Positions 1-64,000 of a stretch of 64,000 nucleotides of DNA are shown in pieces. The notes under the pieces were generated by a model. It worked only from the letters and a program-made list of their open reading frames with translations. It was not told the origin of the DNA and did not search any database. The stretch comes from Candidatus Nomurabacteria bacterium (GTDB taxonomy: Bacteria; Patescibacteriota; Minisyncoccia; Phycocordibacterales; UBA918): contig CP060228.1 of the NCBI GenBank assembly GCA_023898565.1, positions 496,594 through 560,593 of the forward strand, written 5' to 3'. Position 1 is the stretch's first letter; every line of letters begins with the position of its first letter. A program made the position numbers and the translations under genes.

Positions 1-25
1 TGACGCGACAATCAGGGCGTATCGC

Positions 26-967
26 TTGCCGGCCGGACTATATGTCGGTGTGCATCACGATATGCCAGCTGCCAGTGTGCAACGGCGGTTTGTGCCTGTT
101 GGCATAGAATTGGGTGGCGAATCACATATCATGTGGCTCACGATTGTCAATTTTTTCGACTCGATGAGCGAAAGTTATCAGGTGCATGGAGCAGCTTGGG
201 CGAAATTTGGCCGAGGCGATTTGTTCAAAGGGGCCAAGGTGGATCACTTGTTTGACAAGCGAGTACGTACGCTTTCTATCAAAGAGCTCCAAGCTTTGTT
301 TAGACAAATCGGCTTTTCGTTTCCTGGTGATCGTGCAAAACGGTTTAAAGGGTTCGTGCAAGATTTGTACGGACCGGTTATTCAAGGAGATCCGCGACGT
401 ATTTTTACGGAGTTGGGCGGAAGTATAGATGAGATTTACAAGCGGATAACACGTGGTAAATCAAAAATGCTTCCGGGGTACGGACAAAAATTGCTTTCGC
501 TGTTGGCGCTTTACTTCTATGAGTTTGGTGTGCATGCAGAGATGTTTCCGGGTGCCTACCCGGCCGATCGACATGTACAACGACAGCTCATCCAAAGCGG
601 TGTGATAACCATTGATGCCACCAAAGGATCGGTTGATGCAGCACATGTGATTGCCGAGATAATCCGCACCAGACTCATTCCTTTGCTGGCTGAGCTGGGG
701 GTGTCGGTGCTGGAGTTTTCTCACGCCCAGTGGTTTTTGGGAAATCGACTCTGTCGTCACTGTGCTTCGTGGGTAGCCGAGAAGCGGACGGGAAAGATTG
801 ATCACGCGTGTCCGCTTTGGAAGGATGGTGCGCTTGGTGGCGGATTGTGTGAAGGAGGTAGAGGTACGTCTGACTACCACAGGGTGGGAAGATGGAAAGC
901 GCTATCCCAGCCAAAATCTAATAAAAATGCAAAATATCTGGGTCAAGAAAGACTCTTTGAAGACTAG
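26..967 (+). CDS. HhH-GPD superfamily DNA glycosylase-like protein; start uncertain (TTG at 26 or continues upstream of the window)
   Basis: Helix-hairpin-helix-like LPGYGQKLLSLLAL, followed about 20 aa later by PADRHVQRQL, which resembles the catalytic-Asp loop (xDTHVxRxxxR) of Nth/Ogg/AlkA-type glycosylases. Confidence 0.35.
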   Translation: MPAGLYVGVHHDMPAASVQRRFVPVGIELGGESHIMWLTIVNFFDSMSESYQVHGAAWAKFGRGDLFKGAKVDHLFDKRVRTLSIKELQALFRQIGFSFPGDRAKRFKGFVQDLYGPVIQGDPRRIFTELGGSIDEIYKRITRGKSKMLPGYGQKLLSLLALYFYEFGVHAEMFPGAYPADRHVQRQLIQSGVITIDATKGSVDAAHVIAEIIRTRLIPLLAELGVSVLEFSHAQWFLGNRLCRHCASWVAEKRTGKIDHACPLWKDGALGGGLCEGGRGTSDYHRVGRWKALSQPKSNKNAKYLGQERLFED

Positions 968-1021
968 AGGTTCGCCTCTAGTTTTTTTCTGTCTGTCTAC
1001 ATCAAATGCTTTTTTTACTAT

Positions 1022-1762
1022 GTGTTCTGGTTGGTGGATGGTACAATTTCTGAGATTATGCCTCGTTCAGCGGATGAACTAGATAACTCAGAAGATCGTA
1101 CCTCAAGGAGACGAGCGGCTGCGTCGCGCGTAACCGCACGTCGAGGAGTTGCGCGTAGCACCAATCGCCGAGTGACTCGTGCACGGGCCATTACAAAGCC
1201 AGAAGTGGTTGAAGAAGAAAGAAGCGTTCCTCCAGTCAGTGAAGACGCTGGGTCAGTGTCGCGAAAAGCTCCAACTGGCATCAGCGATGAAAAGGCGCTT
1301 GAACGAAGAAGGCAAACGCGGTTGATTATCATCGGCGTGTTAGTAGCAATTGGGGTAGGTGCGTCGGCTGCAGTCGGGTTTACGGATGAAGGAGAAATCG
1401 ATGTATTAAAAACTATCGAAGCACGTAATGAGCGTATCCGTAATAATCAGGCAACAGAGCAAGATGTTCTTACGACTACTATTGAAGTGCCGGTGCAAAA
1501 TACTAATGAGCGCAAGGTTGATGGCGGACTGAAGGGGCGCGGCACCGGAGGTGCCGCGCCGGAACCACCAGAAGAGGTTGCTAGTACAACTGCCAGTTCC
1601 ACCGACGTAACTGCGTCAAGTACGGATGCAACCGCCAGCTCAACAGATGCTGTCATTGAAGAAGAGGAAGAGGTTGCTGCAGATGAATCAGATGCGCCTA
1701 GTGCTGACACAGCAGCGGCGCGTCCGGAGGACGCGCCGCTCGAGGAGGAAATAGCGCAGTAG
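1022..1762 (+). CDS. Hypothetical membrane-anchored low-complexity protein with an Arg-rich N-terminus, one TM helix and an acidic Ser/Thr/Asp-rich C-terminus with tandem repeats
   Basis: Long ORF with a basic N-terminal segment (RRRAAASRVTARRGVARSTNRRVTRAR), a hydrophobic helix LIIIGVLVAIGVGASAAV and repeated ASSTD(V/A)T units. The start may instead be the internal Met at about 1061. Confidence 0.4.
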   Translation: MFWLVDGTISEIMPRSADELDNSEDRTSRRRAAASRVTARRGVARSTNRRVTRARAITKPEVVEEERSVPPVSEDAGSVSRKAPTGISDEKALERRRQTRLIIIGVLVAIGVGASAAVGFTDEGEIDVLKTIEARNERIRNNQATEQDVLTTTIEVPVQNTNERKVDGGLKGRGTGGAAPEPPEEVASTTASSTDVTASSTDATASSTDAVIEEEEEVAADESDAPSADTAAARPEDAPLEEEIAQ

Positions 1763-1764
1763 CG

Positions 1765-2175
1765 CTATTTTTTATTATCTGCGCTGCATTTCTCGCAACG
1801 GCAGCCCATCGGCTTAATGATTTGCTTGAAGTAGTCTTTGCCGTAGTGGTAGGTTAATTCTTCGCCAGGCGCAATTTTGCGTTTGGTATGAATAAATACT
1901 TGCTTCTCGTCGTCTGAGAGCTCGGCTTCGCAGTTTGGTTTGCAGCTGTGGTTTAGGTAGCGGGCGGTATTTTCGCGACCTTTACCATCAATGGTCCGCG
2001 CATCGTTAAGTTCAAAGAGATACTTGCCACCGCGTCGCTGCGCTTCCTCGTCAGTGATAATTTCCCCGGTGTACTCAATCACGAGTTCGCCTTTTTCATA
2101 CGCTTCGGTTGCAAAGAGTCCGAGTCCAGCACTGCTCCTACCAACGCGAAATTTTTTGCTGCCAGTTTTTTTCAT
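1765..2175 (-). CDS. SET-domain protein (putative protein-lysine methyltransferase)
   Basis: 136 aa with a GxG-like N-terminus, ELxY-type and NHSCKPNC motifs and a Cys-rich post-SET tail (CRCEKC). Confidence 0.75.
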   Translation of the reverse strand: MKKTGSKKFRVGRSSAGLGLFATEAYEKGELVIEYTGEIITDEEAQRRGGKYLFELNDARTIDGKGRENTARYLNHSCKPNCEAELSDDEKQVFIHTKRKIAPGEELTYHYGKDYFKQIIKPMGCRCEKCSADNKK

Positions 2176-2243
2176 GTCGCGGGTAGTATACCAGAGTCAT
2201 CTTTGCACAGGAGTGGAAAACTCAAATCGTAAAAGCTGCTAGA

Positions 2244-4607
2244 ATGTGGGCAATGAGTGATGTTCTTGAAAAGTTCGTTCGCGCTGCCAATTATTTGTCA
2301 GCTGCGCAAATTTATTTAAAAGATAATGCATTATTAGCCGAGCCACTTCAGTCTGAGCATATTAAGCCGCGACTCTTGGGGCACTGGGGTACCTGTCCAG
2401 GTATCAACTTTACCTACGCTCATCTCAATCGGGCGATAATTGCGCACGATGTCGAGATGATGTTCGTGCTTGGTCCGGGGCACGGCTTCCCGGCGGTACA
2501 GGCCAATCTCTTCCTCGAGGGGACGTTATCGAAGTATTTCAAAGACATCACGCACAACTCAGCGGGCATTGCGCACATGGCGCGCATGTTCTCGTGGCCA
2601 TATGGCTACCCAAGTCACAGCAACCCAGAGGCGCCGGGCGTTATCCTTGAAGGTGGGGAGCTTGGCTACTCACTCTCTACCTCATACGGTGCCATTCTCG
2701 ATAATCCAGATTTGGTCGTGGCGTGTCTCGTTGGTGACGGTGAAGCTGAGACTGGTCCAACGGCCACGGCGTGGCATTTAAATAAATTAATCGACCCGGG
2801 CAAGAATGGCGCGGTGTTGCCAATCTTGCACCTCAATGGCTACAAGATTTCTGGCCCAACATTTTACGGACGCATGAGCGATGAAGAGCTCAAGGCGCTC
2901 TTCTGGGGTTACGGGTATGAACCACACTTTGTGGATGCGTATGTTGAAGAAGACGTACATGGTCGCATGATGGAGGTGATGGACGAGGCGATTGAAGCGA
3001 TTCGTTTTACGCAGCACTGCGCGCGTGAGGGGACGCTGCATGAGAATCCTCGTTTTCCAATGATTGTTTTGCGTACACCAAAGGGCTGGGGCAGTATCGA
3101 TTATATTGGTGAAAATAAAATTGAAGACAACTGTCTCTCACATCAAGTGATTGCTGACCAGGCAAAGACTGACGAAGGGCAGCGCAAGCAGCTCGAAGAC
3201 TGGCTTCGTTCGTATCGATTCCATGAGCTATGGGATGGCGAGAAGTTCGATGATGACATCATGAGCCTGATTCCGCGCGAAGGTCGTCGTATGGGTGATA
3301 CGCCACATGCTCGTGGCGGTGACCCAGTCTACAAGCCGCTCGTTTTGCCGAAGGTAGAAGACTACGACAAAGAGCAGATTTGTAATCTTGACGAACCAAT
3401 TTGTGGTACCGAAAGCGGTATGGAAAAGATTGGGTCGTACTTGCGTGATGCTATGAAGCTCAACGCTGACAATCGTAATCTTCGTCTCATGTCGCCAGAT
3501 GAGACCTACTCGAATAAGCTAAGTGCTGTTTTTGAAGTGACTAAACGTGCCTTTGTGTGGCCACATAAGGAATGGGATCGTGATATGGCGTGGGATGGTC
3601 GCGTGCTTGAGATGCTGTCTGAGCACTCACTCCAGGGGCTTTTACAGGGTTATGTGCTCACGGGTCGTCATGGCGTGTTTGTGTCATATGAAGCCTTCGT
3701 GCAGATTGTGGCGAGTATGACCGATCAATATTCAAAGTTTCTCAAAATTGCCCGTGATGTGAAATGGCGTGAAGCCTTCCCGTCACTCAACTACATCCTT
3801 ACCTCAGGTGCGTGGCGTCAAGAGCATAACGGCTTCTCACACCAAAACCCTGGCTTTATCGATGGGGTCTTGCAGCGACAGGGATGCTACACCAATGTGT
3901 ACTTTCCAGCCGACGCCAACTCAGCACTAGTGGCATTTGAGCGCATGATGAAGTCAACTAAGGAGATTAATGTGCTGGTGTGTGAAAAACGACCGCTCCC
4001 AGTCTGGCGTACCATTGATGAAGCCAAGCGTGACATGGAAGACGGTGTGGCAATTTGGGATTTTGCCAGTGATGAAGATCCACACATGGTCTTTGCGGCG
4101 GCAGGGGACTACCCAACACTCGAGGCGCTTGCAGCTATTAGTTTGGTCCGTCAGATGGTGCCGGCGATGCGCATGCGCTTTGTAAATATTTCTTCACTGT
4201 CAGCGCTTGGTATTGGCAACTCAAGTTGTCGCGTACTTCGTCATGACTTCAAACACTATTTCACCGAAGAGCAGCCAGTCTTGGTTAATTTCCACGGTTA
4301 CCCACAGACGATGAAACAGGTGCTCTTTGATTACGCTCAGAACCCAGATCGTTTCATTGTGCATGGGTACGAAGAAAGCGGCTCAACTACTACACCATTT
4401 GACATGATGGTGCGAAACCGCGTCGATCGTTACCACCTAGCGATGGAAGCCTTTGCAAAAGCTGCCGAGCAAAATGTGATTACTGAGACTGAAGCACAAA
4501 AGCTCATCTCAAGTTTCCAAGAGAAGTTGGCTGAACATCGTGCCTACGTAATTGAACACGGAGAAGATCTAGAAGAAATTACAAACTGGGTATGGCAACA
4601 ACGTTAG
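2244..4607 (+). CDS. xfp: Xylulose-5-phosphate/fructose-6-phosphate phosphoketolase
   Basis: 787 aa with a characteristic N-terminus (KFVRAANYLSAAQIYL), a GHWGTCPG motif and a TPP-enzyme-like length and composition. Confidence 0.92.
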   Translation: MWAMSDVLEKFVRAANYLSAAQIYLKDNALLAEPLQSEHIKPRLLGHWGTCPGINFTYAHLNRAIIAHDVEMMFVLGPGHGFPAVQANLFLEGTLSKYFKDITHNSAGIAHMARMFSWPYGYPSHSNPEAPGVILEGGELGYSLSTSYGAILDNPDLVVACLVGDGEAETGPTATAWHLNKLIDPGKNGAVLPILHLNGYKISGPTFYGRMSDEELKALFWGYGYEPHFVDAYVEEDVHGRMMEVMDEAIEAIRFTQHCAREGTLHENPRFPMIVLRTPKGWGSIDYIGENKIEDNCLSHQVIADQAKTDEGQRKQLEDWLRSYRFHELWDGEKFDDDIMSLIPREGRRMGDTPHARGGDPVYKPLVLPKVEDYDKEQICNLDEPICGTESGMEKIGSYLRDAMKLNADNRNLRLMSPDETYSNKLSAVFEVTKRAFVWPHKEWDRDMAWDGRVLEMLSEHSLQGLLQGYVLTGRHGVFVSYEAFVQIVASMTDQYSKFLKIARDVKWREAFPSLNYILTSGAWRQEHNGFSHQNPGFIDGVLQRQGCYTNVYFPADANSALVAFERMMKSTKEINVLVCEKRPLPVWRTIDEAKRDMEDGVAIWDFASDEDPHMVFAAAGDYPTLEALAAISLVRQMVPAMRMRFVNISSLSALGIGNSSCRVLRHDFKHYFTEEQPVLVNFHGYPQTMKQVLFDYAQNPDRFIVHGYEESGSTTTPFDMMVRNRVDRYHLAMEAFAKAAEQNVITETEAQKLISSFQEKLAEHRAYVIEHGEDLEEITNWVWQQR

Positions 4608-5779
4608 TTGTTAATCCGGGTAGCTCATCTAGAAAATATGCGCTGTACGAGCGCGGGCAAGTGGTGTTGGAGCTTCGGTTTGAAGATACTAATTCTGGCT
4701 TTGAAATGTGTTCACAGGTGTCGGGGACACAGCAGATTTGTGAAGCGGTTTCAAAAGATGATTTTACTGAAGCGTTTGCACGAGTAGAAGATGCAGTGAA
4801 CAGCTATCTGTTTCGTGAAGGGCGGGGGAGACGTCTTGATAACGTTGTGGTACGAGTTGTGGCGCCGGGAACTTTTTTCCAGCGACATGCGGTGATTGAT
4901 GACGCGTATGTTGCTGAGCTCAAAAAGAAAGTCACGGTAGCACCACTACACGTACCACACATTCTGCGTGAAATCGAAAGTGCGCAAAAGCATTTTAAGC
5001 AGGCGCGCTTGATTGCTGCATCTGATAGTGCGTTTCATAGCGAGATTCCACTGGTAGCACGTGAATACAGTATTCTTCGAGAAGATGCCAATGAGTTTGA
5101 TATTCATCGCTTTGGGTATCATGGACTGTCAGTTGCTTCTGTGGTGCGTCGTATTCATGCGCTTATTGGTCTTGATCCTGAGCGACTGGTGGTTTGTCAT
5201 ATTGGTAGCGGTACGAGTGTAACGGCGGTGAAAAATGGCAAGAGTGTTGAGACCTCTATGGGCTTTGCCCCTGCCACTGGACTTCCGATGGGGAGTCGGG
5301 CGGGAGATGTAGATACAGCAGCGCTCTTGGAATTGATGCGAGCAAAGCACTGGCGGCCGAGCGAAGCTGAGATGTATATCAATACCAATGGTGGCTTTGC
5401 TGGTATGGCTGGCGAGTCTGATATCCGACGCTTGCTCGATCGTCGCTCAAAGAATGATGCCGTGGCGGCACAGGCACTTAACGTGTTTGCCTATAATATG
5501 CAAAAAATGATTGCAGCTCAGACGGTCGCGCTTGGCGGCCTTGATGCGATAGTGCTCACGGCCACTGCGGCCGTGCGCAGCTCTGAGCTTCGTGCGCTTA
5601 TTTTACAAGGACTTTCGCATCTAGGTGTTCAGATGAGCAAAGATCGCAACGATCTCTTAGTGAGTAAGGAAGGAGTGATTAGTGTCCGCAACAGCACCGT
5701 GAAGGTGGTGGTAATGCGAACTGATGAAATGGGAGAGATGGCTCAGGTGGCTGAGCAAATTCTGCTTGGGGTTGTGTAA
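4592..5779 (+). CDS. ackA: Acetate kinase
   Basis: N-terminal LVVNPGSSSRKYALY (acetate/propionate kinase ATP motif) at about 395 aa. It overlaps the xfp stop by 16 nt, so the two genes form an operon. Confidence 0.88.
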   Translation: MATTLVVNPGSSSRKYALYERGQVVLELRFEDTNSGFEMCSQVSGTQQICEAVSKDDFTEAFARVEDAVNSYLFREGRGRRLDNVVVRVVAPGTFFQRHAVIDDAYVAELKKKVTVAPLHVPHILREIESAQKHFKQARLIAASDSAFHSEIPLVAREYSILREDANEFDIHRFGYHGLSVASVVRRIHALIGLDPERLVVCHIGSGTSVTAVKNGKSVETSMGFAPATGLPMGSRAGDVDTAALLELMRAKHWRPSEAEMYINTNGGFAGMAGESDIRRLLDRRSKNDAVAAQALNVFAYNMQKMIAAQTVALGGLDAIVLTATAAVRSSELRALILQGLSHLGVQMSKDRNDLLVSKEGVISVRNSTVKVVVMRTDEMGEMAQVAEQILLGVV

Positions 5780-5842
5780 ATCCTAAATCTTCTTGGTTTG
5801 GATGATAGTATACTAGTAAGCTTCTGAGCGATTGATAATTTT

Positions 5843-7153
5843 ATGTCTTGGTATCAAAAAAATCGTAAGCCACTCTTTCAGGCAATTCTTATATTTGTCC
5901 TGCTTTTTGGTTCAGTGGTGTTACTGACGCTTTACTATGATTTCACCAATATAGATCTTGGGGGATTATTGTTTCTGATGTCTTTCTTGTGTTGTGTTTT
6001 CGTGGCAAAAAATATCTATGACGTGACTCAGAATAGTGTAACCTCGGAAGAGCTTAAAAAAAGTGTTGCGCTCGATATGGCGGCTACGTCCGAAGAACTC
6101 TATGTACAGTTATATAAAAATAGTCCAGTTCCGTATCTTATCATCGATTTTGAGGGGAACATTAAATCTGCCAATATTTCTGCGGTACGCATGCTGGGAG
6201 TGGCGCAGCTTAAGGTAAAGGGTATTAATATTTTTAGTCGTTTGCAAAGTACTGAGCCCGAACATCTCGATTTACTGGTTGAAAAATACCGCAATGGTAT
6301 CGCGGTGAGCGATGAAATGGTTCGAGTGAGGCGTCCCGATCACCGCGAGGTTTGGTCACTTTTGTCACTTTTTGGTTTTACCAATGTTAGTGGCGAACGG
6401 GTTGGCCTCATGACGCTGGTTGATATCACCAAACAAAAAAAAGCTGAGGATGCAAAATCAGAATTTGTTTCGTTGGCCTCACACCAATTGCGCACACCAA
6501 TTGCTGGCATGAAGTGGAGCGCGGAGCTGCTTCTTATGGACGACTCAAATGCGCTCACAGAGCGTCAGCATAAGTACATTGATCGATTGCTTATCAGTAT
6601 CATGCGTATGTCTCGACTGGTTGACGACTTCCTTCGTGTTTCGCGCTTTGAATTAGGTACTTTTAAGGCGGAATACACCACGGTGTCTTTGTCAGAACTG
6701 TTTGATGACATCATATCAGAATTGGCTGTTAAAGTTGATCAGAAAAAACTCATCGTGAAAAAGTTTTACGATGAGACCGTTGACGCAGTAGTTACTGATC
6801 AAAATCTTATCCGGATGATCGTCACCAACTTATATTCAAACGCAACCAAATACACCCGTGAGGAGGGAACTATCCATTTAGGATTTGGACGCAAGGATGA
6901 CAGTCTGGTGATTACTGTGGCTGACAATGGTATGGGAATTCCGGCAGAAGACCAAGAAGAGATTTTCAGTAAATTATTCCGTGCATCCAACGCGGTTCGC
7001 AACGTGCCGGATGGGACAGGACTGGGGCTGTACATTGTTCGTGAAGCAGTTGCGGTACTAAAGGGTCAGGTTACCTTTACTACTACTGAAAATATTGGCA
7101 CTACGTTTGAAGTTACTTTGCCGCTAGAGCTCTCGGCTGAAACAAAAAAGTAA
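5843..7153 (+). CDS. Sensor histidine kinase (N-terminal TM, PAS-like domain, HisKA/HATPase_c)
   Basis: H-box SHQLRTPIAGMKW, N-box NLYSNATKYT and G-box GTGLGLYIVRE, with two N-terminal hydrophobic helices. Confidence 0.85.
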   Translation: MSWYQKNRKPLFQAILIFVLLFGSVVLLTLYYDFTNIDLGGLLFLMSFLCCVFVAKNIYDVTQNSVTSEELKKSVALDMAATSEELYVQLYKNSPVPYLIIDFEGNIKSANISAVRMLGVAQLKVKGINIFSRLQSTEPEHLDLLVEKYRNGIAVSDEMVRVRRPDHREVWSLLSLFGFTNVSGERVGLMTLVDITKQKKAEDAKSEFVSLASHQLRTPIAGMKWSAELLLMDDSNALTERQHKYIDRLLISIMRMSRLVDDFLRVSRFELGTFKAEYTTVSLSELFDDIISELAVKVDQKKLIVKKFYDETVDAVVTDQNLIRMIVTNLYSNATKYTREEGTIHLGFGRKDDSLVITVADNGMGIPAEDQEEIFSKLFRASNAVRNVPDGTGLGLYIVREAVAVLKGQVTFTTTENIGTTFEVTLPLELSAETKK

Positions 7154-7190
7154 GGGAAGAAGTAGTCGAGCCTAGTAAAAGAGCGCCTCT

Positions 7191-7562
7191 CTATGAGAGG
7201 CGCTCTTCGATTCGGGCGAGTAAATCCATGACGCTCCAGTTTGGTTTAAACAAAACATCCTCCAAAGGTAAATCAATATTTTTTGAAATGTTATCTACCG
7301 ATTCAGAAGCGGTAAGCACCATGATTTTTGCTTTCGCACCCCAGTCGGTTTCGCGGATGCGTCGATATACTTCGTAACCATCAATATCAGGTAGACGAAT
7401 GTCGAGCAGAATGAGGTCTGGTTTTTGCTCAATTGCCATAGCGACCCCCTCTCGTCCAGTTGGCGCTAACACTGCCTCGTAGCCTTTGATGCTTAGCATA
7501 TCGAATAATGATTCTGCTAGGTACGGAGAGTCTTCAATGACAAGTATCTTTTTCTTTTCCAT
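7191..7562 (-). CDS. Response regulator, receiver domain only (CheY-like)
   Basis: KILVIEDSP...LILLDIRLPDIDGYEV...K; 123 aa with no output domain. Confidence 0.85.
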   Translation of the reverse strand: MEKKKILVIEDSPYLAESLFDMLSIKGYEAVLAPTGREGVAMAIEQKPDLILLDIRLPDIDGYEVYRRIRETDWGAKAKIMVLTASESVDNISKNIDLPLEDVLFKPNWSVMDLLARIEERLS

Positions 7563-7659
7563 ACGTATTAGTGTAACTCATTTTTAAGGTTTTTGGGTTT
7601 TTGGCTGTGGTCGCGCCCGGGTAGCAGCTGTCATTCACTACTGTTTTTGGTAAGAAAAT

Positions 7660-8301
7660 GTGAGACAATACGTCAAAACTAATATGAAAAAACAATTTAT
7701 TCTTTTGCTGATTATTGTACTGGCTCTTGTCGGTTTTTTTCTGTACAAGCAAGTAGTAAAACCACAGCTTGATAACCGTACTGTTGCTACGGTTGTTCCG
7801 GCTACTATTACTAATGAAACGCTTGGTTTTGGATTCACATTTCCAAGTGGTGAAGCGGGCTTTTCAATGATTGAGCCGCCGCTTCCAGAAGGGAGTGTCG
7901 ATGGGTTGCAGAAGATTTATCTCATTATGGATACGCAGAGTTATCTGATGTACCAGCAAGGTGACGATGCTGAAACTCCGCCAGCAGTGAGCGTGTTTGT
8001 GTTCACGATGCCCGATATGGAAAGCGCTGACGGACTTGATAGACTTGGTAAGTTAAAATTGTGGGCAGAGACATACAGTCGATATTCATCGTACGCGCTC
8101 AAGACATCAGACATTGAGACGGTTGAGATGGATGGAATTAAGGCGATTCGCTACACTGCTGAAGGAGCGCTGTATAAACAACAGGTATATTTAGTGTCAT
8201 ATCAAGGCAATATCTACATGTTTGCGGGTCAGTACATCAATGATACAGACACAATTAGAGACATGTATCTTCAGTTAGTTGCTTCTGCGACATTCGATTA
8301 G
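7660..8301 (+). CDS. Hypothetical membrane-anchored protein
   Basis: N-terminal hydrophobic helix FILLLIIVLALVGFFLY. The likely start is the MKKQF Met at about 7684. No motif was recognised. Confidence 0.4.
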   Translation: MRQYVKTNMKKQFILLLIIVLALVGFFLYKQVVKPQLDNRTVATVVPATITNETLGFGFTFPSGEAGFSMIEPPLPEGSVDGLQKIYLIMDTQSYLMYQQGDDAETPPAVSVFVFTMPDMESADGLDRLGKLKLWAETYSRYSSYALKTSDIETVEMDGIKAIRYTAEGALYKQQVYLVSYQGNIYMFAGQYINDTDTIRDMYLQLVASATFD

Positions 8302-8374
8302 TCTGCGACAGTTATGTGAAATATAAAGAAAGCGCGTGTCACAGGACACGCGCTTTTAAATATGGAGAACTGCA

Positions 8375-9067
8375 TTATGCAACCCTCCGAAGGACTTCAA
8401 GTTCAGGTGCAGTATATTCCTGCGCCTGGGCTCGGCCGGTAATTTTGACCGTTTTGAACTGGTCTTTACCATGCTTTACCGTGATGCTGTACGGCAGTGC
8501 TTCGAACTGCACCCCAATTTTCTCCAGATGATTTGCCAGCAGCTCGCGAAGAACTGCGTAGGCTTCCTGGTAGTTGTGCTCATCAGCGTAGATGTGAATC
8601 GCGTCGGTGAGTACATTGAGGTAGCGGTTAATGCGACGCCGCTTCAGCAGGAACGGAATCACACGCATGGCGCGTCTGACCGTCTTGAAACGGCGAAGCG
8701 GCCCAAGCCACGTCGGCAGCTCCAGGCGATCAACCCGGATACCGAACCGACTAATCTCGATTGCGCCAGCTGGGATTTGATTGGTCGGCAGACCGTTTTC
8801 CCGTAGCACTTCTTTGACGGGCACTTCAATCAGCTCGTCTTCGATGATGATGCGGCAGCCGGCGACAACAACGCCACCTTCGACCAAAATGACAAACACG
8901 CTGTGCGCGTCGTATTGGTCGAAGCCTCCTTTGGGTTCCCACTTGTGCTTGTGCACATAGTGGTCGTCTCTGATTGTGATGTACTGGTGAATGAAATGCT
9001 CACCCTCCTCGTCACCGAGGCTGGTAAGCCAGACTTCGATGTTGCCATGGTTGTGGAGCATTTTCAT
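8375..9067 (-). CDS. LuxI/autoinducer-synthase-family acyltransferase-like protein (AHL synthase, N-acyl amino acid synthase or exosortase-associated acyltransferase type)
   Basis: Matches to LuxI-family signature positions: R..YV.K.KW (compare R..VFKERKGW), GGFDQYD (compare EIDQYD), VAGCRII (compare FGCWRIL) and AIEISRFGI (compare IWELSRFAI). Start chosen at MKMLHNHG because it has the SD GAAGGGG; the track's alternative GTG start at 9175 would add 36 aa. Confidence 0.55.
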   Translation of the reverse strand: MKMLHNHGNIEVWLTSLGDEEGEHFIHQYITIRDDHYVHKHKWEPKGGFDQYDAHSVFVILVEGGVVVAGCRIIIEDELIEVPVKEVLRENGLPTNQIPAGAIEISRFGIRVDRLELPTWLGPLRRFKTVRRAMRVIPFLLKRRRINRYLNVLTDAIHIYADEHNYQEAYAVLRELLANHLEKIGVQFEALPYSITVKHGKDQFKTVKITGRAQAQEYTAPELEVLRRVA

Positions 9068-9198
9068 GCGGTCACCCCTTCGGTGAAAATTTTTGTACTC
9101 GATTGATGGGAGAACCTCCCACCGCGAGAAAAGGGGAGGTTCCGCCTTTCCAAGAATGACAATAACAAATGTCACCTCAGAGCTGAAGCGACCCTATC

Positions 9199-9226
9199 AT
9201 ATATGTTGACAAATGTCAACATATAT
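9199..9226. promoter_or_regulatory. 28-bp perfect palindrome ATATATGTTGACA-AA-TGTCAACATATAT upstream of the LuxI-like gene; putative operator overlapping a -35 (TTGACA on both strands)
   Basis: Read directly: 13-bp arms with a 2-bp centre, located about 130 nt upstream of the 9067 start, in the intergenic region between two minus-strand genes. Confidence 0.45.
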
Positions 9227-9342
9227 TTTGCATAAAAAAGAAACTGAGTAATTTTCTGTTGAAAATAAAGACTGTTTTTGTGTCCTGATTAGGTAACTGT
9301 TATGCGCTCTAGTCAATATGGGGGAAACTTATGTGGTCTAAT

Positions 9343-10560
9343 TTAGTTCATATCGATAATCAAGCCGCCCCAGGTAAATTCTTGAGCTCCTTGTCCAATG
9401 CCTGTTTCTGGGTGGTAGTTTTCCCGAAAGCCGCTCTGTGTAATAAGTTTTTTACTCTGCTGCTTTAGTTCATTCGCCAAATCAGTAAAGCCGTTTCGCT
9501 TAAGTCCGTGGTATACGCACCAGTTACTCGCCATCCAGATTGAGCCGCGCCAGTCTGGATGTTGCCATGGTTGACCCCAAGCTGGTTCTGCAGGGTTGTA
9601 TGTTGGGTCTGTGCTGCTTACTGTAGGGAGTCGAAATGGAGTCGAAAAGCCAGGTGAGAGATAGTGGGTTTCAACGATTCGTTTTGCCTCAGCTTTAGTA
9701 TATTGGCCGGTCAGAAGTGGTGCAAAGTGTGACCAAGAATCAACGGTAGTTACCTTCTGTTCTTTCGCTCCATACAAACTACGATACACGGTACCGTCAA
9801 ACATATGTTCGCGCATAGCAGTAGCGATTTGATGACGATTGACTGCTAGTTGTTTGGCAATTGGCCGATCATTTAGTTCGGTGGCGATATGTTCCAATGC
9901 TTCAGTGTTAAGTATCATAAAGACATTGAACGGCACATCCTCTACCCAGAAGGACGTGGCGGTGCAGCCTACGGCGTCAAATCTACATTCTCGATGAACA
10001 TCAAATAACGCAACACGTTTTTCTCGGTGCACTGCGACGTCATGCTGCGAAGGAAGGTTCAGAGCCTCATCAAAGCGCGGTGAGTTGTCTTCACCAGATT
10101 CGTCAGGATTGATAATTCCAAGTAAGGAGCGCCCTGGTTGTTGTCGATTAATCAGATAATGGTGAAATCGGAGCAGGTGCGGGTAAAGCTGTTCCAGCCA
10201 ATCGCGATTTTTAGATGTCTGGTAGACACGCCAAGCGGCGTACGCTATAAGCGGTGGCTGTGTATGACTGCTGGTTTCTTGTACTCCCCAGTTGATTCGC
10301 ATCACGTCAAGGTTTGATTCCCAGTACAATATGTGTGGAATCATCCCGTCATCCCACTGTTTGGTAATTAGTGATGATAGTTCCGCTTCAGCAGCAGCCG
10401 GCTCAAGATGGGTGAGTATAATTGCATGAAAGCAAGAATCCCAGAGCCACTGATACGGGTAAGAGTCTGGGCTCGGGGTGGTGTATTGGTTCCCGTTTTT
10501 CTGACGTCGATTCCGTTGTAGCAGTTGATGTATGGCTTGTTGTTGCACCAAGGAAAGCAT
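9343..10560 (-). CDS. Glycoside hydrolase of the (alpha/alpha)6-barrel type (GH63 / mannosylglycerate-hydrolase-like or GH37-like)
   Basis: YPYQWLWDSCFHA motif and a second acidic region typical of GH63/trehalase-like six-hairpin glycosidases; 405 aa. Confidence 0.55.
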   Translation of the reverse strand: MLSLVQQQAIHQLLQRNRRQKNGNQYTTPSPDSYPYQWLWDSCFHAIILTHLEPAAAEAELSSLITKQWDDGMIPHILYWESNLDVMRINWGVQETSSHTQPPLIAYAAWRVYQTSKNRDWLEQLYPHLLRFHHYLINRQQPGRSLLGIINPDESGEDNSPRFDEALNLPSQHDVAVHREKRVALFDVHRECRFDAVGCTATSFWVEDVPFNVFMILNTEALEHIATELNDRPIAKQLAVNRHQIATAMREHMFDGTVYRSLYGAKEQKVTTVDSWSHFAPLLTGQYTKAEAKRIVETHYLSPGFSTPFRLPTVSSTDPTYNPAEPAWGQPWQHPDWRGSIWMASNWCVYHGLKRNGFTDLANELKQQSKKLITQSGFRENYHPETGIGQGAQEFTWGGLIIDMN

Positions 10561-10678
10561 TAGAAAAAGTATACCAACCCCGCTGTGATTACAGAGGAGT
10601 CTTGTCCGCAGGTATTGACAGGTTTATTTTTTAAGGTAAATATTTATACAGCTTTACGTTGTCAATCAGGAGGTTGCA

Positions 10679-11059
10679 ATGACTATACGCAAGTCCCTGT
10701 GGTTGCCACGAGACTGGATATTTCCGTTTCTGTTCTTTCTGATTTCGTCTGCGTTTATTGGTGGAATCGTCGTGGGTGAGCGGTTGAGTCCGCTTTTTCA
10801 CCTCAATCGCATCACGCAATATGGCTCGACTGAGTTTGGTCTTGCGTACGAAGATGAGTCGACTGCTCAATTGGATTGCACAAATGCTCAGGTAAGCATT
10901 CGCATCGTCCACAGAGTGAGCTCAGGCGATATGCTGTGTAGCAGCGCTCACGATTATTGCCTGTCAGTAACTTTGCTGAAATTTGTGAATTGTATTCCTG
11001 AGGATAACCGCATTTTTCTGGATAAACCACTTTTAATTCCAGAAGATGTTCCCGTGTAA
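10679..11059 (+). CDS. Hypothetical small membrane protein
   Basis: Good SD (AGGAGG, 6 nt) before ATG; N-terminal hydrophobic helix; no motif recognised. Confidence 0.35.
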   Translation: MTIRKSLWLPRDWIFPFLFFLISSAFIGGIVVGERLSPLFHLNRITQYGSTEFGLAYEDESTAQLDCTNAQVSIRIVHRVSSGDMLCSSAHDYCLSVTLLKFVNCIPEDNRIFLDKPLLIPEDVPV

Positions 11060-11119
11060 CGTACAAGTCTTCCGTCAAGACAGAGGACTTTGCTGCAAAG
11101 GCTATAACTGGAGGTACGC

Positions 11120-11449
11120 ATGAAGCCGGAAATGATGTCGTGGGACGATGTCGATCGTTATTCGCTTATCGGTTGTGAGCTGGCGCATAAAAAAGGCGCT
11201 CAGAATCGGTGCGGTCAAATCAGTGCGGTGAACACAGCGGCGACAGATTTATTTGTAATTACGGTGGACTGGGACGCCGTGACCAGGGAGGAGTTTGAGG
11301 TGGTGCCGATGGAGAATCAGGTATTCAATGCCGGGTGCGGATGTATTACGTTTTATCACTCGGCACTCGGAACGGTCATTATCCGTCCACCAGCTTGCGC
11401 AAAAACGCCTCGTCTATGTGGTAGAGAAGCGCAGTCGTCGTTGTTTTAA
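11120..11449 (+). CDS. Hypothetical protein
   Basis: SD GGAGG precedes ATG and the ORF is followed by a tandem terminator; no motif recognised. Confidence 0.35.
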   Translation: MKPEMMSWDDVDRYSLIGCELAHKKGAQNRCGQISAVNTAATDLFVITVDWDAVTREEFEVVPMENQVFNAGCGCITFYHSALGTVIIRPPACAKTPRLCGREAQSSLF

Positions 11450-11514
11450 AAAGCCCGGCAGTCAAAGACTGCCGGGCTTTAAAAAATGAAAGCCCGCCAT
11501 AAATGGCGGGCGTG
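11449..11514. terminator. Two adjacent GC-rich hairpins with flanking A/T runs; bidirectional intrinsic terminator pair
   Basis: GCCCGGCAGTCAAAGACTGCCGGGC followed by TTT, and GCCCGCCATAAATGGCGGGC. Confidence 0.6.
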
Positions 11515-11534
11515 TACTGTGCAGCCTGATACGT

Positions 11535-11822
11535 TTAGTGGCCAAACATCGCTTTGGTGAAGCGGTCCGCTTCGGCGGCAGTCAGTTGTTTGCAGCTGCG
11601 CAGCTTGCCATCGAAGACAAGCATGTGGCAGTCCGGCTCGAAGATGACCTTGAAGGTGTTGTGTGCGTGTGACCGTTGAATGTACTGCTTGCAGCGGCTT
11701 GCTGCCGCTTCAATTCCCGTGACAGACGTAATCGATCCTTCCAGGTCAGACCATTCGATCTTATAAGACACATTGTTTCTACCGTGTTCGGTTCGGTACA
11801 CCCTGATGTGAACGACAGACAT
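11535..11822 (-). CDS. Hypothetical protein (GC-rich block)
   Basis: 95-aa ORF in a region that looks locally GC-richer; no motif recognised. Confidence 0.35.
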   Translation of the reverse strand: MSVVHIRVYRTEHGRNNVSYKIEWSDLEGSITSVTGIEAAASRCKQYIQRSHAHNTFKVIFEPDCHMLVFDGKLRSCKQLTAAEADRFTKAMFGH

Positions 11823-11997
11823 TGCTGCTCCTTGTGGCGTTTACGTAACAATACCCATTGAAATAATAAAATATTTTTTTAAAATGTCAATATAAACCCA
11901 TTCGTCACATAGACAAAAGGTGATTTAGCTATATATTTGTAAACGGCGACACCATGTCCCACTTGTTCTTATCAAAATTCAAAGAAGGAGAGTCTCA

Positions 11998-12534
11998 ATG
12001 AAGACAGCAACGCAGTACTACCAAGCCATGCGTGAGTTCGATCACTCAGCTGCTGTGGCACTCATGCAGCGTGAGCATCCGGAGTTGTCCGCCGCTCAAG
12101 TTGACGAAGCATTTGATGCTTGGCTGCAGTGGATGGCCGGTCATGCCGTCAATCCGCATCAAGAACATACGTACGTCATGTTGCTCGGTCCGGTCGACGA
12201 AGCATTTCATGCGGCGGTGCTTTGCACTCGCTCGTACATGCAATTCTGCCAGTTTGAAGTTGGTTTTTTCGTGCATCATACGCCGGTTGCAGCTGAAGAA
12301 GCGCAGGCCCTGATTGACGAGGGGGCGGTGCACTACACCATTCAGTTTCTGCGTGAGCAATTCGGTCTCGATTTGTCGCCCGCGCTGGTGCGCTGGGAAA
12401 AAGACTTCGATGCTGGCAAGATTGGTCCGTCGGCAGTGTCTTGCAAGTTCGGCATGAATTCGTCGGCGGATGCAGAATTTCTGAGGCATTTCGGCCTGAC
12501 CAGCTACACTGAACGTTGGCAACGGGCTGCATAG
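11998..12534 (+). CDS. Hypothetical protein (GC-rich block)
   Basis: Strong SD AAGGAG 7 nt before ATG; 178 aa; no motif recognised. Confidence 0.45.
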   Translation: MKTATQYYQAMREFDHSAAVALMQREHPELSAAQVDEAFDAWLQWMAGHAVNPHQEHTYVMLLGPVDEAFHAAVLCTRSYMQFCQFEVGFFVHHTPVAAEEAQALIDEGAVHYTIQFLREQFGLDLSPALVRWEKDFDAGKIGPSAVSCKFGMNSSADAEFLRHFGLTSYTERWQRAA

Positions 12535-12597
12535 CAGTACTTTCTAGAACATCTCACCTACACAAAAGCCCCCTAGGGGGCTTTTACATTGCTCAGT

Positions 12598-13410
12598 TTA
12601 CCGAGCGTTCTGTGCAGCGAGGAGTTGCAGTAAGACTGCAATCAGTTGCTGGAGCTGCTCAATTTGTTTAAGCATAACTGCCCGAGTTTTGTCGTCAGTA
12701 GACGAATCATCCTTTGTTGATTCATGCTCCTCTTCATCTTCTTCAGACTCGTCTTCGTCGTCATGCTCTTCCTCCATTTCTTCTGCTTCACTTTCGTCTT
12801 CTAGGTAATCCTCAATATCAAGTTTCAATTCGTCAAAGACTTCTTCGGCTAGTTCAGCTGCGTCATCCGCGAGATTTTCTGCTTCAGCGTAGTCTTTATC
12901 GTCATAGGCGTCTTCAGCATCATCAAAAAGATCGGCAGCCTGATCGTATAGTTCAGCTGCTTCGTCGTAGTGCAAGTTGTCACGGTCGGTGTCGTCAAGC
13001 ACATCATCGGCGAGGTCTACCAATAGTTCCGCGTGCTTGATTGCTGCCTTAGCGTCTTGTTTCACTTCATCGTCAAGGTCATCGTAGGCCTCTTCGAGTA
13101 GTTCGTAGGCCTGTTCTGCAAACTCAAGTGCCTCATCCCAATCTTCATCTGCATCTTGTTTTTCTGCATCCTCTAGAAAATCATCAGCATCATCAAGTGA
13201 ATCTTCTGCGTAGCCAATATAAAAACCTTCTTCATCGGCATATTCCATGAGGCTGATAAGGTCTGCTCGCAGTTCCTTAACGTCCTTAATCATGTCATTG
13301 GCTTCGTTCTCAAATTCCTCAGAACCAGCGAATGCAGTGCCAGCAAAAAGAGTAAGGGTGAGGAGTGCGACCAGCGCTCCAGAAAATGTGTGGGTACGTG
13401 TTATTTCCAT
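12598..13410 (-). CDS. Secreted highly acidic (Asp/Glu-rich) helical protein
   Basis: N-terminal signal-like LVALLTLTLFAGTAFAG, then long D/E-rich repeats such as DDAEDAYDD and EEHDDEDESEEDEEEH. Confidence 0.5.
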   Translation of the reverse strand: MEITRTHTFSGALVALLTLTLFAGTAFAGSEEFENEANDMIKDVKELRADLISLMEYADEEGFYIGYAEDSLDDADDFLEDAEKQDADEDWDEALEFAEQAYELLEEAYDDLDDEVKQDAKAAIKHAELLVDLADDVLDDTDRDNLHYDEAAELYDQAADLFDDAEDAYDDKDYAEAENLADDAAELAEEVFDELKLDIEDYLEDESEAEEMEEEHDDEDESEEDEEEHESTKDDSSTDDKTRAVMLKQIEQLQQLIAVLLQLLAAQNAR

Positions 13411-13728
13411 ACAAGTTAATTTAACTATTATTGTGAATTACATAATACAAAGTATTTTAGATTTATGAAGTCTTTAAATCCCGAGTTTGTTTTTTCGTTT
13501 CGCTCAGTTTCAAGGTATTATTTTGCAATCTGTACTTGAGACTCAAAATAAAACCACCGTATGGTGGTTTTATTTTGTTATGTGGAATACTTTGCACCAA
13601 GTTAAAACCTCTTTGATTGAAATGGAGTGTCCGAATTTTTTGAAGGTGGTGGATTTGTGGTGAGATAAAAGAAAACCGCCCGACCTTGTGAGCCGAGCGG
13701 TTCTCGGTCTCACCTTGGTCAGGCGGTG

Positions 13729-14524
13729 TCAGGCAGCAATGCCGTAGCGTTCAGCGATTATGGGAACGTGTTGCGCGTAGAAGTCGACGACTTCCGTGGC
13801 ACGCTTGATGTACGCGACCTGGTTCGCGGCCAGTTCTTCCTCGGTCAGCGGCTCGACAACACCTTCACGGATTTGCTCTGCCAGTTCGGCAGGAAGCAGG
13901 TTGGCGAAGGCCTCGTCCTCGTGCTGTGCAAGCATGCGGCGCAGTCCGTAGAAGTCCGAACGCTTGAAGAGGGTGTTCTGGTCGGTCGTGCGGAAGTAAT
14001 GACCGCCGTTGCTGCCGCCGTGTGTCCACGGCGCATTTGAATGGCAGTGCATCACCCAATCCCAGCCAGGACACAGCATCTTCGCCGAAATCCAGTCGTA
14101 TTCGACGGCCTTGCGGTCGTCCGTCGCTCCGCCGACGTAAATCATGATTTCGTCGCCGATTTCGAAGTGCTTGACGCCGCGGAATTGCGGCAGAACGAAC
14201 TTGATTTCGGTCGCGTCTGCACGGAGTTGGTCAAGCAAACCGATGAGCGCCGTCATGTTCCGTTGGATGAGTCCGCTCCGAGCGCCTTCAGCCCGAACTT
14301 CTTCGGTCAGCAGGCCTGACTTCGTTTTCTTCTTGCCGAGCTTGTCGATGGATTTCTGAACCTTGCCGAGATATTCGACCGCTTCAGCAACCTGGTCGGA
14401 AGCAGAAGACGAAATCGCGTCGATATTGGCAGAGCCGAGGGTCTTGCTGACGGCCTGGATACGCAGGGAAGGGAGTGAGAAAACAGCCGTAGCGTAATCC
14501 CACAAGTCTTGTTGGTTGGACATG
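13729..14524 (-). CDS. Hypothetical protein (GC-rich block); the track ORF extends to 14595 and the internal Met at 14524 is the more likely start
   Basis: 288-aa ORF with contains-Cys/His/Trp motif CPGWDWVMHCHSNAPWTHGGSNGGHYF; no family recognised. Confidence 0.4.
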
Positions 14525-14659
14525 TCATCGTCTCCTGTTGTGATGCCAAAATGGCGGGAACAAGTAGGCCAAATGGCCAGTTGCTGGTCGAACAATATAA
14601 TGAAAGTGGTGTTTTGTAAATAGAGGTTCTAATTTCCAAACATCTCTCCAAAATAAAGC

Positions 14660-14690
14660 AAAACGAGCCTTATAATATAAGGCTCGTTTT
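14660..14690. terminator. Intrinsic terminator hairpin with A-run and T-run, immediately 3' of tmRNA on the minus strand
   Basis: AAAACGAGCC-TTATAATATAA-GGCTCGTTTT. Confidence 0.6.
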
Positions 14691-14700
14691 GCTTCAGATT

Positions 14701-15096
14701 TGGTGGAGATGGGGGGAGTTGAACCCCCGTCCGAATTAGGGCGCGATTGCGAGTCTACAGTGCGTAGTTAACCTTTTAGTTTAAGGGTGATAGCTAGAAG
14801 ATTAACCAAACACTATCACCTCGAGTTCATACAATTTAGACGTGCCTACGTGAACGGCGTAGGAATATCGAGCCTCATGGCTATTCTACCCGGGCAGTCG
14901 TATGAGACGTTTGACTTCCGAGCATCGCACCGGCGAGCGTTTATTTACGCAAAAGCGGGTGTGAATCCGAACGCGCGAGCGTAAGGACTTGGTACTGCTT
15001 TGTTTGCACGTACAGAGTGATCCGTCTTTACGAATTAGAATCATTTTCGACACTGCACACAACCGACACGACTAACCGTCGATGCCTAGCATCCCC
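14701..15096 (-). ncRNA. ssrA: tmRNA (SsrA, transfer-messenger RNA)
   Basis: Minus-strand 5' end GGGGATGCTAGGCATCGACGG and 3' end GGACGGGGGTTCAACTCCCCCCATCTCCACCA: a tRNA-Ala-like acceptor with the G3·U70 wobble and an encoded CCA. The internal tag reading frame ends ...FGFTPAFA-TAA; the resume codon was not determined. Lies next to smpB. Confidence 0.85.
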
Positions 15097-15224
15097 TGAG
15101 TGATCGCGGGCGGGAATTTTCCGGAGGAAAATTCCCGCCGTGATCGTGAGCACTCAGGGAAGAATGTACAAATTTTGCTTAGCTACAAAGCAGTGGGCCG
15201 GACGACTTCGTCGTCCGGCAAAGA

Positions 15225-15443
15225 TCAGTGAATCGTAGGCTGTTTGGCCGGCGGTTCTGGAACGTAATCGGGGTCGACCAAAGTGTCGACCGGAAGGGAA
15301 GCGGGTCGCTCTTGTGGCACTTCCTGCAGGTTTTCAGACGGAATCTCCGGTACTGATTCCACGCTATCAGTGTAGTCCTGACTCGTCTCTTCGTGGTCGA
15401 TTCGTTCCATCGGACCACCAATGTCTCCAATATAGACACTCAT
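15225..15443 (-). CDS. Hypothetical small acidic Pro-rich protein between smpB and ssrA
   Basis: SD GGGAGG 7 nt before ATG (MSVYIGD...); about 72 aa; no motif recognised. Confidence 0.3.
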   Translation of the reverse strand: MSVYIGDIGGPMERIDHEETSQDYTDSVESVPEIPSENLQEVPQERPASLPVDTLVDPDYVPEPPAKQPTIH

Positions 15444-15491
15444 GATGAGTCCTCCCAAAATGTGTGAGCACCATTGCTCACTGCTTTGTAG

Positions 15492-15941
15492 CTAATACTG
15501 ATTTTTCAAAGTGCGGGCGATATCGCGTTTGCTGTCTCGCTCCTTCAAGCTCTCGCGCTTATCGTGTTTCTTTTTACCACGAGCCACGCCAATTTCGAGC
15601 TTGATATGCCTGTTATTATTATACAATTTAATAGGCACTATTGTCAAACGGTCCGTTTCGGACTGGCGCTTGAGTTCGGCAATCTGTTTCCTCGATAGGA
15701 GCAGTTTGCGTGGCCGGTCGGTTTCGTAGCTTTTGGGAGTATTGGGTGCTTGGTAAGGGCTGATAGTTGCTCCCACGAGAAAAGCTTCATCGCCACGAAT
15801 AATCACATACGAGCCTTCGAGTTTTACCTTGCCAGTGCGGATAGATTTGGCTTCAAAACCGAAGAGCACTAAGCCCGCTTCGACAGTTTCTAAAATGTCG
15901 AAGTCGAAGCGGGCTTTGCGGTTTTGAATATATGTGGTCAT
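15492..15941 (-). CDS. smpB: SsrA-binding protein SmpB
   Basis: KARFDFDILETVEAGLVLFGFEAKSIR...KLLLSRKQI... with a basic C-terminal tail; adjacent to the tmRNA. Confidence 0.9.
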   Translation of the reverse strand: MTTYIQNRKARFDFDILETVEAGLVLFGFEAKSIRTGKVKLEGSYVIIRGDEAFLVGATISPYQAPNTPKSYETDRPRKLLLSRKQIAELKRQSETDRLTIVPIKLYNNNRHIKLEIGVARGKKKHDKRESLKERDSKRDIARTLKNQY

Positions 15942-16058
15942 AGAATTTGTCTTGCTACTCTAGCATGGCATCATTTGTATTCAAGCCACTGCTTTCTGTG
16001 GCGTGATTTATTTTTTGCGTAGCGTTTGCAGTCTATTTCTGTATAATAACCTGCACAT

Positions 16059-18167
16059 ATGAATAAGCCTGAAAATACTGAGAATAACAAAGAAAAAGAG
16101 CTGCAAACACCAGAAGAGTCACAAAAAAATGGTGTAGTGAAGCCTGATTCAAGTCGCAACGAGCCGCGTCCGATTCCTAAAGCTGATGACCCGAAAAGTC
16201 CGGCACGGTTGCGACAAGGGGGCAAAAAGTTACCGGTTGGTCCGGGAAACTTTTGGAACAACATGCTGTCGACATTGTTGCTACTTATCTTTATTACCGC
16301 CTTGTTTTCGTATTTAACAGAAAATAAAGCGACGGAACCAGATCAGCTGACTATCACTGACGTGGTAGAGCAGGTGAGGGCTGGGGAGGTGAAGGAGATT
16401 GTGGTGCGCGGCACTGAGCTTGAAGTGACATACGTCGATGAGACCAAAACACACGGTATTGCCAAGCGTGAAGTCGACGCGTCTATTTCTGAATCACTCA
16501 CCAATCTCGGGGTTACTTCTGATGAGTTGGCGAACATTTCTATTGACGTGCAGCGTGAGACAGGCTTCTTGTATTGGTTTGGCCAGTTTGCGCCATTCAT
16601 GTTTCCGCTCATTTTACTTGGTGTGATTATTTGGTTTTTCACACGCAGTGTAAAGGGGGCGGGTATGCAGGCGATGAGTTTTGGTTCTTCGAAAGCGCGC
16701 ATGATTGATCCAAACGATCAAAATCAAAAAGTTACCTTCAAAGATGTGGCTGGGGCTAAAGAGGCCAAGCAGGAACTCGAAGAAATTGTTGATTTTCTCC
16801 GTAATCCAAAAAAGTTTCTCGATATTGGTGCGGAGATTCCAAAGGGAGTGATGATGATGGGTTCTCCGGGAACAGGTAAGACGCTCTTGGCGCGTGCAGT
16901 AGCCGGGGAAGCAGGTGTGCCCTTCTTCTCAATTTCTGGTTCAGAGTTCGTGGAAATGTTTGTGGGCGTAGGTGCGTCACGAGTACGCGACCTTTTCCAG
17001 ATGGCAAAGAAAGCTGCTCCAGCAATTATTTTCGTAGACGAAATCGACGCGGTCGGCCGCGTGCGTGGTACGGGGGTAGGTGGTGGAAACGACGAACGTG
17101 AACAAACGCTCAATCAAATCTTGGTTGAAATGGATGGCTTTGAGCCAAATGCCAAGGTGATTGTGATGGCAGCCACCAATCGCCCGGATGTGCTCGATCC
17201 TGCGCTACTTCGTCCTGGACGGTTCGATCGTCGCGTAACGATTGATCTACCAGACCGCAAAGACCGCGAAGCAATTCTTGCGGTACATGCCCGCAAGAAG
17301 CCGCTGCAGGAAGATGTGAATCTAGAAATTATTGCACAACGTACTCCTGGCTTCTCGGGTGCTGATCTCTATTCACTCATGAATGAAGCAGCGATTCTTG
17401 CTGCGCGAGAAAAGCGCAAGCAAGTGGGACAATTTGATATCATCCGTTCAATCGAGAAGGTGATGCTTGGTCCGGAACGCAAAACACATGTGCTTTCGAA
17501 GTACGAGAAATTGGTGACGGCGTATCATGAAGTTGGACATGCGCTGGTCGCATCTGTTTTGCCGTACGCGGATCCGGTGCAAAAAATCTCTATTATTTCT
17601 CGCGGACGAGCCGCAGGCTATACACTTAAGCTTCCAGACCAGGATCGTCGCATGCATACCCGCAAGGAATTTCTTGATGATATCGCAATGACGCTCGGTG
17701 GATATGTGACGGAAGAAATGGTCTTTGATGATCTTTCAACCGGTCCGTCAAACGATTTGCAGGTAGTCGCTGCGATGGCGCGTGATATGGTAGCGAAGTA
17801 CGGCATGAGTGAGAAGCTTGGTCCGGTAGCCTACGATGGTATGGGTGGTCGCCTCATTGGCGGCGGTATGTCAGAAGACCGTGCCTACGGTGCGCAGGTA
17901 GCCAAGACGATTGATGAAGAAGTGACACGTATCATCGAAGAAGGAAAAAATACTGCACGTGAAATTCTTACAAAGTATCGTACCGCGCTCGATGAAATAT
18001 CTAAGAAGCTTGTTGAAGTAGAAACGCTTGAGCGTGAAGAATACGAGGCGCTTTTGAAGCAATACAATGTACCGATTAAGGATGCGTATGCTGAGATGTA
18101 TAAAGAAGAAGAGAAGATTGGTGATCCGAGTCGGGGTCTAGAGATATTGCCAGAGACAAAAGAGTAG
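16059..18167 (+). CDS. ftsH: ATP-dependent zinc metalloprotease FtsH, with an unusually long low-complexity N-terminal extension
   Basis: Walker [27 protein letters not shown] region, zinc motif HEVGHAL and TM helices; 702 aa. Confidence 0.95.
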
Positions 18168-18181
18168 GCAAATAAATACAT

Positions 18182-18214
18182 AAAACAGCGGGCCCGAAGG
18201 GCCCGCTGTTTTAT
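18182..18214. terminator. Bidirectional intrinsic terminator between ftsH and the convergent ABC operon
   Basis: AACAGCGGGCCCGAAGGGCCCGCTGTT followed by TTATT. Confidence 0.65.
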
Positions 18215-18904
18215 TTACTGCAGCTGTTCCTCAGTGGTCACCTGGCCGTCTTCCATGTGAATGATGCGGTGGCAGTTCATGGCATACTCACGCTCATGTG
18301 TAACCATGACGATGGTTTGGTTGTGGTCGCGGTTTAGAGCGGTAATGAGATCAATTACTTGTTGACCAGAGACACTGTCGAGGTTTGCGGTAGGTTCATC
18401 AGCAAATAAAATCTTTGGTTTACCAGCTACTGCTCGTGCGATTGAAACACGTTGTTGTTCGCCACCGGAGAGCTCAGCTGGGAGGTTGGTGTATTTGCCG
18501 GTGAGTCCCACGCTATCGATTACCGCGCGCGCAATTTGCCTTGCTTCTTGCCAAGCGGTGCCGCGCATAAGTACAGGAAGCATAACGTTCTCTTCAGCGG
18601 TGAGATCTGGTACCAGCGCGTAATTTTGAAAAATATAACCAAGAGTGTTGAGTCGAAATGAAGTTTTTCCGCGTTCGTCAAGTTGTAGTACGTTAGTGCC
18701 GTTAATCAAAACGCTTCCTTCGGTTGGCTCATCTAATACAGAAAGCTGGTACATCAACGTCGACTTACCAGCGCCTGATTTGCCCATAATGGCAACAAAT
18801 TCTCCCTCATGCACGGTAACATCAATACCTTTTAAAACATGTGTGGTAAGGTCGCCGCTGCCAAATGATCGGTGAATGTTATTTGCTTGAATAATAGGTT
18901 TCAT
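18215..18904 (-). CDS. ABC transporter ATP-binding protein (MacB/LolD-like)
   Basis: Walker A GKSGAGKST, signature LSGGEQQRVSIARA and Walker B ILFADEPT. Confidence 0.9.
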   Translation of the reverse strand: MKPIIQANNIHRSFGSGDLTTHVLKGIDVTVHEGEFVAIMGKSGAGKSTLMYQLSVLDEPTEGSVLINGTNVLQLDERGKTSFRLNTLGYIFQNYALVPDLTAEENVMLPVLMRGTAWQEARQIARAVIDSVGLTGKYTNLPAELSGGEQQRVSIARAVAGKPKILFADEPTANLDSVSGQQVIDLITALNRDHNQTIVMVTHEREYAMNCHRIIHMEDGQVTTEEQLQ

Positions 18905-18905
18905 A

Positions 18906-20153
18906 TTATTTGCGACCTAAAATAGAATTAAGGGTGTTCTGACGAACAATCATCCAGGCTGGTAAGAGTCCGGCAAACAGGGTCACAATAAACAGTACCG
19001 TAAAACGTAAGAATGTTTCATCGGGAGGAGCGACCAGCACGCCGTCACTAAACGGAAATTTGATTGGGTTGCGCTCAAAGTATCCAATCAAGAAGCCGTA
19101 GGTGAGCAGGGCACCAAGACCTGAGCCGAGAATGGCGTAAAAGGCTGCTTGCAGAACGTAGGCGATTTCAATAGCGCGACGCTCAATGCCAATGCCTTTG
19201 AGAATCCCGATTTGCTGGCGACGGGAGAGTGCATTGATAAAGATGATGATAAAGATGGTGATTGAAGCCACCACAATGCCAATGGAGCCGATAAAGGTGC
19301 CGAGGAGATTCATGGTGTTTTTAATGTCGGTAATGAACTTCGGTTTTCCTTCATCAAAAGTTTGAATTTTGGCGTAGTTGCTTAATCCACCTGTAACAAG
19401 CGCGTCCTTTACTTGTGTGTCGGTAAACTCTGGTCGGGCTCGGACTACAATAATATCGGCATTTTGGTCAACGCGCCCAAAAAGGCGGCGAAACTCTCGC
19501 TCGGGAATGTAGGTGTTGAGTGATACTTCGTCCACCTTTGATTCAATGATGCCTTTGACGATAAATTCTTTCGATACATCACCGACGGTCAGACGAACGG
19601 TTTCTCCTGGATTGGCTATATTGAGTGTGTCAAAAATGTCACCAAATTTATCTGACGATTCCTGCAGGTAGTAATAGCCTACAAGTATATATCCCTCTTC
19701 GTTAGGGTTGAGATACTCACCGCGTACGACATTTTGACTGAGGTGTGACATATTGTCTTCAAGGAGTGGGTCGATGCCAGTGACGGTTACATTGGCAATA
19801 TCTCGCTCGGCGCTTAAGTCTCGGCGCTCCTTGTAGTTTGCCTCTAAGGTGGCTCCAGCTTGGTAACGCACCGAATATGACTCAATTTCAGGGTAGCTGG
19901 CGAGCTCGCGCAAAACGGTCGGTGTTTCTAAAATATGATCTTCACCCTCTGGTTCTTTGAGAATAATATCGCCAAGTGACTCAGCGCGTACGGCACGTTC
20001 AGCACCAGTGATGAGTCCTACAAGCACACCTGAGACAGCGATCAGATTGAGAAAGGTGAGCATCATCACGAAGATAATAAGCAGCGTTGTCCATTTGTTG
20101 GCTCGCTGGATTTGTCGCCAAGCAAGTAGTGCACCGATGCGAAAGAGCTGCAT
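18906..20153 (-). CDS. ABC transporter permease, FtsX/MacB-type, with a large periplasmic domain
   Basis: N-terminal TM, a periplasmic domain of about 250 aa and a C-terminal 3-TM FtsX-like domain; translationally coupled to the ATPase gene. Confidence 0.8.
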   Translation of the reverse strand: MQLFRIGALLAWRQIQRANKWTTLLIIFVMMLTFLNLIAVSGVLVGLITGAERAVRAESLGDIILKEPEGEDHILETPTVLRELASYPEIESYSVRYQAGATLEANYKERRDLSAERDIANVTVTGIDPLLEDNMSHLSQNVVRGEYLNPNEEGYILVGYYYLQESSDKFGDIFDTLNIANPGETVRLTVGDVSKEFIVKGIIESKVDEVSLNTYIPEREFRRLFGRVDQNADIIVVRARPEFTDTQVKDALVTGGLSNYAKIQTFDEGKPKFITDIKNTMNLLGTFIGSIGIVVASITIFIIIFINALSRRQQIGILKGIGIERRAIEIAYVLQAAFYAILGSGLGALLTYGFLIGYFERNPIKFPFSDGVLVAPPDETFLRFTVLFIVTLFAGLLPAWMIVRQNTLNSILGRK

Positions 20154-20156
20154 AAG

Positions 20157-21662
20157 CTATGGAGCGAGGAGCGTATCTCCTGCAGTTAGGCCAGTAATTG
20201 CCACAAAGCCATCATTGCCTTCTAAAAGAACCTCGATAGTGGTAGAAGCGGTGGTATTGCCGCGCTTGACGAGCACTTCATAGCCAGTAGCTGTTTGGTT
20301 TAAGAAGCGTTTAGGAATACGAAGCACATCGCTTGACTGCGCGGTGATAATTTCAATGTCGGCGTTGAGGCCGCTGCGCATCCATGACGGCAGGTCTGCA
20401 AACTGAATTTTTGCTTCATAGTATGCAACGCCATCTATTTCAGTGGCCTGGGGAGAAATGAAAGTGACGGTGCCGGTTACGATGGTTGCGGGTTGGGCAT
20501 CGAAACGCATCTCGGCAGTTTGACTAGCTACAATCTTACTAATGTCAATTTCTGGCACTCGGGCGGTTACTTCAAACGCATTATCGCCAAGGAGTGTTAC
20601 GATTGGTAGCGTAGAGACGGTCTCTCCCTTGAGAATGTCAATTTCTGTGATCACGCCGTTAAATGGTGCGCGCAGCGAGCGGTCGGAAATAGAAGCGTCG
20701 ATGCGTGCAAGTTGTGCTTCGGCTTGTGTTACCGCTGCTTCAGCGCGGATGACCGCCTCGCTGCGCGCCGGTGCATTTTGGTTGTTTGCGTCAGCCTTAA
20801 CTAGCGCAACTGCTTGTGTCGCCAGTTCAATTGCACTGTTTGCCTGAGTAATCGCTAGACTGTGCGCGTTGCGGTACGTTGTGTATTGCGCTGATTTTTT
20901 ATTGGGAATATCAATGTGCCAGACTGAGTTATTGTAGAAGGATGATGCATTAAATTGAATACGGAGACCGCAAGTACCGAGTGCGATTGGCTGTTCAACA
21001 GATGCGATATATGTGCCCGTTTCTAAGCCAGAGAGACGGTAAGAAAAACCGGAGTCAGCTTTTGAATTGAACACCTCTAATGTATATACACCTTCTGTAT
21101 CACAGACGTAGGTGCCGCGTACCGTCGGGGGCAGCGCGTCTTCGTTTGGGTCATCTGAGTACGCAGATAAATCAGCCGATAGCAGTGCATGGTACGCATT
21201 GCTTACTTTCTGCGCCTCGGTTTCTTTGGTGGTTGCAAGCGCTGCTTCCTTGGAAGCTACTGTTTCAGAGGTCACTTCTCTTGCTGAGCCAGTTGGGCCT
21301 TCAAGCAGTTCGGCCAAATCAGCTCGTGCACGATCAAGTGCAGCGAGAGCGTTTTGGCGATCAGCGTAAAGCGTGCGTGCATCAAGGGTTACGAGCACAT
21401 CGCCGGCTGTTACGATACTGCCGGTCTCGACGAGAACGTTAGTGACAATACCGCCGGCAGGAAACGCAAGCTCAGCGGATTGCTTGGCGGAGGTGACACC
21501 AGAGATAGATACGAGCTGGCGTACGGAGCCTGTTTCCACCGTTGTGGTAATAAGGGTGCTGTCTGTACGTGTGCTTACACTGTGAATCATGTACGCTACA
21601 AAAATAATCACAGCGATAGCTATCACAGTGTATGTAGATTTGGTGTGGAGGAATCGAATCAT
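20157..21662 (-). CDS. HlyD/MacA-family periplasmic adaptor (membrane fusion protein)
   Basis: N-terminal TM helix, a long coiled-coil with Ala/Glu heptads, then a beta-barrel-like C-terminus; operon with the ABC genes. Confidence 0.7.
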   Translation of the reverse strand: MIRFLHTKSTYTVIAIAVIIFVAYMIHSVSTRTDSTLITTTVETGSVRQLVSISGVTSAKQSAELAFPAGGIVTNVLVETGSIVTAGDVLVTLDARTLYADRQNALAALDRARADLAELLEGPTGSAREVTSETVASKEAALATTKETEAQKVSNAYHALLSADLSAYSDDPNEDALPPTVRGTYVCDTEGVYTLEVFNSKADSGFSYRLSGLETGTYIASVEQPIALGTCGLRIQFNASSFYNNSVWHIDIPNKKSAQYTTYRNAHSLAITQANSAIELATQAVALVKADANNQNAPARSEAVIRAEAAVTQAEAQLARIDASISDRSLRAPFNGVITEIDILKGETVSTLPIVTLLGDNAFEVTARVPEIDISKIVASQTAEMRFDAQPATIVTGTVTFISPQATEIDGVAYYEAKIQFADLPSWMRSGLNADIEIITAQSSDVLRIPKRFLNQTATGYEVLVKRGNTTASTTIEVLLEGNDGFVAITGLTAGDTLLAP

Positions 21663-21790
21663 GCTTTCTCCATTGTAGCATTGTTTGTCCGCCCACTTGG
21701 ACTGACCTAGTTATTAAGGAGTGGAACGACTGTAATAACGGAAATACTCTTGTGGTGCGAACCAAGTGTATTGATACGAAAAAAACCCTG

Positions 21791-21863
21791 TCCGCCCACT
21801 TGGACTCGAACCAAGGACCACAGAGGTATAAGCTCTGCGCTCTACCAACTGAGCTATAGGCGG
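21791..21863 (-). tRNA. tRNA with anticodon UAU (predicted tRNA-Ile reading AUA)
   Basis: The minus strand folds as CCGCCUA-UA-GCUC-AGUUGGUA-GAGC-G-CAGAG-CUUAUAC-CUCUG-UGGUC-CUUGG-UUCGAGU-CCAAG-UGGGCGG-A: an Ile-like D-arm, U33, A37 and anticodon UAU in a 7-nt loop. Confidence 0.7.
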
Positions 21864-21891
21864 ACAGGATTTTTTTCTACGTTTGACTTTG

Positions 21892-21912
21892 TACCAACTG
21901 AGCTATAGGCGG
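21892..21912 (-). repeat. 21-nt exact duplicate of the tRNA 5' half (acceptor 5' strand plus D-arm), 29 nt upstream of the tRNA gene
   Basis: TACCAACTGAGCTATAGGCGG occurs at 21843-21863 inside the tRNA and again at 21892-21912. Confidence 0.6.
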
Positions 21913-22176
21913 GTTGGTGTCCCACACTATAGCGCAATCTGGGTAGTCAAACAAACAAGCAAGGCTTTACTTTTGCTCAAGTTTTTTGTTTACTAATAAG
22001 CGGACGATCCTGTCCTAAACATTAAGGGGATTCCCATGAGTACGCAAAAAGGTGGCTGCAGCTGTGCCCAGTTCAACACCAAACTCATGTGAAAGGAGGT
22101 GATCCATATCTTAGGGGCGCCTTGCTCATACTGTGAGCATGAGATGCTACCAAGTGAGGTTTACCGCCTCAGGACT

Positions 22177-22202
22177 GCCGCGCAATAGCGCGGCTTTTTT
22201 TT
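22177..22202 (+). terminator. Orphan plus-strand intrinsic terminator (no annotated upstream plus-strand CDS)
   Basis: GCCGCGCAATAGCGCGGC followed by TTTTTTTT. Confidence 0.65.
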
Positions 22203-22279
22203 AACATTTTCACCTGCAACTGTTGCGTCACTGGTATAATTTTGCTTTGATGGAGGCAGATTTTGTGGAGGGTGTGATC

Positions 22280-22561
22280 ATGAATAAGTATCTTCCTCAG
22301 TACACCAGTGCCCAGTTGGCCGCAGCAAAAGCGTGGGTAGCATCACAAGGTCATTTATTCTGGCCGCTGCCTAATTCTGGTTATATCAGACAAATCACGT
22401 ATGAGCTCGATGGTTCTGTCTTTGGTACACACGTGCTCGGTTGGTATGCGTTATTTAATTCATACGGAGGGTTTATCTGTGTGATGGAAGATGAGTCAGA
22501 CGTTACGGCCAGTGCAAAACAGGAAGGGTTTGACGAGTTGATCTATGAAGATCATGAATAA
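22280..22561 (+). CDS. Hypothetical protein
   Basis: SD GGAGGG 7 nt before ATG (MNKYLPQY); a -10 TATAAT lies upstream and a terminator hairpin downstream. Confidence 0.4.
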   Translation: MNKYLPQYTSAQLAAAKAWVASQGHLFWPLPNSGYIRQITYELDGSVFGTHVLGWYALFNSYGGFICVMEDESDVTASAKQEGFDELIYEDHE

Positions 22562-22564
22562 GAC

Positions 22565-22590
22565 AAGACGGCGCGTACGCGCCGTCTTTT
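22565..22590 (+). terminator. Intrinsic terminator
   Basis: AAGACGGCGCGTACGCGCCGTCTT followed by TT. Confidence 0.55.
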
Positions 22591-22706
22591 AATTATTCCA
22601 TATGGAGCACTTCGCCTAAGCGCGCGACTTTTTCTTGCGCGACCAATTTTTAAGGAGAGTTTACTCGACTATAAAAATGGAAGTACTCTTGGGGTAATGA
22701 GCGGAA

Positions 22707-24914
22707 CTATTCGAGGTGTAGTGAGTCTTGTAACCTGCTTAATTTTTCATGTATCAGAGGGAAATTCTTAGCGATGTCGGCATGTGTCTCCACAAGGTGC
22801 TGCGCTTCTTTGCGGGCCGCTTCTACGAGCTTGAGGTTGCGAATTGCTTCCATGCCGAGGTCGGAGAGGCCGCTTTGCTTACCGCCATAGAGTTCGCCCG
22901 AGCCACGGAACTGCAGGTCGTGCTCGGCAAGCTCAAAGCCGTTTTTGGCGGTCGCGAGCGCTTTGAGTCGGTCGCGGGTCTTGTCGCTTTTTGAGTCGGT
23001 CACCGCAAAACAGTATGGCTGGTGCGTACCGCGCACCACACGGCCACGGAGCTGGTGAAGTTGCGCCAAGCCAAAACGCTCAGCACCTTCAATGATAATG
23101 TTGGTGGCGTTTGGTACATTGACACCCACTTCCACTACGCTTGTTGCTACCAAGATATCTATCTTATGTTCTGAGAAGTCTTTCATGACCGCATCTTTTT
23201 CAGCCGGGGTCATCTTGCCGTGGAGCGGTTTGATGCGCCAGTTTTTAAACACGTCTTTCTTCAGGCGTTTTGCTTCTGCAATAACGCTTTTCATATTGAT
23301 AGCGCGCTCTTCGTCGGGATCTGGTTCGTCGATGCGGGGGCAGATGACGTAGGCTTGCCGGCCGGCCGCCAGCTCGCTTTCGATGTGGTCGTACATTTCG
23401 GTGCTTTGCCCTGGGCCGACGATAGTTGTAATAACTGGCTTGCGGCCGGCCGGCATTTGGTCGAGGAGCGAAATATCTAGATCGCCGTAAATAGTGAGGG
23501 CGAGGGTGCGGGGAATCGGGGTGGCCGTCATCGAGAGGAGGTGTGGTAGACGTGCGTCTTTCTTGGCGAGCTTCTTGCGCTGATTGGTGCCGAAGCGGTG
23601 TTGCTCGTCGATGATGACGTACGCGAGGTGTTTAAACTCGACGCTTTTATAAATCAGCGCGTGCGTACCAATGAGAATTGGTATTTCGCCATTGTGTACC
23701 CACTTCAGGAGCTGTGCTTTGCTGATTTTGGTCGGCTTAGTAGGGTCGCTCTTTGAAGGGAACTTCATGCAGCCAGAACCAGTAATGAGGCCGATTTGAA
23801 TTGGCAGGTGTTTGAAGTATTCGATAAAACTCTCAAAGTGTTGCTTGGCGAGGATTTCGGTAGGAGCCATGTACGCCACTTGGAGATTGCCGTATTCGAT
23901 TTTTTTATCCATGCCTTCTGGTGGGCGCGAAGTGGCGACGGCGTAGGCGGTCGTGGCAGCTACAGCAGTTTTGCCTGAACCTACATCACCTTCAAGGAGG
24001 CGGCTCATCGCGTGATTGCCGACAAAGTCTTGCAGCACTGTGTCGATGGCATCACTTTGGGCGGCAGTGAGTGCAAACGGGAAGCGTGAGGTAAAGGCTT
24101 CAAGGTGCGGACGAGAGGTCTTGATGGTATAGGTCTGCGCGGCGCTCACTGCCGCCCGCTCCTCGGCTTTCTGTACCTGAATATAAAATACCTCTTCAAA
24201 TGCAAAACGCTTCCGGGCGCTTTCGGCGTGTTCGGCTTTCTTGGGGGAGTGTACCCAGACGAGGGCGGTCTTGAGTTCAGGGAGATTGTACTTCTTGAGG
24301 ATGGCGCTTGGAATTGGGTCGAGAATAGTGTCGAGCGCGCCTTTTTCAAAAAGCTTTAGAGCGGTGTGATACAGCCAGCGACTGGTGAGACCCTTCGTCT
24401 CTCGGTAGATAGGGTAGAGGGTGTCGTCTTGCTCGGTAGTGCCGGCAAAGATGCTGTCGTGGCGGTCGATCGGGAGTGAGTCGAGCGGCTCAACCTCCGG
24501 GTTGCTGAGATACAGCTTGCCAGCACTCCCCGCAACTTTGCCGGCTAGCTTCACAAACATGCCATCTTGATACATTTTGGCAATGTATGGCTGGTTGAAC
24601 CACATAATTTTCATTTTGGCCGAGCTGTCCTCTACATAACCCTCCGCGATTGGCTTACGGCTCTTCCAAGCTTTGCGGGTCTTAAGGCCTGAGAGTTGCC
24701 CAAAGACAACGGCGTCTTGACCTTTCTCGAGTCCGCCGACTGACTGCACGTCTGAAATATTTTCGTATCTCGCGGGTAGGTAATAGAGCAGGTCACCGAC
24801 AGTTGCAATGCCAACCCGCTTGAGGGCTTTTTGGTGATTGATGTCTATTCGAACGTGGGTCTGTAGTGGGTCAGAGATACGCATAAAAACCAATTGTACC
24901 GCACCAAAACGCAC
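22707..24914 (-). CDS. recG: ATP-dependent DNA helicase RecG
   Basis: N-terminal wedge-region signature (GIATVGDLLYYLPARYEN), helicase motif I GDVGSGKTAVA, motif II IIDEQHRFG and C-terminal helicase motifs; 735 aa. Confidence 0.85.
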   Translation of the reverse strand: MRFGAVQLVFMRISDPLQTHVRIDINHQKALKRVGIATVGDLLYYLPARYENISDVQSVGGLEKGQDAVVFGQLSGLKTRKAWKSRKPIAEGYVEDSSAKMKIMWFNQPYIAKMYQDGMFVKLAGKVAGSAGKLYLSNPEVEPLDSLPIDRHDSIFAGTTEQDDTLYPIYRETKGLTSRWLYHTALKLFEKGALDTILDPIPSAILKKYNLPELKTALVWVHSPKKAEHAESARKRFAFEEVFYIQVQKAEERAAVSAAQTYTIKTSRPHLEAFTSRFPFALTAAQSDAIDTVLQDFVGNHAMSRLLEGDVGSGKTAVAATTAYAVATSRPPEGMDKKIEYGNLQVAYMAPTEILAKQHFESFIEYFKHLPIQIGLITGSGCMKFPSKSDPTKPTKISKAQLLKWVHNGEIPILIGTHALIYKSVEFKHLAYVIIDEQHRFGTNQRKKLAKKDARLPHLLSMTATPIPRTLALTIYGDLDISLLDQMPAGRKPVITTIVGPGQSTEMYDHIESELAAGRQAYVICPRIDEPDPDEERAINMKSVIAEAKRLKKDVFKNWRIKPLHGKMTPAEKDAVMKDFSEHKIDILVATSVVEVGVNVPNATNIIIEGAERFGLAQLHQLRGRVVRGTHQPYCFAVTDSKSDKTRDRLKALATAKNGFELAEHDLQFRGSGELYGGKQSGLSDLGMEAIRNLKLVEAARKEAQHLVETHADIAKNFPLIHEKLSRLQDSLHLE

Positions 24915-25025
24915 CAGACCATCACAAGGTATTGATTTATTTTGACTTTTGTGTTACTATCTTAGTCGGATGTGGATGGCCAGTCGGCTGTCTTTTTTTG
25001 TGGGCAACTTTACGGAGGATATCCA

Positions 25026-25616
25026 ATGAAGCTCATGAAGCAAATGCTGGCCCTCCTGGCCGGACTCTCGTTCATCAACATGGCGCATGCGCTTCCGGTT
25101 CTGGAAGTGCACAATGGCGACACCTTTGATTACGTTCAAGGGACTAGCTATAACTTCGTGGCAAATCTCACGCAGGAAGACTACAAGTTCTCCTTCGGGG
25201 TTCGGAATTTTTGTCTGGAAGGAGCGATTCCGTCGCCGGCAACGTGCGGAGAGCTTGACGTCACCATCTCGGCACCGGAAGGCATGGACCTTTTCGTGGC
25301 TTACACCACAGGCCTCGACTTCGGTGGTACATACCTCGGTTATCCGATCGAGTATGGTGCGCCGGGCTTGCTCCCCGGGGGTGAGACCTACGTGTTCACC
25401 ATCGGTGGCACGCTTCGTCCGTCGGAGCTCCACGCAGTCGGTCTTTGGGTGCTTGATCCGAGCGTCTTGCCGGAAGGTGGTTATCCGGTCGGCTCGATCT
25501 ATCAAGGCAACATCGACTTGCCGCCCGTTTCTTCGGTGCCGGAACCCGGTTCGCTGGCGCTCATGCTGACTGGCCTCGGCCTGCTCGGTGTGACGGCGCG
25601 TCGCCGCAAAGTCTGA
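25026..25616 (+). CDS. PEP-CTERM-domain secreted protein (putative exosortase substrate)
   Basis: Signal peptide MKLMKQMLALLAGLSFINMAHA and C-terminal VPEPGSLALMLTGLGLLGVTARRRKV (PEP motif, TM helix, Arg-rich tail). SD GGAGGA 7 nt before ATG. Confidence 0.7.
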   Translation: MKLMKQMLALLAGLSFINMAHALPVLEVHNGDTFDYVQGTSYNFVANLTQEDYKFSFGVRNFCLEGAIPSPATCGELDVTISAPEGMDLFVAYTTGLDFGGTYLGYPIEYGAPGLLPGGETYVFTIGGTLRPSELHAVGLWVLDPSVLPEGGYPVGSIYQGNIDLPPVSSVPEPGSLALMLTGLGLLGVTARRRKV

Positions 25617-25621
25617 CCGTC

Positions 25622-25676
25622 CAGCGGCTCTAGCCGCTGTTTCAACAGCAAGGATTCGTCCTTGCTGTTTTTTTGT
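25622..25676 (+). terminator. Tandem hairpins plus T-run
   Basis: CAGCGGCTCTAGCCGCTG, and CAGCAAGGATTCGTCCTTGCTG followed by TTTTTTT. Confidence 0.6.
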
Positions 25677-25758
25677 TTCAATAATTTGCTGCTTTAATTG
25701 AGTGGCGTATACTACTCATTACGCTTCAGTTTTAATAATTCACAAAGTAAACTTACAC

Positions 25759-26916
25759 ATGCCTACCAAAAAACCAGACTACAACAAACTCGCACTCGCC
25801 TTACATAAAAAGTTGAAGGGAAAGATTGAAGTAGTGACTAAAGGTCCGCTAAAGACCAAAACTGATTGGAGTACGATGTATTCCCCTGGGGTAGGGGCGG
25901 TATCTTCGCATCTGGCTAAGAAGCCGCAAGAGGCACGTGACTATACCATGAAGCGTAACACCGTCGCGGTGGTGAGTGATGGTTCGGCGGTCTTGGGTCT
26001 TGGTAATCTTGGTGCGATTCCTGCGCTGCCGGTGATGGAAGGGAAGGCGGCAATTTTTAAAGCAATGGCTAATATTGATGCAGTACCGATTGTGCTCGAT
26101 ACGCAAGAACCAGAAGAAATTATTCGAATTGTAAAAGCGATTGCGCCTGGGTTTGGAGGGATTAATCTCGAAGATATTGCGGCGCCGAAGTGTTTTGAAA
26201 TTGAAACAAGGCTTAAGGCGGAACTTCAGATTCCAGTGATGCATGATGACCAACACGGGACAGCGATTGTGGTATTGGCCGGCCTTATCAATGCAGCGAA
26301 GGTGGTAGAGAAAAAGTTTGATGCGCTGAAGGTGGTGGTGGTTGGTGCTGGTGCGGCCGGCCGGGCAATTTCGCTTCTTTTGTCTCAGGCGGGAGTAGGT
26401 GAGGTAATTGTGGTTGATTCGAAAGGGGCGATTTACGAAGGTCGCCCAGGACTTGAAGGGTACAAAAAAGATCTCGCGAAGGTAACGAATCAAAGTAAGC
26501 TTAGTGGCGATGTGATGCAGGTGGTAGATGGGGCTGATGTGATTGTGGGAGTGTCGGGGCCGGGGACGATTGCAAAGGCACACATTGAAGCTATGTCACA
26601 CCAGCCGATTGTGTTTGCACTCGCCAATCCGATTCCAGAAATTATGCCCGAAGATGCCAAGCGGGCTGGGGCAGCGGTGGTGGCGACTGGTCGCTCAGAT
26701 TATCCTAATCAAATCAATAACTCGCTCGCATTCCCAGGGGTGTTCCGTGGTGCGCTCGATAAAGGTGTGACTGGTATTACTGACGAAATGAAAATGGCTG
26801 CTGCCAAGAAGATTGCTGGACTGATTAAGAAGCCAACGGCTGAAATGGTGATTCCGCCAGTGATGACCCCAGGGCTGGTTAAGACAGTGGCGAGTGCAAT
26901 TAAGAAAGAGAAGTAA
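25759..26916 (+). CDS. NAD(P)-dependent malic enzyme (short, MaeB N-terminal-like form)
   Basis: Malic-enzyme N-terminal and NAD-binding regions: VYSPGVG..., GAIPALPVMEGKAAIFK, VVVVGAGAAGRAI. Confidence 0.85.
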   Translation: MPTKKPDYNKLALALHKKLKGKIEVVTKGPLKTKTDWSTMYSPGVGAVSSHLAKKPQEARDYTMKRNTVAVVSDGSAVLGLGNLGAIPALPVMEGKAAIFKAMANIDAVPIVLDTQEPEEIIRIVKAIAPGFGGINLEDIAAPKCFEIETRLKAELQIPVMHDDQHGTAIVVLAGLINAAKVVEKKFDALKVVVVGAGAAGRAISLLLSQAGVGEVIVVDSKGAIYEGRPGLEGYKKDLAKVTNQSKLSGDVMQVVDGADVIVGVSGPGTIAKAHIEAMSHQPIVFALANPIPEIMPEDAKRAGAAVVATGRSDYPNQINNSLAFPGVFRGALDKGVTGITDEMKMAAAKKIAGLIKKPTAEMVIPPVMTPGLVKTVASAIKKEK

Positions 26917-26966
26917 AAAAGCGCAAAAGGCGCGGCGAGCGAAGCTCGCCGCGCCTTTTGCGCTTT
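26915..26966 (+). terminator. Long GC-rich hairpin flanked by A-run and T-run
   Basis: AAAAAAGCGCAAAAGGCGCGGCGAGCGAAGCTCGCCGCGCCTTTTGCGCTTT. Confidence 0.65.
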
Positions 26967-27023
26967 ACGCCCACCCGCTTTCCTGTATGCTGACAGGGGT
27001 TTGTTTTTTTGAGGGAGAAAACC

Positions 27024-27887
27024 ATGCACACCAGAAATATTTCCTGGGCATCGGTGGTTGATGTAGTGGTATTACACACGCTGGGTTTGTGGGGCTTGTG
27101 GTATGCATTTGCGTACGCAAGCGGTTCGATTATTACGCTCGCGGTGGTGTGGTATGTGCTCGGCGGTCTTGGTGTCACGGTAGGGGCACATCGCTACTTC
27201 ACACATCAGGCATTTGTGCCGCGTACGTACCTTGCGTACGCACTGGCGATACTCTTTGCTTCTACCGGACAGGGTACGTTGCGCGACTGGGCAGCCAGGC
27301 ATTTGCAGCATCATGGCAATTCCGATGTGTCGGGGAAAGATCCACACTCGCCGGTAGATGGCTTCTGGCATGCGCATATGGGATGGATTTTGAAGCATGA
27401 CTCATTGCGTATTGAAGAAGTGTACAAGCTAGCGACGTACGGCAGTGATCTCAGGCGTCGAGTAGTCGATTGGGAGGCCCGGCACCATAAAGTGTTGGTG
27501 GTATCGATGGTGTTTGGGTTGCCGCTATTTCTTGGGCTGCTCTGTGGTGATGTGCTTGGCGGCTTCTTGGTGATTGGGTTTGCGCGACTTCTGGTGCTCT
27601 CACACAGCATCTGGTCGGTCAATTCCTTTGGTCATCGCTTTGGCGCCAAGACCAAGGCCGGAAGTCTCTCGCGCAATTACGGTAACCTGTTCCACGTGCC
27701 ATTCTTCGCCATTCTTACCCTTGGTGAGGCGTGGCATAGCAATCATCACGATGCGCCGCGAGATTGGAATCTGGGTAAAAAAATGACGGAGATTGATATC
27801 GGTGCCATGAGTATCTGGCTGCTTCACAAGCTCGGCTGGGTGCAATTTGCCTCTGACATACAGCCTCCGGGGTGTCGCCACGAGTAA
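27024..27887 (+). CDS. Membrane fatty-acid desaturase, Delta9 acyl-CoA/acyl-lipid desaturase family
   Basis: Three His boxes, HRYFTH, HLQHHGNSD and HSNHHDAP, in the Delta9-type order and spacing; four hydrophobic helices. SD GGGAG before the MHTRN Met. Confidence 0.8.
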   Translation: MHTRNISWASVVDVVVLHTLGLWGLWYAFAYASGSIITLAVVWYVLGGLGVTVGAHRYFTHQAFVPRTYLAYALAILFASTGQGTLRDWAARHLQHHGNSDVSGKDPHSPVDGFWHAHMGWILKHDSLRIEEVYKLATYGSDLRRRVVDWEARHHKVLVVSMVFGLPLFLGLLCGDVLGGFLVIGFARLLVLSHSIWSVNSFGHRFGAKTKAGSLSRNYGNLFHVPFFAILTLGEAWHSNHHDAPRDWNLGKKMTEIDIGAMSIWLLHKLGWVQFASDIQPPGCRHE

Positions 27888-27909
27888 CTTCGTGCGGTCT
27901 CACTTCGCT

Positions 27910-27943
27910 GCGGCGCCCATTTCATGGGCGCCGCTTTTCTTTG
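27910..27943 (+). terminator. Intrinsic terminator
   Basis: GCGGCGCCCATTTCATGGGCGCCGC followed by TTTTCTTTG. Confidence 0.65.
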
Positions 27944-28063
27944 CCTCACCCCCAAGATGTGGTATCCTAGCAGGCACAAAATTACATAATTTTGAACGAA
28001 GAACAGTGGTCGAAAGCATTTCTGATTACTTACGTAGAGAACAATAGAAGTGTAAAAAGAGTA

Positions 28064-28085
28064 AAAACGGAGACGTGGCTGAGTG
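28064..28085 (+). repeat. Duplicate of the first roughly 20 nt of tRNA-Ser (plus 2-3 upstream nt), 118 nt upstream of the intact gene
   Basis: AAAAACGGAGACGTGGCTGAGTG at 28064-28085 versus AAATACGGAGACGTGGCTGAGTG at 28182-28203. No matching 3' acceptor strand follows, so it is not a tRNA. Confidence 0.6.
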
Positions 28086-28186
28086 CTCAATGAGTAAAGG
28101 AGTCGCAAGACGACTATTACGAATTAGTGTTTAATAGTCCAATGCTCTACAGGTAAAGAAAGAGCTTAGAAGAACAATACAAATAC

Positions 28187-28273
28187 GGAGACGTGGCTGA
28201 GTGGTCGAAAGCACCTCACTGCTAACGAGGCAGGGTCTAAAAGCCCTCGAAGGTTCGAATCCTTTCGTCTCCG
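28187..28273 (+). tRNA. tRNA-Ser (anticodon GCU)
   Basis: GGAGACG...CGTCTCC acceptor, anticodon loop CUGCUAA, long variable arm CAGGGTCTAAAAGCCCTCG and T-loop GGTTCGAATCC. Confidence 0.85.
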
Positions 28274-28384
28274 CACCGAATTTTTAGTATCGGCAAGACC
28301 CGTACGCCTTTATTTTGAGCCGTATTTTCATTGCCAAAGTTCGAATCCCATACCCTCTAAGCAGGTCAAACAATAACCTGCTCA

Positions 28385-28528
28385 TCATAAAGAGAGCAGG
28401 TTATCGAAGATGATAATTGCCGAGCTGACGACACACCCAAGTTGGAGTTACGGTTGTCATCCCAGTAGTTGTTGACGTTCAGACCATCGGAGTCGAAGTT
28501 GCCAACGTTGACGCGGTTGCCGTCTGCG
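28385..28528 (-). pseudogene. 3' remnant of a paralog of the 28897..29739 gene (C-terminal roughly 45 codons only; an upstream in-frame stop precedes it)
   Basis: 28419-28528 is about 80% identical over 110 nt to 28902-29010. The minus-frame translation ...ADGNRVNVGNFDSDGLNVNNYWDDNRNSNLGVSSARQ parallels ...ADGDRVFVGYFASAGLHVGDYWDDLRRSGLGVSSARE. Confidence 0.45.
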
Positions 28529-28896
28529 AACTTTGTCTGTTTCCGTCCGTATCACCAAGACTTGAGAGTCATCTATGTTGGAAACATAGCACTTCTTGTC
28601 TTTGTATTTTATGTAAGAGCACGAGTATTGAGATACTCGATCTCTATAGAAACAGACAAGGAATTATCTCTGTGTGATATACACTCTACATGCACCCAGT
28701 AGGTGCATGTACTCTGGTATAGACTTCAAACAAAGCACTTGTGAGATGAAACCAATAGTCGCACCTACACTAACAAGTACTTACAGTATACAAGAAAATG
28801 CCCCCAGCATGAAAGCCGGGGGCAAAATTTGCATCGAGCTGCTTCGCAACAAGATCAAAGATTCAAGAAGGTCAAGCCTTCAAGTAATCAAGGTTC

Positions 28897-29739
28897 TTAT
28901 TCCCGAGCCGACGACACACCCAAGCCGGAGCGACGGAGGTCATCCCAGTAGTCGCCGACGTGCAGACCAGCGGACGCGAAGTAGCCAACGAAGACGCGGT
29001 CGCCGTCTGCGTCAACCGAGGATGTCCTGACGTAAACGCCACGAAGCAGGTAGACGCCACGCACCTTGTAGTAGGCAGTAACGGCGTAGCTGACTTCGGG
29101 AGTGTTCGGAACACGCTCGTTTTCGGCTAGGAGCTTTTCCTGATCAGCCCACGTTTTGTTGCGGGAATCAGGATACGGCTCCTTACGGATTGCGAGCCAC
29201 ACGCCTGCCTTGACCACGTCCTCACGAGAGAACGTGTGTTGGCTCTCGGCATACCAACCCTCCGACTTGGAGTAGAACAGCTGGTTGTCGAGATCACGAA
29301 CCTGCAAGAGGTTCATGTCGGTCGGTGCTGTCGCCACGAGCATGTAGCCACTGGAGCGGAGCCACATCAGCTCTTCGAAATCGGGCAACGTATTGGCGAA
29401 ATTTGCCAGTTGCTCGTCGCTGTAGCTCCAGCCGTATGCCTTGGCCACATCTTCGGGAGACAGGTAGTCGTCACCGAGAATGAGGCGGGCGAGTTCTTCG
29501 CCATCGGGCAGGGTTGGGTTGATGGTTTCGCCGTTGTTGTTCACTTTCGGACAACCCATTTTGAGGTAGGCGGCCAGATTGCGACGAGCGGTTGTGTTGT
29601 CGATCGGCTTTTGCCAGTCGGCGAGGGTGACCCCTTCGTTTTCGAGAGTGCCAGTCAGCAAACCAAATTTTCTGAAAATTTTGGAAAGCGTGAGTTCTGT
29701 GGATGTCGATTTGGTCATCGGATACCACTCCTTCTTCAC
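28897..29739 (-). CDS. Hypothetical protein (GC-rich; the C-terminal GxYWDDxRxSxLGVSSAR motif is shared with the upstream remnant)
   Basis: 280-aa ORF. A hairpin (GCCCCCAGC...GCCGGGGGC) followed by a T-rich tract lies downstream on the minus strand. No family recognised. Confidence 0.45.
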   Translation of the reverse strand: MKKEWYPMTKSTSTELTLSKIFRKFGLLTGTLENEGVTLADWQKPIDNTTARRNLAAYLKMGCPKVNNNGETINPTLPDGEELARLILGDDYLSPEDVAKAYGWSYSDEQLANFANTLPDFEELMWLRSSGYMLVATAPTDMNLLQVRDLDNQLFYSKSEGWYAESQHTFSREDVVKAGVWLAIRKEPYPDSRNKTWADQEKLLAENERVPNTPEVSYAVTAYYKVRGVYLLRGVYVRTSSVDADGDRVFVGYFASAGLHVGDYWDDLRRSGLGVSSARE

Positions 29740-29775
29740 TAGAAATACCAGAACACCTGGTCATGGATCGCTCGG

Positions 29776-29831
29776 TAATGAGACGAACATTTTGCATATC
29801 AGTCATGACATACAAAATGTTCGTCTCATTA
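29776..29831. repeat. 19-bp perfect inverted repeat TAATGAGACGAACATTTTG / CAAAATGTTCGTCTCATTA with an 18-nt spacer that itself contains GTCATGAC
   Basis: Read directly; it sits between the 497-aa gene stop and the 280-aa gene start, at the GC/AT composition boundary. Confidence 0.6.
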
Positions 29832-29887
29832 AACCTTGAATGTGTAAAAGAACAAGTAATCTATGATAACACGGATTTAGGTAAAAG

Positions 29888-31381
29888 TCAATCTGAAGCA
29901 GTCGTCTTCCACTCAGTCAGTTTGCTTGCTTCTTCTTCAAACCGCTCTAAACTTTTAAACTGTTTTGGTTCTAAATTATGCAGTTCGATACCAGGATCAG
30001 GCAAGAATATCTGCAAGGGATATTTATCCCTGTTGTCATACACCATCTGATTGATATGGTCATCAAGATGACGAAAGCTGAAGTTGAGTAGCTCTACCGA
30101 TTTATCTATTTCAGCTAATTGAGCGTTGATTTTGTATGTCACATCAACCCCAATCATCTCTGACATCCGCTCTGCCACTTCCTTGAAAGCAAGGAGGTAT
30201 TGATAGTTCTCATAGACATGAGACTGATGGAGTAGGTAGTTAGGAAAAGCGAAAAGTATCAGGTCATCAACCTGCTTTTCATACTCAGTCACAAACGCTG
30301 ACTGTGACTTGGACTTCACTAAACTTTTGCCTGAGATGTACGACTTGTTGAGACTCACTTCAAAGAACCGAGTCGGACATTGTTCGGTCTGTATCTTTCC
30401 GTTTTTGATCAGCGTCTTTAGTTTTCGTTCACTTTTGTCTTTCGCCTTGATCCACAACTGCATCAGTTCGTTATGTGGTAGTTTCGTCTCACCTTCATAT
30501 GTTGTATGTCCAGTACAATGACACAGTGGTATGTACTCACTAAAGAATAAGCCGTCACGCACCGTATCACGCACTACCTGCTCCAGCTTGTATCGAAGAT
30601 CACTCAGCACACCAAGCTTGGTGCGTAGATCATCCTCATCTTCGTAGGTTATGTTGTCTCTTGATGCTAGTCGTTTGCCGAACTCAAGCATTGAGTAACC
30701 AGCAAAGTGGGTGTTAAACAACACTTGCTTAATACTAATTTTCGTATCATGCAACGACAGCTCGTGTCCCCACGGAATCTTTTCGATAATGATCTTGGTC
30801 AATGTGTGTACGTCTTCATCAGTTAGAGATTTTTTGCCGTGTACTATTCGAGCTAGTTGTTCTTCAGCTAGGAGGTAGCTATGGTCAGTATCAGCAATTG
30901 AATCAAGGAGTAAGATGTCTGACCGAATGTCTTTTGGTAATGAGTGTAGAGCTATGAGATGTGCTAGTCGGTCATATTCATACCCAGAGTATTGTAAGAA
31001 AAACTGATGCAGTTCTTCTCGCTGATCATCGGGAATAATCCGATCAAGATAATACTTCCATTGTCGCTCGTCGTTCTTTTTAAGATCAAATAAAGTCGCC
31101 GTATGTTCTAGGCGAGATAATGCCAGCATAGTGGTGAGGTAATTAGTTTGCATATCAAACTCCAGTCGCTGGAACATCTCCCAGAGATTGATGTATTGAT
31201 TGTATTTTTCCGCTTCACGATAGTCTTGTGGTTTCCAGTTTATGGTCAGTGCCACCATATCTGCTTCACTAATCAGCTCTTTGCCAGTCTTTTGGAAATG
31301 AGCATCATTGCGGATCACTAAAAGCACTCGCTCTTTCGGCGCTAGGTTTCCTTTGCGTAGCATTTTAGTGATGTCTTTCAT
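29888..31381 (-). CDS. Hypothetical 497-aa protein, last gene of the MTase operon (candidate effector or nuclease of an RM-like system)
   Basis: Long AT-rich ORF with a 3-nt gap to the upstream gene; contains the Cys/His cluster CHCTGH...C. No Walker A or confident nuclease motif was recognised by eye. Confidence 0.5.
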   Translation of the reverse strand: MKDITKMLRKGNLAPKERVLLVIRNDAHFQKTGKELISEADMVALTINWKPQDYREAEKYNQYINLWEMFQRLEFDMQTNYLTTMLALSRLEHTATLFDLKKNDERQWKYYLDRIIPDDQREELHQFFLQYSGYEYDRLAHLIALHSLPKDIRSDILLLDSIADTDHSYLLAEEQLARIVHGKKSLTDEDVHTLTKIIIEKIPWGHELSLHDTKISIKQVLFNTHFAGYSMLEFGKRLASRDNITYEDEDDLRTKLGVLSDLRYKLEQVVRDTVRDGLFFSEYIPLCHCTGHTTYEGETKLPHNELMQLWIKAKDKSERKLKTLIKNGKIQTEQCPTRFFEVSLNKSYISGKSLVKSKSQSAFVTEYEKQVDDLILFAFPNYLLHQSHVYENYQYLLAFKEVAERMSEMIGVDVTYKINAQLAEIDKSVELLNFSFRHLDDHINQMVYDNRDKYPLQIFLPDPGIELHNLEPKQFKSLERFEEEASKLTEWKTTASD

Positions 31382-31383
31382 AG

Positions 31384-31590
31384 TTATCTTCGTTCGCTTA
31401 AGAGTTGCTCCAATACGTCAATACGCTGTTTCAGTTCGAGATTGGAAATGTTCTTCGATAGAGCCAGTGCAAGTCGAGAAATGATCTGCGCTCGCTTGGG
31501 TGAAATTTTGCGAGCGGCCACCTGAAGCAAAGCCTCCGAGAGGATTTCATTAACTTCTTCTAGCGTGAGTGATTTCTTTATGTCGTTCAT
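31384..31590 (-). CDS. Hypothetical 68-aa helical protein
   Basis: Tightly packed (3-nt gaps) inside the operon; coiled-coil-like with a possible HTH. Confidence 0.35.
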   Translation of the reverse strand: MNDIKKSLTLEEVNEILSEALLQVAARKISPKRAQIISRLALALSKNISNLELKQRIDVLEQLLSERR

Positions 31591-31593
31591 ATT

Positions 31594-31986
31594 TTAATAA
31601 TTCTCAATTAGCTCAAACCACGTCTTCACTTCTTTGGACTTTCCGTGCTTGGTGACGTTCTTATATAAAGCCAACACGACATTTGGAGTGAGTTTCCTAG
31701 CCCAAGCACAGGTGTGTTCTACCAAGCCCTCTTCCTCGATAATTTTGTTCCAGTCGGTGAGCGTACCGAGGTCTTTGATGTCATACTGCGCCGCAAAATC
31801 TTTCTGGGTCTTAAGGCGAAGTAGATCAATGACAACTTCGTCTTCGATACCCATCTTGCGTATCACGGCTTCAGGCTGACCACGCAGAAAGGTCGGTAAC
31901 GATTTCCACGTTACGTAGGTGGCGAAGTCCTGCTTACGGTACACACCATCACTTTTCTTCGGTTGTTCATCGTGGGGTGTGCTCAT
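31594..31986 (-). CDS. Hypothetical 130-aa protein
   Basis: Overlaps the upstream MTase gene by 20 nt; no motif recognised. Confidence 0.4.
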   Translation of the reverse strand: MSTPHDEQPKKSDGVYRKQDFATYVTWKSLPTFLRGQPEAVIRKMGIEDEVVIDLLRLKTQKDFAAQYDIKDLGTLTDWNKIIEEEGLVEHTCAWARKLTPNVVLALYKNVTKHGKSKEVKTWFELIENY

Positions 31987-32743
31987 AATTCGTTACCAAT
32001 TTTCGTTTCTGACCAGTCAGTTTCTCAAGTCGCTTGAGTGCAATCTGTACATATTCAGCATCTTGTTCAATTCCAACACACCGTCGACCCAACTGTTCAC
32101 AAGCCAGAGCAGTACTCCCGCTACCCAAGAACCCATCAAATACCACGTCATCAATCTTCGTCACATTCCGAATTAGTTTACGAAGTAGCCCAATTGGTTT
32201 TTGGGTTGGGTGGAGTTTCGATTTTTGTGGTCGTGGGTGGTAGAGCGCACTTCGCATTTGTGAGGCTGGCTTCTTATGCTTGCCGTACCAGCCGTAGGCG
32301 ATGAGTTCTTGCTGGGGTAGATAGTCCATGCGACCCATGACTGGCTGGTTCTTCAGCCATACCAACATCTGACTGAAATGAAACTCAGCCGTGTATATGC
32401 CAGTGCGTAGTGACAAAAACATCGTGTCGCAGTTAAAGACATGGAAGGTGTTGTATGTATCAAGATGGGGCTTGATAGCACCAAGCCATGACTCGGTAAA
32501 GCGAGCGTATTCGTACTCACTTTGCAGATGGTCACCTTTGATATCTTTAGCGTTAGATACACCAAGCTCAGCTACTCCTTCTTTATTCTGAACGTACGCC
32601 ACACCATACGGCGGATCAGTCACAATCGCTTGTACTTTCTGTCCCTGCAGTACTTCAGATACAAAGGAAGCATTACAACTATCACCACAACCAATCAGAT
32701 GTGTGCCGACCAGGTAGATGTCTCCGTGTTGTACCTTTTTCAT
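31967..32743 (-). CDS. DNA methyltransferase, amino-MTase beta class (N6-adenine or N4-cytosine)
   Basis: Motif IV DPPYG near the N-terminus and motif I FDGFLGSGSTALAC near the C-terminus (the beta-class order). Confidence 0.85.
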   Translation of the reverse strand: MKKVQHGDIYLVGTHLIGCGDSCNASFVSEVLQGQKVQAIVTDPPYGVAYVQNKEGVAELGVSNAKDIKGDHLQSEYEYARFTESWLGAIKPHLDTYNTFHVFNCDTMFLSLRTGIYTAEFHFSQMLVWLKNQPVMGRMDYLPQQELIAYGWYGKHKKPASQMRSALYHPRPQKSKLHPTQKPIGLLRKLIRNVTKIDDVVFDGFLGSGSTALACEQLGRRCVGIEQDAEYVQIALKRLEKLTGQKRKLVTNYEHTPR

Positions 32744-34023
32744 ACGCGCTTGGCTGTTTGTTTGGTAAATTTCTCCCAGCGATCGATGATGGCACTGGCA
32801 AACACGGGATCAAGTTCGACGCCATACCACTTGCGATGCAATTGTTCGCAAGCGATAAGATCACTGCCACTGCCGCCAAAACCAGAGAACACTACGTGAC
32901 CAGGAGCGGTACAACGCTTGAGTGGTTTTTCACTTAAGCCAACCGGCTTCTGAGTCGGGTGCAAATACTCTTGCACGTTGTCCCGCTTCACAATCCAGAG
33001 GTCGATCATGTCGAGTAGCTCGTCATGAAGTTGGTTGCCGCTGGTTATTTTTTGATTAAGAATCTCGTTGGTGTTTTTGAGATTTTGATTTAGGTACGGC
33101 TTTCCACTTGTACCGTATACACACGGTTCATGTACTCGGTTAAAGGCAGTCTGCGGAGTTGGGTTTTGATTATTCTTCACCCACGAGCATAACCGCTTAA
33201 AAGTGATCTTGTGTTCCTTATACAGTGACTGAATATCACCAATGTATTTAGCATCACACCAGAAGAAATAGTGGGATTTGGGTAGAGCTATCTTGTGTGA
33301 GGTAGCAATACTGTTTGCAAGAAACTTTTGGTATTCAGCATCAGTCTTCGAGTCATCTTTAGCTGAGTACTTGCCTCCATAATTCTTGCCACTACCGATA
33401 CCTTTGTCATATGAGAGACCGATATTATAGGGCGGGTCTAGATAAATGAGGTGCGCTTTTGCTTCACCCATGAGTTTGGTAACCAGCTTTTCATTGGTAG
33501 AATCTCCGACCAAGAGGCGATGATCACCTAACTGCCAAATCTCTCCAAGCTTGGCTCGTGGCTCATCCATTTCTTCAATCGCTTTTTCAACATCATAGTC
33601 ATCTTCAGCGAGTTCGACATCATCGAAGAAACCTTGTAATTCTTCATCAGCAAATCCAACATCAAGTAAGACGTCGAGATCAAATGCTTTTAGCAATTCT
33701 TCATCCCACGAACCAGTGTTATGGTTCAAGCGAAGGTTTAACTCTCGCTCTTCTTCGAGCGTGAGTTCCCGAGAGGGAATCATACACTCGACTTCCTTGT
33801 ATCCAAGGTCAGCGTATATCTTTACTCGCTGTTCACCCCCGATCAGCACATCTGCTCGTGAGCCGATGTTTAGTACGACTGGTACAACTGCACCAAACTC
33901 CTCGATTGATTTTTGGAGATTGTGTCGTTCTTCTCCCTCCATCTTGCGTGGATTGTATCCATTGGGCGTGAGGTCTTGCACCTTACGCTTCGTGGATGAC
34001 CACGTTATCTTTTTTGACTTCAT
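32740..34023 (-). CDS. ParB-like nuclease domain fused to a DNA methyltransferase (beta-class amino-MTase)
   Basis: N-terminal ParB/Srx-like LTPNGYNPRKM...VLIGGEQRV, then DPPYN (motif IV) and C-terminal FSGFGGSGSDLIAC (motif I). Overlaps the downstream MTase by 4 nt. Confidence 0.85.
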   Translation of the reverse strand: MKSKKITWSSTKRKVQDLTPNGYNPRKMEGEERHNLQKSIEEFGAVVPVVLNIGSRADVLIGGEQRVKIYADLGYKEVECMIPSRELTLEEERELNLRLNHNTGSWDEELLKAFDLDVLLDVGFADEELQGFFDDVELAEDDYDVEKAIEEMDEPRAKLGEIWQLGDHRLLVGDSTNEKLVTKLMGEAKAHLIYLDPPYNIGLSYDKGIGSGKNYGGKYSAKDDSKTDAEYQKFLANSIATSHKIALPKSHYFFWCDAKYIGDIQSLYKEHKITFKRLCSWVKNNQNPTPQTAFNRVHEPCVYGTSGKPYLNQNLKNTNEILNQKITSGNQLHDELLDMIDLWIVKRDNVQEYLHPTQKPVGLSEKPLKRCTAPGHVVFSGFGGSGSDLIACEQLHRKWYGVELDPVFASAIIDRWEKFTKQTAKRV

Positions 34024-34185
34024 ACATAATGTTGCTTAGGCACACTGTTCGTGTGTTATGTATGATTATCGAAGGAATCAGAGCTTTAAAATAGGTCGAG
34101 CAAATCCGAGCAAACGCAAAAAACGCCTTGTGTTACCAAGACGTTTTTTGTTAATCCACAGACTTGTTTACGCTGGTTTGCTCAG

Positions 34186-35340
34186 CTACAGGTTATTTCT
34201 AAAAGTGATGTAGTCGTCAGTGGCTTCGAGCACCATCTCTCTAGTGTCGGGTCGCAGATTATCGACCCCATTATCCTTTAAGAAGTTATGAAATGACTTA
34301 GCACTCTTGCCGACATTAGATCGATACTTGTCAGATGATCGTTCGTCAGGCGGTAGTAGCTCTTTGAACTTTTTAATTGATATCTTCTCTTGATTTGCTG
34401 GCATGTACTTGAGAATGTTTTTAAACAGTTTGATGTACATTGGGTCACCTTCGCCTCGTAGTTTGTATGTGAGTTTTTCTGATTTGCTGTGATGATAAAT
34501 GTTGCCATCCTTAAGATAAAAGATACTGTTCGCAACAGTCTCTTTGGTGTCATCCTCGTCATTATTCATAATGATTGAGTTGTGAATGCGCTCCAAATCA
34601 CTATGGAATCGTCGACGACCAAAGTAATCACTAGATCGAATATCGCCTGACATGAGTTTTGCGTATTCCTTATGCCGACTATTCTCAAGTAATTTACCCA
34701 TAAAATTTTTCGTCGTTGCATCGAAACTGATACTGTTATTGCTGAAATAGATCATTTCTTGATACCCCTCTGTTAAACGAGTGAGTGCTCCAGCATAGTC
34801 ACTGATATCTTGACGCATGAAGACTTCCTCAGCTCCCAGGTACGCTTTTATATTTTTCGTTACGGTAATTTTCTTATCGCTTAGTTGGTTTGTCGATTCT
34901 ATCTTTTGATCAAGAAATTCATTAGCCTCATCATAATATTCTAGTTCGATCAGCCTTCTTACAAAATCAAAGATCTCACTTTGCATCGTATCAAAACGAT
35001 TACCGCCAATGACTGTGGTAGAGCCATCTAGTAAACTATCAAGATCTTCTATGCTCGATGCAATTACAGGATCTTCCTTAACATCTAGTTTGTCTGCAAT
35101 CTTGTTGAACTTACTTTGAATTTTGATGATTTCTTTCAGTAGCTCATCCCGTTGTTTTTCTAAGGTTTCCAGCCTTTGCTTGCGTGCAATGATATCGGTA
35201 CCTAAGTGGAGAAGTAGGTCTGTGCCATGTTCAGCTAAAAAGCCAATATAGTCCTGAAAAGCAATCACGAAACTCCGATCTAAAACCTTACTGTATAGAG
35301 TGTCGAACAGTAGTTTCTCCTTATTTAACAAGCTATTCAT
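34186..35340 (-). CDS. Hypothetical 384-aa protein (AT-rich; its own transcription unit)
   Basis: Long ORF followed by an A/T-flanked hairpin at about 34118-34150 on the minus strand; no motif recognised. Confidence 0.45.
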   Translation of the reverse strand: MNSLLNKEKLLFDTLYSKVLDRSFVIAFQDYIGFLAEHGTDLLLHLGTDIIARKQRLETLEKQRDELLKEIIKIQSKFNKIADKLDVKEDPVIASSIEDLDSLLDGSTTVIGGNRFDTMQSEIFDFVRRLIELEYYDEANEFLDQKIESTNQLSDKKITVTKNIKAYLGAEEVFMRQDISDYAGALTRLTEGYQEMIYFSNNSISFDATTKNFMGKLLENSRHKEYAKLMSGDIRSSDYFGRRRFHSDLERIHNSIIMNNDEDDTKETVANSIFYLKDGNIYHHSKSEKLTYKLRGEGDPMYIKLFKNILKYMPANQEKISIKKFKELLPPDERSSDKYRSNVGKSAKSFHNFLKDNGVDNLRPDTREMVLEATDDYITFRNNL

Positions 35341-35532
35341 AAAGAGATGATAGCATTTTTCAGTATTCTAATGTGAAAAGCGAAAGTGCTCTATAATTGG
35401 CATTGTTTGGCATTTGGAGACCCCGACCCGTAGACATCAGAAAATCTGACGACCAGTCGCTAAAATACCCTTATGGGGTCTACAGCGTGGGGTACTTAAC
35501 CCGAGTGGCCCGCCGTTTAGAGCTGGCACGAA

Positions 35533-36207
35533 GTGCTTATGTTGAAGAAATTTTGGGAACAAAACAAACATCAACTCCAGTTAGTTGGAATACTTATTGG
35601 TGTGGGAGCACTTTTTCTTTCGATACCAATTCCTGAGATTGAGGAGGCTGCAGAGGCATTGAAAAAGATTCAACTAATTTGGCTACTGATAGTAACAATT
35701 TCAACAGGGTTACTATTTGTAAACTTGCATAAGTTATCAAGACTCTACGAAATTGATAGTACGAAGGATAAGGATAGTTTTAATTTTGATGAAACAATAT
35801 CAATTGTAATTGGACTAACAATTGCATATTTCATTAGTAATATGTGGATATATGCCTATTCACTATATCGGGAAGTAATTTTTGATTTCATTGAAACTGT
35901 ACAATTTGGAATCACTGCATTTTTAGTGGCAGTCACATACCACTGTTGGAGAAAAATAGTTCTAAAGTTTGAAAATCACAATCCGAAACTTAGAGTCTGT
36001 ATAGCAATTACAGGTCACGCTATTAATGCGTTGCTACTCGGTGCTTGGCTACATGTTTCAATTAATAGTTGGGAATTCGTTTTGAATGAATGGCTGTATT
36101 GGTCAGTTGGAACTTTTGTGGTCATGATGGCCATGGGTTTGATGATTGATTGGAAAAGAAAAAGCGAAAGCGCTCGAGACACTATCGAACCTGAAACTGA
36201 AAAGTAG
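35533..36207 (+). CDS. Hypothetical integral membrane protein (about 6 TM)
   Basis: Multiple hydrophobic helices; AT-rich. Confidence 0.45.
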   Translation: MLMLKKFWEQNKHQLQLVGILIGVGALFLSIPIPEIEEAAEALKKIQLIWLLIVTISTGLLFVNLHKLSRLYEIDSTKDKDSFNFDETISIVIGLTIAYFISNMWIYAYSLYREVIFDFIETVQFGITAFLVAVTYHCWRKIVLKFENHNPKLRVCIAITGHAINALLLGAWLHVSINSWEFVLNEWLYWSVGTFVVMMAMGLMIDWKRKSESARDTIEPETEK

Positions 36208-36301
36208 TTAATCGGTCAAGCAGGGCTCGGTACCATACGGTTCTTGCTCGAGACCAACACGAGACAGATGTCTCGTGCTGGTTTTGCGTTATAATTACAC
36301 T

Positions 36302-37426
36302 ATGAAAAAGATTCTTTTAATAATGTCAGTGGCCTGTGCCGTTGTAGTGTTATTCATTGCTCTGGCAGGTATGTATAAGTTTAACTACTTAGCTTCTTTG
36401 CCTGGGTATGATGTTGATGGTAATCAGATTGAAACAACTGATGCTTTTGAAGTGGTTGAAGTGTTAGGTCAAAGTTGTCAATCTGATAACGATTGCGAAA
36501 CTCCAGCAGCCTATGCAATACAGTCGAATTGTCCATACGACTCGGTATGTATTGCAAATAGTTGTGCTGTTGTTTGTCCGCACCCGTTTTCAGGGTCGTC
36601 AATTGATGTTGCTGGCCCGAAGAACGCCGCCTACACGCTAGATGGTGAAACGGTGACTCTGGTTGATGGTGTATCTGAAGCAGAAGTAGCACCTGATTCG
36701 ACAACTAAAATCATCACGCGGTATTTTGGTAACGAAGTACAAACTGATCTCAACAACGATGGTCGTACAGATGCTGTATTTTTACTCACTCAAGAAACAG
36801 GTGGTACGGGAACATTTTTCTACGTTGTTGCGGCGCTCAATACTAAAGACGGGTGGGTCGGATCTCGTGGATACTTTTTGGGGGATCGAATAGCGCCGCA
36901 GTCCACTGAAGTAAGCAGAAACATAAATCATAAGAATGTGATAGTGGTTAATTATGCCGACAGAGAAGACGGCCGGCCGATGTCTGAACAACCGTCTGTT
37001 GGTAAAAGTGTTTGGTTGAAACTAGATATAGACTCAATGACTTTTGGTGAGGTTGTACAAGATTTCGAAGGAGATGCTGATCCAAATGTGATGACGCTTA
37101 ATATGCAGATATGGACATGGGTTAAAACTCAGTACAACAATGATACTGAGTTTACTCCAAACCAAGCAGAAGCGTTTACTCTTGCTTTTACAGAAGAGGG
37201 GACAATTTCAGCTACAACTGATTGTAATTCTATGCATGGTACCTACGAACTCCATGAGAATGAAATTACGTTTGGTCCAATGGCGATGACCAGAATGTTT
37301 TGTGCAGAATCGCAAGAGCAGGAATTTGCAGAAATGTTATCAAAAACTCAATCATATTTTTTTACATCAAGAGGAGAGCTCGTTTTTGAACTGAAGGACG
37401 ACGCTGGCTCGGCGATATTTCGTTAA
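36302..37426 (+). CDS. Secreted/membrane-anchored protein with a Cys-rich segment and a C-terminal META (HslJ-like) domain
   Basis: Signal/TM MKKILLIMSVACAVVVLFIALAG; CQSDNDCETP...CPYDSVCIANSCAVVCP; C-terminal TTDCNSMHGTYELHENEITFGPMAMTRMFC, which is META-domain-like. Confidence 0.5.
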   Translation: MKKILLIMSVACAVVVLFIALAGMYKFNYLASLPGYDVDGNQIETTDAFEVVEVLGQSCQSDNDCETPAAYAIQSNCPYDSVCIANSCAVVCPHPFSGSSIDVAGPKNAAYTLDGETVTLVDGVSEAEVAPDSTTKIITRYFGNEVQTDLNNDGRTDAVFLLTQETGGTGTFFYVVAALNTKDGWVGSRGYFLGDRIAPQSTEVSRNINHKNVIVVNYADREDGRPMSEQPSVGKSVWLKLDIDSMTFGEVVQDFEGDADPNVMTLNMQIWTWVKTQYNNDTEFTPNQAEAFTLAFTEEGTISATTDCNSMHGTYELHENEITFGPMAMTRMFCAESQEQEFAEMLSKTQSYFFTSRGELVFELKDDAGSAIFR

Positions 37427-37463
37427 AACTAACGTGCACTAAATACCTAACAACAGACGATGG

Positions 37464-38402
37464 ATGGTTTGTTATACTGCGGTAATGAATAAACAGGAAA
37501 TGATTGCTGAATTTGCAATTCGGTCGTCATTAGTGAAAGATCCGAAGGTATCATTTTTGGCTGGAGGCTTTGGGAATGAAAACTATCTGATACAAGAGGG
37601 TGATTTACAGTACGTGCTTCGTCTTAAGAAGAGTGATGAACCGCAATTCCGTGATTCGCTAGAGCGTGAATACATATTTTTAAAGTACTACAATGAGTGT
37701 GGTGTAGTATTTTGTCCCAAGGCACTGTATTTTGATTCGAGAGACAACTATCTCATTGAGAGTTTTCTGCCCGGAAAGCTTACTCTGTTAAAAGATTTTA
37801 CCAATGAGCAAGTCGATCAATTTGCTAGGCAGTTGGCCAGTCTGTTTCATCTTAGCGTGCCAGACTTCTATGTCTTTTGTACAAAAAACAATCTAAGAAA
37901 ATATAAGCAAGAAGACCCAATCTCTCTCCTGCAAAAATATGGGTTTGAGCGCTTAGCTGAAGCTAAGCGGTATGGGTTTTCGGGAGAGTCTGCGGCTTGG
38001 CTAGAAGGCTCTTTAAACGAAAATTTGGAATATTTTGAAAATCAAAGTGTAACTGCTGAGCTGGGATTTTCCTGGGGCGATGTGCAGTCAAGTCTGATTA
38101 TTGGCCCAGGCGACGAAATGTACTTTTACGATTTTGAACATACGGTAATTTCTGACTTTAATGATCTGGCATATATTAAAATTCACAGCGGTTTTGATTC
38201 AAGGCAGTTGGAATATTTTGTTGAAAGATGTGCGAAGTATCTCAATAGAAGTACGGATTCTTTAATTTTTAGTATGAATGCTAGTGAGAAAGCAATTCGA
38301 ACCAATGATGCAATTTGGGCCGCGTGGCAGTGGTCTCAAACTGGTGATGCTAGCTTTGAACAAATGTTACATGAGCGGATTGCTTTAGTGAAAGGTTTGT
38401 AG
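37464..38402 (+). CDS. Phosphotransferase-family (APH/choline-kinase-like) protein kinase-fold enzyme, possibly degenerate
   Basis: N-terminal GFGNENYLI...VLRLKK (nucleotide-binding loop and Lys) and a DFE (cation-binding) motif; the catalytic loop is atypical. Confidence 0.4.
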   Translation: MVCYTAVMNKQEMIAEFAIRSSLVKDPKVSFLAGGFGNENYLIQEGDLQYVLRLKKSDEPQFRDSLEREYIFLKYYNECGVVFCPKALYFDSRDNYLIESFLPGKLTLLKDFTNEQVDQFARQLASLFHLSVPDFYVFCTKNNLRKYKQEDPISLLQKYGFERLAEAKRYGFSGESAAWLEGSLNENLEYFENQSVTAELGFSWGDVQSSLIIGPGDEMYFYDFEHTVISDFNDLAYIKIHSGFDSRQLEYFVERCAKYLNRSTDSLIFSMNASEKAIRTNDAIWAAWQWSQTGDASFEQMLHERIALVKGL

Positions 38403-38442
38403 GGAAGGTATGGTGAAGAGTAGGGCAGAGAGTAACGAAACC

Positions 38443-38521
38443 GCCCGGAAAGCGAAGCTTTCCGGGCTTTTTCATTGCCAGTGCCCAAATAAAAAGTGCC
38501 TGGACGTAAGCGTCCAGGCAC
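38443..38521. terminator. Two hairpins forming a convergent terminator pair
   Basis: GCCCGGAAAGCGAAGCTTTCCGGGC followed by TTTTT (plus strand) and AAAAAGTGCCTGGACGTAAGCGTCCAGGCAC (serves the minus strand). Confidence 0.65.
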
Positions 38522-38536
38522 TGATGCTACTTCTCC

Positions 38537-40441
38537 TTACAGGTTAGGCTGCGAACGAATTTCGGGCACGGCACCCCGATAGATCACTGTGGTGTAATCA
38601 TCGGGGTCTGTTTCCGATACGAAATTGTAGCGGTCAAAGAGTGAGCGCATGCGTGGGTTTTTGCTGGCAAAGGTAATCGCGTGCAGTTCCTTCACACCCT
38701 TAGCGCGTGCCCAGTCCACCAGGGCTTCCATGAGGTGCGTACCGATGCCCAGGCCTTGCAGTTCGCTGTGGCGCGAGAATGACACTTCGTATGAGCCCTC
38801 ACTGGTCTGGAAGGCGTGAGCGATGCCGATGATGTAACCTCCTTGCTCCATGACGAATACGCCGTGATGGTTGTAATCCAAGGTGCTGTCGTACAACTTA
38901 ATCAGCCGACTTGAGGCTGTCAGGGTTTCGACAGGCATACACGAAAAGTATCGCGTTTCACGATCTCCTTTAGAAAGATGCGGAATGTACTCCCGGATGA
39001 GCTCGATATCTTCGTGGGTGGCTGGACGCACGATTGCTTCGCTGTCGTTGCGCAGCGTGACCAAGCGGGGAGTGATGGAATCAACTCCTTGCATAGCCGG
39101 CAGCGTTCTGACGTGTTTGGCAATTTGCGTGCGCAAATCAGGGTGCACAATCTGCAACATTCGCGACACCCGAGTTCGATCATCGACCATGCGCAGATCG
39201 GCCAGGCCATACTCCGTAACGATGACGACCGGCAAATCGGCACTGATGGTGTGATGCGCTCCTTCAGGGAGAGTTGGCACAATCTTGCTGATCACCGCGT
39301 CGCCACTTTTTGCAGTGCTCGGCAGTGCAATGAATGACAGACCGCCTTCGGCCCAGGTAGCACCAAGCGCAAAGTCGTTCTGTCCGCCGACGTCTGAGTA
39401 GTAGTGTCGCTGCCGGGTGGCAGCTGCTACTTCACCAGCCAGACTGACTGCCAGTGTGGTGTTTACACTGACCATGTGCCGGTTCTGTTTGATGAGTCCA
39501 GGATCATTGACGAATTGCTGTGGCAAGACCAGGAAGTGCGGATTTTCGTGCATGGTGTCGTAGAGATCTCGACTGCCAAGCACAAAGCCGACAACAGCAT
39601 GGTCGCGCAGATTGGTGCCGCCAGCGCGTTTGATGAGTCCTTTTCGGTACAGGTCCAAAACTCCGTCAGAGAACATCTCTGACCACACGCCTTCGATGCA
39701 CCGATTTTGTGCCGCCAACTGAGCGGCAATGGCATTTGGAATTGCACCAATGCCAAGCTGCAGTATGTGGGGAAGCGTACCGTTTGGAAGAATGTCTTTT
39801 TCGAGCTCTCCCATGATATGTTCAGCAATTTTCTGAGCTGACAAAGCTGCCTCAGCTTTGGGTATCATGGTATGTTCGAGAAGGGGTTGGTCAATGTGAA
39901 CAACAACATCAAAGTCACGTAGATACATTGGGCAGCCGCTCTCGTAGTGCTGGTTTGTTTCGGGATCAAAGTACTGCCCGATATGCCAGCGCGGCATTTG
40001 CGCATTGACGACGGCAATCTTGAATCGAGCAGCTTTGACAGCTGCGTCGTCGAGTCCAGCGTTGAGACCGAGAGTAACTCGCCCCGCTTCGTCCGGCAGA
40101 GATACATGTGCAAAGGCGACATCGGGTCGCCAGGCACCGTCATACAGTCGATGTACCTGCGAGAGGTTGCAGCGGATATTCTTGGCGAGTCCAGCGTTCA
40201 CCAGAGCGCGGACGCCCGGGCCGATAAAAGCGGTGACTGGTGTTACGCCACCAGCAACTGCTTTAGCCCAGTCGTTTGCCTTGCCGAGCGAGAGAAGTTG
40301 AAAGACTTGTGTGCCCTTGATTTGTTGAGCATTGTCGAAAATCCAGCGCTCGACGTCAGTGATGACGGCGGTGTTGCCCGGCAGGTAGCAAACTGACTGT
40401 TTTGAGCCATTCTTTTGCAGCTTGGCTGCGGCTACTGCCAT
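38537..40441 (-). CDS. Fusion protein: acetyl-CoA hydrolase/transferase family domain (about 440 aa) plus a C-terminal GNAT acyltransferase domain
   Basis: SDVGGQNDFALGA, matching the SGVGGQxDF motif of 4-hydroxybutyrate/acetyl-CoA transferases, then a GNAT-like C-terminus (HGVFVMEQGGYIIGIAHA...LQGLGIGTHLMEALVDWARAKG). Confidence 0.6.
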   Translation of the reverse strand: MAVAAAKLQKNGSKQSVCYLPGNTAVITDVERWIFDNAQQIKGTQVFQLLSLGKANDWAKAVAGGVTPVTAFIGPGVRALVNAGLAKNIRCNLSQVHRLYDGAWRPDVAFAHVSLPDEAGRVTLGLNAGLDDAAVKAARFKIAVVNAQMPRWHIGQYFDPETNQHYESGCPMYLRDFDVVVHIDQPLLEHTMIPKAEAALSAQKIAEHIMGELEKDILPNGTLPHILQLGIGAIPNAIAAQLAAQNRCIEGVWSEMFSDGVLDLYRKGLIKRAGGTNLRDHAVVGFVLGSRDLYDTMHENPHFLVLPQQFVNDPGLIKQNRHMVSVNTTLAVSLAGEVAAATRQRHYYSDVGGQNDFALGATWAEGGLSFIALPSTAKSGDAVISKIVPTLPEGAHHTISADLPVVIVTEYGLADLRMVDDRTRVSRMLQIVHPDLRTQIAKHVRTLPAMQGVDSITPRLVTLRNDSEAIVRPATHEDIELIREYIPHLSKGDRETRYFSCMPVETLTASSRLIKLYDSTLDYNHHGVFVMEQGGYIIGIAHAFQTSEGSYEVSFSRHSELQGLGIGTHLMEALVDWARAKGVKELHAITFASKNPRMRSLFDRYNFVSETDPDDYTTVIYRGAVPEIRSQPNL

Positions 40442-40580
40442 GACTTCAGCAATGGTATTGAGGATGCGTTACGACATGGTGCTTCTCCTTGTAGAAAAAG
40501 TAGTGTGACAAAAAACTATAAATCCGCCAGATAGTCTACTCGCGAAAAGGGTGTTGTCAATTTGAGGTGGCGGTGGCAAT

Positions 40581-40621
40581 AAAATCAGCCGGCGCGGACG
40601 AAGTCCGCGCCGGCTGATTTT
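40581..40621. terminator. Long A/T-flanked hairpin downstream of the nitroreductase gene
   Basis: AAAATCAGCCGGCGCGGACGAAGTCCGCGCCGGCTGATTTT. Confidence 0.65.
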
Positions 40622-40637
40622 ATTAAGTGTTACACCG

Positions 40638-41267
40638 CTAGATTTTTTTTACAATATCCTCCAAATCTTTGCGCACTTTCGGATAGTGTTGCCAAGCGTC
40701 ATCGGGTGCACGGTAGCCAAGTGCGAGGATTACCGTGGCGTGAAGGTTGTATTCCTTCAGGCCAAGAATCTCATCATATTGGTCTGGATCGAAGCCGAGC
40801 ATGGCATGGTTGTCTACCTCCGCCTCAGACGCAGCGGCCATCACGGTACCAAGTGCAATAAAAGCTTGATTGGCTGCCCAGTGGGCACGGTTTTCTGGAG
40901 TGCGATTACCCAAATCGCCATTCATGGTGTTTTTAATACCTTCTGCTACATCAGCTGGGAGCTGACGAGCGTCAGCAAGACGGTCGACGTATTCACCAAT
41001 AAACGCTTCATCTATATCGGTACGAGTTGCAAACACAATAAGAGCACTGTTGTATCCTGCGTGCTCCTGTCCGTAGCTGGCGGGGATGAGTCTTTCTTTT
41101 ATGACTCGGTCTTTCACCACCATCATTTCAAACGGCTGGAGACCGTAGGCAGTAGCCGCAAGATTGCCTGCGGTGAGAATCTCGGTAAGTGTCTCTTCTG
41201 GAATGTCTTTGTTGGTATCAAACTTCTGGGTGGCGTAGCGCCACTTGAGCGCATCAATAATGTGCAT
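40638..41267 (-). CDS. Nitroreductase-family NAD(P)H-dependent oxidoreductase
   Basis: N-terminal RYATQKF motif, and the length and pattern of NfsB-like nitroreductases. Confidence 0.75.
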   Translation of the reverse strand: MHIIDALKWRYATQKFDTNKDIPEETLTEILTAGNLAATAYGLQPFEMMVVKDRVIKERLIPASYGQEHAGYNSALIVFATRTDIDEAFIGEYVDRLADARQLPADVAEGIKNTMNGDLGNRTPENRAHWAANQAFIALGTVMAAASEAEVDNHAMLGFDPDQYDEILGLKEYNLHATVILALGYRAPDDAWQHYPKVRKDLEDIVKKI

Positions 41268-41366
41268 AATGATTTTAATAATTTACAAAATAAACCATTA
41301 GAGTGTAGCAATGAAAGTATACAAAGTAAACCTTTAAAAATGTGTAAAAGGTGGTAGTATGTCGTC

Positions 41367-41678
41367 ATGAAGAAAAAGCCACAGATTTGTAGCGAGTGCC
41401 CCGTTAGCAATACGGCCAAAATCGTTGGAGATTTTTGGTTATTACTTATAGTCCGCTCACTTCTCGACGGACCAAAGCGTTTCAATGAATTGGCGGAATC
41501 ACTCCATGGCATTAGTCGTCGAACGCTTACGCAGAAACTTCACAAAGCAGAGGATGAAGAGCTGGTTGTACGTCATGAGTACGCCGAAGCGCCACCGCGA
41601 GTGGAATACAAACTAACTCCGCGCGGCAAGAAGATGCGCGCCATCATTAAGGCGGTAGAAACATTCACCAAGGGGTAG
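41367..41678 (+). CDS. HxlR-family winged-helix transcriptional regulator
   Basis: CPV...IGDFWLLLIVRSLLDGPKRFNEL...ISRRTL...L...GLV.R; divergent from the nitroreductase gene. Confidence 0.75.
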   Translation: MKKKPQICSECPVSNTAKIVGDFWLLLIVRSLLDGPKRFNELAESLHGISRRTLTQKLHKAEDEELVVRHEYAEAPPRVEYKLTPRGKKMRAIIKAVETFTKG

Positions 41679-41689
41679 TGTAAGAAACA

Positions 41690-42301
41690 GTGCTTTCTCG
41701 TGTAGTAATAAGTGAGCAGGCAAGAGTCCTGCTTCGCACTTTGCAAAGGCAACCTTATTACGTAGTTGAAATAGAAAACCGAATGATAAAACAGATAGTG
41801 ATTCCAGCAGCAGCCTTTTTGGTGACTGCAACTGCGGTGAGTGCCTATAGTAATCCAGATTGGTTACATAACCTTGATATCGACCTCACCGATGATCAGG
41901 TATCAGCGCTCGAAGAAGCACACGAAATTAGACAGGCGGCCGATGAAGAAGCCCGCCAAGTGCTTGAGAATGCTGGACTTGATGAAGACAAGATGCACGA
42001 AATCCGCGATGCGATGCATGAGGAGCGAAAAGCTCATCACGAAGCAGTCGAGGCGGCACTTGAAGCTGGAGACTATGACGCTTTTACAGAGGCAATCGCC
42101 GATTCTCCATTTGCTGACGCAATCACATCAGAAGCTGACTTTGAGAAATTCAAAGAAGCTCATGATTTGCGTGAAGCAGGGGATGATGAAGCAGCAGCAG
42201 CCATCATGTCAGAACTTGGGATTGAACGCCCAGAACGCGGCATGAAAGGTGGTCATCGTGGCGACCGCGGCGAAGGAAACTTTGATGAACCTAGTTTTTA
42301 A
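41690..42301 (+). CDS. Periplasmic acidic helical protein, LTXXQ (CpxP/Spy-like) candidate; the likely start is the internal MIKQIV Met at about 41784
   Basis: Signal-like AAAFLVTATAVSA, an LTDDQ motif and repeated acidic helical segments. Confidence 0.4.
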   Translation: MLSRVVISEQARVLLRTLQRQPYYVVEIENRMIKQIVIPAAAFLVTATAVSAYSNPDWLHNLDIDLTDDQVSALEEAHEIRQAADEEARQVLENAGLDEDKMHEIRDAMHEERKAHHEAVEAALEAGDYDAFTEAIADSPFADAITSEADFEKFKEAHDLREAGDDEAAAAIMSELGIERPERGMKGGHRGDRGEGNFDEPSF

Positions 42302-42423
42302 GGAGAGCTTCGCTCGACTATAAAAACGGAAATGCTCCTGTGGCGGTCCTGACCAAGAGAGCTAGGTCGGCAGTCAGTCAGAGTGAGTCACGAAGGATTT
42401 GCTCAAAACCTATACCAGAAAAA

Positions 42424-42449
42424 GCGCGGCCCGAAGGGCCGCGCTTTTT
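42424..42449 (+). terminator. Intrinsic terminator
   Basis: GCGCGGCCCGAAGGGCCGCGC followed by TTTTT. Confidence 0.65.
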
Positions 42450-42489
42450 GTAATACGAATCGGTTTTCAGTGTAATATACAAAGAGCGT

Positions 42490-43044
42490 ATGAATGAAAT
42501 ATTGAGTGATGAAGCAATTGCCGAAGCTGTACAAAATGGTAAGGTTTCCGCTTTTGGTGAGCTTGTTTCGCGCTATGAAGCAAAATTAAAACGATACGCT
42601 CGCAAGTTTCTCTCTCGCGAAGAGGATATTGAAGACTTGGTGCAAGACGTTTTTATAAAGGCCTACGAGCATATTCAATCGTTTAATACTGAACTGCGTT
42701 TTTCGCCGTGGATATATCGCATTGCACACAACGCGTTTGTGAATGAGCTCAGACGAAAAAGTCGCTACGGATTTGGCCTCTTTGATGCTGATGCAATTTT
42801 GCCGCTCATTGCTGCGCCAGAAACTGCGGACCAGGATGCACTTGATGGTGAAGTCCGCGCTGAGCTTGAAAAGTATCTCGCGACACTGGCACCCAAGTAT
42901 CGTGAAGTAATTGTGTTGCATTACTTCGAAGATCTATCGTATCAAGAGATAAGTGACGTGTTACAGGTGCCGGTAAATACCGTGGGAGTGCGCATGACAA
43001 GAGCAAGAGCACAACTAAAGAAGATTATAAGTAATGCTGCATAA
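42490..43044 (+). CDS. ECF-type RNA polymerase sigma factor (sigma-70 regions 2 and 4)
   Basis: Region 2 DLVQDVFIKAY...PWIYRIAHNAFVNELRRK and region 4 LSYQEISDVLQVPVNTVGVRMTRARAQLKK. Confidence 0.85.
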   Translation: MNEILSDEAIAEAVQNGKVSAFGELVSRYEAKLKRYARKFLSREEDIEDLVQDVFIKAYEHIQSFNTELRFSPWIYRIAHNAFVNELRRKSRYGFGLFDADAILPLIAAPETADQDALDGEVRAELEKYLATLAPKYREVIVLHYFEDLSYQEISDVLQVPVNTVGVRMTRARAQLKKIISNAA

Positions 43045-43047
43045 CGT

Positions 43048-44004
43048 ATGAATGATATTAAAGACAACATCATAAAGAAGATCAGGGCCGGTGAAGTTCA
43101 TATGGTGCCACGCTGGCAGTTTGTGCTTAAAGCAGTGCTGTTTGGGGTGAGTGTGCTTATTGTGGCACTTATTGCTGTGTACTTATTGAGTTTTGTGCTG
43201 TTCGTGTTACACGAAACAGGTATCTGGTTCGCGCCAGGCTTCGGCTTGCCTGGAATATTCTTTTTTGTAATTGCCTCGCCGTGGATGCTAATTTCATTGG
43301 TCGGTATCTTTTTGCTCATCTTATATTTTTTGGTCGCACACTATTCATTCAGTTACCGCAAGCCATTGGTTTATTCGCTCATCGGAGTGGTGCTGTTTGT
43401 TATTGCGGTGTCGTCGCTTATTCAGTACACCACCGTACATAAGCGCATTAATGCGTTTGTGGAACGTCACGAAATTCCCGGTCTAGCGCCGCTGTATCGT
43501 GGCCTCACGAAGGAACGTCCGGGTAGTATGGTGGTTGGTACAGTAGAGGCGATTGATAAAACGGAAATTAAAGTAGTGACCGAACGAGCTGGAGTGGTGG
43601 AGGTTGAACTGTCGTCTCGTACTAAGCTTCCGCCAAACAAGTCTATTGAAATTGGCGATGAGGTGATGGTGTTCGGTAACTTCCAAGGAGACGATCTAAT
43701 CGCGTTTGGAGTACGACATGTCAGTGATGGCCTGCCGCCGCCTCCCAAAGATGCTTTTGCTCCAGGTGGGCAACCGCCACGCGTGGAGAATGTTACTACT
43801 CATCAAGAAGCAGAGCGTGAAGATCAGGTTGTTCCACTGGTAGATACGCGGATTGATCTAAAGACCAACAGTAATGACGAACATGTGGTTTGGGACGATG
43901 ATGGAGAAGCAGAAGATATTGAGGATGATGAAGAGGGAGAGGAGCATGACGACGAACATGAGCGTAATGAGCGTGAAAGAGAAGATGAGTTTGAGGATGA
44001 CTAA
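43048..44004 (+). CDS. Membrane protein downstream of the ECF sigma factor (candidate anti-sigma factor) with an acidic C-terminus
   Basis: 3-nt gap from the sigma gene; four hydrophobic helices; C-terminal EEGEEHDDEHERNEREREDEFEDD. Confidence 0.45.
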   Translation: MNDIKDNIIKKIRAGEVHMVPRWQFVLKAVLFGVSVLIVALIAVYLLSFVLFVLHETGIWFAPGFGLPGIFFFVIASPWMLISLVGIFLLILYFLVAHYSFSYRKPLVYSLIGVVLFVIAVSSLIQYTTVHKRINAFVERHEIPGLAPLYRGLTKERPGSMVVGTVEAIDKTEIKVVTERAGVVEVELSSRTKLPPNKSIEIGDEVMVFGNFQGDDLIAFGVRHVSDGLPPPPKDAFAPGGQPPRVENVTTHQEAEREDQVVPLVDTRIDLKTNSNDEHVVWDDDGEAEDIEDDEEGEEHDDEHERNEREREDEFEDD

Positions 44005-44090
44005 TGGCTAGCTATCCTTTACGAATTAATTAATTTTTTGTAAGGTACAAGATGGCCACTATCGGTCGATGACTGAAAAAGGAGTTCTTT

Positions 44091-44324
44091 GTGTCTACAC
44101 GCAAATCTTCCAGCAAGAAACAAGCTTCTGGTCAACAAAAAAAGACTTCGGTCGTTAAGCAGGCGCGTGTCAATCGTCGGCTGAGAGCTGCAGCGAAGCG
44201 TCTGGCACGTGAAAAAAGTCGGCAGGGTCACCAGCAGGCGACACTCAATGGCTTCGTGCATCACCAGCGGACAAAGGGGAAGAAAGTCTCCAAGCGGGAG
44301 GCGGCTAAGCAGTTACTGGCTTAG
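44091..44324 (+). CDS. Small Lys/Arg-rich basic protein (77 aa)
   Basis: SD AAAAAGGAG precedes a GTG start and the ORF is followed by a terminator hairpin; the sequence is K/R/Q/A-rich throughout. Confidence 0.45.
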   Translation: MSTRKSSSKKQASGQQKKTSVVKQARVNRRLRAAAKRLAREKSRQGHQQATLNGFVHHQRTKGKKVSKREAAKQLLA

Positions 44325-44344
44325 TTCCAGGCTCACGAGAGCAA

Positions 44345-44371
44345 ACAAAAGCGGCCTATGGCCGCTTTTTG
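44345..44371 (+). terminator. Intrinsic terminator
   Basis: AAGCGGCCTATGGCCGCTT followed by TTT. Confidence 0.6.
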
Positions 44372-44457
44372 ATGTACCAGACATGCCTGATTCATTGACA
44401 AAAAGCTTATTTACATACATAATATTCACAATAAAACGTTCTTTTTAGGAGGAAATA

Positions 44458-45126
44458 ATGAACTTGCCAATTGAGGTGTGGCAAAGCGCTGCGATTGGTC
44501 TTGGTGTCGTGTCAGTGATTTTGGCTGGCGCGTATCTCATGTGTCGTCGTGAGTGCGTGTTGCTGCGGGCAGAAAATGAAGTGTTACTTCAGCTCGCTAA
44601 CACGGATCAGTTGACTGGCCTAGGTAATCGTCGGCTGTTCTCAGCGCGGGCGGAGTATCTCATGAAGTTGTTACCAACTCCGTCGACAAATCAGGCACGT
44701 TATCGCGAGCGGCAGGCGCATATTCCAGCGTTGACTGCAATCTACATCGATATCGACCATTTCAAGCAGATTAATGACACCTACGGGCATCCTGCCGGCG
44801 ATGTAGTGTTGCGCACACTTGCGGTGCAATTGCGTAAGCTGTTGCGGGACAGCGATCTCATCTGTCGCTTTGGCGGTGAAGAGTTTGTGGTCTTGTTGCC
44901 CGACGATGCAACTGACGCTTTGCGAGTGGCAGAAAAAATCCGTACGGCTATTGCCAACGTTGATTTCGGAATTAAGGATTTGCTGGGTATCACGATTAGC
45001 ATTGGTCTGTGCTCGGTAGCTTGTCAGGTGCCGCTTGACCAGTTGTTGTCCCGAGCGGACGCTGCACTTTATGCCGCCAAACAGAGCGGTCGGAATCGAG
45101 TGGTGGTGTTTCCTTTCTCCGATTGA
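44458..45126 (+). CDS. Membrane-anchored GGDEF diguanylate cyclase
   Basis: N-terminal TM, then RFGGEEFVVLLPD (GGEEF active site) and RNRVVVF. Confidence 0.8.
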   Translation: MNLPIEVWQSAAIGLGVVSVILAGAYLMCRRECVLLRAENEVLLQLANTDQLTGLGNRRLFSARAEYLMKLLPTPSTNQARYRERQAHIPALTAIYIDIDHFKQINDTYGHPAGDVVLRTLAVQLRKLLRDSDLICRFGGEEFVVLLPDDATDALRVAEKIRTAIANVDFGIKDLLGITISIGLCSVACQVPLDQLLSRADAALYAAKQSGRNRVVVFPFSD

Positions 45127-45134
45127 TGATTGTA

Positions 45135-45169
45135 AGACCCGATGTTGCAGCGCAACATCGGGTCTTTTT
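45135..45169 (+). terminator. Intrinsic terminator
   Basis: AGACCCGATGTTGCAGCGCAACATCGGGTCT followed by TTTT. Confidence 0.65.
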
Positions 45170-45195
45170 AATAAAAACACGCCTACAAGCAGTGC

Positions 45196-45804
45196 TTAAT
45201 GCGCCAATGCAAGCAGGGTTAGTTTGGTTTGGGTAGGTACATGTGGCAGAAGTGCCTGCTTGGCGGCGAGGAGTGTGGCGCCTGTGGTTGCCACGTCATC
45301 AATAACGACAATATTCTTTGTTTGCAGCGCGGCGAGTTCCCTTGTCTGCACTGCAAACGCGTTATGCACATTTTTCAAGCGCGCGTTGCGGTCGAGAGTC
45401 GATTGGGCGCTGGTGTGTGATGTGCGCCTAAGTACAGAAGAATAGGTGACAGACTGTAGCTGGGCCGCTTTTAGTATCTCAGTGACTTGATTGTAGCCGC
45501 GGGCGCGTTCTCGCTGTCGACTGAGTGGGATGGGTAGGTACACAGTGTCTGCTGGTTGAATCTTGTGCCACGCGTACAGCAGTGCGCCCAAATGCGCCGC
45601 TGCATTCTTATCGTGATGAAACTTATTCTGTGTGATGGCCGCTCGAATGAGTGGGGTGTGGTAGTGGCAGAGACATATTGTGTGAAGAAATGGCGACGGT
45701 CTGTATTCGGCGAGAATGCTCTCAGGACTAGCATTGCGAACCAGCAGCTCTGCCTGACTTGGAGGGAAGAGTAAATCAAGCAGAGCTGTGAGTAACTGTT
45801 CCAT
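45196..45804 (-). CDS. comFC: ComF-family phosphoribosyltransferase-domain protein (competence protein ComFC)
   Basis: PRTase motif IVVIDDVATTGATL and the preceding ComFC-like region (YLPIPLSRQRERARGYNQ). Confidence 0.75.
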   Translation of the reverse strand: MEQLLTALLDLLFPPSQAELLVRNASPESILAEYRPSPFLHTICLCHYHTPLIRAAITQNKFHHDKNAAAHLGALLYAWHKIQPADTVYLPIPLSRQRERARGYNQVTEILKAAQLQSVTYSSVLRRTSHTSAQSTLDRNARLKNVHNAFAVQTRELAALQTKNIVVIDDVATTGATLLAAKQALLPHVPTQTKLTLLALAH

Positions 45805-45854
45805 AATCTAGCAGTATAGCGTACTCGGCGTGATAGAATATCCATACATACTAT

Positions 45855-46946
45855 ATGAGCTTTATTACCAACATTCTTTCATCGCTTCAGTCCAAAGATG
45901 GTTCTGGGAGCAGTGTTGTAGGTATTGATGTCGGGTCTGCGTCAATGAAGGTGGTTGAGCTTGAGGAGCGCAAGGGAGTGGTAACGCTCGTAACATACGG
46001 TGAAGTACAACTTGGTCCATATGCTGGAAAACAACTTGGGGATTCAGTCACGCTTGACGCAAAGCAAGAGCAAGAGGCTTTGGTTGACGTCATTCGCGAG
46101 TCTGCCGTTAAGGCTCGCAACGCAGTTTTTGCCATGCCATTGTCTTCAAGTTTTGTAACCAATGTCAGTATTGACGCAGACGCAGACGCAGATTTAAGTT
46201 CTATGGTTCGTGTCGAAGCACGCAAAGTCATTCCCGCGTCTCTTAGTGAAGTGACACTTGATTGGGCTGAAGTTGAAGTGACCAAGAAAGAGGCCGAGAA
46301 TCATGAGACAGATCGCCGCAATGTTTTAATTGCTGCAATTCAAAATTCTGCCCTTGAGCGTTTTAAAGTGCTCATGCAGTTCGTCGGAATTCAAAACCCA
46401 CCAACAGAGATTGAGTGCTTTAGTTCAATCCGCAGTTTGTATAGTTCGGATGAGTCCGATTTTGCAATCATTGATATTGGTGCCACCTCTGCCAAGTTGT
46501 ACATCACGCGCAAAGGGTTGCTAATGCGCATGTACCGTATTCGCGCTGGTGGGGCTATAGCTACCAAAAAAATCTCAGAAACACTTAACATCAATTTTGA
46601 AACCGCCGAGGAGTTAAAATACATAGCCGACAAACAAGCGAGTAATTTTACCGACATGAAGCGCGCACATAACAGTAGTTACGATCGGGCTTTCCGGGAG
46701 TTCAATCAGGTGTTGCGCGAGTATGAGCAACGTACTGGTGTAAAAATTAGTACCGTCTATCTTTCTGGCGGGGGAGCACTTTTCCCTGGTATTGATGCTC
46801 ACCTCAAGGACGCGCTTAGTCGAGAGGTAATCCTGTCAAATCCATTTGCGCGTGTCGCGTATCCAGCCTTTATGGAAGATACTATGAAAGAGATTGGTCC
46901 ATCGTTTACTGTTGCGGTTGGCGCTGCGCTGCGATCATTTGAGTAG
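45855..46946 (+). CDS. pilM: Type IV pilus assembly protein PilM (actin-like ATPase)
   Basis: VVGIDVGSASMKVVEL... and the FtsA/PilM fold pattern; first gene of the pilus operon. Confidence 0.85.
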   Translation: MSFITNILSSLQSKDGSGSSVVGIDVGSASMKVVELEERKGVVTLVTYGEVQLGPYAGKQLGDSVTLDAKQEQEALVDVIRESAVKARNAVFAMPLSSSFVTNVSIDADADADLSSMVRVEARKVIPASLSEVTLDWAEVEVTKKEAENHETDRRNVLIAAIQNSALERFKVLMQFVGIQNPPTEIECFSSIRSLYSSDESDFAIIDIGATSAKLYITRKGLLMRMYRIRAGGAIATKKISETLNINFETAEELKYIADKQASNFTDMKRAHNSSYDRAFREFNQVLREYEQRTGVKISTVYLSGGGALFPGIDAHLKDALSREVILSNPFARVAYPAFMEDTMKEIGPSFTVAVGAALRSFE

Positions 46947-46999
46947 TGTTTCCACAGCTCTGAACTCTTTTTCTTCTATTTGTACGTATAATTAAAGGT

Positions 47000-47758
47000 A
47001 TGCCAGGTTCTTCTTCCAATAATTCGTTCATTCCTAAGCGTGGTTCCGCGCTTGGTTCCAAGCGTAAGTCTGTCTCTCGGCAGGTGTATGTCTTCACGAT
47101 TATTAGTTACGTCGTGCTTTTTGCTACTTTACTTGCGACTGGGGGTGTCTTTTTGTATGAGAATTATCTTAAGTCTGAACGTGATGCTGTTATCTCGCAA
47201 TTACATAGCGACATAACATCGTTTAGTCGCGCCGATATGGAAGCGTTGCAGCAGTTTGATCGTTATTTGGATCAAGCGTATGGTCGGCTCGACATGAGCG
47301 TCTCGGTATCTTCCATCTTTTCAGCAATTGAAGCGGCAACTATTGATACGGTACGACTCGAAACGCTTGGCTTTGAGAGGGAAAATGACATGGCCTACTT
47401 ACTTACGGCCAGTGTTAAGACTGATTCATTTGACTCAACTATTTTCCAAAGAAAAGTTTTTGAAAACAACGCAATTGTCTCCTCAGTTGTTGTGCGCGAT
47501 GTGCAGGCGGCTTCGGCGAAATCTGATGAATCAGATAATTCTTCAAATGGAGGCGGTAGCAACCCGCGCAGTGAGCGTTTGAGTTTTACTGCTGAGCTCG
47601 GAGTGCCGCTCAGTGCGGTGCCGTATGTCCCAGGCGCCGTGCAGTCGAGTTTTACACCAGCGCCACCAACTGTAGAGCAAACAAAAATTGAAAGCGAGCC
47701 AGCGGGAGTTGAGGTGGGTGACATCTTACAAGGAAATGCTAATGAAACAGAGATATGA
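47000..47758 (+). CDS. PilN-like bitopic membrane protein
   Basis: Single N-terminal TM (YVFTIISYVVLFATLLATGGVFLY) then a periplasmic domain; position and coupling (ATGA overlap with the next gene). Confidence 0.5.
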   Translation: MPGSSSNNSFIPKRGSALGSKRKSVSRQVYVFTIISYVVLFATLLATGGVFLYENYLKSERDAVISQLHSDITSFSRADMEALQQFDRYLDQAYGRLDMSVSVSSIFSAIEAATIDTVRLETLGFERENDMAYLLTASVKTDSFDSTIFQRKVFENNAIVSSVVVRDVQAASAKSDESDNSSNGGGSNPRSERLSFTAELGVPLSAVPYVPGAVQSSFTPAPPTVEQTKIESEPAGVEVGDILQGNANETEI

Positions 47759-48327
47759 TTCCTAAAGGGCTATTTATGCAGATTGGGATGGTGATCGTTT
47801 CAGTTGCGATTGTGTTCACCTATGTTAAACCCCAGTTTACCACCATCGCTGCAATTCAAGATGATATCGCACTTTACCAGCAAAAGCGCGATGAAGTTTT
47901 ATTGGTGAATTCACGTCTTACTGAACTTACTGATCAGGTCGATAGCGTTTCTGAGGTAGACAAAAAGCGTCTACAGACATATCTGCCAGAAACACTAGAT
48001 CCACTCAAAGTTTCGCGCGATTTGCTTTTGGCTACCATTCAGGCTGGGGTTTTATACAAAGACGTTACTTTTGATGGTGAAGAGAGACAGAATAACAAGC
48101 GCCAGTCCACATCAAAATCAGCAGACGAAAACAAGCCAGCTCCGCATTCGTTCACACTACAAGTCGAAGGAACGTACGCTCAAATCAAGGAGCTCTTCCG
48201 TCTGCTAGAGCAGAATAATTACCCGCTCGAAGTACAGACTGCCGATGTAGCACGAGTGGACGGTGGTTTTTTAGGAGCAAATATAACACTAGTAACTTAT
48301 TCATTCGATAATGGGCTAGATATTTAG
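47755..48327 (+). CDS. PilO-like bitopic membrane protein
   Basis: N-terminal TM then a coiled-coil (DDIALYQQKRDEVLLVNSRLTELTDQVD); position in the operon. Confidence 0.5.
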   Translation: MIPKGLFMQIGMVIVSVAIVFTYVKPQFTTIAAIQDDIALYQQKRDEVLLVNSRLTELTDQVDSVSEVDKKRLQTYLPETLDPLKVSRDLLLATIQAGVLYKDVTFDGEERQNNKRQSTSKSADENKPAPHSFTLQVEGTYAQIKELFRLLEQNNYPLEVQTADVARVDGGFLGANITLVTYSFDNGLDI

Positions 48328-48328
48328 T

Positions 48329-48658
48329 ATGGGAAAGACTGCTACAAATTTAGTGATAGTGCTTGGCTTGATTACGGTTGCCTTTGCTGGATTTTATCTG
48401 TATATGCAGCAAGAGAATGCAGATGTTTCGTTTGGTGGCAACAACACGCAAGATGTGCAGGCTATGCTCCGTGATGCACAAGAATATATTAGCTATGGTG
48501 ATACGTTAAAAGCGATTGATTTGAAAGTGGAGTTTTTTGATGATCCACGCCTGCTGTCGTATAAAAGCTTCAGTACACAAGTACAGGACCGTCCGATTGG
48601 TCGACCAAATCCTTTTGCTGATACTACTGTAATTAATCCGGCTGCTATTGATTTCTAA
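48329..48658 (+). CDS. Small single-TM protein in the pilus operon (PilP-like role possible)
   Basis: N-terminal TM LVIVLGLITVAFAGFYLYM; sits between the pilO-like gene and pilB. Confidence 0.35.
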   Translation: MGKTATNLVIVLGLITVAFAGFYLYMQQENADVSFGGNNTQDVQAMLRDAQEYISYGDTLKAIDLKVEFFDDPRLLSYKSFSTQVQDRPIGRPNPFADTTVINPAAIDF

Positions 48659-50519
48659 GCGTATGGATCCACTACAAACACTCAAAGATCAGGGTGCGGT
48701 GGATGCGGAGTTGATAGCTCAAGCTGAACGCATAATTGGTGAAACAGGTAGGCCGTACGACACGGTACTTATTGAACTCGGTCTCGATCGGGCGTTTGTG
48801 CGGAATGCTTTGGCTGAGTTTTATCAGGTGCCGGCGTTTGTGATACCAGAAGGTTTTTCGGTGACACAGCAGGTGCTTGATTACGTATCTGATTCTTCAG
48901 CTGAACACTATCGTGTGGTGCCGCTCATGGTTGAGGATGAAGTGTTGGTGGTAGGAGTCAATGACCCAGACAATCTGCAGATGCGCGAAGCGCTCAACTT
49001 CATTAGTACCAAGAACAATTTGCCATATCGCTTGGTGTACATGCTTGATGAAGACATCACACGTGTGTTGTCTTTTTACTCGAACCTAGAAGGCGACGTT
49101 GGAGATGCACTCGAAACTTTAGAGAGTGAGCTTGATAAAGAAATTGCCGCTAGTCTTGAAGAGTCAGGCGAACAAAGTAAGCAGTCTTTCGAACACATCG
49201 AAGAAGATGCTCCTGTGACCAAAATTGTGGCCACTATTTTGCGCTACGCGGTAGACGGAAGTGCGTCCGATATTCATATTGAGCCAAGCCAAAAGGAGGT
49301 AGGTGTTCGTTTTCGTGTTGATGGTGATTTGGCAAAAAGCCTCACTTTGCCGAAAAACGTACATATGGCAGTGGTGGCACGAGTAAAAATCTTGTCGTCC
49401 ATGCGGCTTGATGAACGTCGCAAACCACAGGACGGTCGTTTCTCAGCCACCTTTGATGACCGCAAGATTGATTTTCGCGTTTCAGTCTTACCAACCAACC
49501 ACGGCGAGAAAGTGGTGATGCGTATTCTCGACACAAGCAAAGGAGTCCGCTCTTTGGCGGAGAGTGGTATTTCTGAAGCCAATCGCGAAATTATCAAACG
49601 AATTGTGCAGGAGCCGTACGGTATTATTCTTATTTCTGGTCCAACAGGTTCTGGTAAGTCAACGACCTTGCGCGGCATGATTCAGGAGCTCGACACACTA
49701 TCAAAAAACGTCATGTCACTGGAAGATCCGGTGGAATACAACATGGACGGTGTGAGTCAGTCACAGGTGCGGCCAGAAATTGGCTACACCTTCGCTAAAG
49801 GTTTGCGTGCTGCACTGCGTCAAGACCCAGACATTATTATGGTGGGTGAGATTCGTGATAAAGAAACGGCGCAGCTGGCCATTCAGGCTGCGCTTACGGG
49901 TCACCTGGTGCTTTCAACCATTCACACCAACAACGCTATAGGTGTGGTGCCGCGTCTTATTGATATGGGGGTTGATCCGTACTTGATCGCACCAACGCTC
50001 AAAATGGCCATCGCGCAAAGGCTTGCACGTACACTGTGTAATGGCACTGGTCGAGAAGAGTCTATAGACGCGGGTACGAAGGGACGAATTGAAAAAGCAT
50101 TTAAAACGTTGCCAACCAAATTCCGCAGTCGCATTCCCGAAAAGCAAACCATGTTACACCCTGAGTCTACAGCAAGTTGTGCCACCGGCTATCGTGGGCG
50201 TACGGCCATTACTGAGGTGCTCGAAATCAACGAAGAGATGCAAGAGCTCATTTTACGCAATGCTTCAGAAGAGGAATTCTTCCAAACTGCGCGTAAGAAT
50301 GGTTTTGTTACGCTGCAAGAAGATGCCATCATCAAAGCGCTCAATCATGAGATTCCCTACGAAGAAATGAATGTCTTCAGTACCAAAATCGGCATGGACA
50401 TTGAGATTGATGAACCATCTGACGCTGTGTACGAAACCTATGACACTGTCGATAACCTGACAGACATTGAGGTGTCAGAAGCTATAATGAGTGATGATGA
50501 AGCTGCTTCTAGTAGATGA
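48648..50519 (+). CDS. pilB: Type IV pilus assembly ATPase PilB (GspE family)
   Basis: N-terminal GSPII_E_N-like domain, Walker A GPTGSGKSTTL, Asp and His boxes. The start may be the track's TTG at 48648 or the ATG at 48663. Confidence 0.9.
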   Translation: MISKRMDPLQTLKDQGAVDAELIAQAERIIGETGRPYDTVLIELGLDRAFVRNALAEFYQVPAFVIPEGFSVTQQVLDYVSDSSAEHYRVVPLMVEDEVLVVGVNDPDNLQMREALNFISTKNNLPYRLVYMLDEDITRVLSFYSNLEGDVGDALETLESELDKEIAASLEESGEQSKQSFEHIEEDAPVTKIVATILRYAVDGSASDIHIEPSQKEVGVRFRVDGDLAKSLTLPKNVHMAVVARVKILSSMRLDERRKPQDGRFSATFDDRKIDFRVSVLPTNHGEKVVMRILDTSKGVRSLAESGISEANREIIKRIVQEPYGIILISGPTGSGKSTTLRGMIQELDTLSKNVMSLEDPVEYNMDGVSQSQVRPEIGYTFAKGLRAALRQDPDIIMVGEIRDKETAQLAIQAALTGHLVLSTIHTNNAIGVVPRLIDMGVDPYLIAPTLKMAIAQRLARTLCNGTGREESIDAGTKGRIEKAFKTLPTKFRSRIPEKQTMLHPESTASCATGYRGRTAITEVLEINEEMQELILRNASEEEFFQTARKNGFVTLQEDAIIKALNHEIPYEEMNVFSTKIGMDIEIDEPSDAVYETYDTVDNLTDIEVSEAIMSDDEAASSR

Positions 50520-50862
50520 TGACGCTTTTTTGCGTGATATGTACGCAAAGAAATTTGCTGACAGTGGGTACGAAGTCGAAGTGGCCGACAGTGGCGCTGC
50601 CGGTCTTTCGAAAATCCGACAACATCCCGATTTTGATATGGTCATTTTAGACATGGTCATGCCAGGCATGTCTGGCGTTGAGTTGATTGAAAATATCAAA
50701 CGAGACTTTCCAGACTTTAAGGCAAAATGCGTCGTGTTATCAAACCAGGGGCAGCCTGAGGATATTAAGGAGGCGGAAGTAGCGGGGGCTGACGGATACA
50801 TTATCAAAGCGGAGGTGGTACCAAGTGATGTGGTGAAAAAAGCGGAGGTACTTTTTAAGTAA
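50491..50862 (+). CDS. Single-domain response regulator (receiver) embedded between pilB and pilT (PilH/PilG-like)
   Basis: KLLLVDDDAFLRDMY...MVILDMVMPGMSGVEL...K; overlaps the pilB 3' end. Confidence 0.8.
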   Translation: MMMKLLLVDDDAFLRDMYAKKFADSGYEVEVADSGAAGLSKIRQHPDFDMVILDMVMPGMSGVELIENIKRDFPDFKAKCVVLSNQGQPEDIKEAEVAGADGYIIKAEVVPSDVVKKAEVLFK

Positions 50863-50868
50863 ATTGTT

Positions 50869-51936
50869 ATGGCTGTAGACTACAAACGAGAACTAAGTGC
50901 ACTCATTGAACTCATTTTGCAAGAACAGGCATCTGACCTGCATCTTTCCGTTGGCTCTCATCCGCTGATTCGTGTGTCGGGCACACTCATTCCGCTACTT
51001 AAGAAGCCAATTCTGACCGACGCAGATGTAAACGCGTTTGCAAAAGTATTGATGCGTGAAGATCAATACAAGCGGTACCTTGAATTTAATGAAATTGACT
51101 TTTCATACGAAAATACTGAAGGCGTTCGTTTTCGTGGCAATGCCTTCTACCAACGTGGGCATATGGGAGTCGCGCTTCGTCTCATTCCTAATGTTATTCG
51201 CGACTTTGATGAGCTTAATTTGCCGCCCATTCTTGAAAGTTTTACACAGCGCTCGCAGGGATTTTTCTTGTGTGTAGGGCCGGTTGGTCAAGGTAAATCG
51301 ACTACGCTAGCAGCGATGGTAAATCGGATTAACAAAGGCCGCGCCGAACACATAGTAACCATTGAAGACCCGATTGAGTATGTGTACCAGGAAGAAAAGT
51401 CACTGATTGATCAGCGTGAGATTGGTATTGATACCGGTAGTTTTGAAAAAGCACTTAGTGCAGCGCTGCGTCAAGATGTGGATGTTATCTTGGTTGGTGA
51501 GATGCGTAATACTGAAACTATTTCTGCGGCAGTAACTGCAGCGGAAACAGGCCACCTGGTCTATTCGACGCTGCATACCAACGATGCTGCTCAAACGATC
51601 AACCGTATCGTTGACTCATTTCCAGCTGGTCAGCAAGATCAGATTCGTGTGCAGCTCGCGGGGTCACTGATTGCGATTTTCTCGCAGCGACTCATTCCGC
51701 ATATTGCTGGTGGCTTGGTGCCGGCCTACGAGCTTCTGATCAACAATACTGCCGTGAGCAACTTGATTCGTGAAAATCGCATCCATGAAATTCCATCGGT
51801 GATCGAGACAGGTCTTGAGCAGGGGATGATTGACATGAATCGCTCACTTGCACGCTTAGTGCAAAATGGTGACATTACGGTTGAGAATGCCTTTACGTAT
51901 TCAGTAAATCCGAAAGGCTTAGAGCGTTTAATCTAA
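50869..51936 (+). CDS. pilT: Twitching motility (pilus retraction) ATPase PilT
   Basis: Walker A GPVGQGKSTTL, Walker B/Asp box DVILVGEMRN, His box and the AIRNLIRE-like motif NLIRENRIHEI. Confidence 0.9.
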   Translation: MAVDYKRELSALIELILQEQASDLHLSVGSHPLIRVSGTLIPLLKKPILTDADVNAFAKVLMREDQYKRYLEFNEIDFSYENTEGVRFRGNAFYQRGHMGVALRLIPNVIRDFDELNLPPILESFTQRSQGFFLCVGPVGQGKSTTLAAMVNRINKGRAEHIVTIEDPIEYVYQEEKSLIDQREIGIDTGSFEKALSAALRQDVDVILVGEMRNTETISAAVTAAETGHLVYSTLHTNDAAQTINRIVDSFPAGQQDQIRVQLAGSLIAIFSQRLIPHIAGGLVPAYELLINNTAVSNLIRENRIHEIPSVIETGLEQGMIDMNRSLARLVQNGDITVENAFTYSVNPKGLERLI

Positions 51937-51949
51937 TTACTATTTTCGT

Positions 51950-53167
51950 ATGCTATTTAACTACAAAGCAGTTGATGGTGCCAATGTGCAACGCGAGGGG
52001 ACCGTCGAGGCGCCGACTATCGACGCGGCAATTTCAGCTGTGCAGAAGCGTGGCTACACACTGGTGTCAATAGATGAGGCGGCAAGCGCTGGCGGTTTGG
52101 GGAGCTTGCTCAATATTGAATTCTCGTTTTTCCAATCAGTTTCAAATAAAGAGATTGTGATTATGTCGCGGCAGATTGCGACGCTCTTTCAAGCGCAGGT
52201 ATCGCCACTCCGTATTTTTAGACTGCTGTCTGCTGAGGTAGAGAATCCACAATTGCAGCTGATTATGAATCGTATTGTGGAAGATCTCCAGGCTGGTAGT
52301 TCAATTTCTCGAGCACTTTCAGCACACCCAGAAGTATTCTCGTCTTTTTATGTCAACTTAGTGCGGTCTGGAGAAGAGTCTGGTTCGCTTGAAAAATCAT
52401 TTGATTACTTGGCTGACTACCTTGATCGCCAGTATGAAGTTATCTCAAAGGCGCGCAATGCGCTGGTGTATCCGGCGTTTGTGGTGGCGATTTTCTTTGC
52501 GGTGATGGGCTTAATGCTTACGTTGGTGATTCCAAATATTGCGAAAATTTTGACAGATTCTGGACAGGAGCTGCCAATCTACACCAAGATTGTGATCGGC
52601 ATTTCTGATTTTCTGGTTAACAACATCGCTTTAATTTTAATTGCTATTGCAGCGGCTGGAGTAGGGTTGTGGCGTTTCTCTAAAACTGATGTTGGTGAGC
52701 GTACGATTGATGAGTTTATTTTGTCAGTGCCGTATCTGGGTGATCTGCAGCGGAAGCTGCTTCTGACGCGTTTGTGTGACAACATGTCGACGATGCTTGG
52801 TAGTGGTATCTCAATTGTGCAGGCACTTGAGGTGACGGCCGATGTGGTAGATAACACTGTGTACCGAGAGATTATCGAGTCTTCACTCACTGAAGTAAAA
52901 GGCGGACGTTCGTTTGCTGATGCGATTGCTGAGTTCCCGGAAATTCCTGGGGTGTTGGCACAGATGTCGAAAGTGGGTGAGGAGACAGGTAGTTTGGGTT
53001 CTATCTTAACGACGCTTTCACACTTTTATCGACGTGAGGTAAACAATGCTGTTGACACACTCATCGGTCTTATTGAGCCAGCGATGATTGTGATGCTTGG
53101 TCTTGGGGTGGGTGTACTTCTCGCGTCGGTTTTGATGCCAATCTACAATATGACGAGTGCGTTTTAG
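51950..53167 (+). CDS. pilC: Type IV pilus inner-membrane platform protein PilC (GspF family)
   Basis: Two GspF repeats each followed by TM helices; 405 aa. Confidence 0.9.
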   Translation: MLFNYKAVDGANVQREGTVEAPTIDAAISAVQKRGYTLVSIDEAASAGGLGSLLNIEFSFFQSVSNKEIVIMSRQIATLFQAQVSPLRIFRLLSAEVENPQLQLIMNRIVEDLQAGSSISRALSAHPEVFSSFYVNLVRSGEESGSLEKSFDYLADYLDRQYEVISKARNALVYPAFVVAIFFAVMGLMLTLVIPNIAKILTDSGQELPIYTKIVIGISDFLVNNIALILIAIAAAGVGLWRFSKTDVGERTIDEFILSVPYLGDLQRKLLLTRLCDNMSTMLGSGISIVQALEVTADVVDNTVYREIIESSLTEVKGGRSFADAIAEFPEIPGVLAQMSKVGEETGSLGSILTTLSHFYRREVNNAVDTLIGLIEPAMIVMLGLGVGVLLASVLMPIYNMTSAF

Positions 53168-53176
53168 TTACAAAAC

Positions 53177-53212
53177 AAAAGGCGCGGCCCTTCGGGCCGC
53201 GCCTTTTGTTTT
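53177..53212 (+). terminator. Intrinsic terminator
   Basis: AAAAGGCGCGGCCCTTCGGGCCGCGCCTTTTGTTTT. Confidence 0.7.
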
Positions 53213-53343
53213 CCCCACCTTTTTATTTCTATACGTCACTAAGTCGTATAATAAAGACAGCCGCGTACAACGTGGGCAAACCTTTTTCAGATACGCAGCT
53301 GATATCTGAAAAGGGGAATTAATGAATAACTCATAATAGATTT

Positions 53344-53823
53344 ATGAAAAAGACACTACAACGAGGTTTCACCCTTATCGAACTCCTCGTCGTGATCGCA
53401 ATTATCGGTATCTTGGCAGCCGTAGTGCTCGCATCACTTAATGATGCACGTGATGGTGGCCAAGACGCTTCAATCAAACAGTCGATTGGTAACGCTCGTT
53501 CACAGGCTGAGTTGATTTACAACCAGAGTGGCTATTCATACGCTTCTGTTTGTACTGCAGGTAATCAGATTGATACTCTGATGCAGGCAGCAGCCGACAA
53601 TCGCGCTGAAACAAACAATGCAAATGTGTTTGCCATTGCTACAGGCGGTGCAGCTGATACTGTTACTTGTCATAGTAACGATGCGGGATATGCTATTAGC
53701 GCTCCGTTAAATATTCCTGCTCCAGGTGGCGCTGATCAACATTGGTGTATTGATTCTACTGGTTTCGTTGGAACTACTACCCCAGCGTTCCCAAATGCAA
53801 ACGAAGTTGATTGTACTTCATAG
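53344..53823 (+). CDS. pilA: Type IV pilin (major pilin candidate)
   Basis: Prepilin leader MKKTLQRG followed by FTLIELLVVIAIIGILAAV, with a C-terminal Cys pair; the gene has its own terminator. Confidence 0.8.
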   Translation: MKKTLQRGFTLIELLVVIAIIGILAAVVLASLNDARDGGQDASIKQSIGNARSQAELIYNQSGYSYASVCTAGNQIDTLMQAAADNRAETNNANVFAIATGGAADTVTCHSNDAGYAISAPLNIPAPGGADQHWCIDSTGFVGTTTPAFPNANEVDCTS

Positions 53824-53843
53824 TAATTGGAGTGCTGTACAAA

Positions 53844-53873
53844 CAAAAAAACACCTTCAGGGTGTTTTTTTGT
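53844..53873 (+). terminator. Intrinsic terminator
   Basis: AAAAAAACACCTTCAGGGTGTTTTTTTG. Confidence 0.65.
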
Positions 53874-53919
53874 TTGTAACAGAGGTGTCCGGGACTAAAT
53901 GTTATGTATAATATTTTTA

Positions 53920-54303
53920 ATGAAAATACTGACCAAAGGATTCACTATTATTGAGCTACTTACAGTCATTGCCATTATTGGTATTTTGGCAGCGATGATT
54001 TTAGCTTCACTCAACGATGCACGCGAGAGTGCTGTCACTGCAAAAATCCAGACTGAAATGGATGCACTCGCGAAGCGAGCTGGCATAGAAAACAATGCGA
54101 GCTTCACCTACGATACGGTTTGTGGCTCTAACGGCTTTGCTACCTCCTCCACGATTGTTGGCTTGATTGCTTCTATTGAAAGTTTGGCCTCTAGTACCGT
54201 GATGTGCAACAGCTCGCCGAGTGCGTACGCGGCTTCGGTAGCCATAGACACAGGCTACTGGTGTATTGATAGTACCGGAGTGCGCAAAGAGATTGGTGCG
54301 TAG
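53920..54303 (+). CDS. Second type IV pilin
   Basis: MKILTKG followed by FTIIELLTVIAIIGILAAM, with a C-terminal Cys pair. Confidence 0.75.
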   Translation: MKILTKGFTIIELLTVIAIIGILAAMILASLNDARESAVTAKIQTEMDALAKRAGIENNASFTYDTVCGSNGFATSSTIVGLIASIESLASSTVMCNSSPSAYAASVAIDTGYWCIDSTGVRKEIGA

Positions 54304-54429
54304 CTCGGGGTGGGTGATGTGGTGTGTCCTCCGTAGGTTGCACAAAACCAAACTATCCGCCGATAGCGAACCATTCCTCAAACTGCTGCCCGTAAGGGCG
54401 GTGAGTCTTTGGTGGATAGTTTGATTGTC

Positions 54430-54471
54430 GACAGACAAAAGGCGCCCGCGAAGCGGGCGCCTCTTGTCTGT
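54430..54471 (+). terminator. Hairpin, possible attenuator, between the second pilin and pilD
   Basis: GACAGACAAAAGGCGCCCGCGAAGCGGGCGCCTCTTGTCTGT. Confidence 0.5.
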
Positions 54472-54483
54472 TATACTTACTTC

Positions 54484-55317
54484 ATGCTGCTTGATGTCAG
54501 TTTTTTCTCCCCAGCTCTACTTGGTGTAGTGGCCTTTGGGTTTGGGGTAATCATCGGTAGTTTTCTCAACGTGTACATCTACCGGTTTCATACCGGTAAG
54601 TCACTGTCAGGGCATTCGCACTGTTTGTCGTGCGCCAGAAAGCTTACGTGGTACGAGCTCTTCCCGCTGGTGTCATACCTTGGCTTGCGCGGTCGCTGTC
54701 GCACGTGCGGCTGCCGGATTCCGGTGCGATACTTTCTGGTAGAGCTTTTGACTGGACTCCTATTTGCACTTTCGATATCAATAACTATCGATGTGTTGCA
54801 GCTGCTGGTGTGGTGGTACATTTTTTCCGTATTGGTAGTGATTACAGTGTATGACTTGTATCACTTTATTATCCCTGATCGATTAACGATATATCTCACC
54901 ATTGCCACGGTCCTTCTCTATGGCTATCGCTGGTGGCAAGGGGTCTTTATGCTTGAGAATGTCTTTATGTACACACTTTCCGCACTTGGCGGAACGGCTT
55001 TCTTTCTATTGCTCTGGGTGGTTTCAAAAGGGCAGTGGCTCGGCTTTGGTGATGTTAAGTTGGCTTTCCCGCTCGGCCTGCTGGTTGGTCCAGCTCATGT
55101 GTTTTCGTTTGTGGTGCTGTCATTTTGGATTGGTGCTGGTGTGAGTCTGCTGCTCTTAGGCGCCGCTAGATTCAGTAGGGGAAAAGCCGGTTTACATGTA
55201 CTAGGTAAAGCCCTTACAATGAAAAGCGCGGTCCCATTTGCTCCCTTTCTCGTGGCCAGCACAGTTGTTATTCTATTTACACATTTCAATGTCTTGGCGC
55301 TCTTTAGTTTTATGTAA
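54484..55317 (+). CDS. pilD: Prepilin peptidase PilD (A24 family aspartic peptidase / N-methyltransferase)
   Basis: N-terminal CLSC...CRTC tetracysteine and multiple TM helices; conserved Asp-containing loops. Confidence 0.8.
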   Translation: MLLDVSFFSPALLGVVAFGFGVIIGSFLNVYIYRFHTGKSLSGHSHCLSCARKLTWYELFPLVSYLGLRGRCRTCGCRIPVRYFLVELLTGLLFALSISITIDVLQLLVWWYIFSVLVVITVYDLYHFIIPDRLTIYLTIATVLLYGYRWWQGVFMLENVFMYTLSALGGTAFFLLLWVVSKGQWLGFGDVKLAFPLGLLVGPAHVFSFVVLSFWIGAGVSLLLLGAARFSRGKAGLHVLGKALTMKSAVPFAPFLVASTVVILFTHFNVLALFSFM

Positions 55318-55918
55318 AAAAAGTCAGTCGGCGCAGTTTGGCCACGCGGGTTTTGGTTTGGTCGAACTGATGGTGGCGATTAGCGTGATGGTAATTGTGC
55401 TCTCAATTATTTTAAGTCGACAAGACGCGTTTAATGGTGCGGTACTGCTTCGTAATCAAGCGTACGAGATTGCTCTCGCGGCTCGTGAAGTGCAGCTTAG
55501 TGCGGTCAGCGCGAGCGGCGGCGCTGGAGATTTTCGTAACGAATACGGCTTATATTTCAACTCAACATCAGTTTGGGACGGTGAATATCAGATATACCGA
55601 GACGCTACCAGCGGCAGTGATAATGATGGTTTCTATAGTGGTTCAAGTGAAGATTTTGGAGGCCGCAGTAGGCTTGATGAGCGGTTTGAGATTAGAGAAA
55701 TTAGAATTATTGATGGCAGTACTACTGACATCCCCGACGAAGTCTCTGTTGTGTTTGTGCGACCAAATTTTGACGCAGTCATTTATGATGCTGCTAACAG
55801 CCCTGTATCAGGAGCAACAGTTGAAATTGATGTTGCCAGACGTGGGTCGGTTGGCTCTGGTCCGGGTGATATGCGCACGATTGAAATAACCTCAACGGGG
55901 CAGATTGCCGTACAATAA
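55289..55918 (+). CDS. Pseudopilin / minor pilin with an unusually long (about 21 aa) leader
   Basis: Leader ...KKSQSAQFGHAG then FGLVELMVAISVMVIVL; overlaps the pilD 3' end by 29 nt. Confidence 0.6.
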   Translation: MSWRSLVLCKKSQSAQFGHAGFGLVELMVAISVMVIVLSIILSRQDAFNGAVLLRNQAYEIALAAREVQLSAVSASGGAGDFRNEYGLYFNSTSVWDGEYQIYRDATSGSDNDGFYSGSSEDFGGRSRLDERFEIREIRIIDGSTTDIPDEVSVVFVRPNFDAVIYDAANSPVSGATVEIDVARRGSVGSGPGDMRTIEITSTGQIAVQ

Positions 55919-55922
55919 GCTT

Positions 55923-56594
55923 ATGAAAAATAATACGCCCCAAAATGGATTCTCGTTAGTTGAAATGATTGTCTCATTGGCGTTGTTTTCTATTGTGGTA
56001 ACGGTGGCGGTGGGGGCGCTTTTGACGCTCATCGCGACCAATCGACAGCTGCAGGCTGAGCAAAGCGTCATGACTAATCTCTCGTTTGCGCTTGATAGTA
56101 TGACGCGTGAAATTCGTACCGGCACCCACTATTTTTGTGATGCACAAACCAACTACAACTCAGGCTCAGATAAAATTTTTAAAGACGGGGTAAACGCACC
56201 GCCATCAGCCACCGACCTTGATACGTTAGCTGATCGGACTCAGGATTGTGCTACTGGCAATACTGGTGGCTTGCGCCTACAAGGAATTGCTTTCAAAGAA
56301 TCTGGTGACAGTATTACTGGTGCAGCAGAGCGGATTTTATACTTCTTTGATGAAACTGAAGGGAAGATTTATCGCCGAGTCGGCAGTGGCTTGGCACAAT
56401 CAATCGTTTCAAGTGGCATTTTCATTGAGAACGCAGAGTTTTTTGTGACCGGTTCAGCTCCGCAAAATGGTGGTAGCACTGATGACAACCAAGCGATAGT
56501 TACTATTTACCTTGAGGCAAAAGAGGTTAATGATCCGGCAGCCAAACCGTATAAGATTCAGACCACTATAACGCAGCGAACTTTGGATATATGA
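55923..56594 (+). CDS. Pseudopilin / minor pilin
   Basis: MKNNTPQNG followed by FSLVEMIVSLALFSIVV. Confidence 0.7.
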   Translation: MKNNTPQNGFSLVEMIVSLALFSIVVTVAVGALLTLIATNRQLQAEQSVMTNLSFALDSMTREIRTGTHYFCDAQTNYNSGSDKIFKDGVNAPPSATDLDTLADRTQDCATGNTGGLRLQGIAFKESGDSITGAAERILYFFDETEGKIYRRVGSGLAQSIVSSGIFIENAEFFVTGSAPQNGGSTDDNQAIVTIYLEAKEVNDPAAKPYKIQTTITQRTLDI

Positions 56595-57211
56595 CGTATC
56601 ATCATTCACATCACGAGCAGGATGGATTCTCACTGGTAGAAACGCTGGTGGCAATTAGTATTTTACTGGTAGTTATGATTGGTCCAATGACCATCAGTAT
56701 GTCGACTGCGCGCAGTACGAGTTTTTCGAGCGAACAGGTGGTGGCATTTTTCTTGGCTCAGGAAGGAGCAGAGTTGGCGCAGCGCGCGCGTGATCAGTTT
56801 TTATTAGACTTTTTTGATGATCCGGTTGCAAACCCAACTCCCTGGGGAGATTTTTTGGACGAAACAGCGGCGGGTCAGTATGGCTTATGCTATCAAACTG
56901 CTGGCTGCGGACTAGAGCTGGTTGATGGTAGTGCGGTCGGGGCGCTTGCTGCACCAAAGAGCTGCGCAAGTTTGGGATGCAAAGTGTATTTTGATGCAGC
57001 CGGTGGCCGTGCTCGATATACATATGCTGTGTCAGGTAATGAACAGACCGATTACACACGAACTATCAGATTTACTAAAGTACCAGTTGGTGCTTCGGCC
57101 GACGATGATGTTCGTGTGGTGTCTGAGGTGACATGGCGATCTGGATCGTTCCGGCAACTTCAGTCAGTTAAAGTAGAGACTCACTTGTTTAATGTATATG
57201 AAACACCATAA
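56591..57211 (+). CDS. Pseudopilin / minor pilin
   Basis: ...HHEQDG followed by FSLVETLVAISILLVV; ATGA overlap with the previous gene. Confidence 0.7.
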   Translation: MTYHHSHHEQDGFSLVETLVAISILLVVMIGPMTISMSTARSTSFSSEQVVAFFLAQEGAELAQRARDQFLLDFFDDPVANPTPWGDFLDETAAGQYGLCYQTAGCGLELVDGSAVGALAAPKSCASLGCKVYFDAAGGRARYTYAVSGNEQTDYTRTIRFTKVPVGASADDDVRVVSEVTWRSGSFRQLQSVKVETHLFNVYETP

Positions 57212-57824
57212 CGTACACAGAAAAATATCCGAGCAAGGGTTTGCACTACTCATCACTCTGGTAGTGGTTGGTGTAGTGTTGTCTGTCGGGTTGTCTATTC
57301 TAGATTTGTCAATTAAACAAGTGCGTCTTTCAAGTAATGCAAAAGATTCGGAAGTGTCATTCCATGCAGCCAACGCAGGTATGGAATGTGCTCGGTATGT
57401 GCGACAAGTAAACGCAGGTGATATGGAGGTAGGAAGCGGGATTACCCCGGCTTGCTTCAGTGGTACAGTGTCAAATAATACAGACGGCTCGGTGCCAAGT
57501 ATTGATCCTAATCCGGGTATGTATATCGACAGTGGAACGGGAGAGGCTTTTATCTATGAATACGACATCTCCTGGGGTACGCCAGCTGATCGTTGTACTA
57601 AAGTGACCACGCTCGTGGCTTCAACAAGCATAACGAGTGTGGGAAATTTAGTAATTGAAGATGTGTCTGAAGATATGCCTGGGTATCCTCTTGCGACTAA
57701 AGAATGTGAGCCTGGTGCGCGTTGTACAGTGATTTCGGTAAAAGGCTACAACAAAAACTGTGCGGCGGTAAATGCAGGAAGTACGTACGGTATCGTAGAA
57801 CGCGAAGTGCTGCTACAATTCTAG
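57192..57824 (+). CDS. Pseudopilin (PilX-like)
   Basis: ...ISEQG followed by FALLITLVVVGVVLSV; the start may be the Met at 57198. Confidence 0.6.
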   Translation: MYMKHHNVHRKISEQGFALLITLVVVGVVLSVGLSILDLSIKQVRLSSNAKDSEVSFHAANAGMECARYVRQVNAGDMEVGSGITPACFSGTVSNNTDGSVPSIDPNPGMYIDSGTGEAFIYEYDISWGTPADRCTKVTTLVASTSITSVGNLVIEDVSEDMPGYPLATKECEPGARCTVISVKGYNKNCAAVNAGSTYGIVEREVLLQF

Positions 57825-59843
<2,019 letters not shown>

Positions 59844-59930
59844 ATCGACCAGATGTAGGTCAACAGAAGCTAAGTGCTACTAAGGAAGGATTTGTTTTTA
59901 CATTTATCGCACAAATGCTATGCTAGCCTC

Positions 59931-60227
59931 ATGAAACGTGATGATATTGTCCACCTGGCAAACCTTGCCCGCATTAGGCTTTCTGATGCAGAAATTACTA
60001 ATTTTGAAGGGGAATTAAACTCTATTATGGCGTATGTTGGCGCAGTGAGTTCAATCGCTGCCGACGACGCTGACGCAGCGCCTGTGGTGGGCGTACGTCA
60101 TAATATTTTCCGCAAAGACGAGGTGACCAACGAGCCTGATCAATACACGGCAGATATTATTGCTGAAATGCCGCACTCAGAAGGTCGCTTTATGTCGGTT
60201 AAGAAAATTCTTGATACTGAAAACTAA
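59931..60227 (+). CDS. gatC: Glu-tRNA(Gln)/Asp-tRNA(Asn) amidotransferase subunit C
   Basis: MKRDDIVHLANLARIRLSDAEI...; about 98 aa; immediately followed by gatA with no gap. Confidence 0.8.
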   Translation: MKRDDIVHLANLARIRLSDAEITNFEGELNSIMAYVGAVSSIAADDADAAPVVGVRHNIFRKDEVTNEPDQYTADIIAEMPHSEGRFMSVKKILDTEN

Positions 60228-60228
60228 T

Positions 60229-61644
60229 ATGACAATTTCTGAACTACGAGCCAAATATATTTCTGGCGAACTTTCTCCGGTTGCTGTGGTCAAGGATACT
60301 TTGGCGGTGATTAAAGAAAAGGATGGCGAAATCCATGCGTTTCTTGAGGTGTATGAAGAAGACGCGCTTAAGGCAGCCGAAGCAGCAGCAGCTACATACA
60401 AAGAAAAGGGGGCTGATACACCGGAGCTTCTTGGTGTACCAATTGCGCTGAAGAACAATATTTTGATGAAGGGTAAGAAGGCGACCGCAGCTTCTAAGAT
60501 GCTCGAAAATTACACTGCAGTGTATGACGCAACAATTGTAGAACGTCTCTTAGCTGCTGGAGCGATTGTGGTAGGGGCTACCAATATGGATGAATTTGCA
60601 ATGGGCGGCTCAACCGAAAACTCTGCCTTTGGTCTAACCAAGAATCCGGTAGACACGACCCGTGTGCCAGGTGGTTCTTCTGGCGGCTCAGCTGCGGCGG
60701 TGGCAATGGGAGCTGTGCCGGTAGCGATTGGTACTGATACCGGCGGTTCAATTCGTCAGCCAGCGAGCTACTGTGGTTTGGTCGGCTTTAAGCCGACGTA
60801 CGGCGCGGTGTCGCGTTATGGTCTCATTGCGATGGGTTCCTCGCTCGATCAAGCGGGTCCCCTTGCTACTTCCGTGGCTGACGCCGAGCAAATTCACAAT
60901 GTGATGGCTGGGCTCGACCCGATGGACGCGACCACAATTGCGCCAGATACTTACCCAGTACTTAAGTCAAAAGAAAAGTATACGTTTGGTGTGCCACGTC
61001 ATTTCTTGGCGGATGGTGTTGATGAGGGTGTGCTCGCGGCCTTTGATGCTCATGTAGCTGCACTTAAAGCGGCTGGACATGAAGTGATAGACATCGAGTT
61101 GCCACTCTTTGAGCAAGGTTTGGCTGCATACTATATTGTAATGCCAGCTGAAGTGTCTTCTAATCTCGCACGCTTTGATGGTATTCGCTACGGTATGTCG
61201 GTTGATGGTGACAATCTTCTTGATGTGTACGAAAAGACTCGCGCGGAAGGATTTGGCAAGGAAGTGAAGCGACGTATCTTACTTGGTACCCACGTGTTGT
61301 CTTCTGGCTACTATGACGCGTACTACGGAAAGGCTGAGCTTGTGCGCAAGAAGATGCGCGCTGAACTCGCTGAAACTTTCAAACGAGTAGATGTGATTCT
61401 TACCCCAACTGCACCAACTCCAGCATTTAAGATTGGCGAGAAGGAAGACCCGTTGGCGATGTATCGTCAGGATATTTTCACGGTGCCGGTAAATCTTACT
61501 GGTGTGCCGACACTGACGTTCCCAATGGGAACCGTGGAAGACGGCGGAAAGCAGTTGCCGGTTGGTATACAATATATAGGACCACACGGTGGTGACGCTC
61601 GTCTTTTTACGATAGGAAAAATGATCTACGACGAGCAAAAATAG
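60229..61644 (+). CDS. gatA: Glu-tRNA(Gln)/Asp-tRNA(Asn) amidotransferase subunit A (amidase)
   Basis: Amidase signature GGSSGGSAAAVA, Ser-cisSer-Lys triad context and N-terminus MTISELRAKYISGELSP. Confidence 0.9.
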   Translation: MTISELRAKYISGELSPVAVVKDTLAVIKEKDGEIHAFLEVYEEDALKAAEAAAATYKEKGADTPELLGVPIALKNNILMKGKKATAASKMLENYTAVYDATIVERLLAAGAIVVGATNMDEFAMGGSTENSAFGLTKNPVDTTRVPGGSSGGSAAAVAMGAVPVAIGTDTGGSIRQPASYCGLVGFKPTYGAVSRYGLIAMGSSLDQAGPLATSVADAEQIHNVMAGLDPMDATTIAPDTYPVLKSKEKYTFGVPRHFLADGVDEGVLAAFDAHVAALKAAGHEVIDIELPLFEQGLAAYYIVMPAEVSSNLARFDGIRYGMSVDGDNLLDVYEKTRAEGFGKEVKRRILLGTHVLSSGYYDAYYGKAELVRKKMRAELAETFKRVDVILTPTAPTPAFKIGEKEDPLAMYRQDIFTVPVNLTGVPTLTFPMGTVEDGGKQLPVGIQYIGPHGGDARLFTIGKMIYDEQK

Positions 61645-61650
61645 CTCGAC

Positions 61651-62268
61651 ATGGAACCAAACATTATCCCAGGACCAACAGCCACTAGCGGCCCGACTAT
61701 TCCTAGTGTTGGAATTGATAACGCGTTTGGCGGCTTGAATGTACCAGAATTAGCAGGCTTATTTTCGTTGGGTGGTGTTTTGGCGTTTCTTGATACGCTT
61801 TGGTCAGTGTATACGATTTTGGCGTACATAGTCTCGATTATCTTATTGGTTTTGTACGTGTACGCGTCAGTGAAGAAAAATCTGTATGTTGATTTGCAAA
61901 CGCAGGCACTTCGCGATGCAGAGCGGCTCTGGGATGAGCAGTATCGCGGTGTGGCAAAGAGTAGTCGACTGCAAGACATCTTTACGCACATTGAAAGCGA
62001 CAATCCAAACGATTGGAAACTAGCTATTATTGAGGCAGACATTGTCATGGATGACACGCTTAAGCAAAAGGGTTACCCTGGCGCTACGCTGGGAGAACGT
62101 TTAAAGAGCGCAGCTTCCAACATGAATACACTGCAAGATGCCTGGGAGGCACACAAGATTCGTAATCGGATCGCGCATGACGGGGCAGATTTTGTGCTCA
62201 CTAAGAAAATCGCACAGGAAACGATTGGTCGCTATCAACGAGTTTTCAATGAGCTTGGGGTAAGCTAG
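61651..62268 (+). CDS. Hypothetical membrane protein
   Basis: Two hydrophobic helices; no motif recognised. Confidence 0.4.
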   Translation: MEPNIIPGPTATSGPTIPSVGIDNAFGGLNVPELAGLFSLGGVLAFLDTLWSVYTILAYIVSIILLVLYVYASVKKNLYVDLQTQALRDAERLWDEQYRGVAKSSRLQDIFTHIESDNPNDWKLAIIEADIVMDDTLKQKGYPGATLGERLKSAASNMNTLQDAWEAHKIRNRIAHDGADFVLTKKIAQETIGRYQRVFNELGVS

Positions 62269-62313
62269 GTTGCCAAGTTTAGCTAAATGGGGTATGGTGT
62301 ATCCCACCTACAT

Positions 62314-62384
62314 AGCGGGGTAGAGGAGAGGTACCTCGGGAGGCTCATAACCTCCAGACCCCGGTTCGATTCCGGGCCCCGCAA
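62314..62384 (+). tRNA. tRNA-Met (CAU), initiator-like acceptor
   Basis: (A)GCGGGG-UA-GAGG...GGAGG-CUCAUAA-CCUCC...CCCGG-UUCGAUU-CCGGG-CCCCGCA-A. Strongly resembles tRNA-fMet: an unpaired 1:72 and a CCCCGCAA 3' end. Confidence 0.7.
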
Positions 62385-62388
62385 CAAG

Positions 62389-62429
62389 AATCACAAAGGC
62401 CGCGAGCGAAGCTCGCGGCCTTTGTGATT
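62389..62429. terminator. Long perfect hairpin (bidirectional terminator)
   Basis: AATCACAAAGGCCGCGAGCGAAGCTCGCGGCCTTTGTGATT. Confidence 0.65.
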
Positions 62430-62434
62430 CCTCT

Positions 62435-63016
62435 TTAGAGCACCCGTCTTGGTAAAAAGTAGATATAAGCCGCAGCACTAATTGAAAGGGTACCCATAAT
62501 GATAAAGAGCGGGTCAAAGCCATATCGTGACGCGATAAAACCTCCCACGGTAGCTCCAGCGGTAATCATGAAATAGTTCATAGCTTCCCAGGCGCCCCAA
62601 CCACTGCCGGTTTTGCCATCGGTAAGGTGGCGAGTATAGACAGCGTCAAAGGCTGGAGAGTAAATCGCCTCTCCAAGACCTAGAAGTATTTGCACAAATA
62701 ATAGGTCGGCTACCGTTTCTACGGTTAGGAAAAGAAAAAAAGCGATGCCGATGAGTGTATAGCCGGCTACGATAATTAGCTCATTTTCTTTTACGCGGTC
62801 AGTCCATCGTCCGATGAGTAGAGTGGTGATGCCAGCCACTACTGCAAAGGTGGCAGCAGCAAAGCTAGCATCCAGGAGATCGCCGCCAATTTCCGTAACA
62901 AAGAGCGCTTGAATTGGTCCCAGCATGGCGGCGGACATGAGAATGAGAGCATTGGTGGCCAACAGTATGCGAAGGCTGCGATTGAGGTACGTATGAGGAG
63001 TGAATATGAATTTCAT
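62435..63016 (-). CDS. MFS-like membrane transporter (six-TM half-size protein)
   Basis: Six hydrophobic helices and the motif-A-like GRWTDR(V)K; 193 aa. Confidence 0.45.
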   Translation of the reverse strand: MKFIFTPHTYLNRSLRILLATNALILMSAAMLGPIQALFVTEIGGDLLDASFAAATFAVVAGITTLLIGRWTDRVKENELIIVAGYTLIGIAFFLFLTVETVADLLFVQILLGLGEAIYSPAFDAVYTRHLTDGKTGSGWGAWEAMNYFMITAGATVGGFIASRYGFDPLFIIMGTLSISAAAYIYFLPRRVL

Positions 63017-63094
63017 ATCAACAGTATAGCAATTGAGTTGTGCATACTATGCTTATTTCCAAAAAAAGTGGGGTATCTGTTATACTACCGCCGT

Positions 63095-63799
63095 ATGCAA
63101 TGTGTAATCTTGGCGGCCGGAAAAGGCACGCGACTTCGACCACTTACTGAAAATACACCTAAGCCTCTAGTAAAAGTGGCAGGAAAGACGCTGCTGGATC
63201 ATATTGTTGAAGCACTACCGAGCGCGGTTGATGAGCTTATCTTGGTGACGGGTTACCTAGAAGAACAGATTAAAGAGCACTGTGGCGAAGAATTCCATGG
63301 TCGCAAAGTAACGTATGTGCACCAAGCTGAACAAAAAGGCACCGGCCACGCACTGTGGCTTTGCAAGGATTTAATCAAGGGTCGTTTCCTTTTTATGTTT
63401 GCTGACGATCTTCATGGTGCGCAGGATATTGCTCGAGCGACTTCTTTTACGCGCTCCATGCTCACCCTTACGACTGACACGCCAGAGCGCTTTGGGATCG
63501 TGGTTCGTCATCCTGATGGCACATTGGCACAGATGATTGAAAAACCAGATCATCCACCGTCAAACTTGGCCTCGACCGGAGTGATGGTGCTCGACGAACA
63601 CATTTTTGGGTATGAGCTCAAGGTAGAGCGAAAGGGAGAATTCTATCTCACAGACGTGATTGAAGAGTATGCGAAGGACTACCCAATAGCAGTGGTGGAA
63701 CAAAACCTTTGGATACCGATTGGGTACCCCGAAGATATTGACAAAGCTGAACGTATTCTTGGTTCGCTCATTCAAGACCGTCGGGCAAAAGCCTGTTGA
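63095..63799 (+). CDS. Sugar-phosphate nucleotidyltransferase (NTP_transferase family)
   Basis: N-terminal ILAAGKGTRLRPLTENTPKPLVKVAGK and the nucleotide-binding fold pattern. Confidence 0.8.
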   Translation: MQCVILAAGKGTRLRPLTENTPKPLVKVAGKTLLDHIVEALPSAVDELILVTGYLEEQIKEHCGEEFHGRKVTYVHQAEQKGTGHALWLCKDLIKGRFLFMFADDLHGAQDIARATSFTRSMLTLTTDTPERFGIVVRHPDGTLAQMIEKPDHPPSNLASTGVMVLDEHIFGYELKVERKGEFYLTDVIEEYAKDYPIAVVEQNLWIPIGYPEDIDKAERILGSLIQDRRAKAC

Positions 63800-63851
63800 A
63801 CCTAACGAAAAAATAGTGTACTCTAGCGCCACTAGTAATCTAGTGGCACAT

Positions 63852-63925
63852 GTCGGCGTAGCTCAGTTGGTTAGAGCACAGCACTCATAAAGCTGGGGTC
63901 GGAGGTTCAAATCCTCCCGTCGACA
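63852..63925 (+). tRNA. tRNA-Met (CAU), elongator-like
   Basis: GUCGGCG-UA-GCUC-AGUUGGUUA-GAGC-A-CAGCA-CUCAUAA-AGCUG-GGGUC-GGAGG-UUCAAAU-CCUCC-CGUCGAC-A; close to bacterial elongator tRNA-Met. Confidence 0.8.
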
Positions 63926-63930
63926 CAAAT

Positions 63931-63951
63931 AACCGCCCTGGGGGCGGTTTT
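63931..63951 (+). terminator. Intrinsic terminator after the tRNA
   Basis: AACCGCCCTGGGGGCGGTT followed by TT. Confidence 0.55.
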
Positions 63952-64000
63952 GTGTTGACGGAAAGCTGTCTGGGAGACAGCTTGTGAGGATTTGAAAAGG

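Follow-up and report, generated by a model that had tools for sequence, protein, structure and literature searches.

The acyltransferase gene at 8375–9067 (minus strand) of the window, that is, of the whole 64 kb stretch of DNA that was analysed, raises the question of whether a member of the Parcubacteria possesses a LuxI-type synthase of acylated signals, and of how such an enzyme would be controlled. The CPR bacteria (Patescibacteria) constitute a large share of bacterial diversity and live as obligate epibionts, and their recognition of the host and of one another is at stake. Signalling by acyl-homoserine lactones (AHL) had been considered unexpected for this lineage in the first-pass annotation, a view at odds with published predictions: a survey by BLAST and HMM thresholds (Bernard et al. 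2020, mSystems, PMC7567580) predicted 36 LuxI homologues in CPR, including the Parcubacteria group, and 18 of them adjoin a putative sensory kinase and were proposed as candidate complete quorum-sensing systems. A LuxI-like gene beside a sensor kinase in CPR is not new, having been predicted in 2020; that study was computational, with no regulatory analysis or experiments, and it describes neither the operator nor the leader RNA nor the contrast in rates presented below (PMC7567580). So far, LuxI-like genes of CPR have been listed by homology only (PMC7567580).

What is new here is a conserved 5′ leader (9100–9146), predicted to fold so as to sequester the ribosome-binding site. We tentatively favour, at somewhat less than an even chance, the interpretation of the gene as a divergent GNAT of the LuxI/NAS branch (NAS: synthases of N-acyl amino acids) in Parcubacteria, with LuxI-type chemistry and control at two levels. 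The locus lends itself well to testing whether tiny-genome CPR symbionts signal chemically and represents a synthesisable cassette, where the 230-aa enzyme with its intact LuxI signature, the promoter, the operator and the leader are each testable in E. coli. The identity of the product would settle the choice between AHL and N-acyl amino acid chemistry in CPR, together with the acyl donor employed without fatty-acid synthesis; if the enzyme were an ordinary NAS or lipid enzyme, it would be only a modest extension of the known superfamily.

The acyltransferase and its superfamily

The longest ORF at the locus occupies positions 8375–9175 of the minus strand (266 aa, GTG start). The real start is almost certainly ATG 9067 (MKMLHNHG..., 230 aa, stop codon at 8375–8377), judging from a comparison with the homologue of the related locus L001 (76% identity), where the upstream DNA is conserved in a different reading frame, which rules out a coding extension up to GTG 9175, and from the Shine-Dalgarno (SD) sequence AAGGGG at 9075–9080. 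A bidirectional intrinsic terminator, AAAGCGCGTGTC-ACAG-GACACGCGCTTT (8329–8356), lies between the convergent acyltransferase and p213 genes, and its equivalents are present in L003 and L012; the possession of its own terminator makes the acyltransferase gene monocistronic. An operon with the neighbouring response regulator gene was ruled out by the terminators located 3′ of the acyltransferase gene in L003 and L012.

The HMM scans recommended in the first-pass annotation placed the window protein outside both curated families concerned. PF00765 (Autoind_synth) gave no match even at E ≤ 10; TIGR03694 was found, as the sole NCBIfam match, with E = 1.4e-7, but the score of 31.2 bits is far under the cutoff of 111.95 bits, and PF13444 (Acetyltransf_5) scored 13.3 bits (E = 0.14), below its gathering threshold (the Pfam gathering thresholds are 24 bits for PF00765, 22.4 for PF13444 and 27 for PF21926). 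A phmmer search with the window protein alone found no match among the solved AHL synthases, and the homology to LuxI is visible only through family profiles, not from the single sequence. The profile built from 20 family sequences matched every solved AHL synthase in the PDB search (RpaI 2.5e-13, BjaI 2e-12, LasI 2.1e-10, EsaI 3.3e-8, MesI 4e-8, TofI 4.9e-6), with the profile-level homology covering nearly the full length of the protein; the next matches were a generic GNAT (~2.4e-3) and then proteins at chance level. With the profile of the core clade alone, the seven best PDB matches were all AHL synthases, LasI being first at 7.7e-7.

Single-sequence HMM searches gave a different picture of the core clade. 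TIGR03694 was the best match for eight of its ten members (18–35 bits), Acetyltransf_5 matched four, one of which, P0005, exceeded the Pfam cutoff at 26.0 bits, and the FeeM model matched three (≤21.7 bits); Autoind_synth was found in three members at 13–16.5 bits, below threshold, and TraI in one. By these scores, the core clade appears to be at least as close to NAS models as to LuxI. In members of the wider family outside the core clade, the matches reached 1.7e-7 for Autoind_synth and 3.7e-8 for TraI; JGI annotates one distant member as an N-acyl-L-homoserine lactone synthetase, and PF00765 is found in another.

The motifs that had led to the LuxI assignment were largely as described. The blocks GGFDQYD, VAGCRII and AIEISRFGI are present exactly as claimed, and the first block is present as well, but reads RDDHYVHKHKW (R...YV.K.KW), one residue more than reported. 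The resemblance persisted when the family profile was aligned by HMM to LasI, RpaI, BjaI and EsaI, where all nine LuxI signature residues are aligned (R33, Y37, W43, D50, D53, R72, E104, S106 and R107), being paired with the LasI blocks LR, VF, GW, EID, YD, WRI and ELSR; we take the LasI equivalents to be R23, F27, W33, D44, D47, R70, E101, S103 and R104. Six of these residues (W43, D50, R72, E104, S106 and R107) are invariant in 20/20 family members. AlphaFold2 modelling (pLDDT 90.9) predicted a LuxI-type GNAT-like fold, and the best Foldseek matches in the PDB were MesI, LasI, BjaI, TofI, EsaI and RpaI (E ~1e-6 to 1e-5; target TM 0.55–0.66 and identity ~12–17% for the AHL synthases), FeeM being much weaker (2e-4).

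The weak TIGR03694 score, the profile matches to AHL synthases, the aligned signature and the predicted model together indicate that the window protein is a true but outlying member of the LuxI/NAS superfamily. Of the original assignment to the LuxI family, the homology to LuxI-type enzymes and to the NAS/exosortase-associated group stands, but AHL chemistry is not established. The gene product resembles the LuxI AHL synthases (LasI, EsaI and TofI, as well as the CoA-dependent BjaI, RpaI and MesI) in its fold and nine signature residues and in being encoded by a small (~200–230 aa) stand-alone gene. Besides the missing PF00765 match and the low identity, it differs from them in its Parcubacteria host, in having neither a LuxR partner nor a lux box, and in an insertion of 38 residues (111–148), 13 of them Arg or Lys, which follows the ExSR strand in the window's subclade and is lacking in the L003 and L004 orthologues.

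Homology, predicted fold and signature suggest that LuxI-type chemistry is the most likely for this enzyme, which would use an acyl-thioester (acyl-CoA or acyl-ACP) as donor, acylate the amine of S-adenosylmethionine (SAM) and then lactonise the intermediate, yielding a diffusible acyl-homoserine-lactone-like molecule and methylthioadenosine (MTA). The silence of PF00765 and phmmer and the preference of the single-sequence HMMs for NAS-type models in the core clade argue against it; moreover, the signature residues could not be made to separate SAM-using from amino-acid-using enzymes, the 64 kb window shows no genes for SAM, for ACP or for the recycling of MTA, and CPR bacteria generally lack fatty-acid synthesis.

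The same evidence bears on a possible, if on balance unlikely, alternative, where the protein is an NAS enzyme that joins the acyl group of acyl-ACP to a free amino acid, not SAM; the resulting N-acyl amino acid lipid would act as a surfactant, antibiotic or biofilm factor. The TIGR03694, Acetyltransf_5 and FeeM matches of the core clade speak for this alternative, as does a PEP-CTERM protein encoded in the same genome. The latter had been noticed in the first pass and was borne out at 24972–25616 (plus strand; PF07589, E = 1.8e-7; TIGR02595, 24.9 bits with the cutoff at 16), and a report cited in PMC7293339 (Craig et al. 2011) links NAS genes to PEP-CTERM/exosortase systems. The basic insertion could also dock the acidic ACP. 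Members of TIGR03694 are found where a genome encodes PEP-CTERM proteins together with an exosortase, as a rule within or close to that locus. Nevertheless, the TIGR03694 scores of the clade are far under the 112-bit cutoff, 16 kb separate the PEP-CTERM gene from the acyltransferase gene, no exosortase was found among the scanned window ORFs, and no exosortase or EPS locus adjoins the acyltransferase. The family profile, which matches all AHL synthases, misses the solved NAS FeeM at E ≤ 10, and the structural match to FeeM is much weaker as well.

Predicted promoter, putative dyad operator and leader RNA

Upstream of the gene, a sigma-70 promoter is predicted at 9191–9219 (minus strand), comprising the −35 hexamer TTGACA (9219–9214), a 17-nt spacer and a TG-extended −10 hexamer TAGGGT (9196–9191), with transcription predicted to start near 9184. 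The −10 hexamer matches the consensus at 3/6 positions only, and a simple promoter scanner thus makes no call; the positional homologues in L003, L004, L011, L012, L013 and L015 are of the TTGACA-16/17-TATAAT type. The −35 hexamer and the spacer are overlapped by the dyad ATATATGTTGACA-AA-TGTCAACATATAT (9199–9226; core TTGAC-N4-GTCAA), which had been presented as a perfect 28-bp palindrome. Its 13-nt arms (9199–9211 and 9214–9226) are indeed 100% complementary, but the central AA is not self-complementary, and the element is a 13+2+13 dyad or, equally, a pair of 12-nt arms around a 4-nt centre. An arm of 13 nt is beyond chance, since the best perfect arm was only 8–11 nt long when the window was simulated 40 times with a first-order Markov model. 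Longer perfect hairpins are numerous in the window, but they are G+C-rich bidirectional terminators.

The TTGAC-N4-GTCAA core occurs once in the 64 kb window, where a regulon search found no second copy of the dyad, and among related loci the dyad was found only at the orthologous promoters of L001, L002 and L012 (~3/9 lineages). Two arm positions differ between the window and L001, and each difference goes with a complementary one at the mirror position of the opposite arm; in L012, with a protein of only 36% identity, the dyad ATATTGAC-AAAA-GTCAATAT stands at the same promoter position. Judging from these comparisons, the dyad is under selection for symmetry, and the mirrored double substitutions in orthologous promoters fit a repressor operator.

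The suggestion that the dyad is lux-box-like did not hold, as the two are unlike in sequence, length and position: the element of the window has A+T-rich arms and is centred near −28.5, and there is no 20-bp dyad at about −42.5 of the kind found in LuxI/LuxR circuits. With its centre near −28.5, over the −35 box and the spacer, the dyad is arranged as a repressor site is, in contrast to the sites at −42.5 from which LuxR activates. CRP/FNR-type sites have the form TTGAT-N4-ATCAA; the dyad shares with them the 5-4-5 geometry and a near-identical half-site, a resemblance that is a lead and not a test, and differs from them in its extended A+T-rich arms and in its centre, which is not at −41.5 or −61.5.

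In agreement with the earlier remark that no LuxR-type gene adjoins the acyltransferase, none was found in a Pfam scan of ~55 window ORFs, all but a few small ones, and the scanned ORFs included no CRP/FNR or other obvious dimeric regulator. An ECF sigma factor is encoded at 42490–43044. In L001 and L012, small ORFs run divergently from the gene; not being HTH-like, they were ruled out as operator-binding regulators, and the receiver-only response regulator was ruled out as a direct binder of the operator, having no DNA-binding domain. At the transcriptional level, the favoured interpretation supposes that a strong −35 and a weak TG-extended −10 drive the gene and that a putative dimeric DNA-binding protein, bound to the dyad, would occlude RNA polymerase and presumably act as a repressor.

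The second level of control would reside in the leader RNA of ~115 nt. Its conserved motif (9100–9146, minus strand) contains the elements A (CCUCCCC, anti-SD-like), B (GGGAGG) and C (CUCCC); the 3′ part of the leader (9068–9099, minus strand) includes the SD sequence, and a 5′-proximal hairpin, P0 (9171–9192, minus strand), is present in every leader, with a lineage-variable sequence. According to the predictions, the partner of B is C, and that of A is either the SD region or B. In the nested fold, GGGGUGACCGC, which belongs to the 3′ part of the leader, forms a helix with element A and its 5′ flank (GCGG...CCCC), and this outer helix would enclose the covarying B:C hairpin; such an SD-sequestering fold was predicted in 7/7 leaders tested, with z-scores of −2.6 to −6.5. 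MAFFT alignments of the leaders were structure-inconsistent and were replaced by a hand-registered one; in this N-padded alignment of ~6 independent lineages, made with the structure in mind, so that the counts lean towards structure, helix B:C is 95% paired, with three pairs changed on both sides, and helix A:B is 96.5% paired, with one covarying pair.

The covariance model R1 matched the window leader at 41.2 bits (E = 1.2e-11) and found no second motif in the window; each related locus likewise has a single motif, which invariably lies in this leader. Between the window and L001, the motif is 94% identical, compared with 60–63% for the flanking UTR and 75.5% for the coding sequence, and the leader is better conserved than the coding sequence between tandem paralogues, too. 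A search of the region 8950–9350 with the Rfam 15 families returned chance matches only (E > 2), none at gathering thresholds. The leader may be regarded as a candidate new class of cis-regulatory RNA.

Pairing of A with B instead of the SD region would free the ribosome-binding site. This open form may be transient or stabilised by a factor, the switching and its trigger being presumed; its transient existence is conceivable since A and B are transcribed first. The leader resembles RNA thermometers and translational riboswitch platforms in that an anti-SD pairs with the ribosome-binding site and the A:B helix competes with this pairing, and differs from them in the lack of an Rfam match and of a recognisable aptamer, and in the specificity of the motif to this gene family. 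The leader hairpin was ruled out as an intrinsic terminator or attenuator, there being no U-tract after A:B; P0 with a T-rich tail is seen in the window but is not conserved.

Neighbouring genes, rates of change and remaining alternatives

The acyltransferase gene lies near genes for a sensor histidine kinase (5843–7153, plus strand), with two N-terminal TM helices and PAS, HisKA and HATPase domains, and a receiver-only response regulator (7191–7562, minus strand; 123 aa, no output domain). Both are syntenic, and the order XFP-AckA-HK-RR-acyltransferase is shared by the window, L001, L003/L005, L004 and L012. On the evidence of this synteny in five related genomes, the kinase, a candidate receptor, and the regulator may sense or control the product. 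The gene for p213 (7684–8301, plus strand), a membrane-anchored protein with a PsbP/DcrB-like extracytoplasmic fold, separates the regulator gene from the acyltransferase gene in the window's subclade alone. Given this restriction and a distant homologue that is unlinked to an acyltransferase or kinase, p213 probably does not belong to the system, either as an accessory protein or as a receptor.

The acyltransferase is rare and changes fast. An exhaustive HMMER search found 19 clusters among 1.84 billion representatives, with a Candidatus Parcubacteria MAG being the only named genome (a word-indexed search had recovered two relatives with the single sequence and seven with a profile), and a search for related loci with a five-sequence alignment yielded one genome locus and three metagenome loci. 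The enzyme is 36–40% identical between related loci, compared with 72–88% for its neighbours, and one lineage has a tandem duplication of it with paralogues 64.5% identical; this fast evolution and the duplication fit the diversification of a signal.

These features can be combined into a more ambitious and improbable picture of a self-contained, LuxR-independent signalling cassette of an ultra-small CPR symbiont, where a fast-diversifying LuxI-like synthase would produce a novel acylated signal, for which acyl-CoA or acyl chains of the host are possible sources and which may be directed at the host, under the control of a previously undescribed SD-sequestering riboregulator and a dedicated operator, and where the PAS kinase and the receiver-only regulator would read the signal. 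AHL-type signalling would then exist in a lineage that has neither an outer membrane nor fatty-acid synthesis. Several observations argue against LuxI-type signalling: no LuxR-type receptor was found among the scanned window ORFs, the kinase belongs to the generic PhoR/WalK-like PAS type, unlike LuxN, and its adjacency is limited to fairly related genomes, being absent in L007, L011, L016 and L018.

The evolutionary data also weigh on the quite unlikely alternative that the gene encodes a membrane-lipid N-acyltransferase, OlsB-like or another aminolipid enzyme, which would build or remodel envelope lipids from scavenged acyl chains and make no signal. CPR bacteria rely on scavenged lipids, Acetyltransf_5, which also includes OlsB-type enzymes, matches 11 of the 20 family members, a fatty-acid desaturase is encoded at 27009–27887, and the insertion, basic and amphipathic, might serve as a helix that binds the membrane. 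A housekeeping role, however, is at odds with the identity values of the enzyme and its neighbours; neither the rarity of the family and its absence from most CPR genomes nor a dedicated operator and an SD-sequestering leader would be expected of such an enzyme, and no OlsA-like partner gene adjoins it.

Least probable, and very unlikely, is a generic or decaying GNAT with no signalling role, for which the dyad would be an accident of TTGACA in an A+T-rich promoter and the synteny a matter of shared ancestry: the unmet curated thresholds, the distant members occurring as solo genes in housekeeping contexts and the operator being confined to about a third of the lineages agree with it, but the ORFs are intact, the catalytic signature is invariant over 20 divergent members, the fold is predicted with high confidence, the dyad is kept by mirrored compensatory substitutions, the leader is more conserved than the coding sequence, and every copy of the gene has its own strong promoter and terminator.

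A divergent LuxI-like acyltransferase

The longest ORF at the locus covers positions 8375..9175 of the minus strand and begins with GTG. The DNA 5' of the ATG at 9067 is conserved, but in another reading frame, in the homologue at L001 (protein 76% identical; L numbers denote genomic or metagenomic loci carrying relatives of the gene), and a Shine-Dalgarno sequence AAGGGG precedes this ATG, so the product was taken to be a protein of 230 aa (8375-9067, minus strand). A bidirectional terminator (8329-8356) closes the gene, which is therefore a monocistronic unit; the L003 and L012 orthologues are also followed by their own terminators.

Searched as a single sequence, the protein gave no match to Pfam Autoind_synth, the sole Pfam result being Acetyltransf_5 (E=0.14); TIGR03694, the PEP-CTERM/exosortase system-associated acyltransferase model, did match (E=1.4e-7), but with 31 bits versus a cutoff of 112, and phmmer found no match among solved structures. 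Among 1.84 billion representative proteins, 19 clusters matched the family at E<=1e-3, which makes it very rare. A 20-member family profile matched every LuxI-type AHL synthase among the solved structures over near full length (E=2.5e-13 to 5e-6), and the seven best PDB matches of a profile of the ten members of the core clade were all AHL synthases (LasI 7.7e-7, RpaI 5e-5); an hhalign comparison of the core clade with the distant members indicated clear homology (probability 99.9%). Profile alignments to AHL synthases place R33, Y37, W43, D50, D53, R72, E104, S106 and R107 on LuxI signature residues, six of the nine being invariant across all 20 family members. The best PDB matches of the AlphaFold2 model (pLDDT 90.9) were MesI, LasI, BjaI, TofI, EsaI and RpaI, and the N-acyl amino acid synthase FeeM was a far weaker match. 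At the level of sequence profiles and predicted structure, the signature residues and both sets of matches establish the homology of the protein to the LuxI superfamily. The first-pass annotation had aligned it correctly by eye, and the signature blocks that it named are present, except that the first, RDDHYVHKHKW, has one residue more than was written. The feature is real: the protein is a diverged member of an enzyme superfamily that was already known. Proteins of the window subclade carry, after the ExSR strand, a 38-residue insertion with 13 Arg/Lys, which may provide a surface where ACP or the membrane docks.

The lineage had been considered unexpected for such a gene. The host does belong to the Parcubacteria/CPR, but Bernard et al. 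(2020; PMC7567580) have listed 36 LuxI homologues, 18 of them adjoining a putative sensory kinase, from CPR genomes that include Parcubacteria-group phyla, and have proposed complete QS systems, so that as a prediction this surprise has been published before; a literature search for experimental follow-up of the CPR homologues found none. What is new is the position of this rare acyltransferase clade between the LuxI and N-acyl amino acid synthase models, together with an operator showing compensatory evolution, a leader RNA and a contrast in evolutionary rates. The regulatory apparatus of the gene is unusually elaborate and partly new.

Promoter dyad and leader RNA

The perfect 28-bp palindrome claimed upstream of the gene is an inverted repeat with perfect 13-nt arms (9199-9211 and 9214-9226) and two non-symmetric central bases; in Markov simulations of the window, perfect arms never exceeded 11 nt. 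Its core is TTGAC-N4-GTCAA, and the -35 hexamer TTGACA (9219-9214) forms its left half-site and is followed after a 17-nt spacer by a TG-extended TAGGGT (9196-9191), a -10 box that matches at only three of six positions, for which reason a simple scanner did not call the promoter. All relatives have TTGACA-16/17-TATAAT-like promoters at an equal distance from the start codon; in L003, L004, L011, L013 and L015 the dyad is missing and the -10 box is close to consensus. The dyad occurs once in the window; among the loci, L001, L002 and L012 alone have it, in each case at the orthologous promoter. Between the window and L001 it is 82% identical (flanking non-coding DNA about 60%), and each of the two arm differences is mirrored by a complementary change in the opposite arm; ATATTGAC-AAAA-GTCAATAT is retained at the same position in L012, despite a protein identity of only 36%. 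This distribution, the mirrored substitutions and the retention in L012 are good evidence, from sequence comparison, for a candidate site of a dimeric DNA-binding protein. The dyad covers the -35 box and spacer and has its centre near -28.5, which implies that it would act in repression, and neither in sequence, nor in length, nor in position is it the lux-box-like element first suggested. Its geometry recalls that of CRP/FNR sites, which we take as a lead. No candidate binding protein was found among the scanned window ORFs and the small divergent ORFs of L001 and L012. In each of the three promoters inspected as operator-bearing, extra GTCAA/TCAAC half-sites precede the main dyad, 25-50 bp upstream (L012 2234-2283; window about 9255-9270, minus strand; L001 about 8392-8402), and in L012 the extra half-site forms a second, larger imperfect inverted repeat; they may be an auxiliary operator or chance.

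An addition to the first-pass annotation is a leader of about 100-115 nt, present ahead of every core-clade gene with enough upstream sequence (in the window 9068-9190, minus strand, core motif 9100-9146). Three elements, which are A (GGUCUCCC/ACCUCCCC), B (GGGAGA/GGGAGG) and C (UCUCUC/CUCCC), precede the Shine-Dalgarno sequence in it; the core motif was located at L001 8516-8562, L003 531-581, L004 275-326, L006 1045-1096 and 1834-1885, L007 1232-1279, L011 5937-5985 and L012 2337-2385. All seven leaders tested share a nested fold (z-scores -2.6 to -6.5), where A and its flank pair with the Shine-Dalgarno region up to the start codon and enclose a B:C hairpin. In a hand-registered alignment, helix B:C shows 95% pairing, both sides having changed in three of its pairs, and its covariation score was reached by only 1 of 500 shuffles; helix A:B, which competes with the nested form, shows 96.5% pairing and a single covarying pair. 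The nested form is preferred to A:B by 3-9 kcal/mol in all but the window leader, for which both are nearly equal. A covariance model found the motif once per locus, always ahead of the acyltransferase gene, and nowhere else in the window, and an Rfam search of the window leader gave no match. The motif is 94% identical between the window and L001 (CDS 75.5%). We infer from these sequences a putative translational control element that would hide the ribosome-binding site, a candidate for a new cis-regulatory RNA that is particular to this gene family.

Neighbourhood and chemistry of the product

The window, L001, L003/L005, L004 and L012 share one gene order (phosphoketolase, acetate kinase, PAS histidine kinase, receiver-only regulator, acyltransferase), although the other flank of the acyltransferase gene varies; the genes of more distant family members stand alone in housekeeping surroundings. 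L003, a Candidatus Parcubacteria MAG (JAACPT010000011), is syntenic with the window, with identities of 88% for phosphoketolase, 77% for acetate kinase, 72% for the histidine kinase and 82% for the response regulator. The PAS kinase is PhoR/WalK-like and generic in type, not LuxN-like, and the scan of about 55 window ORFs found no LuxR-type gene, adjacent or elsewhere. Compared with L003, L004 and L012, the acyltransferase (8375-9067) is 36-40% identical where its neighbours (2244-7562) are 72-88% identical. Tandem LuxI-like paralogues occur at L006 (1114-1692 and 1904-2140, the second incomplete) and L004 (1-135 and 341-901); two such proteins are only 64.5% identical, and each gene has its own promoter, near-identical leader and terminator. 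The rate contrast and tandem duplication fit an enzyme that would be diversifying as a maker of a signal or antagonistic molecule.

For the product, AHL-type chemistry is our tentative first choice. That the enzyme makes N-acyl amino acids is somewhat doubtful, although single core-clade members match such synthase models best: TIGR03694 matched eight of the ten (18-35 bits), Acetyltransf_5 four (18-26 bits, one above the Pfam cutoff), FeeM three (14-22 bits), Autoind_synth three (13-16 bits) and TraI one (13.6 bits). According to Craig et al. (2011; cited in PMC7293339), TIGR03694-type enzymes are tied to PEP-CTERM/exosortase systems and to N-acyl amino acids with long chains. A PEP-CTERM sorting-signal protein is indeed encoded in the window, as had been noted (24972-25616, plus strand; PF07589 match, TIGR02595 above its cutoff), but its gene lies 16 kb from that of the acyltransferase, and no exosortase was seen in the window. 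A membrane aminolipid role is improbable, and the lack of any meaningful function more improbable still.

The gene p213 (7684-8301, plus strand), inserted between the regulator and acyltransferase genes in the window subclade and unlinked elsewhere, encodes an N-terminal TM helix and a predicted extracytoplasmic PsbP/DcrB/Mog1-like fold (AF2 pLDDT 86.6; best PDB matches CyanoP/PsbP); Pfam and NCBIfam searches assigned no family. It diverges fast, with 59-61% identity where neighbours have about 90%. A conserved sequence containing GTTACACT lies directly 5' of the receiver-only regulator start codon in three genomes (window 7563-7600; L003 1250-1275; L012 3140-3167), and a SET-domain (lysine methyltransferase-like) protein is encoded beside the phosphoketolase gene in two (window 1765-2175, minus strand; L012 8505-8903).

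Other features of the window

The remaining content fits a CPR genome; it includes a type IV pilus cluster, FtsH, RecG, LigA, GatA and SmpB/tmRNA, besides many proteins that belong to no known family. The 64 kb also contain further signalling and surface modules, namely an ECF sigma factor (42490-43044), a stand-alone GGDEF diguanylate cyclase (44458-45126) and the pilus cluster itself (45855-57824; PilM, PilB/PilT ATPases, PilC, prepilin peptidase, pilins). The PEP-CTERM protein occurs here in a Parcubacteria-like genome; such systems are usually discussed for Gram-negative EPS producers. An acetyl-CoA hydrolase/transferase is fused to a C-terminal GNAT acetyltransferase domain (38537-40441, minus strand). 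A tRNA-Ile with the anticodon UAU (21790-21863, minus strand) is an unusual decoding feature, AUA being read by a lysidine-modified CAU tRNA in most bacteria.

Many intergenic perfect hairpins have 13-23-bp stems, versus a simulated maximum of 11 (26918-26966, 40578-40624, 62388-62430, 53172-53212, 14656-14694, 18180-18214, 42419-42449, 11450-11480 and 7179-7207); several have a GCGAAGC/CGAAG loop with A-tracts/T-tracts on both sides, and they look like bidirectional intrinsic terminators. Oddly for coding sequence, a perfect hairpin with a 20-bp stem and a GCGAAGC loop (58114-58156) falls within the ORF of the NAD-dependent DNA ligase (57828-59843), in the adenylation domain.

Follow-up and report, generated by a model that had tools for sequence, protein, structure and literature searches.

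The region downstream of tRNA-Ser(GCU) in the 64-kb stretch of DNA analysed here (the window) is best read as a truncated mobile island that sits at the tRNA gene with an orphaned diversity-generating retroelement (DGR) and with neither a recombinase nor a reverse transcriptase (RT), a reading to which we give a probability of roughly 0.8. Positions 28358-35550 form a 7.2-kb internal fragment, colinear at 91% nucleotide identity, of a family of islands of about 14-18 kb. The window belongs to the chromosome of an ultra-small bacterium of the Patescibacteria whose nearest genome is a Ca. Nomurabacteria MAG, and its malic enzyme is 81% identical to that of Ca. Nomurabacteria CP060229.1. The elements involved are of known kinds, and the case is instructive but essentially one of ordinary island decay.

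We defined the island family here from metagenomic contigs L169 and L171-L179. Elsewhere, its members have large serine recombinase (LSR) genes at their ends and carry a conserved operon, a DGR and a Type III R-M system, and an intact island reads in the order terminal conserved block, variable p38x, ParB-MTase, MTase, p130, p68, p497, DGR, Type III R-M and LSR. Within the DGR of these islands the target gene with its variable repeat (VR) is followed by the template repeat (TR), avd and RT, whilst the R-M system consists of Res and Mod, sometimes with DUF2779, and a second LSR is often found at the other end. The one or two terminal recombinases of intact relatives are 426-451 aa long, with Resolvase, Recombinase and Zn_ribbon_recom domains. 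Against L171 and L173 the window aligns at 91% over 34210-28358 and at 74% over 35550-34550, the alignment stopping inside avd, and 35550-29846 is colinear with L171 and L169 at 89-91% nucleotide identity across the operon, with the p384 gene at 66.6%. The operon genes are 93-98% identical to those of L171 and L169 at the amino acid level, and the ParB-MTase is 89.7% identical to that of L169. Homology to L171 ends at about 35550. A conserved non-coding block at the island end (35395-35513, minus strand), with no Rfam match and no covariation support, is present in every island copy, and the contexts of the copies diverge exactly there; an inverted repeat with 26-nt arms between the p497 and p280 genes (29776-29831) is kept in L171 and L173. 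Gone from the window copy are Avd (save five codons), RT, the R-M system and both LSRs. The initial annotation had reported no integrase, transposase or relaxase in the window, and this was borne out by tblastn with six LSRs, none of which matched the window, and by Pfam, run on the main ORFs between 16 and 44 kb and, towards either end of the window, on ORFs of 170 aa or longer, along with precomputed Pfam for 28.5-48.6 kb.

One island at 99.9% identity was found in three different left contexts, by which the family appears to be mobile. A variant that lacks the DGR carries Mrr, SNF2 and Type ISP R-M genes. The earlier suggestion of a decayed integrative element is thereby supported, the fragment being colinear with LSR-bounded islands elsewhere and having lost both recombinases. 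Intact relatives with terminal LSRs, and one island in several contexts, recall LSR-mobilised elements such as those with SCCmec ccrAB, Tn4451 TnpX and phiC31/Bxb1-type integrases, but the window copy differs in having no recombinase. That the region is instead a prophage remnant strikes us as very improbable. Its closest DNA match is indeed an IMG/VR viral-collection contig that shares the operon (4.17 kb at 88.7%, plus a 119-nt block at 95%), ParB-MTase fusions match phage families (phrog_498) and DGRs were first found in phages; yet no capsid, tail, portal, terminase or lysis gene was present in the five island versions examined, PHROG matches were confined to the MTases, p497 had no structural match among viral proteins, and the cargo (R-M, Shedu-like and Mrr genes) is what defence islands typically carry. 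R-M genomic islands are already known in Patescibacteria (PMC12455944), and the present family resembles them in its defence-type cargo, its horizontal acquisition and its CPR hosts. Those islands, predicted by IslandViewer, carry Type I R-M, and the text that describes them contains neither 'recombinase' nor 'retroelement' and does not describe the LSR/DGR/MTase-p497 architecture.

Comparison of the locus among relatives supports the proposal that the region is accessory. The order HlyD, tRNA-Ile, RecG, malic enzyme, tRNA-Ser is kept, and beyond the tRNA the content differs in all eight related loci, none of these genomes or contigs (0/8) having even one gene of 28.3-45.2 kb at tRNA-Ser. In L096, comF-pilM-pilB-pilT-pilC begins about 1 kb after tRNA-Ser and matches the window from 45.2 kb onward, and since the tRNA leads there directly to comF-pilM, the variable region here reaches to about 45.2 kb. 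These synteny data contradict the notion that the region is ancestral chromosome whose AT-richness merely reflects local gene content, a notion to which we attach next to no weight. It could draw on the p280-family genes that lie among housekeeping genes in other Patescibacteria and on the only mildly low GC of the operon, but against it stand not just the absence from every related locus but also the approximately 90% nucleotide identity to islands in unrelated recombinase-flanked contexts, and the occurrence of the same island in three different contexts. The flanks of tRNA-Ser vary on both sides among relatives, several of which have copies of tRNA 3' or 5' fragments, and in the nearest genome (L009) a split LSR abuts and overlaps the tRNA-Ser 3' end; this recombinase shares only about 40% identity with the island LSRs in the catalytic domain, and its cargo is different. 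The recombination hotspot that had been suspected is thus supported for the lineage, in which tRNA-Ser(GCU) appears to serve as one.

The intact tRNA-Ser(GCU) lies at 28187-28274 on the plus strand (28187-28273 in the Rfam call), where it had first been placed, and is accompanied by fragment copies. The duplicated 5' end is real: 28067-28085 equals 28185-28203 over 19 nt exactly, when shuffles expect 0 matches, and the copy extends to 26 nt at 92% (28063-28088, plus strand), with partial 5' copies of an analogous kind also in L009 and L096. The weak T-loop-like copy likewise proved genuine, as GTTCGAATCC at 28339-28348 is found nowhere else in the window save in true tRNA genes; when lengthened to 18 nt (28339-28356), the copy agrees at 16 of 18 positions with the tRNA-Ser 3' end of the nearest genome. 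It lies within CCAAAGTTCGAATCCCATACCCT (28334-28356, plus strand), which sequence matches suggest to be a tRNA-3'-like remnant or a recombination half-site. Island contig L169 has a 41-bp palindrome, one arm of which is identical to sixteen nucleotides of this remnant. The remnant lies 64 nt past tRNA-Ser and directly borders the break, and it marks the constant left end of the island truncation as well as of a 421-bp strain deletion. No other tRNA 3'-like fragment was found in the window within 3 mismatches, nor a distal one at the island end. A second fragment that had been overlooked, a 14-nt exact copy of the D-arm (28005-28018, plus strand; 0 expected by chance), looks to be the leftover of an older tRNA copy. 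Upstream of tRNA-Ser, a conserved promoter-like box, TGGTATCCTAGCAGGCACA (27958-27978, plus strand), was seen by eye at eight loci and may act as a promoter; its spacing to the tRNA is about 45 nt in relatives without upstream fragments versus about 210 nt here.

The region has several features of tRNA-integrated islands of the Islander/TIGER kind (PMC4383910): it holds accessory DNA immediately behind a tRNA gene, includes copies of tRNA fragments, deviates in composition and is missing from relatives. Unlike these, it shows neither an integrase nor a displaced tRNA fragment at its far end within the window, and it is unusual for 5'-end fragments to precede the tRNA. The related intact islands have large serine rather than tyrosine recombinases, and none was observed at a tRNA: there is no tRNA within 10 kb in L171-L179, and no island copy was seen integrated beside tRNA-Ser. 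On the reading we favour, the island would once have sat with an LSR end against tRNA-Ser, in a geometry like that of the nearest genome, and a deletion from the tRNA-side junction would then have taken the LSR, the R-M system, the RT and nearly all of avd, leaving a remainder that, having no recombinase, could no longer excise.

A roughly 110-nt repeat at this edge of the region had been taken for a gene remnant and a hallmark of recombination. The repeat is real (122 nt at 81% identity, 28407-28528 versus 28890-29011), but it is a DGR TR/VR pair with adenine-specific mismatches, neither gene remnant nor recombination scar. The TR (28407-28528, minus strand) is non-coding, conserved and rich in AAC codons, and the VR (28899-29011, minus strand) makes up the last 37 codons of the 280-aa target gene (28897-29739, minus strand; 273 aa by gene callers), which belongs to a widespread Patescibacteria family. 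TR adenines take 17 of the 18 core mismatches (26 A in 109 nt; binomial P=3.7e-10), the non-adenine differences lying only at the repeat 3' end (IMH-like), and the same bias is seen in L171 (20/21), L174 (19/20) and L169 (18/18). Compared with L171, the TR differs at one of 109 core positions and the VR at 18 sites. Should the repeat instead be a degenerate 3' end that recombination left behind from a duplicated or paralogous gene, its 81% identity and its position beyond the gene, in a non-coding and strain-polymorphic segment, would be in keeping with that. Adenine-only mismatches, confined to the adenines of one copy, effectively refute this account, which is made scarcely credible also by a TR that is near-invariant between genomes while the gene copy varies, by avd and RT directly next to it in syntenic relatives and by three non-homologous target genes that show the same pattern.

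A functional DGR copies its TR transcript into cDNA by a reverse transcription that is error-prone at adenines, and this cDNA takes the place of the VR, a substitution that here would diversify a C-terminal ligand-binding surface of the 280-aa protein. The amino acid identity of this protein (p280) to its island relatives is below the nucleotide identity. Its AF2 model (pLDDT 75) gives a weak lectin-like signal only, the best PDB match being the Bd2740 C-terminal domain (prob 0.95, E 0.1), with C-type lectins only at E>3; the C-type-lectin/FGE-like (or Ig-like) fold on which DGR targets display the VR was not clearly recovered. Next to the remnant at the tRNA-side break lie the last five codons and stop of avd (28359-28376, plus strand), identified by alignment with L171 and L173, where avd is full; the L171 Avd, at 84.5 bits, passes the cut-off of 80 set for NF033474 (NCBIfam DivGenRetAVD). 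A hairpin between avd and TR (28375-28402), kept in L171 and L173, is probably a bidirectional terminator. No DGR-type RT was found in the 64-kb window by tblastn or Pfam; the syntenic relatives L171-L177, and L169 as well, do have one. Among cellular DGRs, one clade restricted to CPR is known (clade 2 of Roux et al. 2021, PMC8144416). The likeness to DGRs in general, with Bordetella phage BPP-1 mtd/TR/avd/brt as prototype, extends to a repeat pair about 110-120 nt long whose VR lies at the target 3' end, adenine-specific mismatches, an AAC-rich TR, IMH-like differences at the repeat 3' end, and Avd and RT beside the TR of syntenic relatives. What differs is the absence of an RT, an avd reduced to five codons, a VR that does not vary and the lack of a TR in some strains. 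The element is thus an orphaned DGR target, and probably a dead one.

Strain variation bears on the present state of this DGR. A 421-bp segment comprising the avd remnant, hairpin, TR and spacer (28357-28777) is deleted in two independent same-species assemblies, L006 and L007, with the same left endpoint, and this is their sole difference from the window over a stretch that joins desaturase, tRNA-Ser, remnant, p280 and p497 at 100% and 99.5% identity. L001 also shows the segment from 28537 upward. The 28356/57 junction of the window type was seen only in the window, the other assemblies being of the deletion type or starting at 28537. This single sighting, together with the metagenomic source, is what could speak for an assembly or binning chimera at the island/tRNA-Ser junction, an explanation we consider exceedingly unlikely given that L006 and L007 independently make the same join from desaturase through to p497. 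The VR is identical in L001, L006, L007 and L008, four same-species assemblies from different samples among which no VR polymorphism was found, and the DGR therefore looks frozen. With no RT or Avd in cis, a fixed VR and the TR lost in some strains, we infer that the DGR is inactive today and that the variable protein is held in one state. It is unlikely that the DGR is still active with RT and Avd supplied in trans from elsewhere in the genome. The TR is intact and 1 nt from that of an RT-bearing relative (L171), the target gene is intact, and since p280-family genes of other genomes have no TR or RT near them, a DGR may have its parts far apart; but no RT or Avd was found in 64 kb, the VR does not vary between samples and the TR is deleted in two assemblies.

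The rest of the fragment is occupied by the operon and p384, all on the minus strand. Profile matches identify a ParB_N/N6_N4 DNA methyltransferase fusion of 427 aa (32740-34023) and an N6/N4 DNA methyltransferase of 258 aa (31967-32743), and these are followed by p130 (31594-31986), the small conserved p68 (31384-31590) and the all-alpha p497 (29888-31381), the final gene of the conserved five-gene operon. Neither p130, p68, p497 nor p384 had a Pfam, PADLOC, NCBIfam or PDB match, and p497 showed no known fold or family and no nuclease-like fold match. Both MTases strongly match the profiles of orphan or phage-type ParB-domain MTases (phrog_498; PADLOC MTase_II/oMTase), from which the present arrangement differs in being a strictly conserved five-gene operon with three family-less proteins. 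The operon is intact, and the amino acid identity of its genes exceeds nucleotide identity (e.g. 97.0 vs 89.6%), which points to purifying selection. No recognisable restriction enzyme lies beside the two MTases, and most likely they still methylate DNA as orphan, self-protective enzymes. Sequence comparison marks p384 (34186-35340) as a fast-evolving island gene, with 58% amino acid identity to L171 versus 94-97% for its neighbours, and L169 holds an unrelated gene in this slot.

The AT shift that had been noted downstream of tRNA-Ser is real but not uniform. Against a mean GC of 0.484 (sd 0.022) for 2-kb windows outside the region, sliding GC and tetranucleotide analysis placed the strongest deviation at 34-36 kb (GC minimum 0.381, z -4.8; tetranucleotide z 5.9), whereas GC falls just slightly across the MTase operon (z -1 to -2.6) and the tRNA-proximal 1.5 kb is not AT-rich, the GC of p280 being 0.56. 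Nor does the single region of about 10 kb proposed by the initial annotation have natural limits, as 28358-35550 is one unit, 35.5-38.4 kb another, and non-synteny with a relative continues to about 45.2 kb. Its gene content had been described correctly as regards the two N6_N4 MTases (one with ParB_N), the META domain and the APH-like kinase, but the 280-aa gene had not been recognised as a DGR target. The region is a patchwork of the 7.2-kb island fragment, a three-gene AT-rich block and non-syntenic genes out to comF, so that the interval from tRNA-Ser(GCU) to comF-pilM is a variable, horizontally acquired part of this Patescibacteria chromosome. The three-gene block (35533-38402, plus strand), its most AT-rich part, encodes a 224-aa multi-TM protein, a 383-aa Cys-rich META-domain protein and a 312-aa APH-like kinase, and is not part of the island family. 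Beyond it, the genes at 38537-45195, which by synteny are absent between tRNA-Ser and comF in L096, include acetyl-CoA hydrolase/GNAT, nitroreductase, HxlR, ECF sigma and GGDEF genes, amongst others.

The initial annotation described an accessory region of about 10 kb (28064-38402) next to tRNA-Ser(GCU), a gene that both ARAGORN and Rfam locate at 28187-28274. Comparison with related loci bears out its accessory nature but not its extent. The order HlyD, tRNA-Ile, RecG, malic enzyme, tRNA-Ser is conserved in relatives, and the malic enzyme, encoded 1.3 kb upstream of the tRNA, shares 81% identity with its counterpart in the nearest genome, the closed MAG CP060229.1, and 71-84% with those on seven metagenomic contigs; exact-protein look-ups also showed this species to be present in several metagenome assemblies. 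The content of 28.3-45.2 kb is missing from all related tRNA-Ser loci, where searches found nothing even at E=1, and the accessory stretch measures about 17 kb. The comF, pilM, pilB, pilT and pilC genes, which begin at 45,196 in the window, follow the tRNA after one small gene in the related locus L096, and the tRNA 3' end in CP060229.1 adjoins and overlaps a split large serine recombinase (LSR), with unrelated cargo and an IS beyond it. On the other side, the slot between malic enzyme and tRNA holds a desaturase in the window and elsewhere a ZIP transporter, an MFS-like ORF (recognised by eye) or nothing. Because gene order varies in this way on both flanks, the suggestion that tRNA-Ser is a recombination hotspot holds.

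The reported shift towards AT-rich sequence is real and is strongest at 33-38.5 kb, but it is uneven, being mild over the methyltransferase (MTase) operon and absent from the first 1.5 kb past the tRNA, where the gene for the 280-aa protein has a GC content of 0.56. At the extremes, GC falls to 0.381 (z -4.8) and the tetranucleotide z-score reaches 5.9. Pfam agrees with the gene content first described, finding two N6_N4 MTases (one with ParB_N), META and APH, and the lack of an integrase or transposase also stands, with no recombinase or transposase detectable in the window.

Several fragments of the tRNA lie close to it. The duplicated 5' end that had been noticed is exact over 19 nt at 28067-28085 (0 matches in shuffles) and extends to 26 nt at 92%, and a further fragment, previously overlooked, is an exact 14-nt copy of the D-arm at 28005-28018. 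The T-loop-like copy is GTTCGAATCC at 28339-28348, its sole occurrence in the window outside genuine tRNAs, and an 18-nt extension of this motif matches the tRNA-Ser 3' end of the nearest genome at 16 of 18 positions. Relatives have the same kinds of scar. In L092, L095 and L096 the tRNA 3' end, from the T-loop on, is repeated in direct orientation 125-175 nt downstream (in L095 the repeat is 39 nt as read by eye and 20 nt exact by blastn); L089 has a decayed copy of the 3' end downstream, and partial 5' copies lie upstream in L096 and the nearest genome. The fragments therefore reflect repeated recombination at tRNA-Ser, as had been proposed. As limits of the present island they fail, delimiting nothing and having no distal counterpart in the window. 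The locus resembles a tRNA-integrated island in its absence from relatives and its compositional deviation, but differs from one in lacking both an integrase and a distal fragment.

Small modules follow tRNA-Ser in four of the related loci (L092 3060-3190; L095 7349-7540; L096 6109-6290; L089 11378-11560), each beginning with a terminator, followed by a partial copy of the tRNA 3' end that is inverted and split by a hairpin, and closing with a direct 3' copy; they could represent miniature integrated elements or scars of att sites. In L096, a decayed tRNA-Ser copy comprising the first two thirds through the anticodon arm (about 5830-5880) sits some 190 nt upstream of the intact tRNA and directly behind the native promoter box, and the functional gene may have been brought in by inserted DNA.

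A repeat of roughly 110 nt and 80% identity had been read as a gene remnant. The repeat exists (122 nt at 81%, 28407-28528 versus 28890-29011), but it is instead the template/variable repeat (TR/VR) pair of a diversity-generating retroelement (DGR), with adenine-biased mismatches. Within its 109-nt core, 17 of 18 mismatches fall at adenines of the non-coding copy, which has 26 A in 109 nt (P=3.7e-10; the coding strand is the minus strand), and the other differences are bunched at the extreme 3' end, matching the expectation for IMH versus IMH*. The non-coding copy, the TR, is rich in AAC codons and lies one base from the TR of L171, a contig with a related island, and the two VRs differ at 18 sites. 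The same bias between TR and VR is found in L171 and L173 (20/21), in L174 (19/20) and in an IMG/VR contig, L169 (18/18), the target proteins of these DGRs being non-homologous outside the VR, and the Avd that adjoins the TR in relatives clears the NCBIfam equivalog cut-off for DGR Avd. The target in the window, the 280-aa protein, is one of a large Patescibacteria family, and the columns that vary in the family alignment fall on the TR adenine codons; family members in two other genomes lie amid housekeeping genes with no local TR. Its predicted structure gave a weak lectin-like signal, the fold not being clearly recovered, and scans of viral contigs returned no match to it. Like a DGR, the locus has a TR/VR pair; unlike one, it has neither RT nor Avd in cis within the window, and it is an orphaned DGR remnant. 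A weak Rfam match to RT-16 RNA between VR and TR (24.6 bits, where the gathering score is 50) was taken as chance because it does not recur in relatives.

Homologues of the 280-aa protein and of the 497-aa protein led to contigs from a family of LSR-bounded islands with a common gene order. An LSR of 440-451 aa is followed by a variable gene (257-384 aa), an operon encoding ParB-MTase, MTase and proteins of 128/130, 68/70 and 489-497 aa, the DGR target gene and, after a gap of about 0.5 kb, a 115-aa Avd and a 346-aa RT; next come the Type III proteins Res, of 765 aa, and Mod, of 563-600 aa, with DUF2779 in some copies, and then a second LSR (426-441 aa). One variant has no DGR and encodes Mrr, SNF2 and Type ISP R-M, and none of the five island versions examined contains virion genes. 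A single island, at 99.9% identity, was seen in three different left-hand contexts, so it is mobile now or was recently. The LSR ends of L171, L174 and L169 revealed no tRNA-like site. In the intact islands, gene calls put avd and the RT gene on opposite strands and leave no space between them (L171 11343-12734), which is an unusual DGR layout.

L171 and L173 align with the window at 91% over 34210-28358 and at 74% over 35550-34550, and the IMG/VR contig matches the window over 4.17 kb (29846-34012, 88.7% nt) and over a non-coding block of 119 nt (35395-35513, 95%). The L171/L173 alignment breaks off within avd, of which the window retains five codons and the stop (28359-28376, plus strand), and tblastn of the window with Avd, RT, Res, Mod, DUF2779 and the LSRs found nothing beyond this remnant. 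The window thus carries 7.2 kb from the interior of an island of this family, with the conserved core present and the recombinase missing. The operon genes show higher identity in amino acids than in nucleotides (e.g. 97.0 versus 89.6%), so they are still under purifying selection. The 384-aa protein (34186-35340) is only 58% and 35% identical between island copies, against 94-97% and 54-78% for the flanking operon genes, and in one copy an unrelated 257-aa gene stands in its place; it evolves as a specificity or arms-race gene would. PADLOC and PHROGs recognised the MTases alone, and NCBIfam added nothing for the proteins of unknown function; the structural model of the 497-aa protein is confident, and its fold has no known relative.

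The non-coding block (about 100-120 nt; GCGGGC..GTTAAGTRCCCCA..TAAGGG..GGGTCGGGG) is found in every island copy despite the varying adjacent gene, at 35395-35513 on the minus strand of the window, 6302-6420 in L169, about 4212-4330 in L171, about 4196-4300 in L174 and about 2619-2720 in L178. The contexts of identical islands (L174, L175, L176) part exactly at its outer edge, and additional genes (an LSR, or Tmk-RNR-CYTH) separate the block from the operon promoter in L174 and L178. It has no match in Rfam, its folding z-score of -1.38 is insignificant, its three sequence types show no covariation, and a pattern scan of viral contigs gave no new copies.

Two independent assemblies of the same species (L006 2903; L007 2935) lack 28357-28777, TR included. 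This 421-bp deletion and the truncation of the island share a left endpoint, 28356/28357, directly after GTTCGAATCCCATACCCT, at the end of a T-loop-like 18-mer; the T-loop-like site at the junction starts CCAAAGTTCGAATCCCATACCCT. Microhomology as the cause of the deletion was ruled out, with 1 nt shared. We consider that the fixed endpoint and variable reach suggest nested site-specific events at an old junction between island and chromosome, and a hint of such events comes from 16 nt of the junction site (CCAAAGTTCGAATCCC, 28334-28349) that recur in one arm of a palindrome in L169. This perfect 41-bp palindrome, AGTTCGAATCCCTTAGTG-ATGAA-CACTAAGGGATTCGAACT (6201-6241 of UViG_3300000970_000154), lies just outside the terminal block and could be a recombinase site. 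The VR is identical across four assemblies of the species, whose few differences cluster in the gene for the 497-aa protein. Mostly at 3-nt spacing, these differences form patches at 30485-30632 and 30565-30794, with the rest of the 20 kb nearly identical, which suggests gene conversion from a related allele.

A separate clade of cellular DGRs is known in CPR bacteria (PMC8144416) and R-M-bearing islands have been published for Patescibacteria (PMC12455944), and the locus therefore combines kinds already known; none of our findings overturns current understanding. Tentatively, and with a probability of roughly 0.3, the conserved five-gene operon with its fold-orphan 497-aa protein, the fast-evolving gene upstream of it and the terminal block of about 100 nt may be the self-maintaining core of undescribed LSR-mobilised Patescibacteria islands that move DGRs between genomes along with R-M or other defence genes, the nested deletions at the T-loop-like half-site being recombinase-catalysed 'suicide' deletions. 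If so, these deletions would explain how such islands end as fixed, integrase-less residents beside tRNA-Ser. For annotation, a repeat resembling a gene remnant can be a DGR signature, and scans that require an RT miss orphaned TR/VR pairs, which are records of past hypermutation. For CPR biology, the locus captures a dated stage in the decay of an island within a streamlined genome, with the recombinase, retroelement enzymes and restriction genes lost and the methyltransferases and a surface-type variable protein retained. The recurrent island family is itself a lead, its core proteins of 497, 130 and 68 aa having no known function.

The interval as a whole is a patchwork. The three most AT-rich genes (35533-38402) occur in no island copy and have no relatives at the fetched loci or in viral contigs, a scan of the latter for the META protein giving no match. 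Beyond a same-species cluster at 98%, the closest homologues of an acetyl-CoA hydrolase/GNAT fusion (38537-40441) are 60-63% identical; three lead, one of them from Kaiserbacteria, and many from Betaproteobacteria follow at 55-57%. Given this distance and a GC content of 0.54, above the local average, the gene is likely a separate horizontal acquisition; the genomic context of one homologue was of no help with the region boundary. A second genome, whose PilM is 55% identical, is comparable: in L174 (1-4180, set against 38.5-46.9 kb of the window) an intact member of the island family is also separated from comF-pilM by a few kb and has the orientation found in the window. An old insertion common to both or a preference for the site could account for this. 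The tRNA-Ile at 21790-21863 has the anticodon UAU (TAT in the gene), an uncommon bacterial means of reading AUA, and is conserved in the lineage, occurring also in L009, L089, L090, L091 and L099.

Follow-up and report, generated by a model that had tools for sequence, protein, structure and literature searches.

A conserved five-gene operon of ultra-small Patescibacteria: the probable core, of phage origin, of a mobile island

Five minus-strand genes in the window (the whole 64-kb stretch of DNA analysed) form one conserved operon, and they appear to be a mobile-island core of phage origin, the island being small and inserted beside a tRNA gene. The operon is taken, with about even confidence, as the backbone of a new family of small (~7–16 kb) integrative islands, most likely phage-satellite-like; this reading is based on serine recombinase/tRNA junctions, replication genes, XRE/ImmA-type regulators and homology to the small terminase (TerS) without a large terminase (TerL).

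The operon comprises, in gene order, a ParB–methyltransferase (ParB-MTase) gene (32740..34023, (−) strand, 427 aa, USN88395.1, NCBI name 'DNA modification methylase'), a second beta-class MTase gene (31967..32743, (−), 258 aa, USN88394.1), a gene for a TerS-like HTH protein (31594..31986, (−), 130 aa), a gene for a conserved, probably helical 68-aa protein (31384..31590, (−)) and a gene for a 497-aa all-alpha protein (29888..31381, (−)) of a family without a Pfam model. All five ORFs were found precisely where the original prediction had placed them. Neighbouring genes overlap by 4 nt at the first junction and by 20 nt at the second, which is more than the 3–4 nt described, and are 3 nt and 2 nt apart at the third and fourth; the operon claim itself stands, given the tight spacing and a gene order recurring in dozens of contigs. 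The block is AT-richer than its surroundings, as claimed (GC 0.444; 64-kb window 0.477; flanks 0.48–0.49), but only modestly so, and the GC minimum (0.39–0.40, 34186–38402) lies outside the five genes.

Conservation in related genomes was confirmed: the operon order is near-invariant and widespread in contigs of ultra-small Patescibacteria (CPR; 80 metagenomic loci), and the five-gene order was also observed in loci L001–L015, L016–L027 and L125–L126. Among metagenomic loci, the ParB-MTase lies upstream of the TerS-like gene in 43/43, the second MTase is present in 57/57 (it is missing from the L023–L025 variant), the 68-aa gene stands immediately 3' of the TerS-like gene in 63/63, and a 497-family gene occurs in 46/49. 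Genes for large terminase, portal or capsid are absent from the operon; TerL or portal was found at 0/49 island loci. Gene order and lengths hold without change across dozens of divergent loci, which come from many environments, and dN/dS is 0.01–0.08 for each of the five genes (purifying selection), the value of about 0.01 for the TerS-like gene indicating very strong constraint. The same gene order in dozens of independent contigs, together with these ratios, makes the cluster more than chance.

Both MTases matched Pfam N6_N4_Mtase (ParB-MTase 5e-25; second MTase 6e-31), and in both translations DPPY (motif IV) precedes FxGxGS (motif I), i.e., beta-class N6/N4 enzymes, as originally assigned. 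The N-terminal ParB-like domain, likewise predicted, is backed by PHROG ParB-like families (phrog_620, 1.7e-23), though Pfam ParB_N scored 25.2 bits in the 427-aa protein against a gathering cut-off of 26.3 bits (E 1.7e-5). Matches to phrog_498 covered the entire ParB-MTase (1e-92) and the second MTase (3e-62), PADLOC MTase_II (PDLC03229) matched the ParB-MTase (5e-55), and the second MTase shares only ~27% identity with the MTase domain of the ParB-MTase. The nearest solved relatives of the MTase domains are solitary beta-class adenine methylases (CcrM; DpnA/M1.HpyAVI-like), the closest structures being DpnA-like 5hek (2e-11) and CcrM 6pbd (7e-8); the NCBIfam CcrM match was far under the family cut-off. 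Unlike these types, the operon MTases are located in a mobile island and the first carries the ParB-like domain. Both are of the kind found in phages beside terminase genes (phrog_498; L028, L032) and resemble orphan phage-type methylases.

Profile searches of the three downstream proteins (Pfam, PHROG, PADLOC and NCBIfam, E ≤ 0.01) agreed with the original prediction that they belong to no recognised family: the 130-aa and 497-aa proteins gave no match, and the 68-aa protein had no Pfam or PHROG family and a lone sub-threshold NCBIfam match (TIGR01639, E 0.0022, 18 bits, cut-off 25.75). No TerS profile was reached by the window's own 130-aa protein. Homologues of it stand immediately upstream of TerL and portal in at least nine viral contigs, with a ParB-MTase or ParB-domain match a few kb upstream of the TerS homologue in L028, L032, L034 and L035; an HTH fold is supported, and the nearest non-island relatives are all in the phage TerS position. 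The protein is accordingly placed, by sequence homology, with the phage small terminases, because it is homologous to proteins in the TerS position and not on a profile match. The island TerS is without the C-terminal tail that its phage relatives have and so may fail to bind large terminase, a point against the satellite reading. A role of the 130-aa protein as an R-M controller is not supported, the protein being a member of a phage small-terminase family.

The 497-aa protein gave a confident (pLDDT 85.6), elongated, all-alpha model, for which no match was found in PDB or BFVD; no nuclease, NTPase, portal or terminase likeness was seen by fold or sequence, and the nuclease or NTPase fold sought in this protein was thus not obtained. 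Fold and motif searches agreed with the earlier inspection by eye in showing no nuclease motif in the downstream proteins. The Cys/His cluster reported for the 497-aa protein is unconserved among homologues, only C287 and H303 being largely kept; the N-terminal domain of the family groups invariant acidic and basic residues, and the protein diverges quicker than its operon neighbours. Family HMMs of the 68-aa and 497-aa proteins found no homologue in phage contigs, and the 68-aa HMM matched the C-terminus of a 129-aa protein before the 497-family gene in L043 (2.6e-6). The 68/497 pair occurs also without any MTase, beside integrases and primase-helicase; in L043-type elements it is present and the TerS homologue absent, so the pair need not serve packaging. 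A role of the 497-aa protein as a restriction or effector subunit is not supported: it has no nuclease/NTPase fold and belongs to a pair that occurs without MTases.

On the right side of the island, a conserved 56-nt hairpin (29776..29831; arms of 26 nt, 92% complementary) separates the 497-aa gene from the one that follows; in a comparison of five loci, compensatory changes were seen at 8 of its 23 pairs. The sequence similarity that L026, L007 and L014 show to the five-gene block stops at 29846–29847. A DGR target gene follows (28897..29739, (−), 280 aa; VR at the 3' end, about 28903–29011) with its template repeat (TR; 28407..28528, (−)), and TR adenines account for 17/18 mismatches in the 109-nt VR/TR core. 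Related loci carry target, TR, Avd and reverse transcriptase (RT) at this position; tblastn with Avd and RT of L001 gave no match in the 64-kb window. A tRNA-Ser(GCU) gene (28187..28274, (+); ARAGORN and Rfam), the 3' end of which points towards the island, is the probable integration site. In many copies variable cargo comes after the operon, with a large serine recombinase and then a tRNA gene beyond it, the tRNA after the recombinase being oriented as in the window in six loci (L016, L069, L087, L092, L118, L067). Of the 30 loci in which downstream DNA extends for 4 kb or more, 13 have a large serine recombinase 3' of the operon and on its strand; it lies within 10 kb in 9/21 loci, i.e., under half, which counts against the satellite reading, and the window copy has none. 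The cargo after the operon includes DGR, Type III-like and Type ISP R-M, Mrr and AbiEii, and the cluster lies among defence genes (Type I, III and ISP R-M, Mrr, AbiEii, OLD, DGR). The sole viral-database match to the island itself, IMG/VR UViG_3300000970_000154, is flanked by two recombinases; no virion genes were seen across the ~21 kb examined, and this too counts against the satellite reading.

On the left side, the slot directly before the ParB-MTase holds a variable gene (34186..35340, (−), 384 aa, USN88396.1) on the ParB-MTase strand, 162 nt upstream of it. The 384-aa protein has only 8 homologues, no family match (Pfam, PHROG, PADLOC, NCBIfam) and no recognisable replication domain, the last point being counted against the satellite reading. 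Elsewhere the slot is filled by unrelated proteins of 268, 308, 396 + 186, 451 and 619 aa, and in L125 by a 790-aa Prim-Pol/PriCT_1 helicase with Walker A; L043 has a DnaG Zn-ribbon and a homologous P-loop protein. The island left end is marked by the 19-nt motif AAATGCCAAACAATGCCAA (35397..35415, (−); two ATGCCAA repeats 10 nt apart), which has one exact match in the whole window and is exact in 14 related loci, 55–75 nt ahead of the variable gene, also in loci whose flanks differ. In L019 and L021 the motif lies left of an M78/HTH_3 pair; such an XRE/ImmA-type regulator pair (HTH_3 + Peptidase_M78) was found in L019 and adjoining L001.

In a satellite-like element, the serine recombinase would move the island into and out of a site 3' of a tRNA gene, and the upstream-slot gene would replicate it. 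The two methylases would mark island (and host) DNA for survival of restriction in the next cell, and the TerS homologue would bind island DNA and pass it to the large terminase of a helper phage for packaging. The 68/497 pair may then be an accessory of the packaging step, as an adaptor for the tail-less TerS or as a scaffold or blocker of helper assembly, and would not be a nuclease.

Like PICIs/SaPIs and other phage satellites, the island is small (7–16 kb, versus 31–39 kb for viral contigs with related TerS), and is integrated beside a tRNA/att site. It likewise has an integrase, a replication gene that varies (a primase-helicase in some copies), an XRE/ImmA-type regulator (some copies), defence cargo and a terS homologue, with none of the genes for large terminase, portal, capsid, tail or lysis. 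It differs from them in its large serine recombinase, in two DNA methylases fixed in the backbone, in the tail-less TerS, in the 68-aa + 497-aa all-alpha pair that replaces known Cpm/Ppi/Sid-type proteins, and in its host phylum, Patescibacteria. No helper phage, excised circle or packaged form was seen, which counts against the satellite reading. No description of satellites of Patescibacteria was found in the literature searched. With the tailed-phage packaging module (phrog_498 MTase ... TerS – TerL – portal; viral contigs L028, L032, L034, L035, L036) the island has the ParB-MTase and the TerS family in common, whereas unrelated 68-aa and 497-aa proteins occupy the TerL and portal positions. 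SCC elements (ccr genes) are chromosomal islands with swappable cargo and, at one end, a large serine recombinase. The island is similar in both respects, and differs in tRNA-side insertion, in its phage-derived backbone (MTases, TerS) and in other cargo.

A non-satellite integrative element, i.e., an integrated plasmid-like or transformation-spread island, is rather unlikely, though it survives best among the alternatives. Maintenance, partition or gene regulation would be the task of the ParB domain and of the TerS-like HTH protein, both binding at the 19-nt repeat motif, and excision control or replication would fall to the 68/497 pair. The presence of a ParB-type domain and an HTH protein, the strictly conserved direct-repeat motif at the left end, an integrase always near the 68/497 pair, and primase-helicase genes typical of plasmid-like elements are consistent with this; but the non-island relatives of the HTH protein point to TerS, no ParA-type partition ATPase was found among genes beside the operon in the loci examined, and conjugation or mobilisation genes were not seen there.

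Somewhat less probable is a domesticated packaging-interference defence, in which the tail-less TerS as a decoy and the 68/497 pair, kept by the host or the island, would poison terminase or procapsid assembly of invaders, in the manner of SaPI Ppi or the Listeria TerI system, the island itself not being transferred. A precedent is outlined in a preprint on a prophage system that targets terminase, whereby packaging is blocked (bioRxiv 10.1101/2025.02.27.640495). The TerS homologue lacking both TerL and tail, its very strong constraint, the retention of the window copy despite integrase loss and the defence-island surroundings agree with such a role; it leaves unexplained the two methylases, the upstream-slot replication genes and the recurrent recombinase–tRNA junction, and the 68/497 pair is found in elements without a TerS homologue.

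The R-M-like or methylation-coupled defence module of the original prediction, in which the MTases mark self, the 497-aa protein attacks unmarked DNA by a new fold, and the 130- and 68-aa proteins are its controller or adaptor, is improbable to a still greater degree. Tandem MTases with PADLOC MTase_II matches, tight packing, defence-rich surroundings, and the quicker evolution and grouped charged residues of the 497-aa protein speak for it, and two-methylase Type II/IIS systems (M1-M2-R) likewise have tandem beta-class amino-MTases followed by a ~500-aa protein. In the operon, however, no downstream protein has a nuclease fold or motif; a TerS homologue and two helical proteins stand there, defence HMMs match none of the three unknown proteins, the second MTase is absent in one variant, and the Cys/His cluster is unconserved. 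The MTases resemble orphan methylases of phage type, but the 497-aa protein did not model as a known phage structural or replication protein. A decaying prophage remnant without present function, suggested by phage-derived genes and a window copy without recombinase, Avd and RT, is close to refuted by the low dN/dS of all five genes, by their invariant order and lengths in dozens of divergent loci, and by structural genes in 0/49 copies.

A mobile-element backbone thus fits the evidence better than a methylation-coupled defence system, in view of the TerS-family 130-aa protein, the phage-type MTases and the MTase-free 68/497 pairs. With its recombinase and the reverse transcriptase of the DGR both lost, the window copy is probably immobile, yet purifying selection still acts on all five genes.

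Translation of the window returned the five minus-strand ORFs exactly at the predicted positions: ParB-MTase, 34023–32740 (427 aa); second MTase, 32743–31967 (258 aa); 130-aa protein, 31986–31594; 68-aa protein, 31590–31384; 497-aa protein, 31381–29888. The packing is tight, as proposed, but not uniformly of 3–4 nt: the successive junctions are overlaps of 4 nt (32743/32740) and 20 nt (31986/31967), then gaps of 3 and 2 nt; no convincing terminator was found between the five genes on the operon strand. Products 1 and 2 are beta-class amino-MTases, in agreement with the original prediction (Pfam N6_N4_Mtase, 5e-25 and 6e-31); DPPY (motif IV, catalytic) precedes FxGxGS (motif I, for AdoMet binding) in the translations, PADLOC gave a match to MTase_II, and the nearest solved structures are DpnA-like and CcrM methylases. 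The ParB-like domain ascribed to the N-terminus of product 1 was borne out by phrog_620 (1.7e-23), Pfam ParB_N falling slightly under threshold; at full length the product matched phrog_498 (1e-92). The 130-, 68- and 497-aa proteins, searched as single sequences, had no threshold-level family match in Pfam, PHROGs, PADLOC or NCBIfam, as had been foreseen by eye; NCBI annotation of the five genes comprises DNA methylases and hypothetical proteins only. The AT-richness claimed for the block is real but modest (GC of the five genes 0.444; window 0.477; flanks 0.48–0.49), and the DNA of lowest GC adjoins the genes. This adjoining stretch, 34186–38402 (GC 0.39–0.40), lies beside the five genes, not inside them, and contains a 384-aa gene, a 224-aa protein without family match, a 383-aa META-domain protein and a 312-aa kinase-like protein.

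The cluster is conserved in related genomes, as the original prediction required: the order ParB-MTase, MTase, ~130, ~70, ~490 aa is kept wherever the DNA suffices, with near-identical gene lengths. The nearest relatives elsewhere carry the labels Saccharibacteria or Patescibacteria (contigs with the operon are designated L001–L027, L125 and L126). A metagenome scan seeded with the profile of the 130-aa family returned 80 further loci; counted over the loci with enough DNA, ParB-MTase was upstream in 43/43 and the second MTase in 57/57, the 68-aa gene was downstream in 63/63 and a 497-family gene in 46/49, and a large terminase (TerL) or portal gene was found in 0/49. The second MTase is absent in one lineage (L023–L025). 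Nucleotide similarity of the window to L026, L007 and L014 is confined to the five genes (34012–29846, 88.7% to L026) and a block at the left end; the 497-aa protein has diverged faster than the other operon products (identity 48–64% vs 72–96%).

The 130-aa protein was assigned as a predicted small-terminase (TerS) homologue, the genomic context being decisive. Homologues in IMG/VR viral contigs are 30–54% identical (BLASTP 5e-25 for L029; 54% for L036), and in L029/30, L031, L032, L036, L038, L039 and L040 the TerS-like gene stands directly 5' of TerL (phrog_2), often overlapping it, with the portal gene after TerL, the position of TerS in phage genomes; in L034 and L035 the TerS-like gene is followed by a gene of ~1.6 kb and then the portal. 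The homologue in L040 matched two terminase-small-subunit PHROGs (phrog_24579 and phrog_2538, ~4e-5). The assignment also agrees with a helix-turn-helix (HTH), as in TerS: 23 of the 26 family members matched Pfam HTH_28 weakly at residues about 50–88, and the AF2 model (pLDDT 73.6) gave weak matches to HTHs of homeodomain/Tc3 type. Curated TerS profiles gave no match to the window 130-aa protein, and the island proteins are about 25–45 residues shorter at the C-terminus than the phage homologues, the end at which a TerS would engage TerL. A ParB-MTase or ParB-domain match lies a few kb upstream of the TerS-like gene in L028, L032, L034 and L035. The first three operon genes thus reproduce a common phage arrangement, and the phage ParB-MTase/TerS/TerL neighbourhood is among the nearest known kinds.

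The 497-aa family comprises 27 close homologues and, by profile search, 267 clusters at 50% identity, 0 of them with a Pfam domain. The AlphaFold2 model built with the 27 homologues is confident (pLDDT 85.6, pTM 0.74) and almost all helix, with several helices of 25–45 residues; Foldseek against BFVD gave nothing (best E 0.046, TM about 0.1), and PDB sequence/profile and Pfam scans of the family gave nothing consistent. Member-by-member scans of the 497 and 68 families returned scattered single matches only; the INPHARED phage genomes contained no match to the 497-aa protein, and neither the 68- nor the 497-family HMM matched the phage contigs with TerS relatives. Invariant residues lie mostly in the N-terminal ~100 (E17, R18, E39, D41, Y60, N61, W67, D76, Q78, T79, R90). 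The possibility that the 68-aa protein is the detached C-terminal tail of phage TerS was rejected, no similarity being found. Distant 497-family members show the 68/497 pair to be the deepest unit. In L043/L044, elements without methylase or TerS homologue, a 129-aa protein, matched at its C-terminus by the 68-aa HMM (2.6e-6), precedes a 543-aa 497-family member and a serine recombinase follows directly; upstream are an XRE-type regulator, a DnaG-type Zn-ribbon protein and a P-loop protein. In L041/L042 the 497-family member is followed by an S49/NfeD-type protease and two tyrosine integrases. In L043 (7615–8004) the 68-aa homologue forms the C-terminal half of the 129-aa protein of these MTase-less relatives, the N-terminus of which has a Cys/His motif (CQHVKKNGSECEAFPMHGEEYCFLH) resembling a small zinc-binding module.

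Upstream of ParB-MTase is a slot filled by unrelated genes from one locus to the next: in the window by the 384-aa protein (8 homologues only, no recognisable domain), and in L125, which ends in a serine recombinase, by a Prim-Pol/PriCT_1 protein of 790 aa that has a Walker A motif and whose C-terminal 500 residues are 39% identical to the L043 P-loop protein. An HTH_3/Peptidase_M78 pair was found in L019 and beside L001. At the left end of the island a 19-nt motif, AAATGCCAAACAATGCCAA (35415–35397, minus strand), contains two ATGCCAA repeats one helical turn apart; it recurs exactly in 14 other loci (L001, 5999–6017, and 13 more), even with the adjacent gene replaced. To the left of it a block of ~100 nt is conserved in the window, L026, L007 and L014 (window vs L026, 95% identical); little covariation indicative of RNA structure was found in the conserved 120 nt there. 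The motif region may serve as an operator, as a pac-like site or as one end of the element.

A variable cargo block often follows the 497-family gene, and beyond it, without change of strand, comes a large serine recombinase. The cargo seen, which differs between loci, includes a diversity-generating retroelement (DGR; target, TR, Avd, RT) with a ResIII/MTase pair; Mrr, DUF2779, SNF2 helicase and Type ISP enzyme; and AbiEii with a C5/N6 fusion methylase. The ResIII/MTase pair, a convergent pair of a ResIII helicase (~765 aa, weak YagJ match) and an N6_N4 MTase of 563–571 aa, recurs immediately after the operon or its DGR in many islands (L001, 14528–18518; L019, 11117–15110; L023, 12699–16719; others), is absent from the window, and looks like Type III-like R-M cargo travelling with the backbone. 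Of the 30 loci that extend 4 kb or more downstream, 13 have the recombinase, several of them directly after the 497-family gene, and in six loci it is followed by a tRNA gene on the opposite strand (Ser-GCU, two; Ser-UGA, two; Asn; Gln). Two different large serine recombinases (about 49–70% mutual identity) flank several islands (L001, 4594–5949 and 18855–20180; L026, 2308–3582 and 18821–20080; L126, 4103–5701 and 16450–17775), an arrangement suggestive of tandem or nested elements that share a site. L001 and L005 have right-hand recombinases that are 96% identical, yet their 497-aa proteins are ~50% identical to that of the window, which points to a mosaic history.

No recombinase was found in the 64-kb window by tblastn; its tRNA-Ser(GCU), 28187–28274, has the same relative orientation as in the six recombinase–tRNA loci. 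From the similarity of the five genes and the left end, and from the tRNA junction, the window island was placed at about 28275–35531 (~7.3 kb). Direct repeats of the tRNA as island ends were not found; none would be expected from a serine recombinase that uses a 2-bp crossover. The 5' half of tRNA-Ser(GCU) recurs in two partial copies (28005–28018 and 28063–28088) on the flank that faces away from the island, at distances of 118 and 195 nt upstream of the intact gene; these copies may be scars left when recombination took place earlier at the tRNA. Just past the tRNA, at ~28339–28357, a T-arm/acceptor-like fragment (GTTCGAATCCCATACCCTC) was noted by eye only.

The stretch 28407–29739 (minus strand) contains a 280-aa DGR target gene with the VR at its 3' end and a TR (28528–28407) 483 nt downstream; the 122-nt VR/TR repeat has 18 mismatches in its 109-nt core, 17 of them at TR adenines, as in a DGR. 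No cognate RT or Avd was found in the 64-kb window by tblastn with the L001 proteins. Related islands have target, TR, Avd and RT at the equivalent position (RT and Avd in L001–4, L007, L014 and L026), and the window DGR is an orphan whose RT and Avd are gone; its 280-aa target and the 345-aa one of those islands are not homologous outside the VR. Between the 497-aa gene and the DGR target a 56-nt hairpin (29776–29831) was found in five loci, with 23 pairs, 8 of them with compensatory changes (L026, 11555–11609; L007, 11552–11608; L014, 11540–11594; L001, 11560–11600); loci that have no DGR (L008, L016) do not have it. The ATG of the target gene lies inside the stem in L007, L014 and L026, so that the hairpin could act as a terminator or in the control of translation. 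Elsewhere in the window, both on the minus strand, are a tRNA-Ile with anticodon TAT (UAU), 21790–21863, a tRNA uncommon in bacteria, and a tmRNA, 14701–15096, with tag peptide ANKAVPSPYARAFGFTPAFA.

An integrase, a replication gene and a regulator, together with a terS homologue but with neither TerL nor virion genes, make up the architecture of phage satellites such as PICIs. Because the gene combination is of this kind, the island most likely acts as a phage satellite; for the whole statement, every step of the mechanism included, the chances were judged to be about even. The island would be excised by the serine recombinase and replicated by the slot gene; its DNA would be modified by the two methylases and so survive restriction in the recipient; the TerS homologue would recognise island DNA, leading to packaging via the TerL of a helper phage; the 68/497 pair would be accessory, as an adaptor for the tail-less TerS or, in helper assembly, as a helical scaffold or a blocker. 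As in PICI-type satellites, a packaging determinant occurs without TerL, virion or lysis genes (TerL/portal in none of the 49 loci, and none in the window island). As to integrase and site-specific insertion, 13/30 related loci have the recombinase and six a tRNA junction, the window having tRNA-Ser without recombinase; as to a replication module, L125 has the Prim-Pol/PriCT_1 and Walker A protein and L043 the homologous P-loop protein and the DnaG Zn-ribbon, the 384-aa protein of the window having no recognisable domain. The sole pointer to helper dependence is the viral contigs with TerS relatives of up to 54% identity (L036). Against the satellite cycle, more than half of the loci sampled lack the recombinase, as does the window; against a packaging role of the 68/497 pair, L043-type elements have the pair without TerS.

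An integrative element other than a satellite, with HTH and ParB domains serving its maintenance, is unlikely. A defence acting by interference with phage packaging is quite unlikely. The PADLOC check proposed for a defence module (PADLOC-DB v2) gave no match for the 130-, 68-, 497-, 384- and 280-aa proteins. The R-M-like system originally predicted, with the 497-aa protein as restriction or effector subunit, is improbable. Two-methylase R-M systems are among the nearest known kinds and the operon has their MTases, but not the nuclease or the co-inheritance: no PD-(D/E)xK, HNH, GIY-YIG or PLD fold was found in the adjacent product, and 497-family genes occur without MTase in L041–L044. The nuclease, NTPase or controller sought in the 130-, 68- and 497-aa proteins was not found by Pfam, PHROGs, PADLOC, NCBIfam or PDB profiles, and the Cys/His cluster of the 497-aa protein proved unconserved among its homologues. 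A dead prophage remnant is scarcely credible; dN/dS is 0.01–0.08 across all five genes, with the minimum at the 130-aa gene (vs L026, L007 and L014).

The operon is phage-derived and under selection, and forms the constant portion of integrative islands on the side of a tRNA gene, the cargo of which can be exchanged; we are fairly confident that it is a mobile-element backbone of phage origin and not an R-M system. Somewhat tentatively, these islands are possibly the first phage satellites of Patescibacteria/CPR, in which the tail-less TerS and the 68/497 pair would capture helper packaging or capsid assembly, the two backbone methylases would pre-protect the DNA, and DGRs and restriction systems would be ferried between ultra-small epibionts; no description of the cluster, or of satellites in Patescibacteria, was found in the literature searched.

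CPR/Patescibacteria have tiny genomes, mostly without CRISPR, and their gene exchange and mobile elements are poorly known. The island backbone is widespread and previously uncharacterised, and is probably not the R-M system proposed earlier; the operon marks an island family with the same backbone in dozens of contigs from many sampling projects. Because DGRs and several kinds of restriction system are carried, defence and surface-variation genes are likely to spread among CPR by way of the islands. Two MTases with a 500-aa protein of no known family need not mean an R-M system, and a phage-type ParB-MTase beside a TerS homologue is a recognisable signature. Even if the satellite reading is wrong, the 497-aa family (267 clusters at 50% identity), which has no Pfam model and no structural relative (fold unmatched in PDB and BFVD), is a well-defined target for functional work; if it is true, a new major lineage would join those with satellites that parasitise phages, and helper-hijacking proteins would gain a new class in the 68/497 pair.
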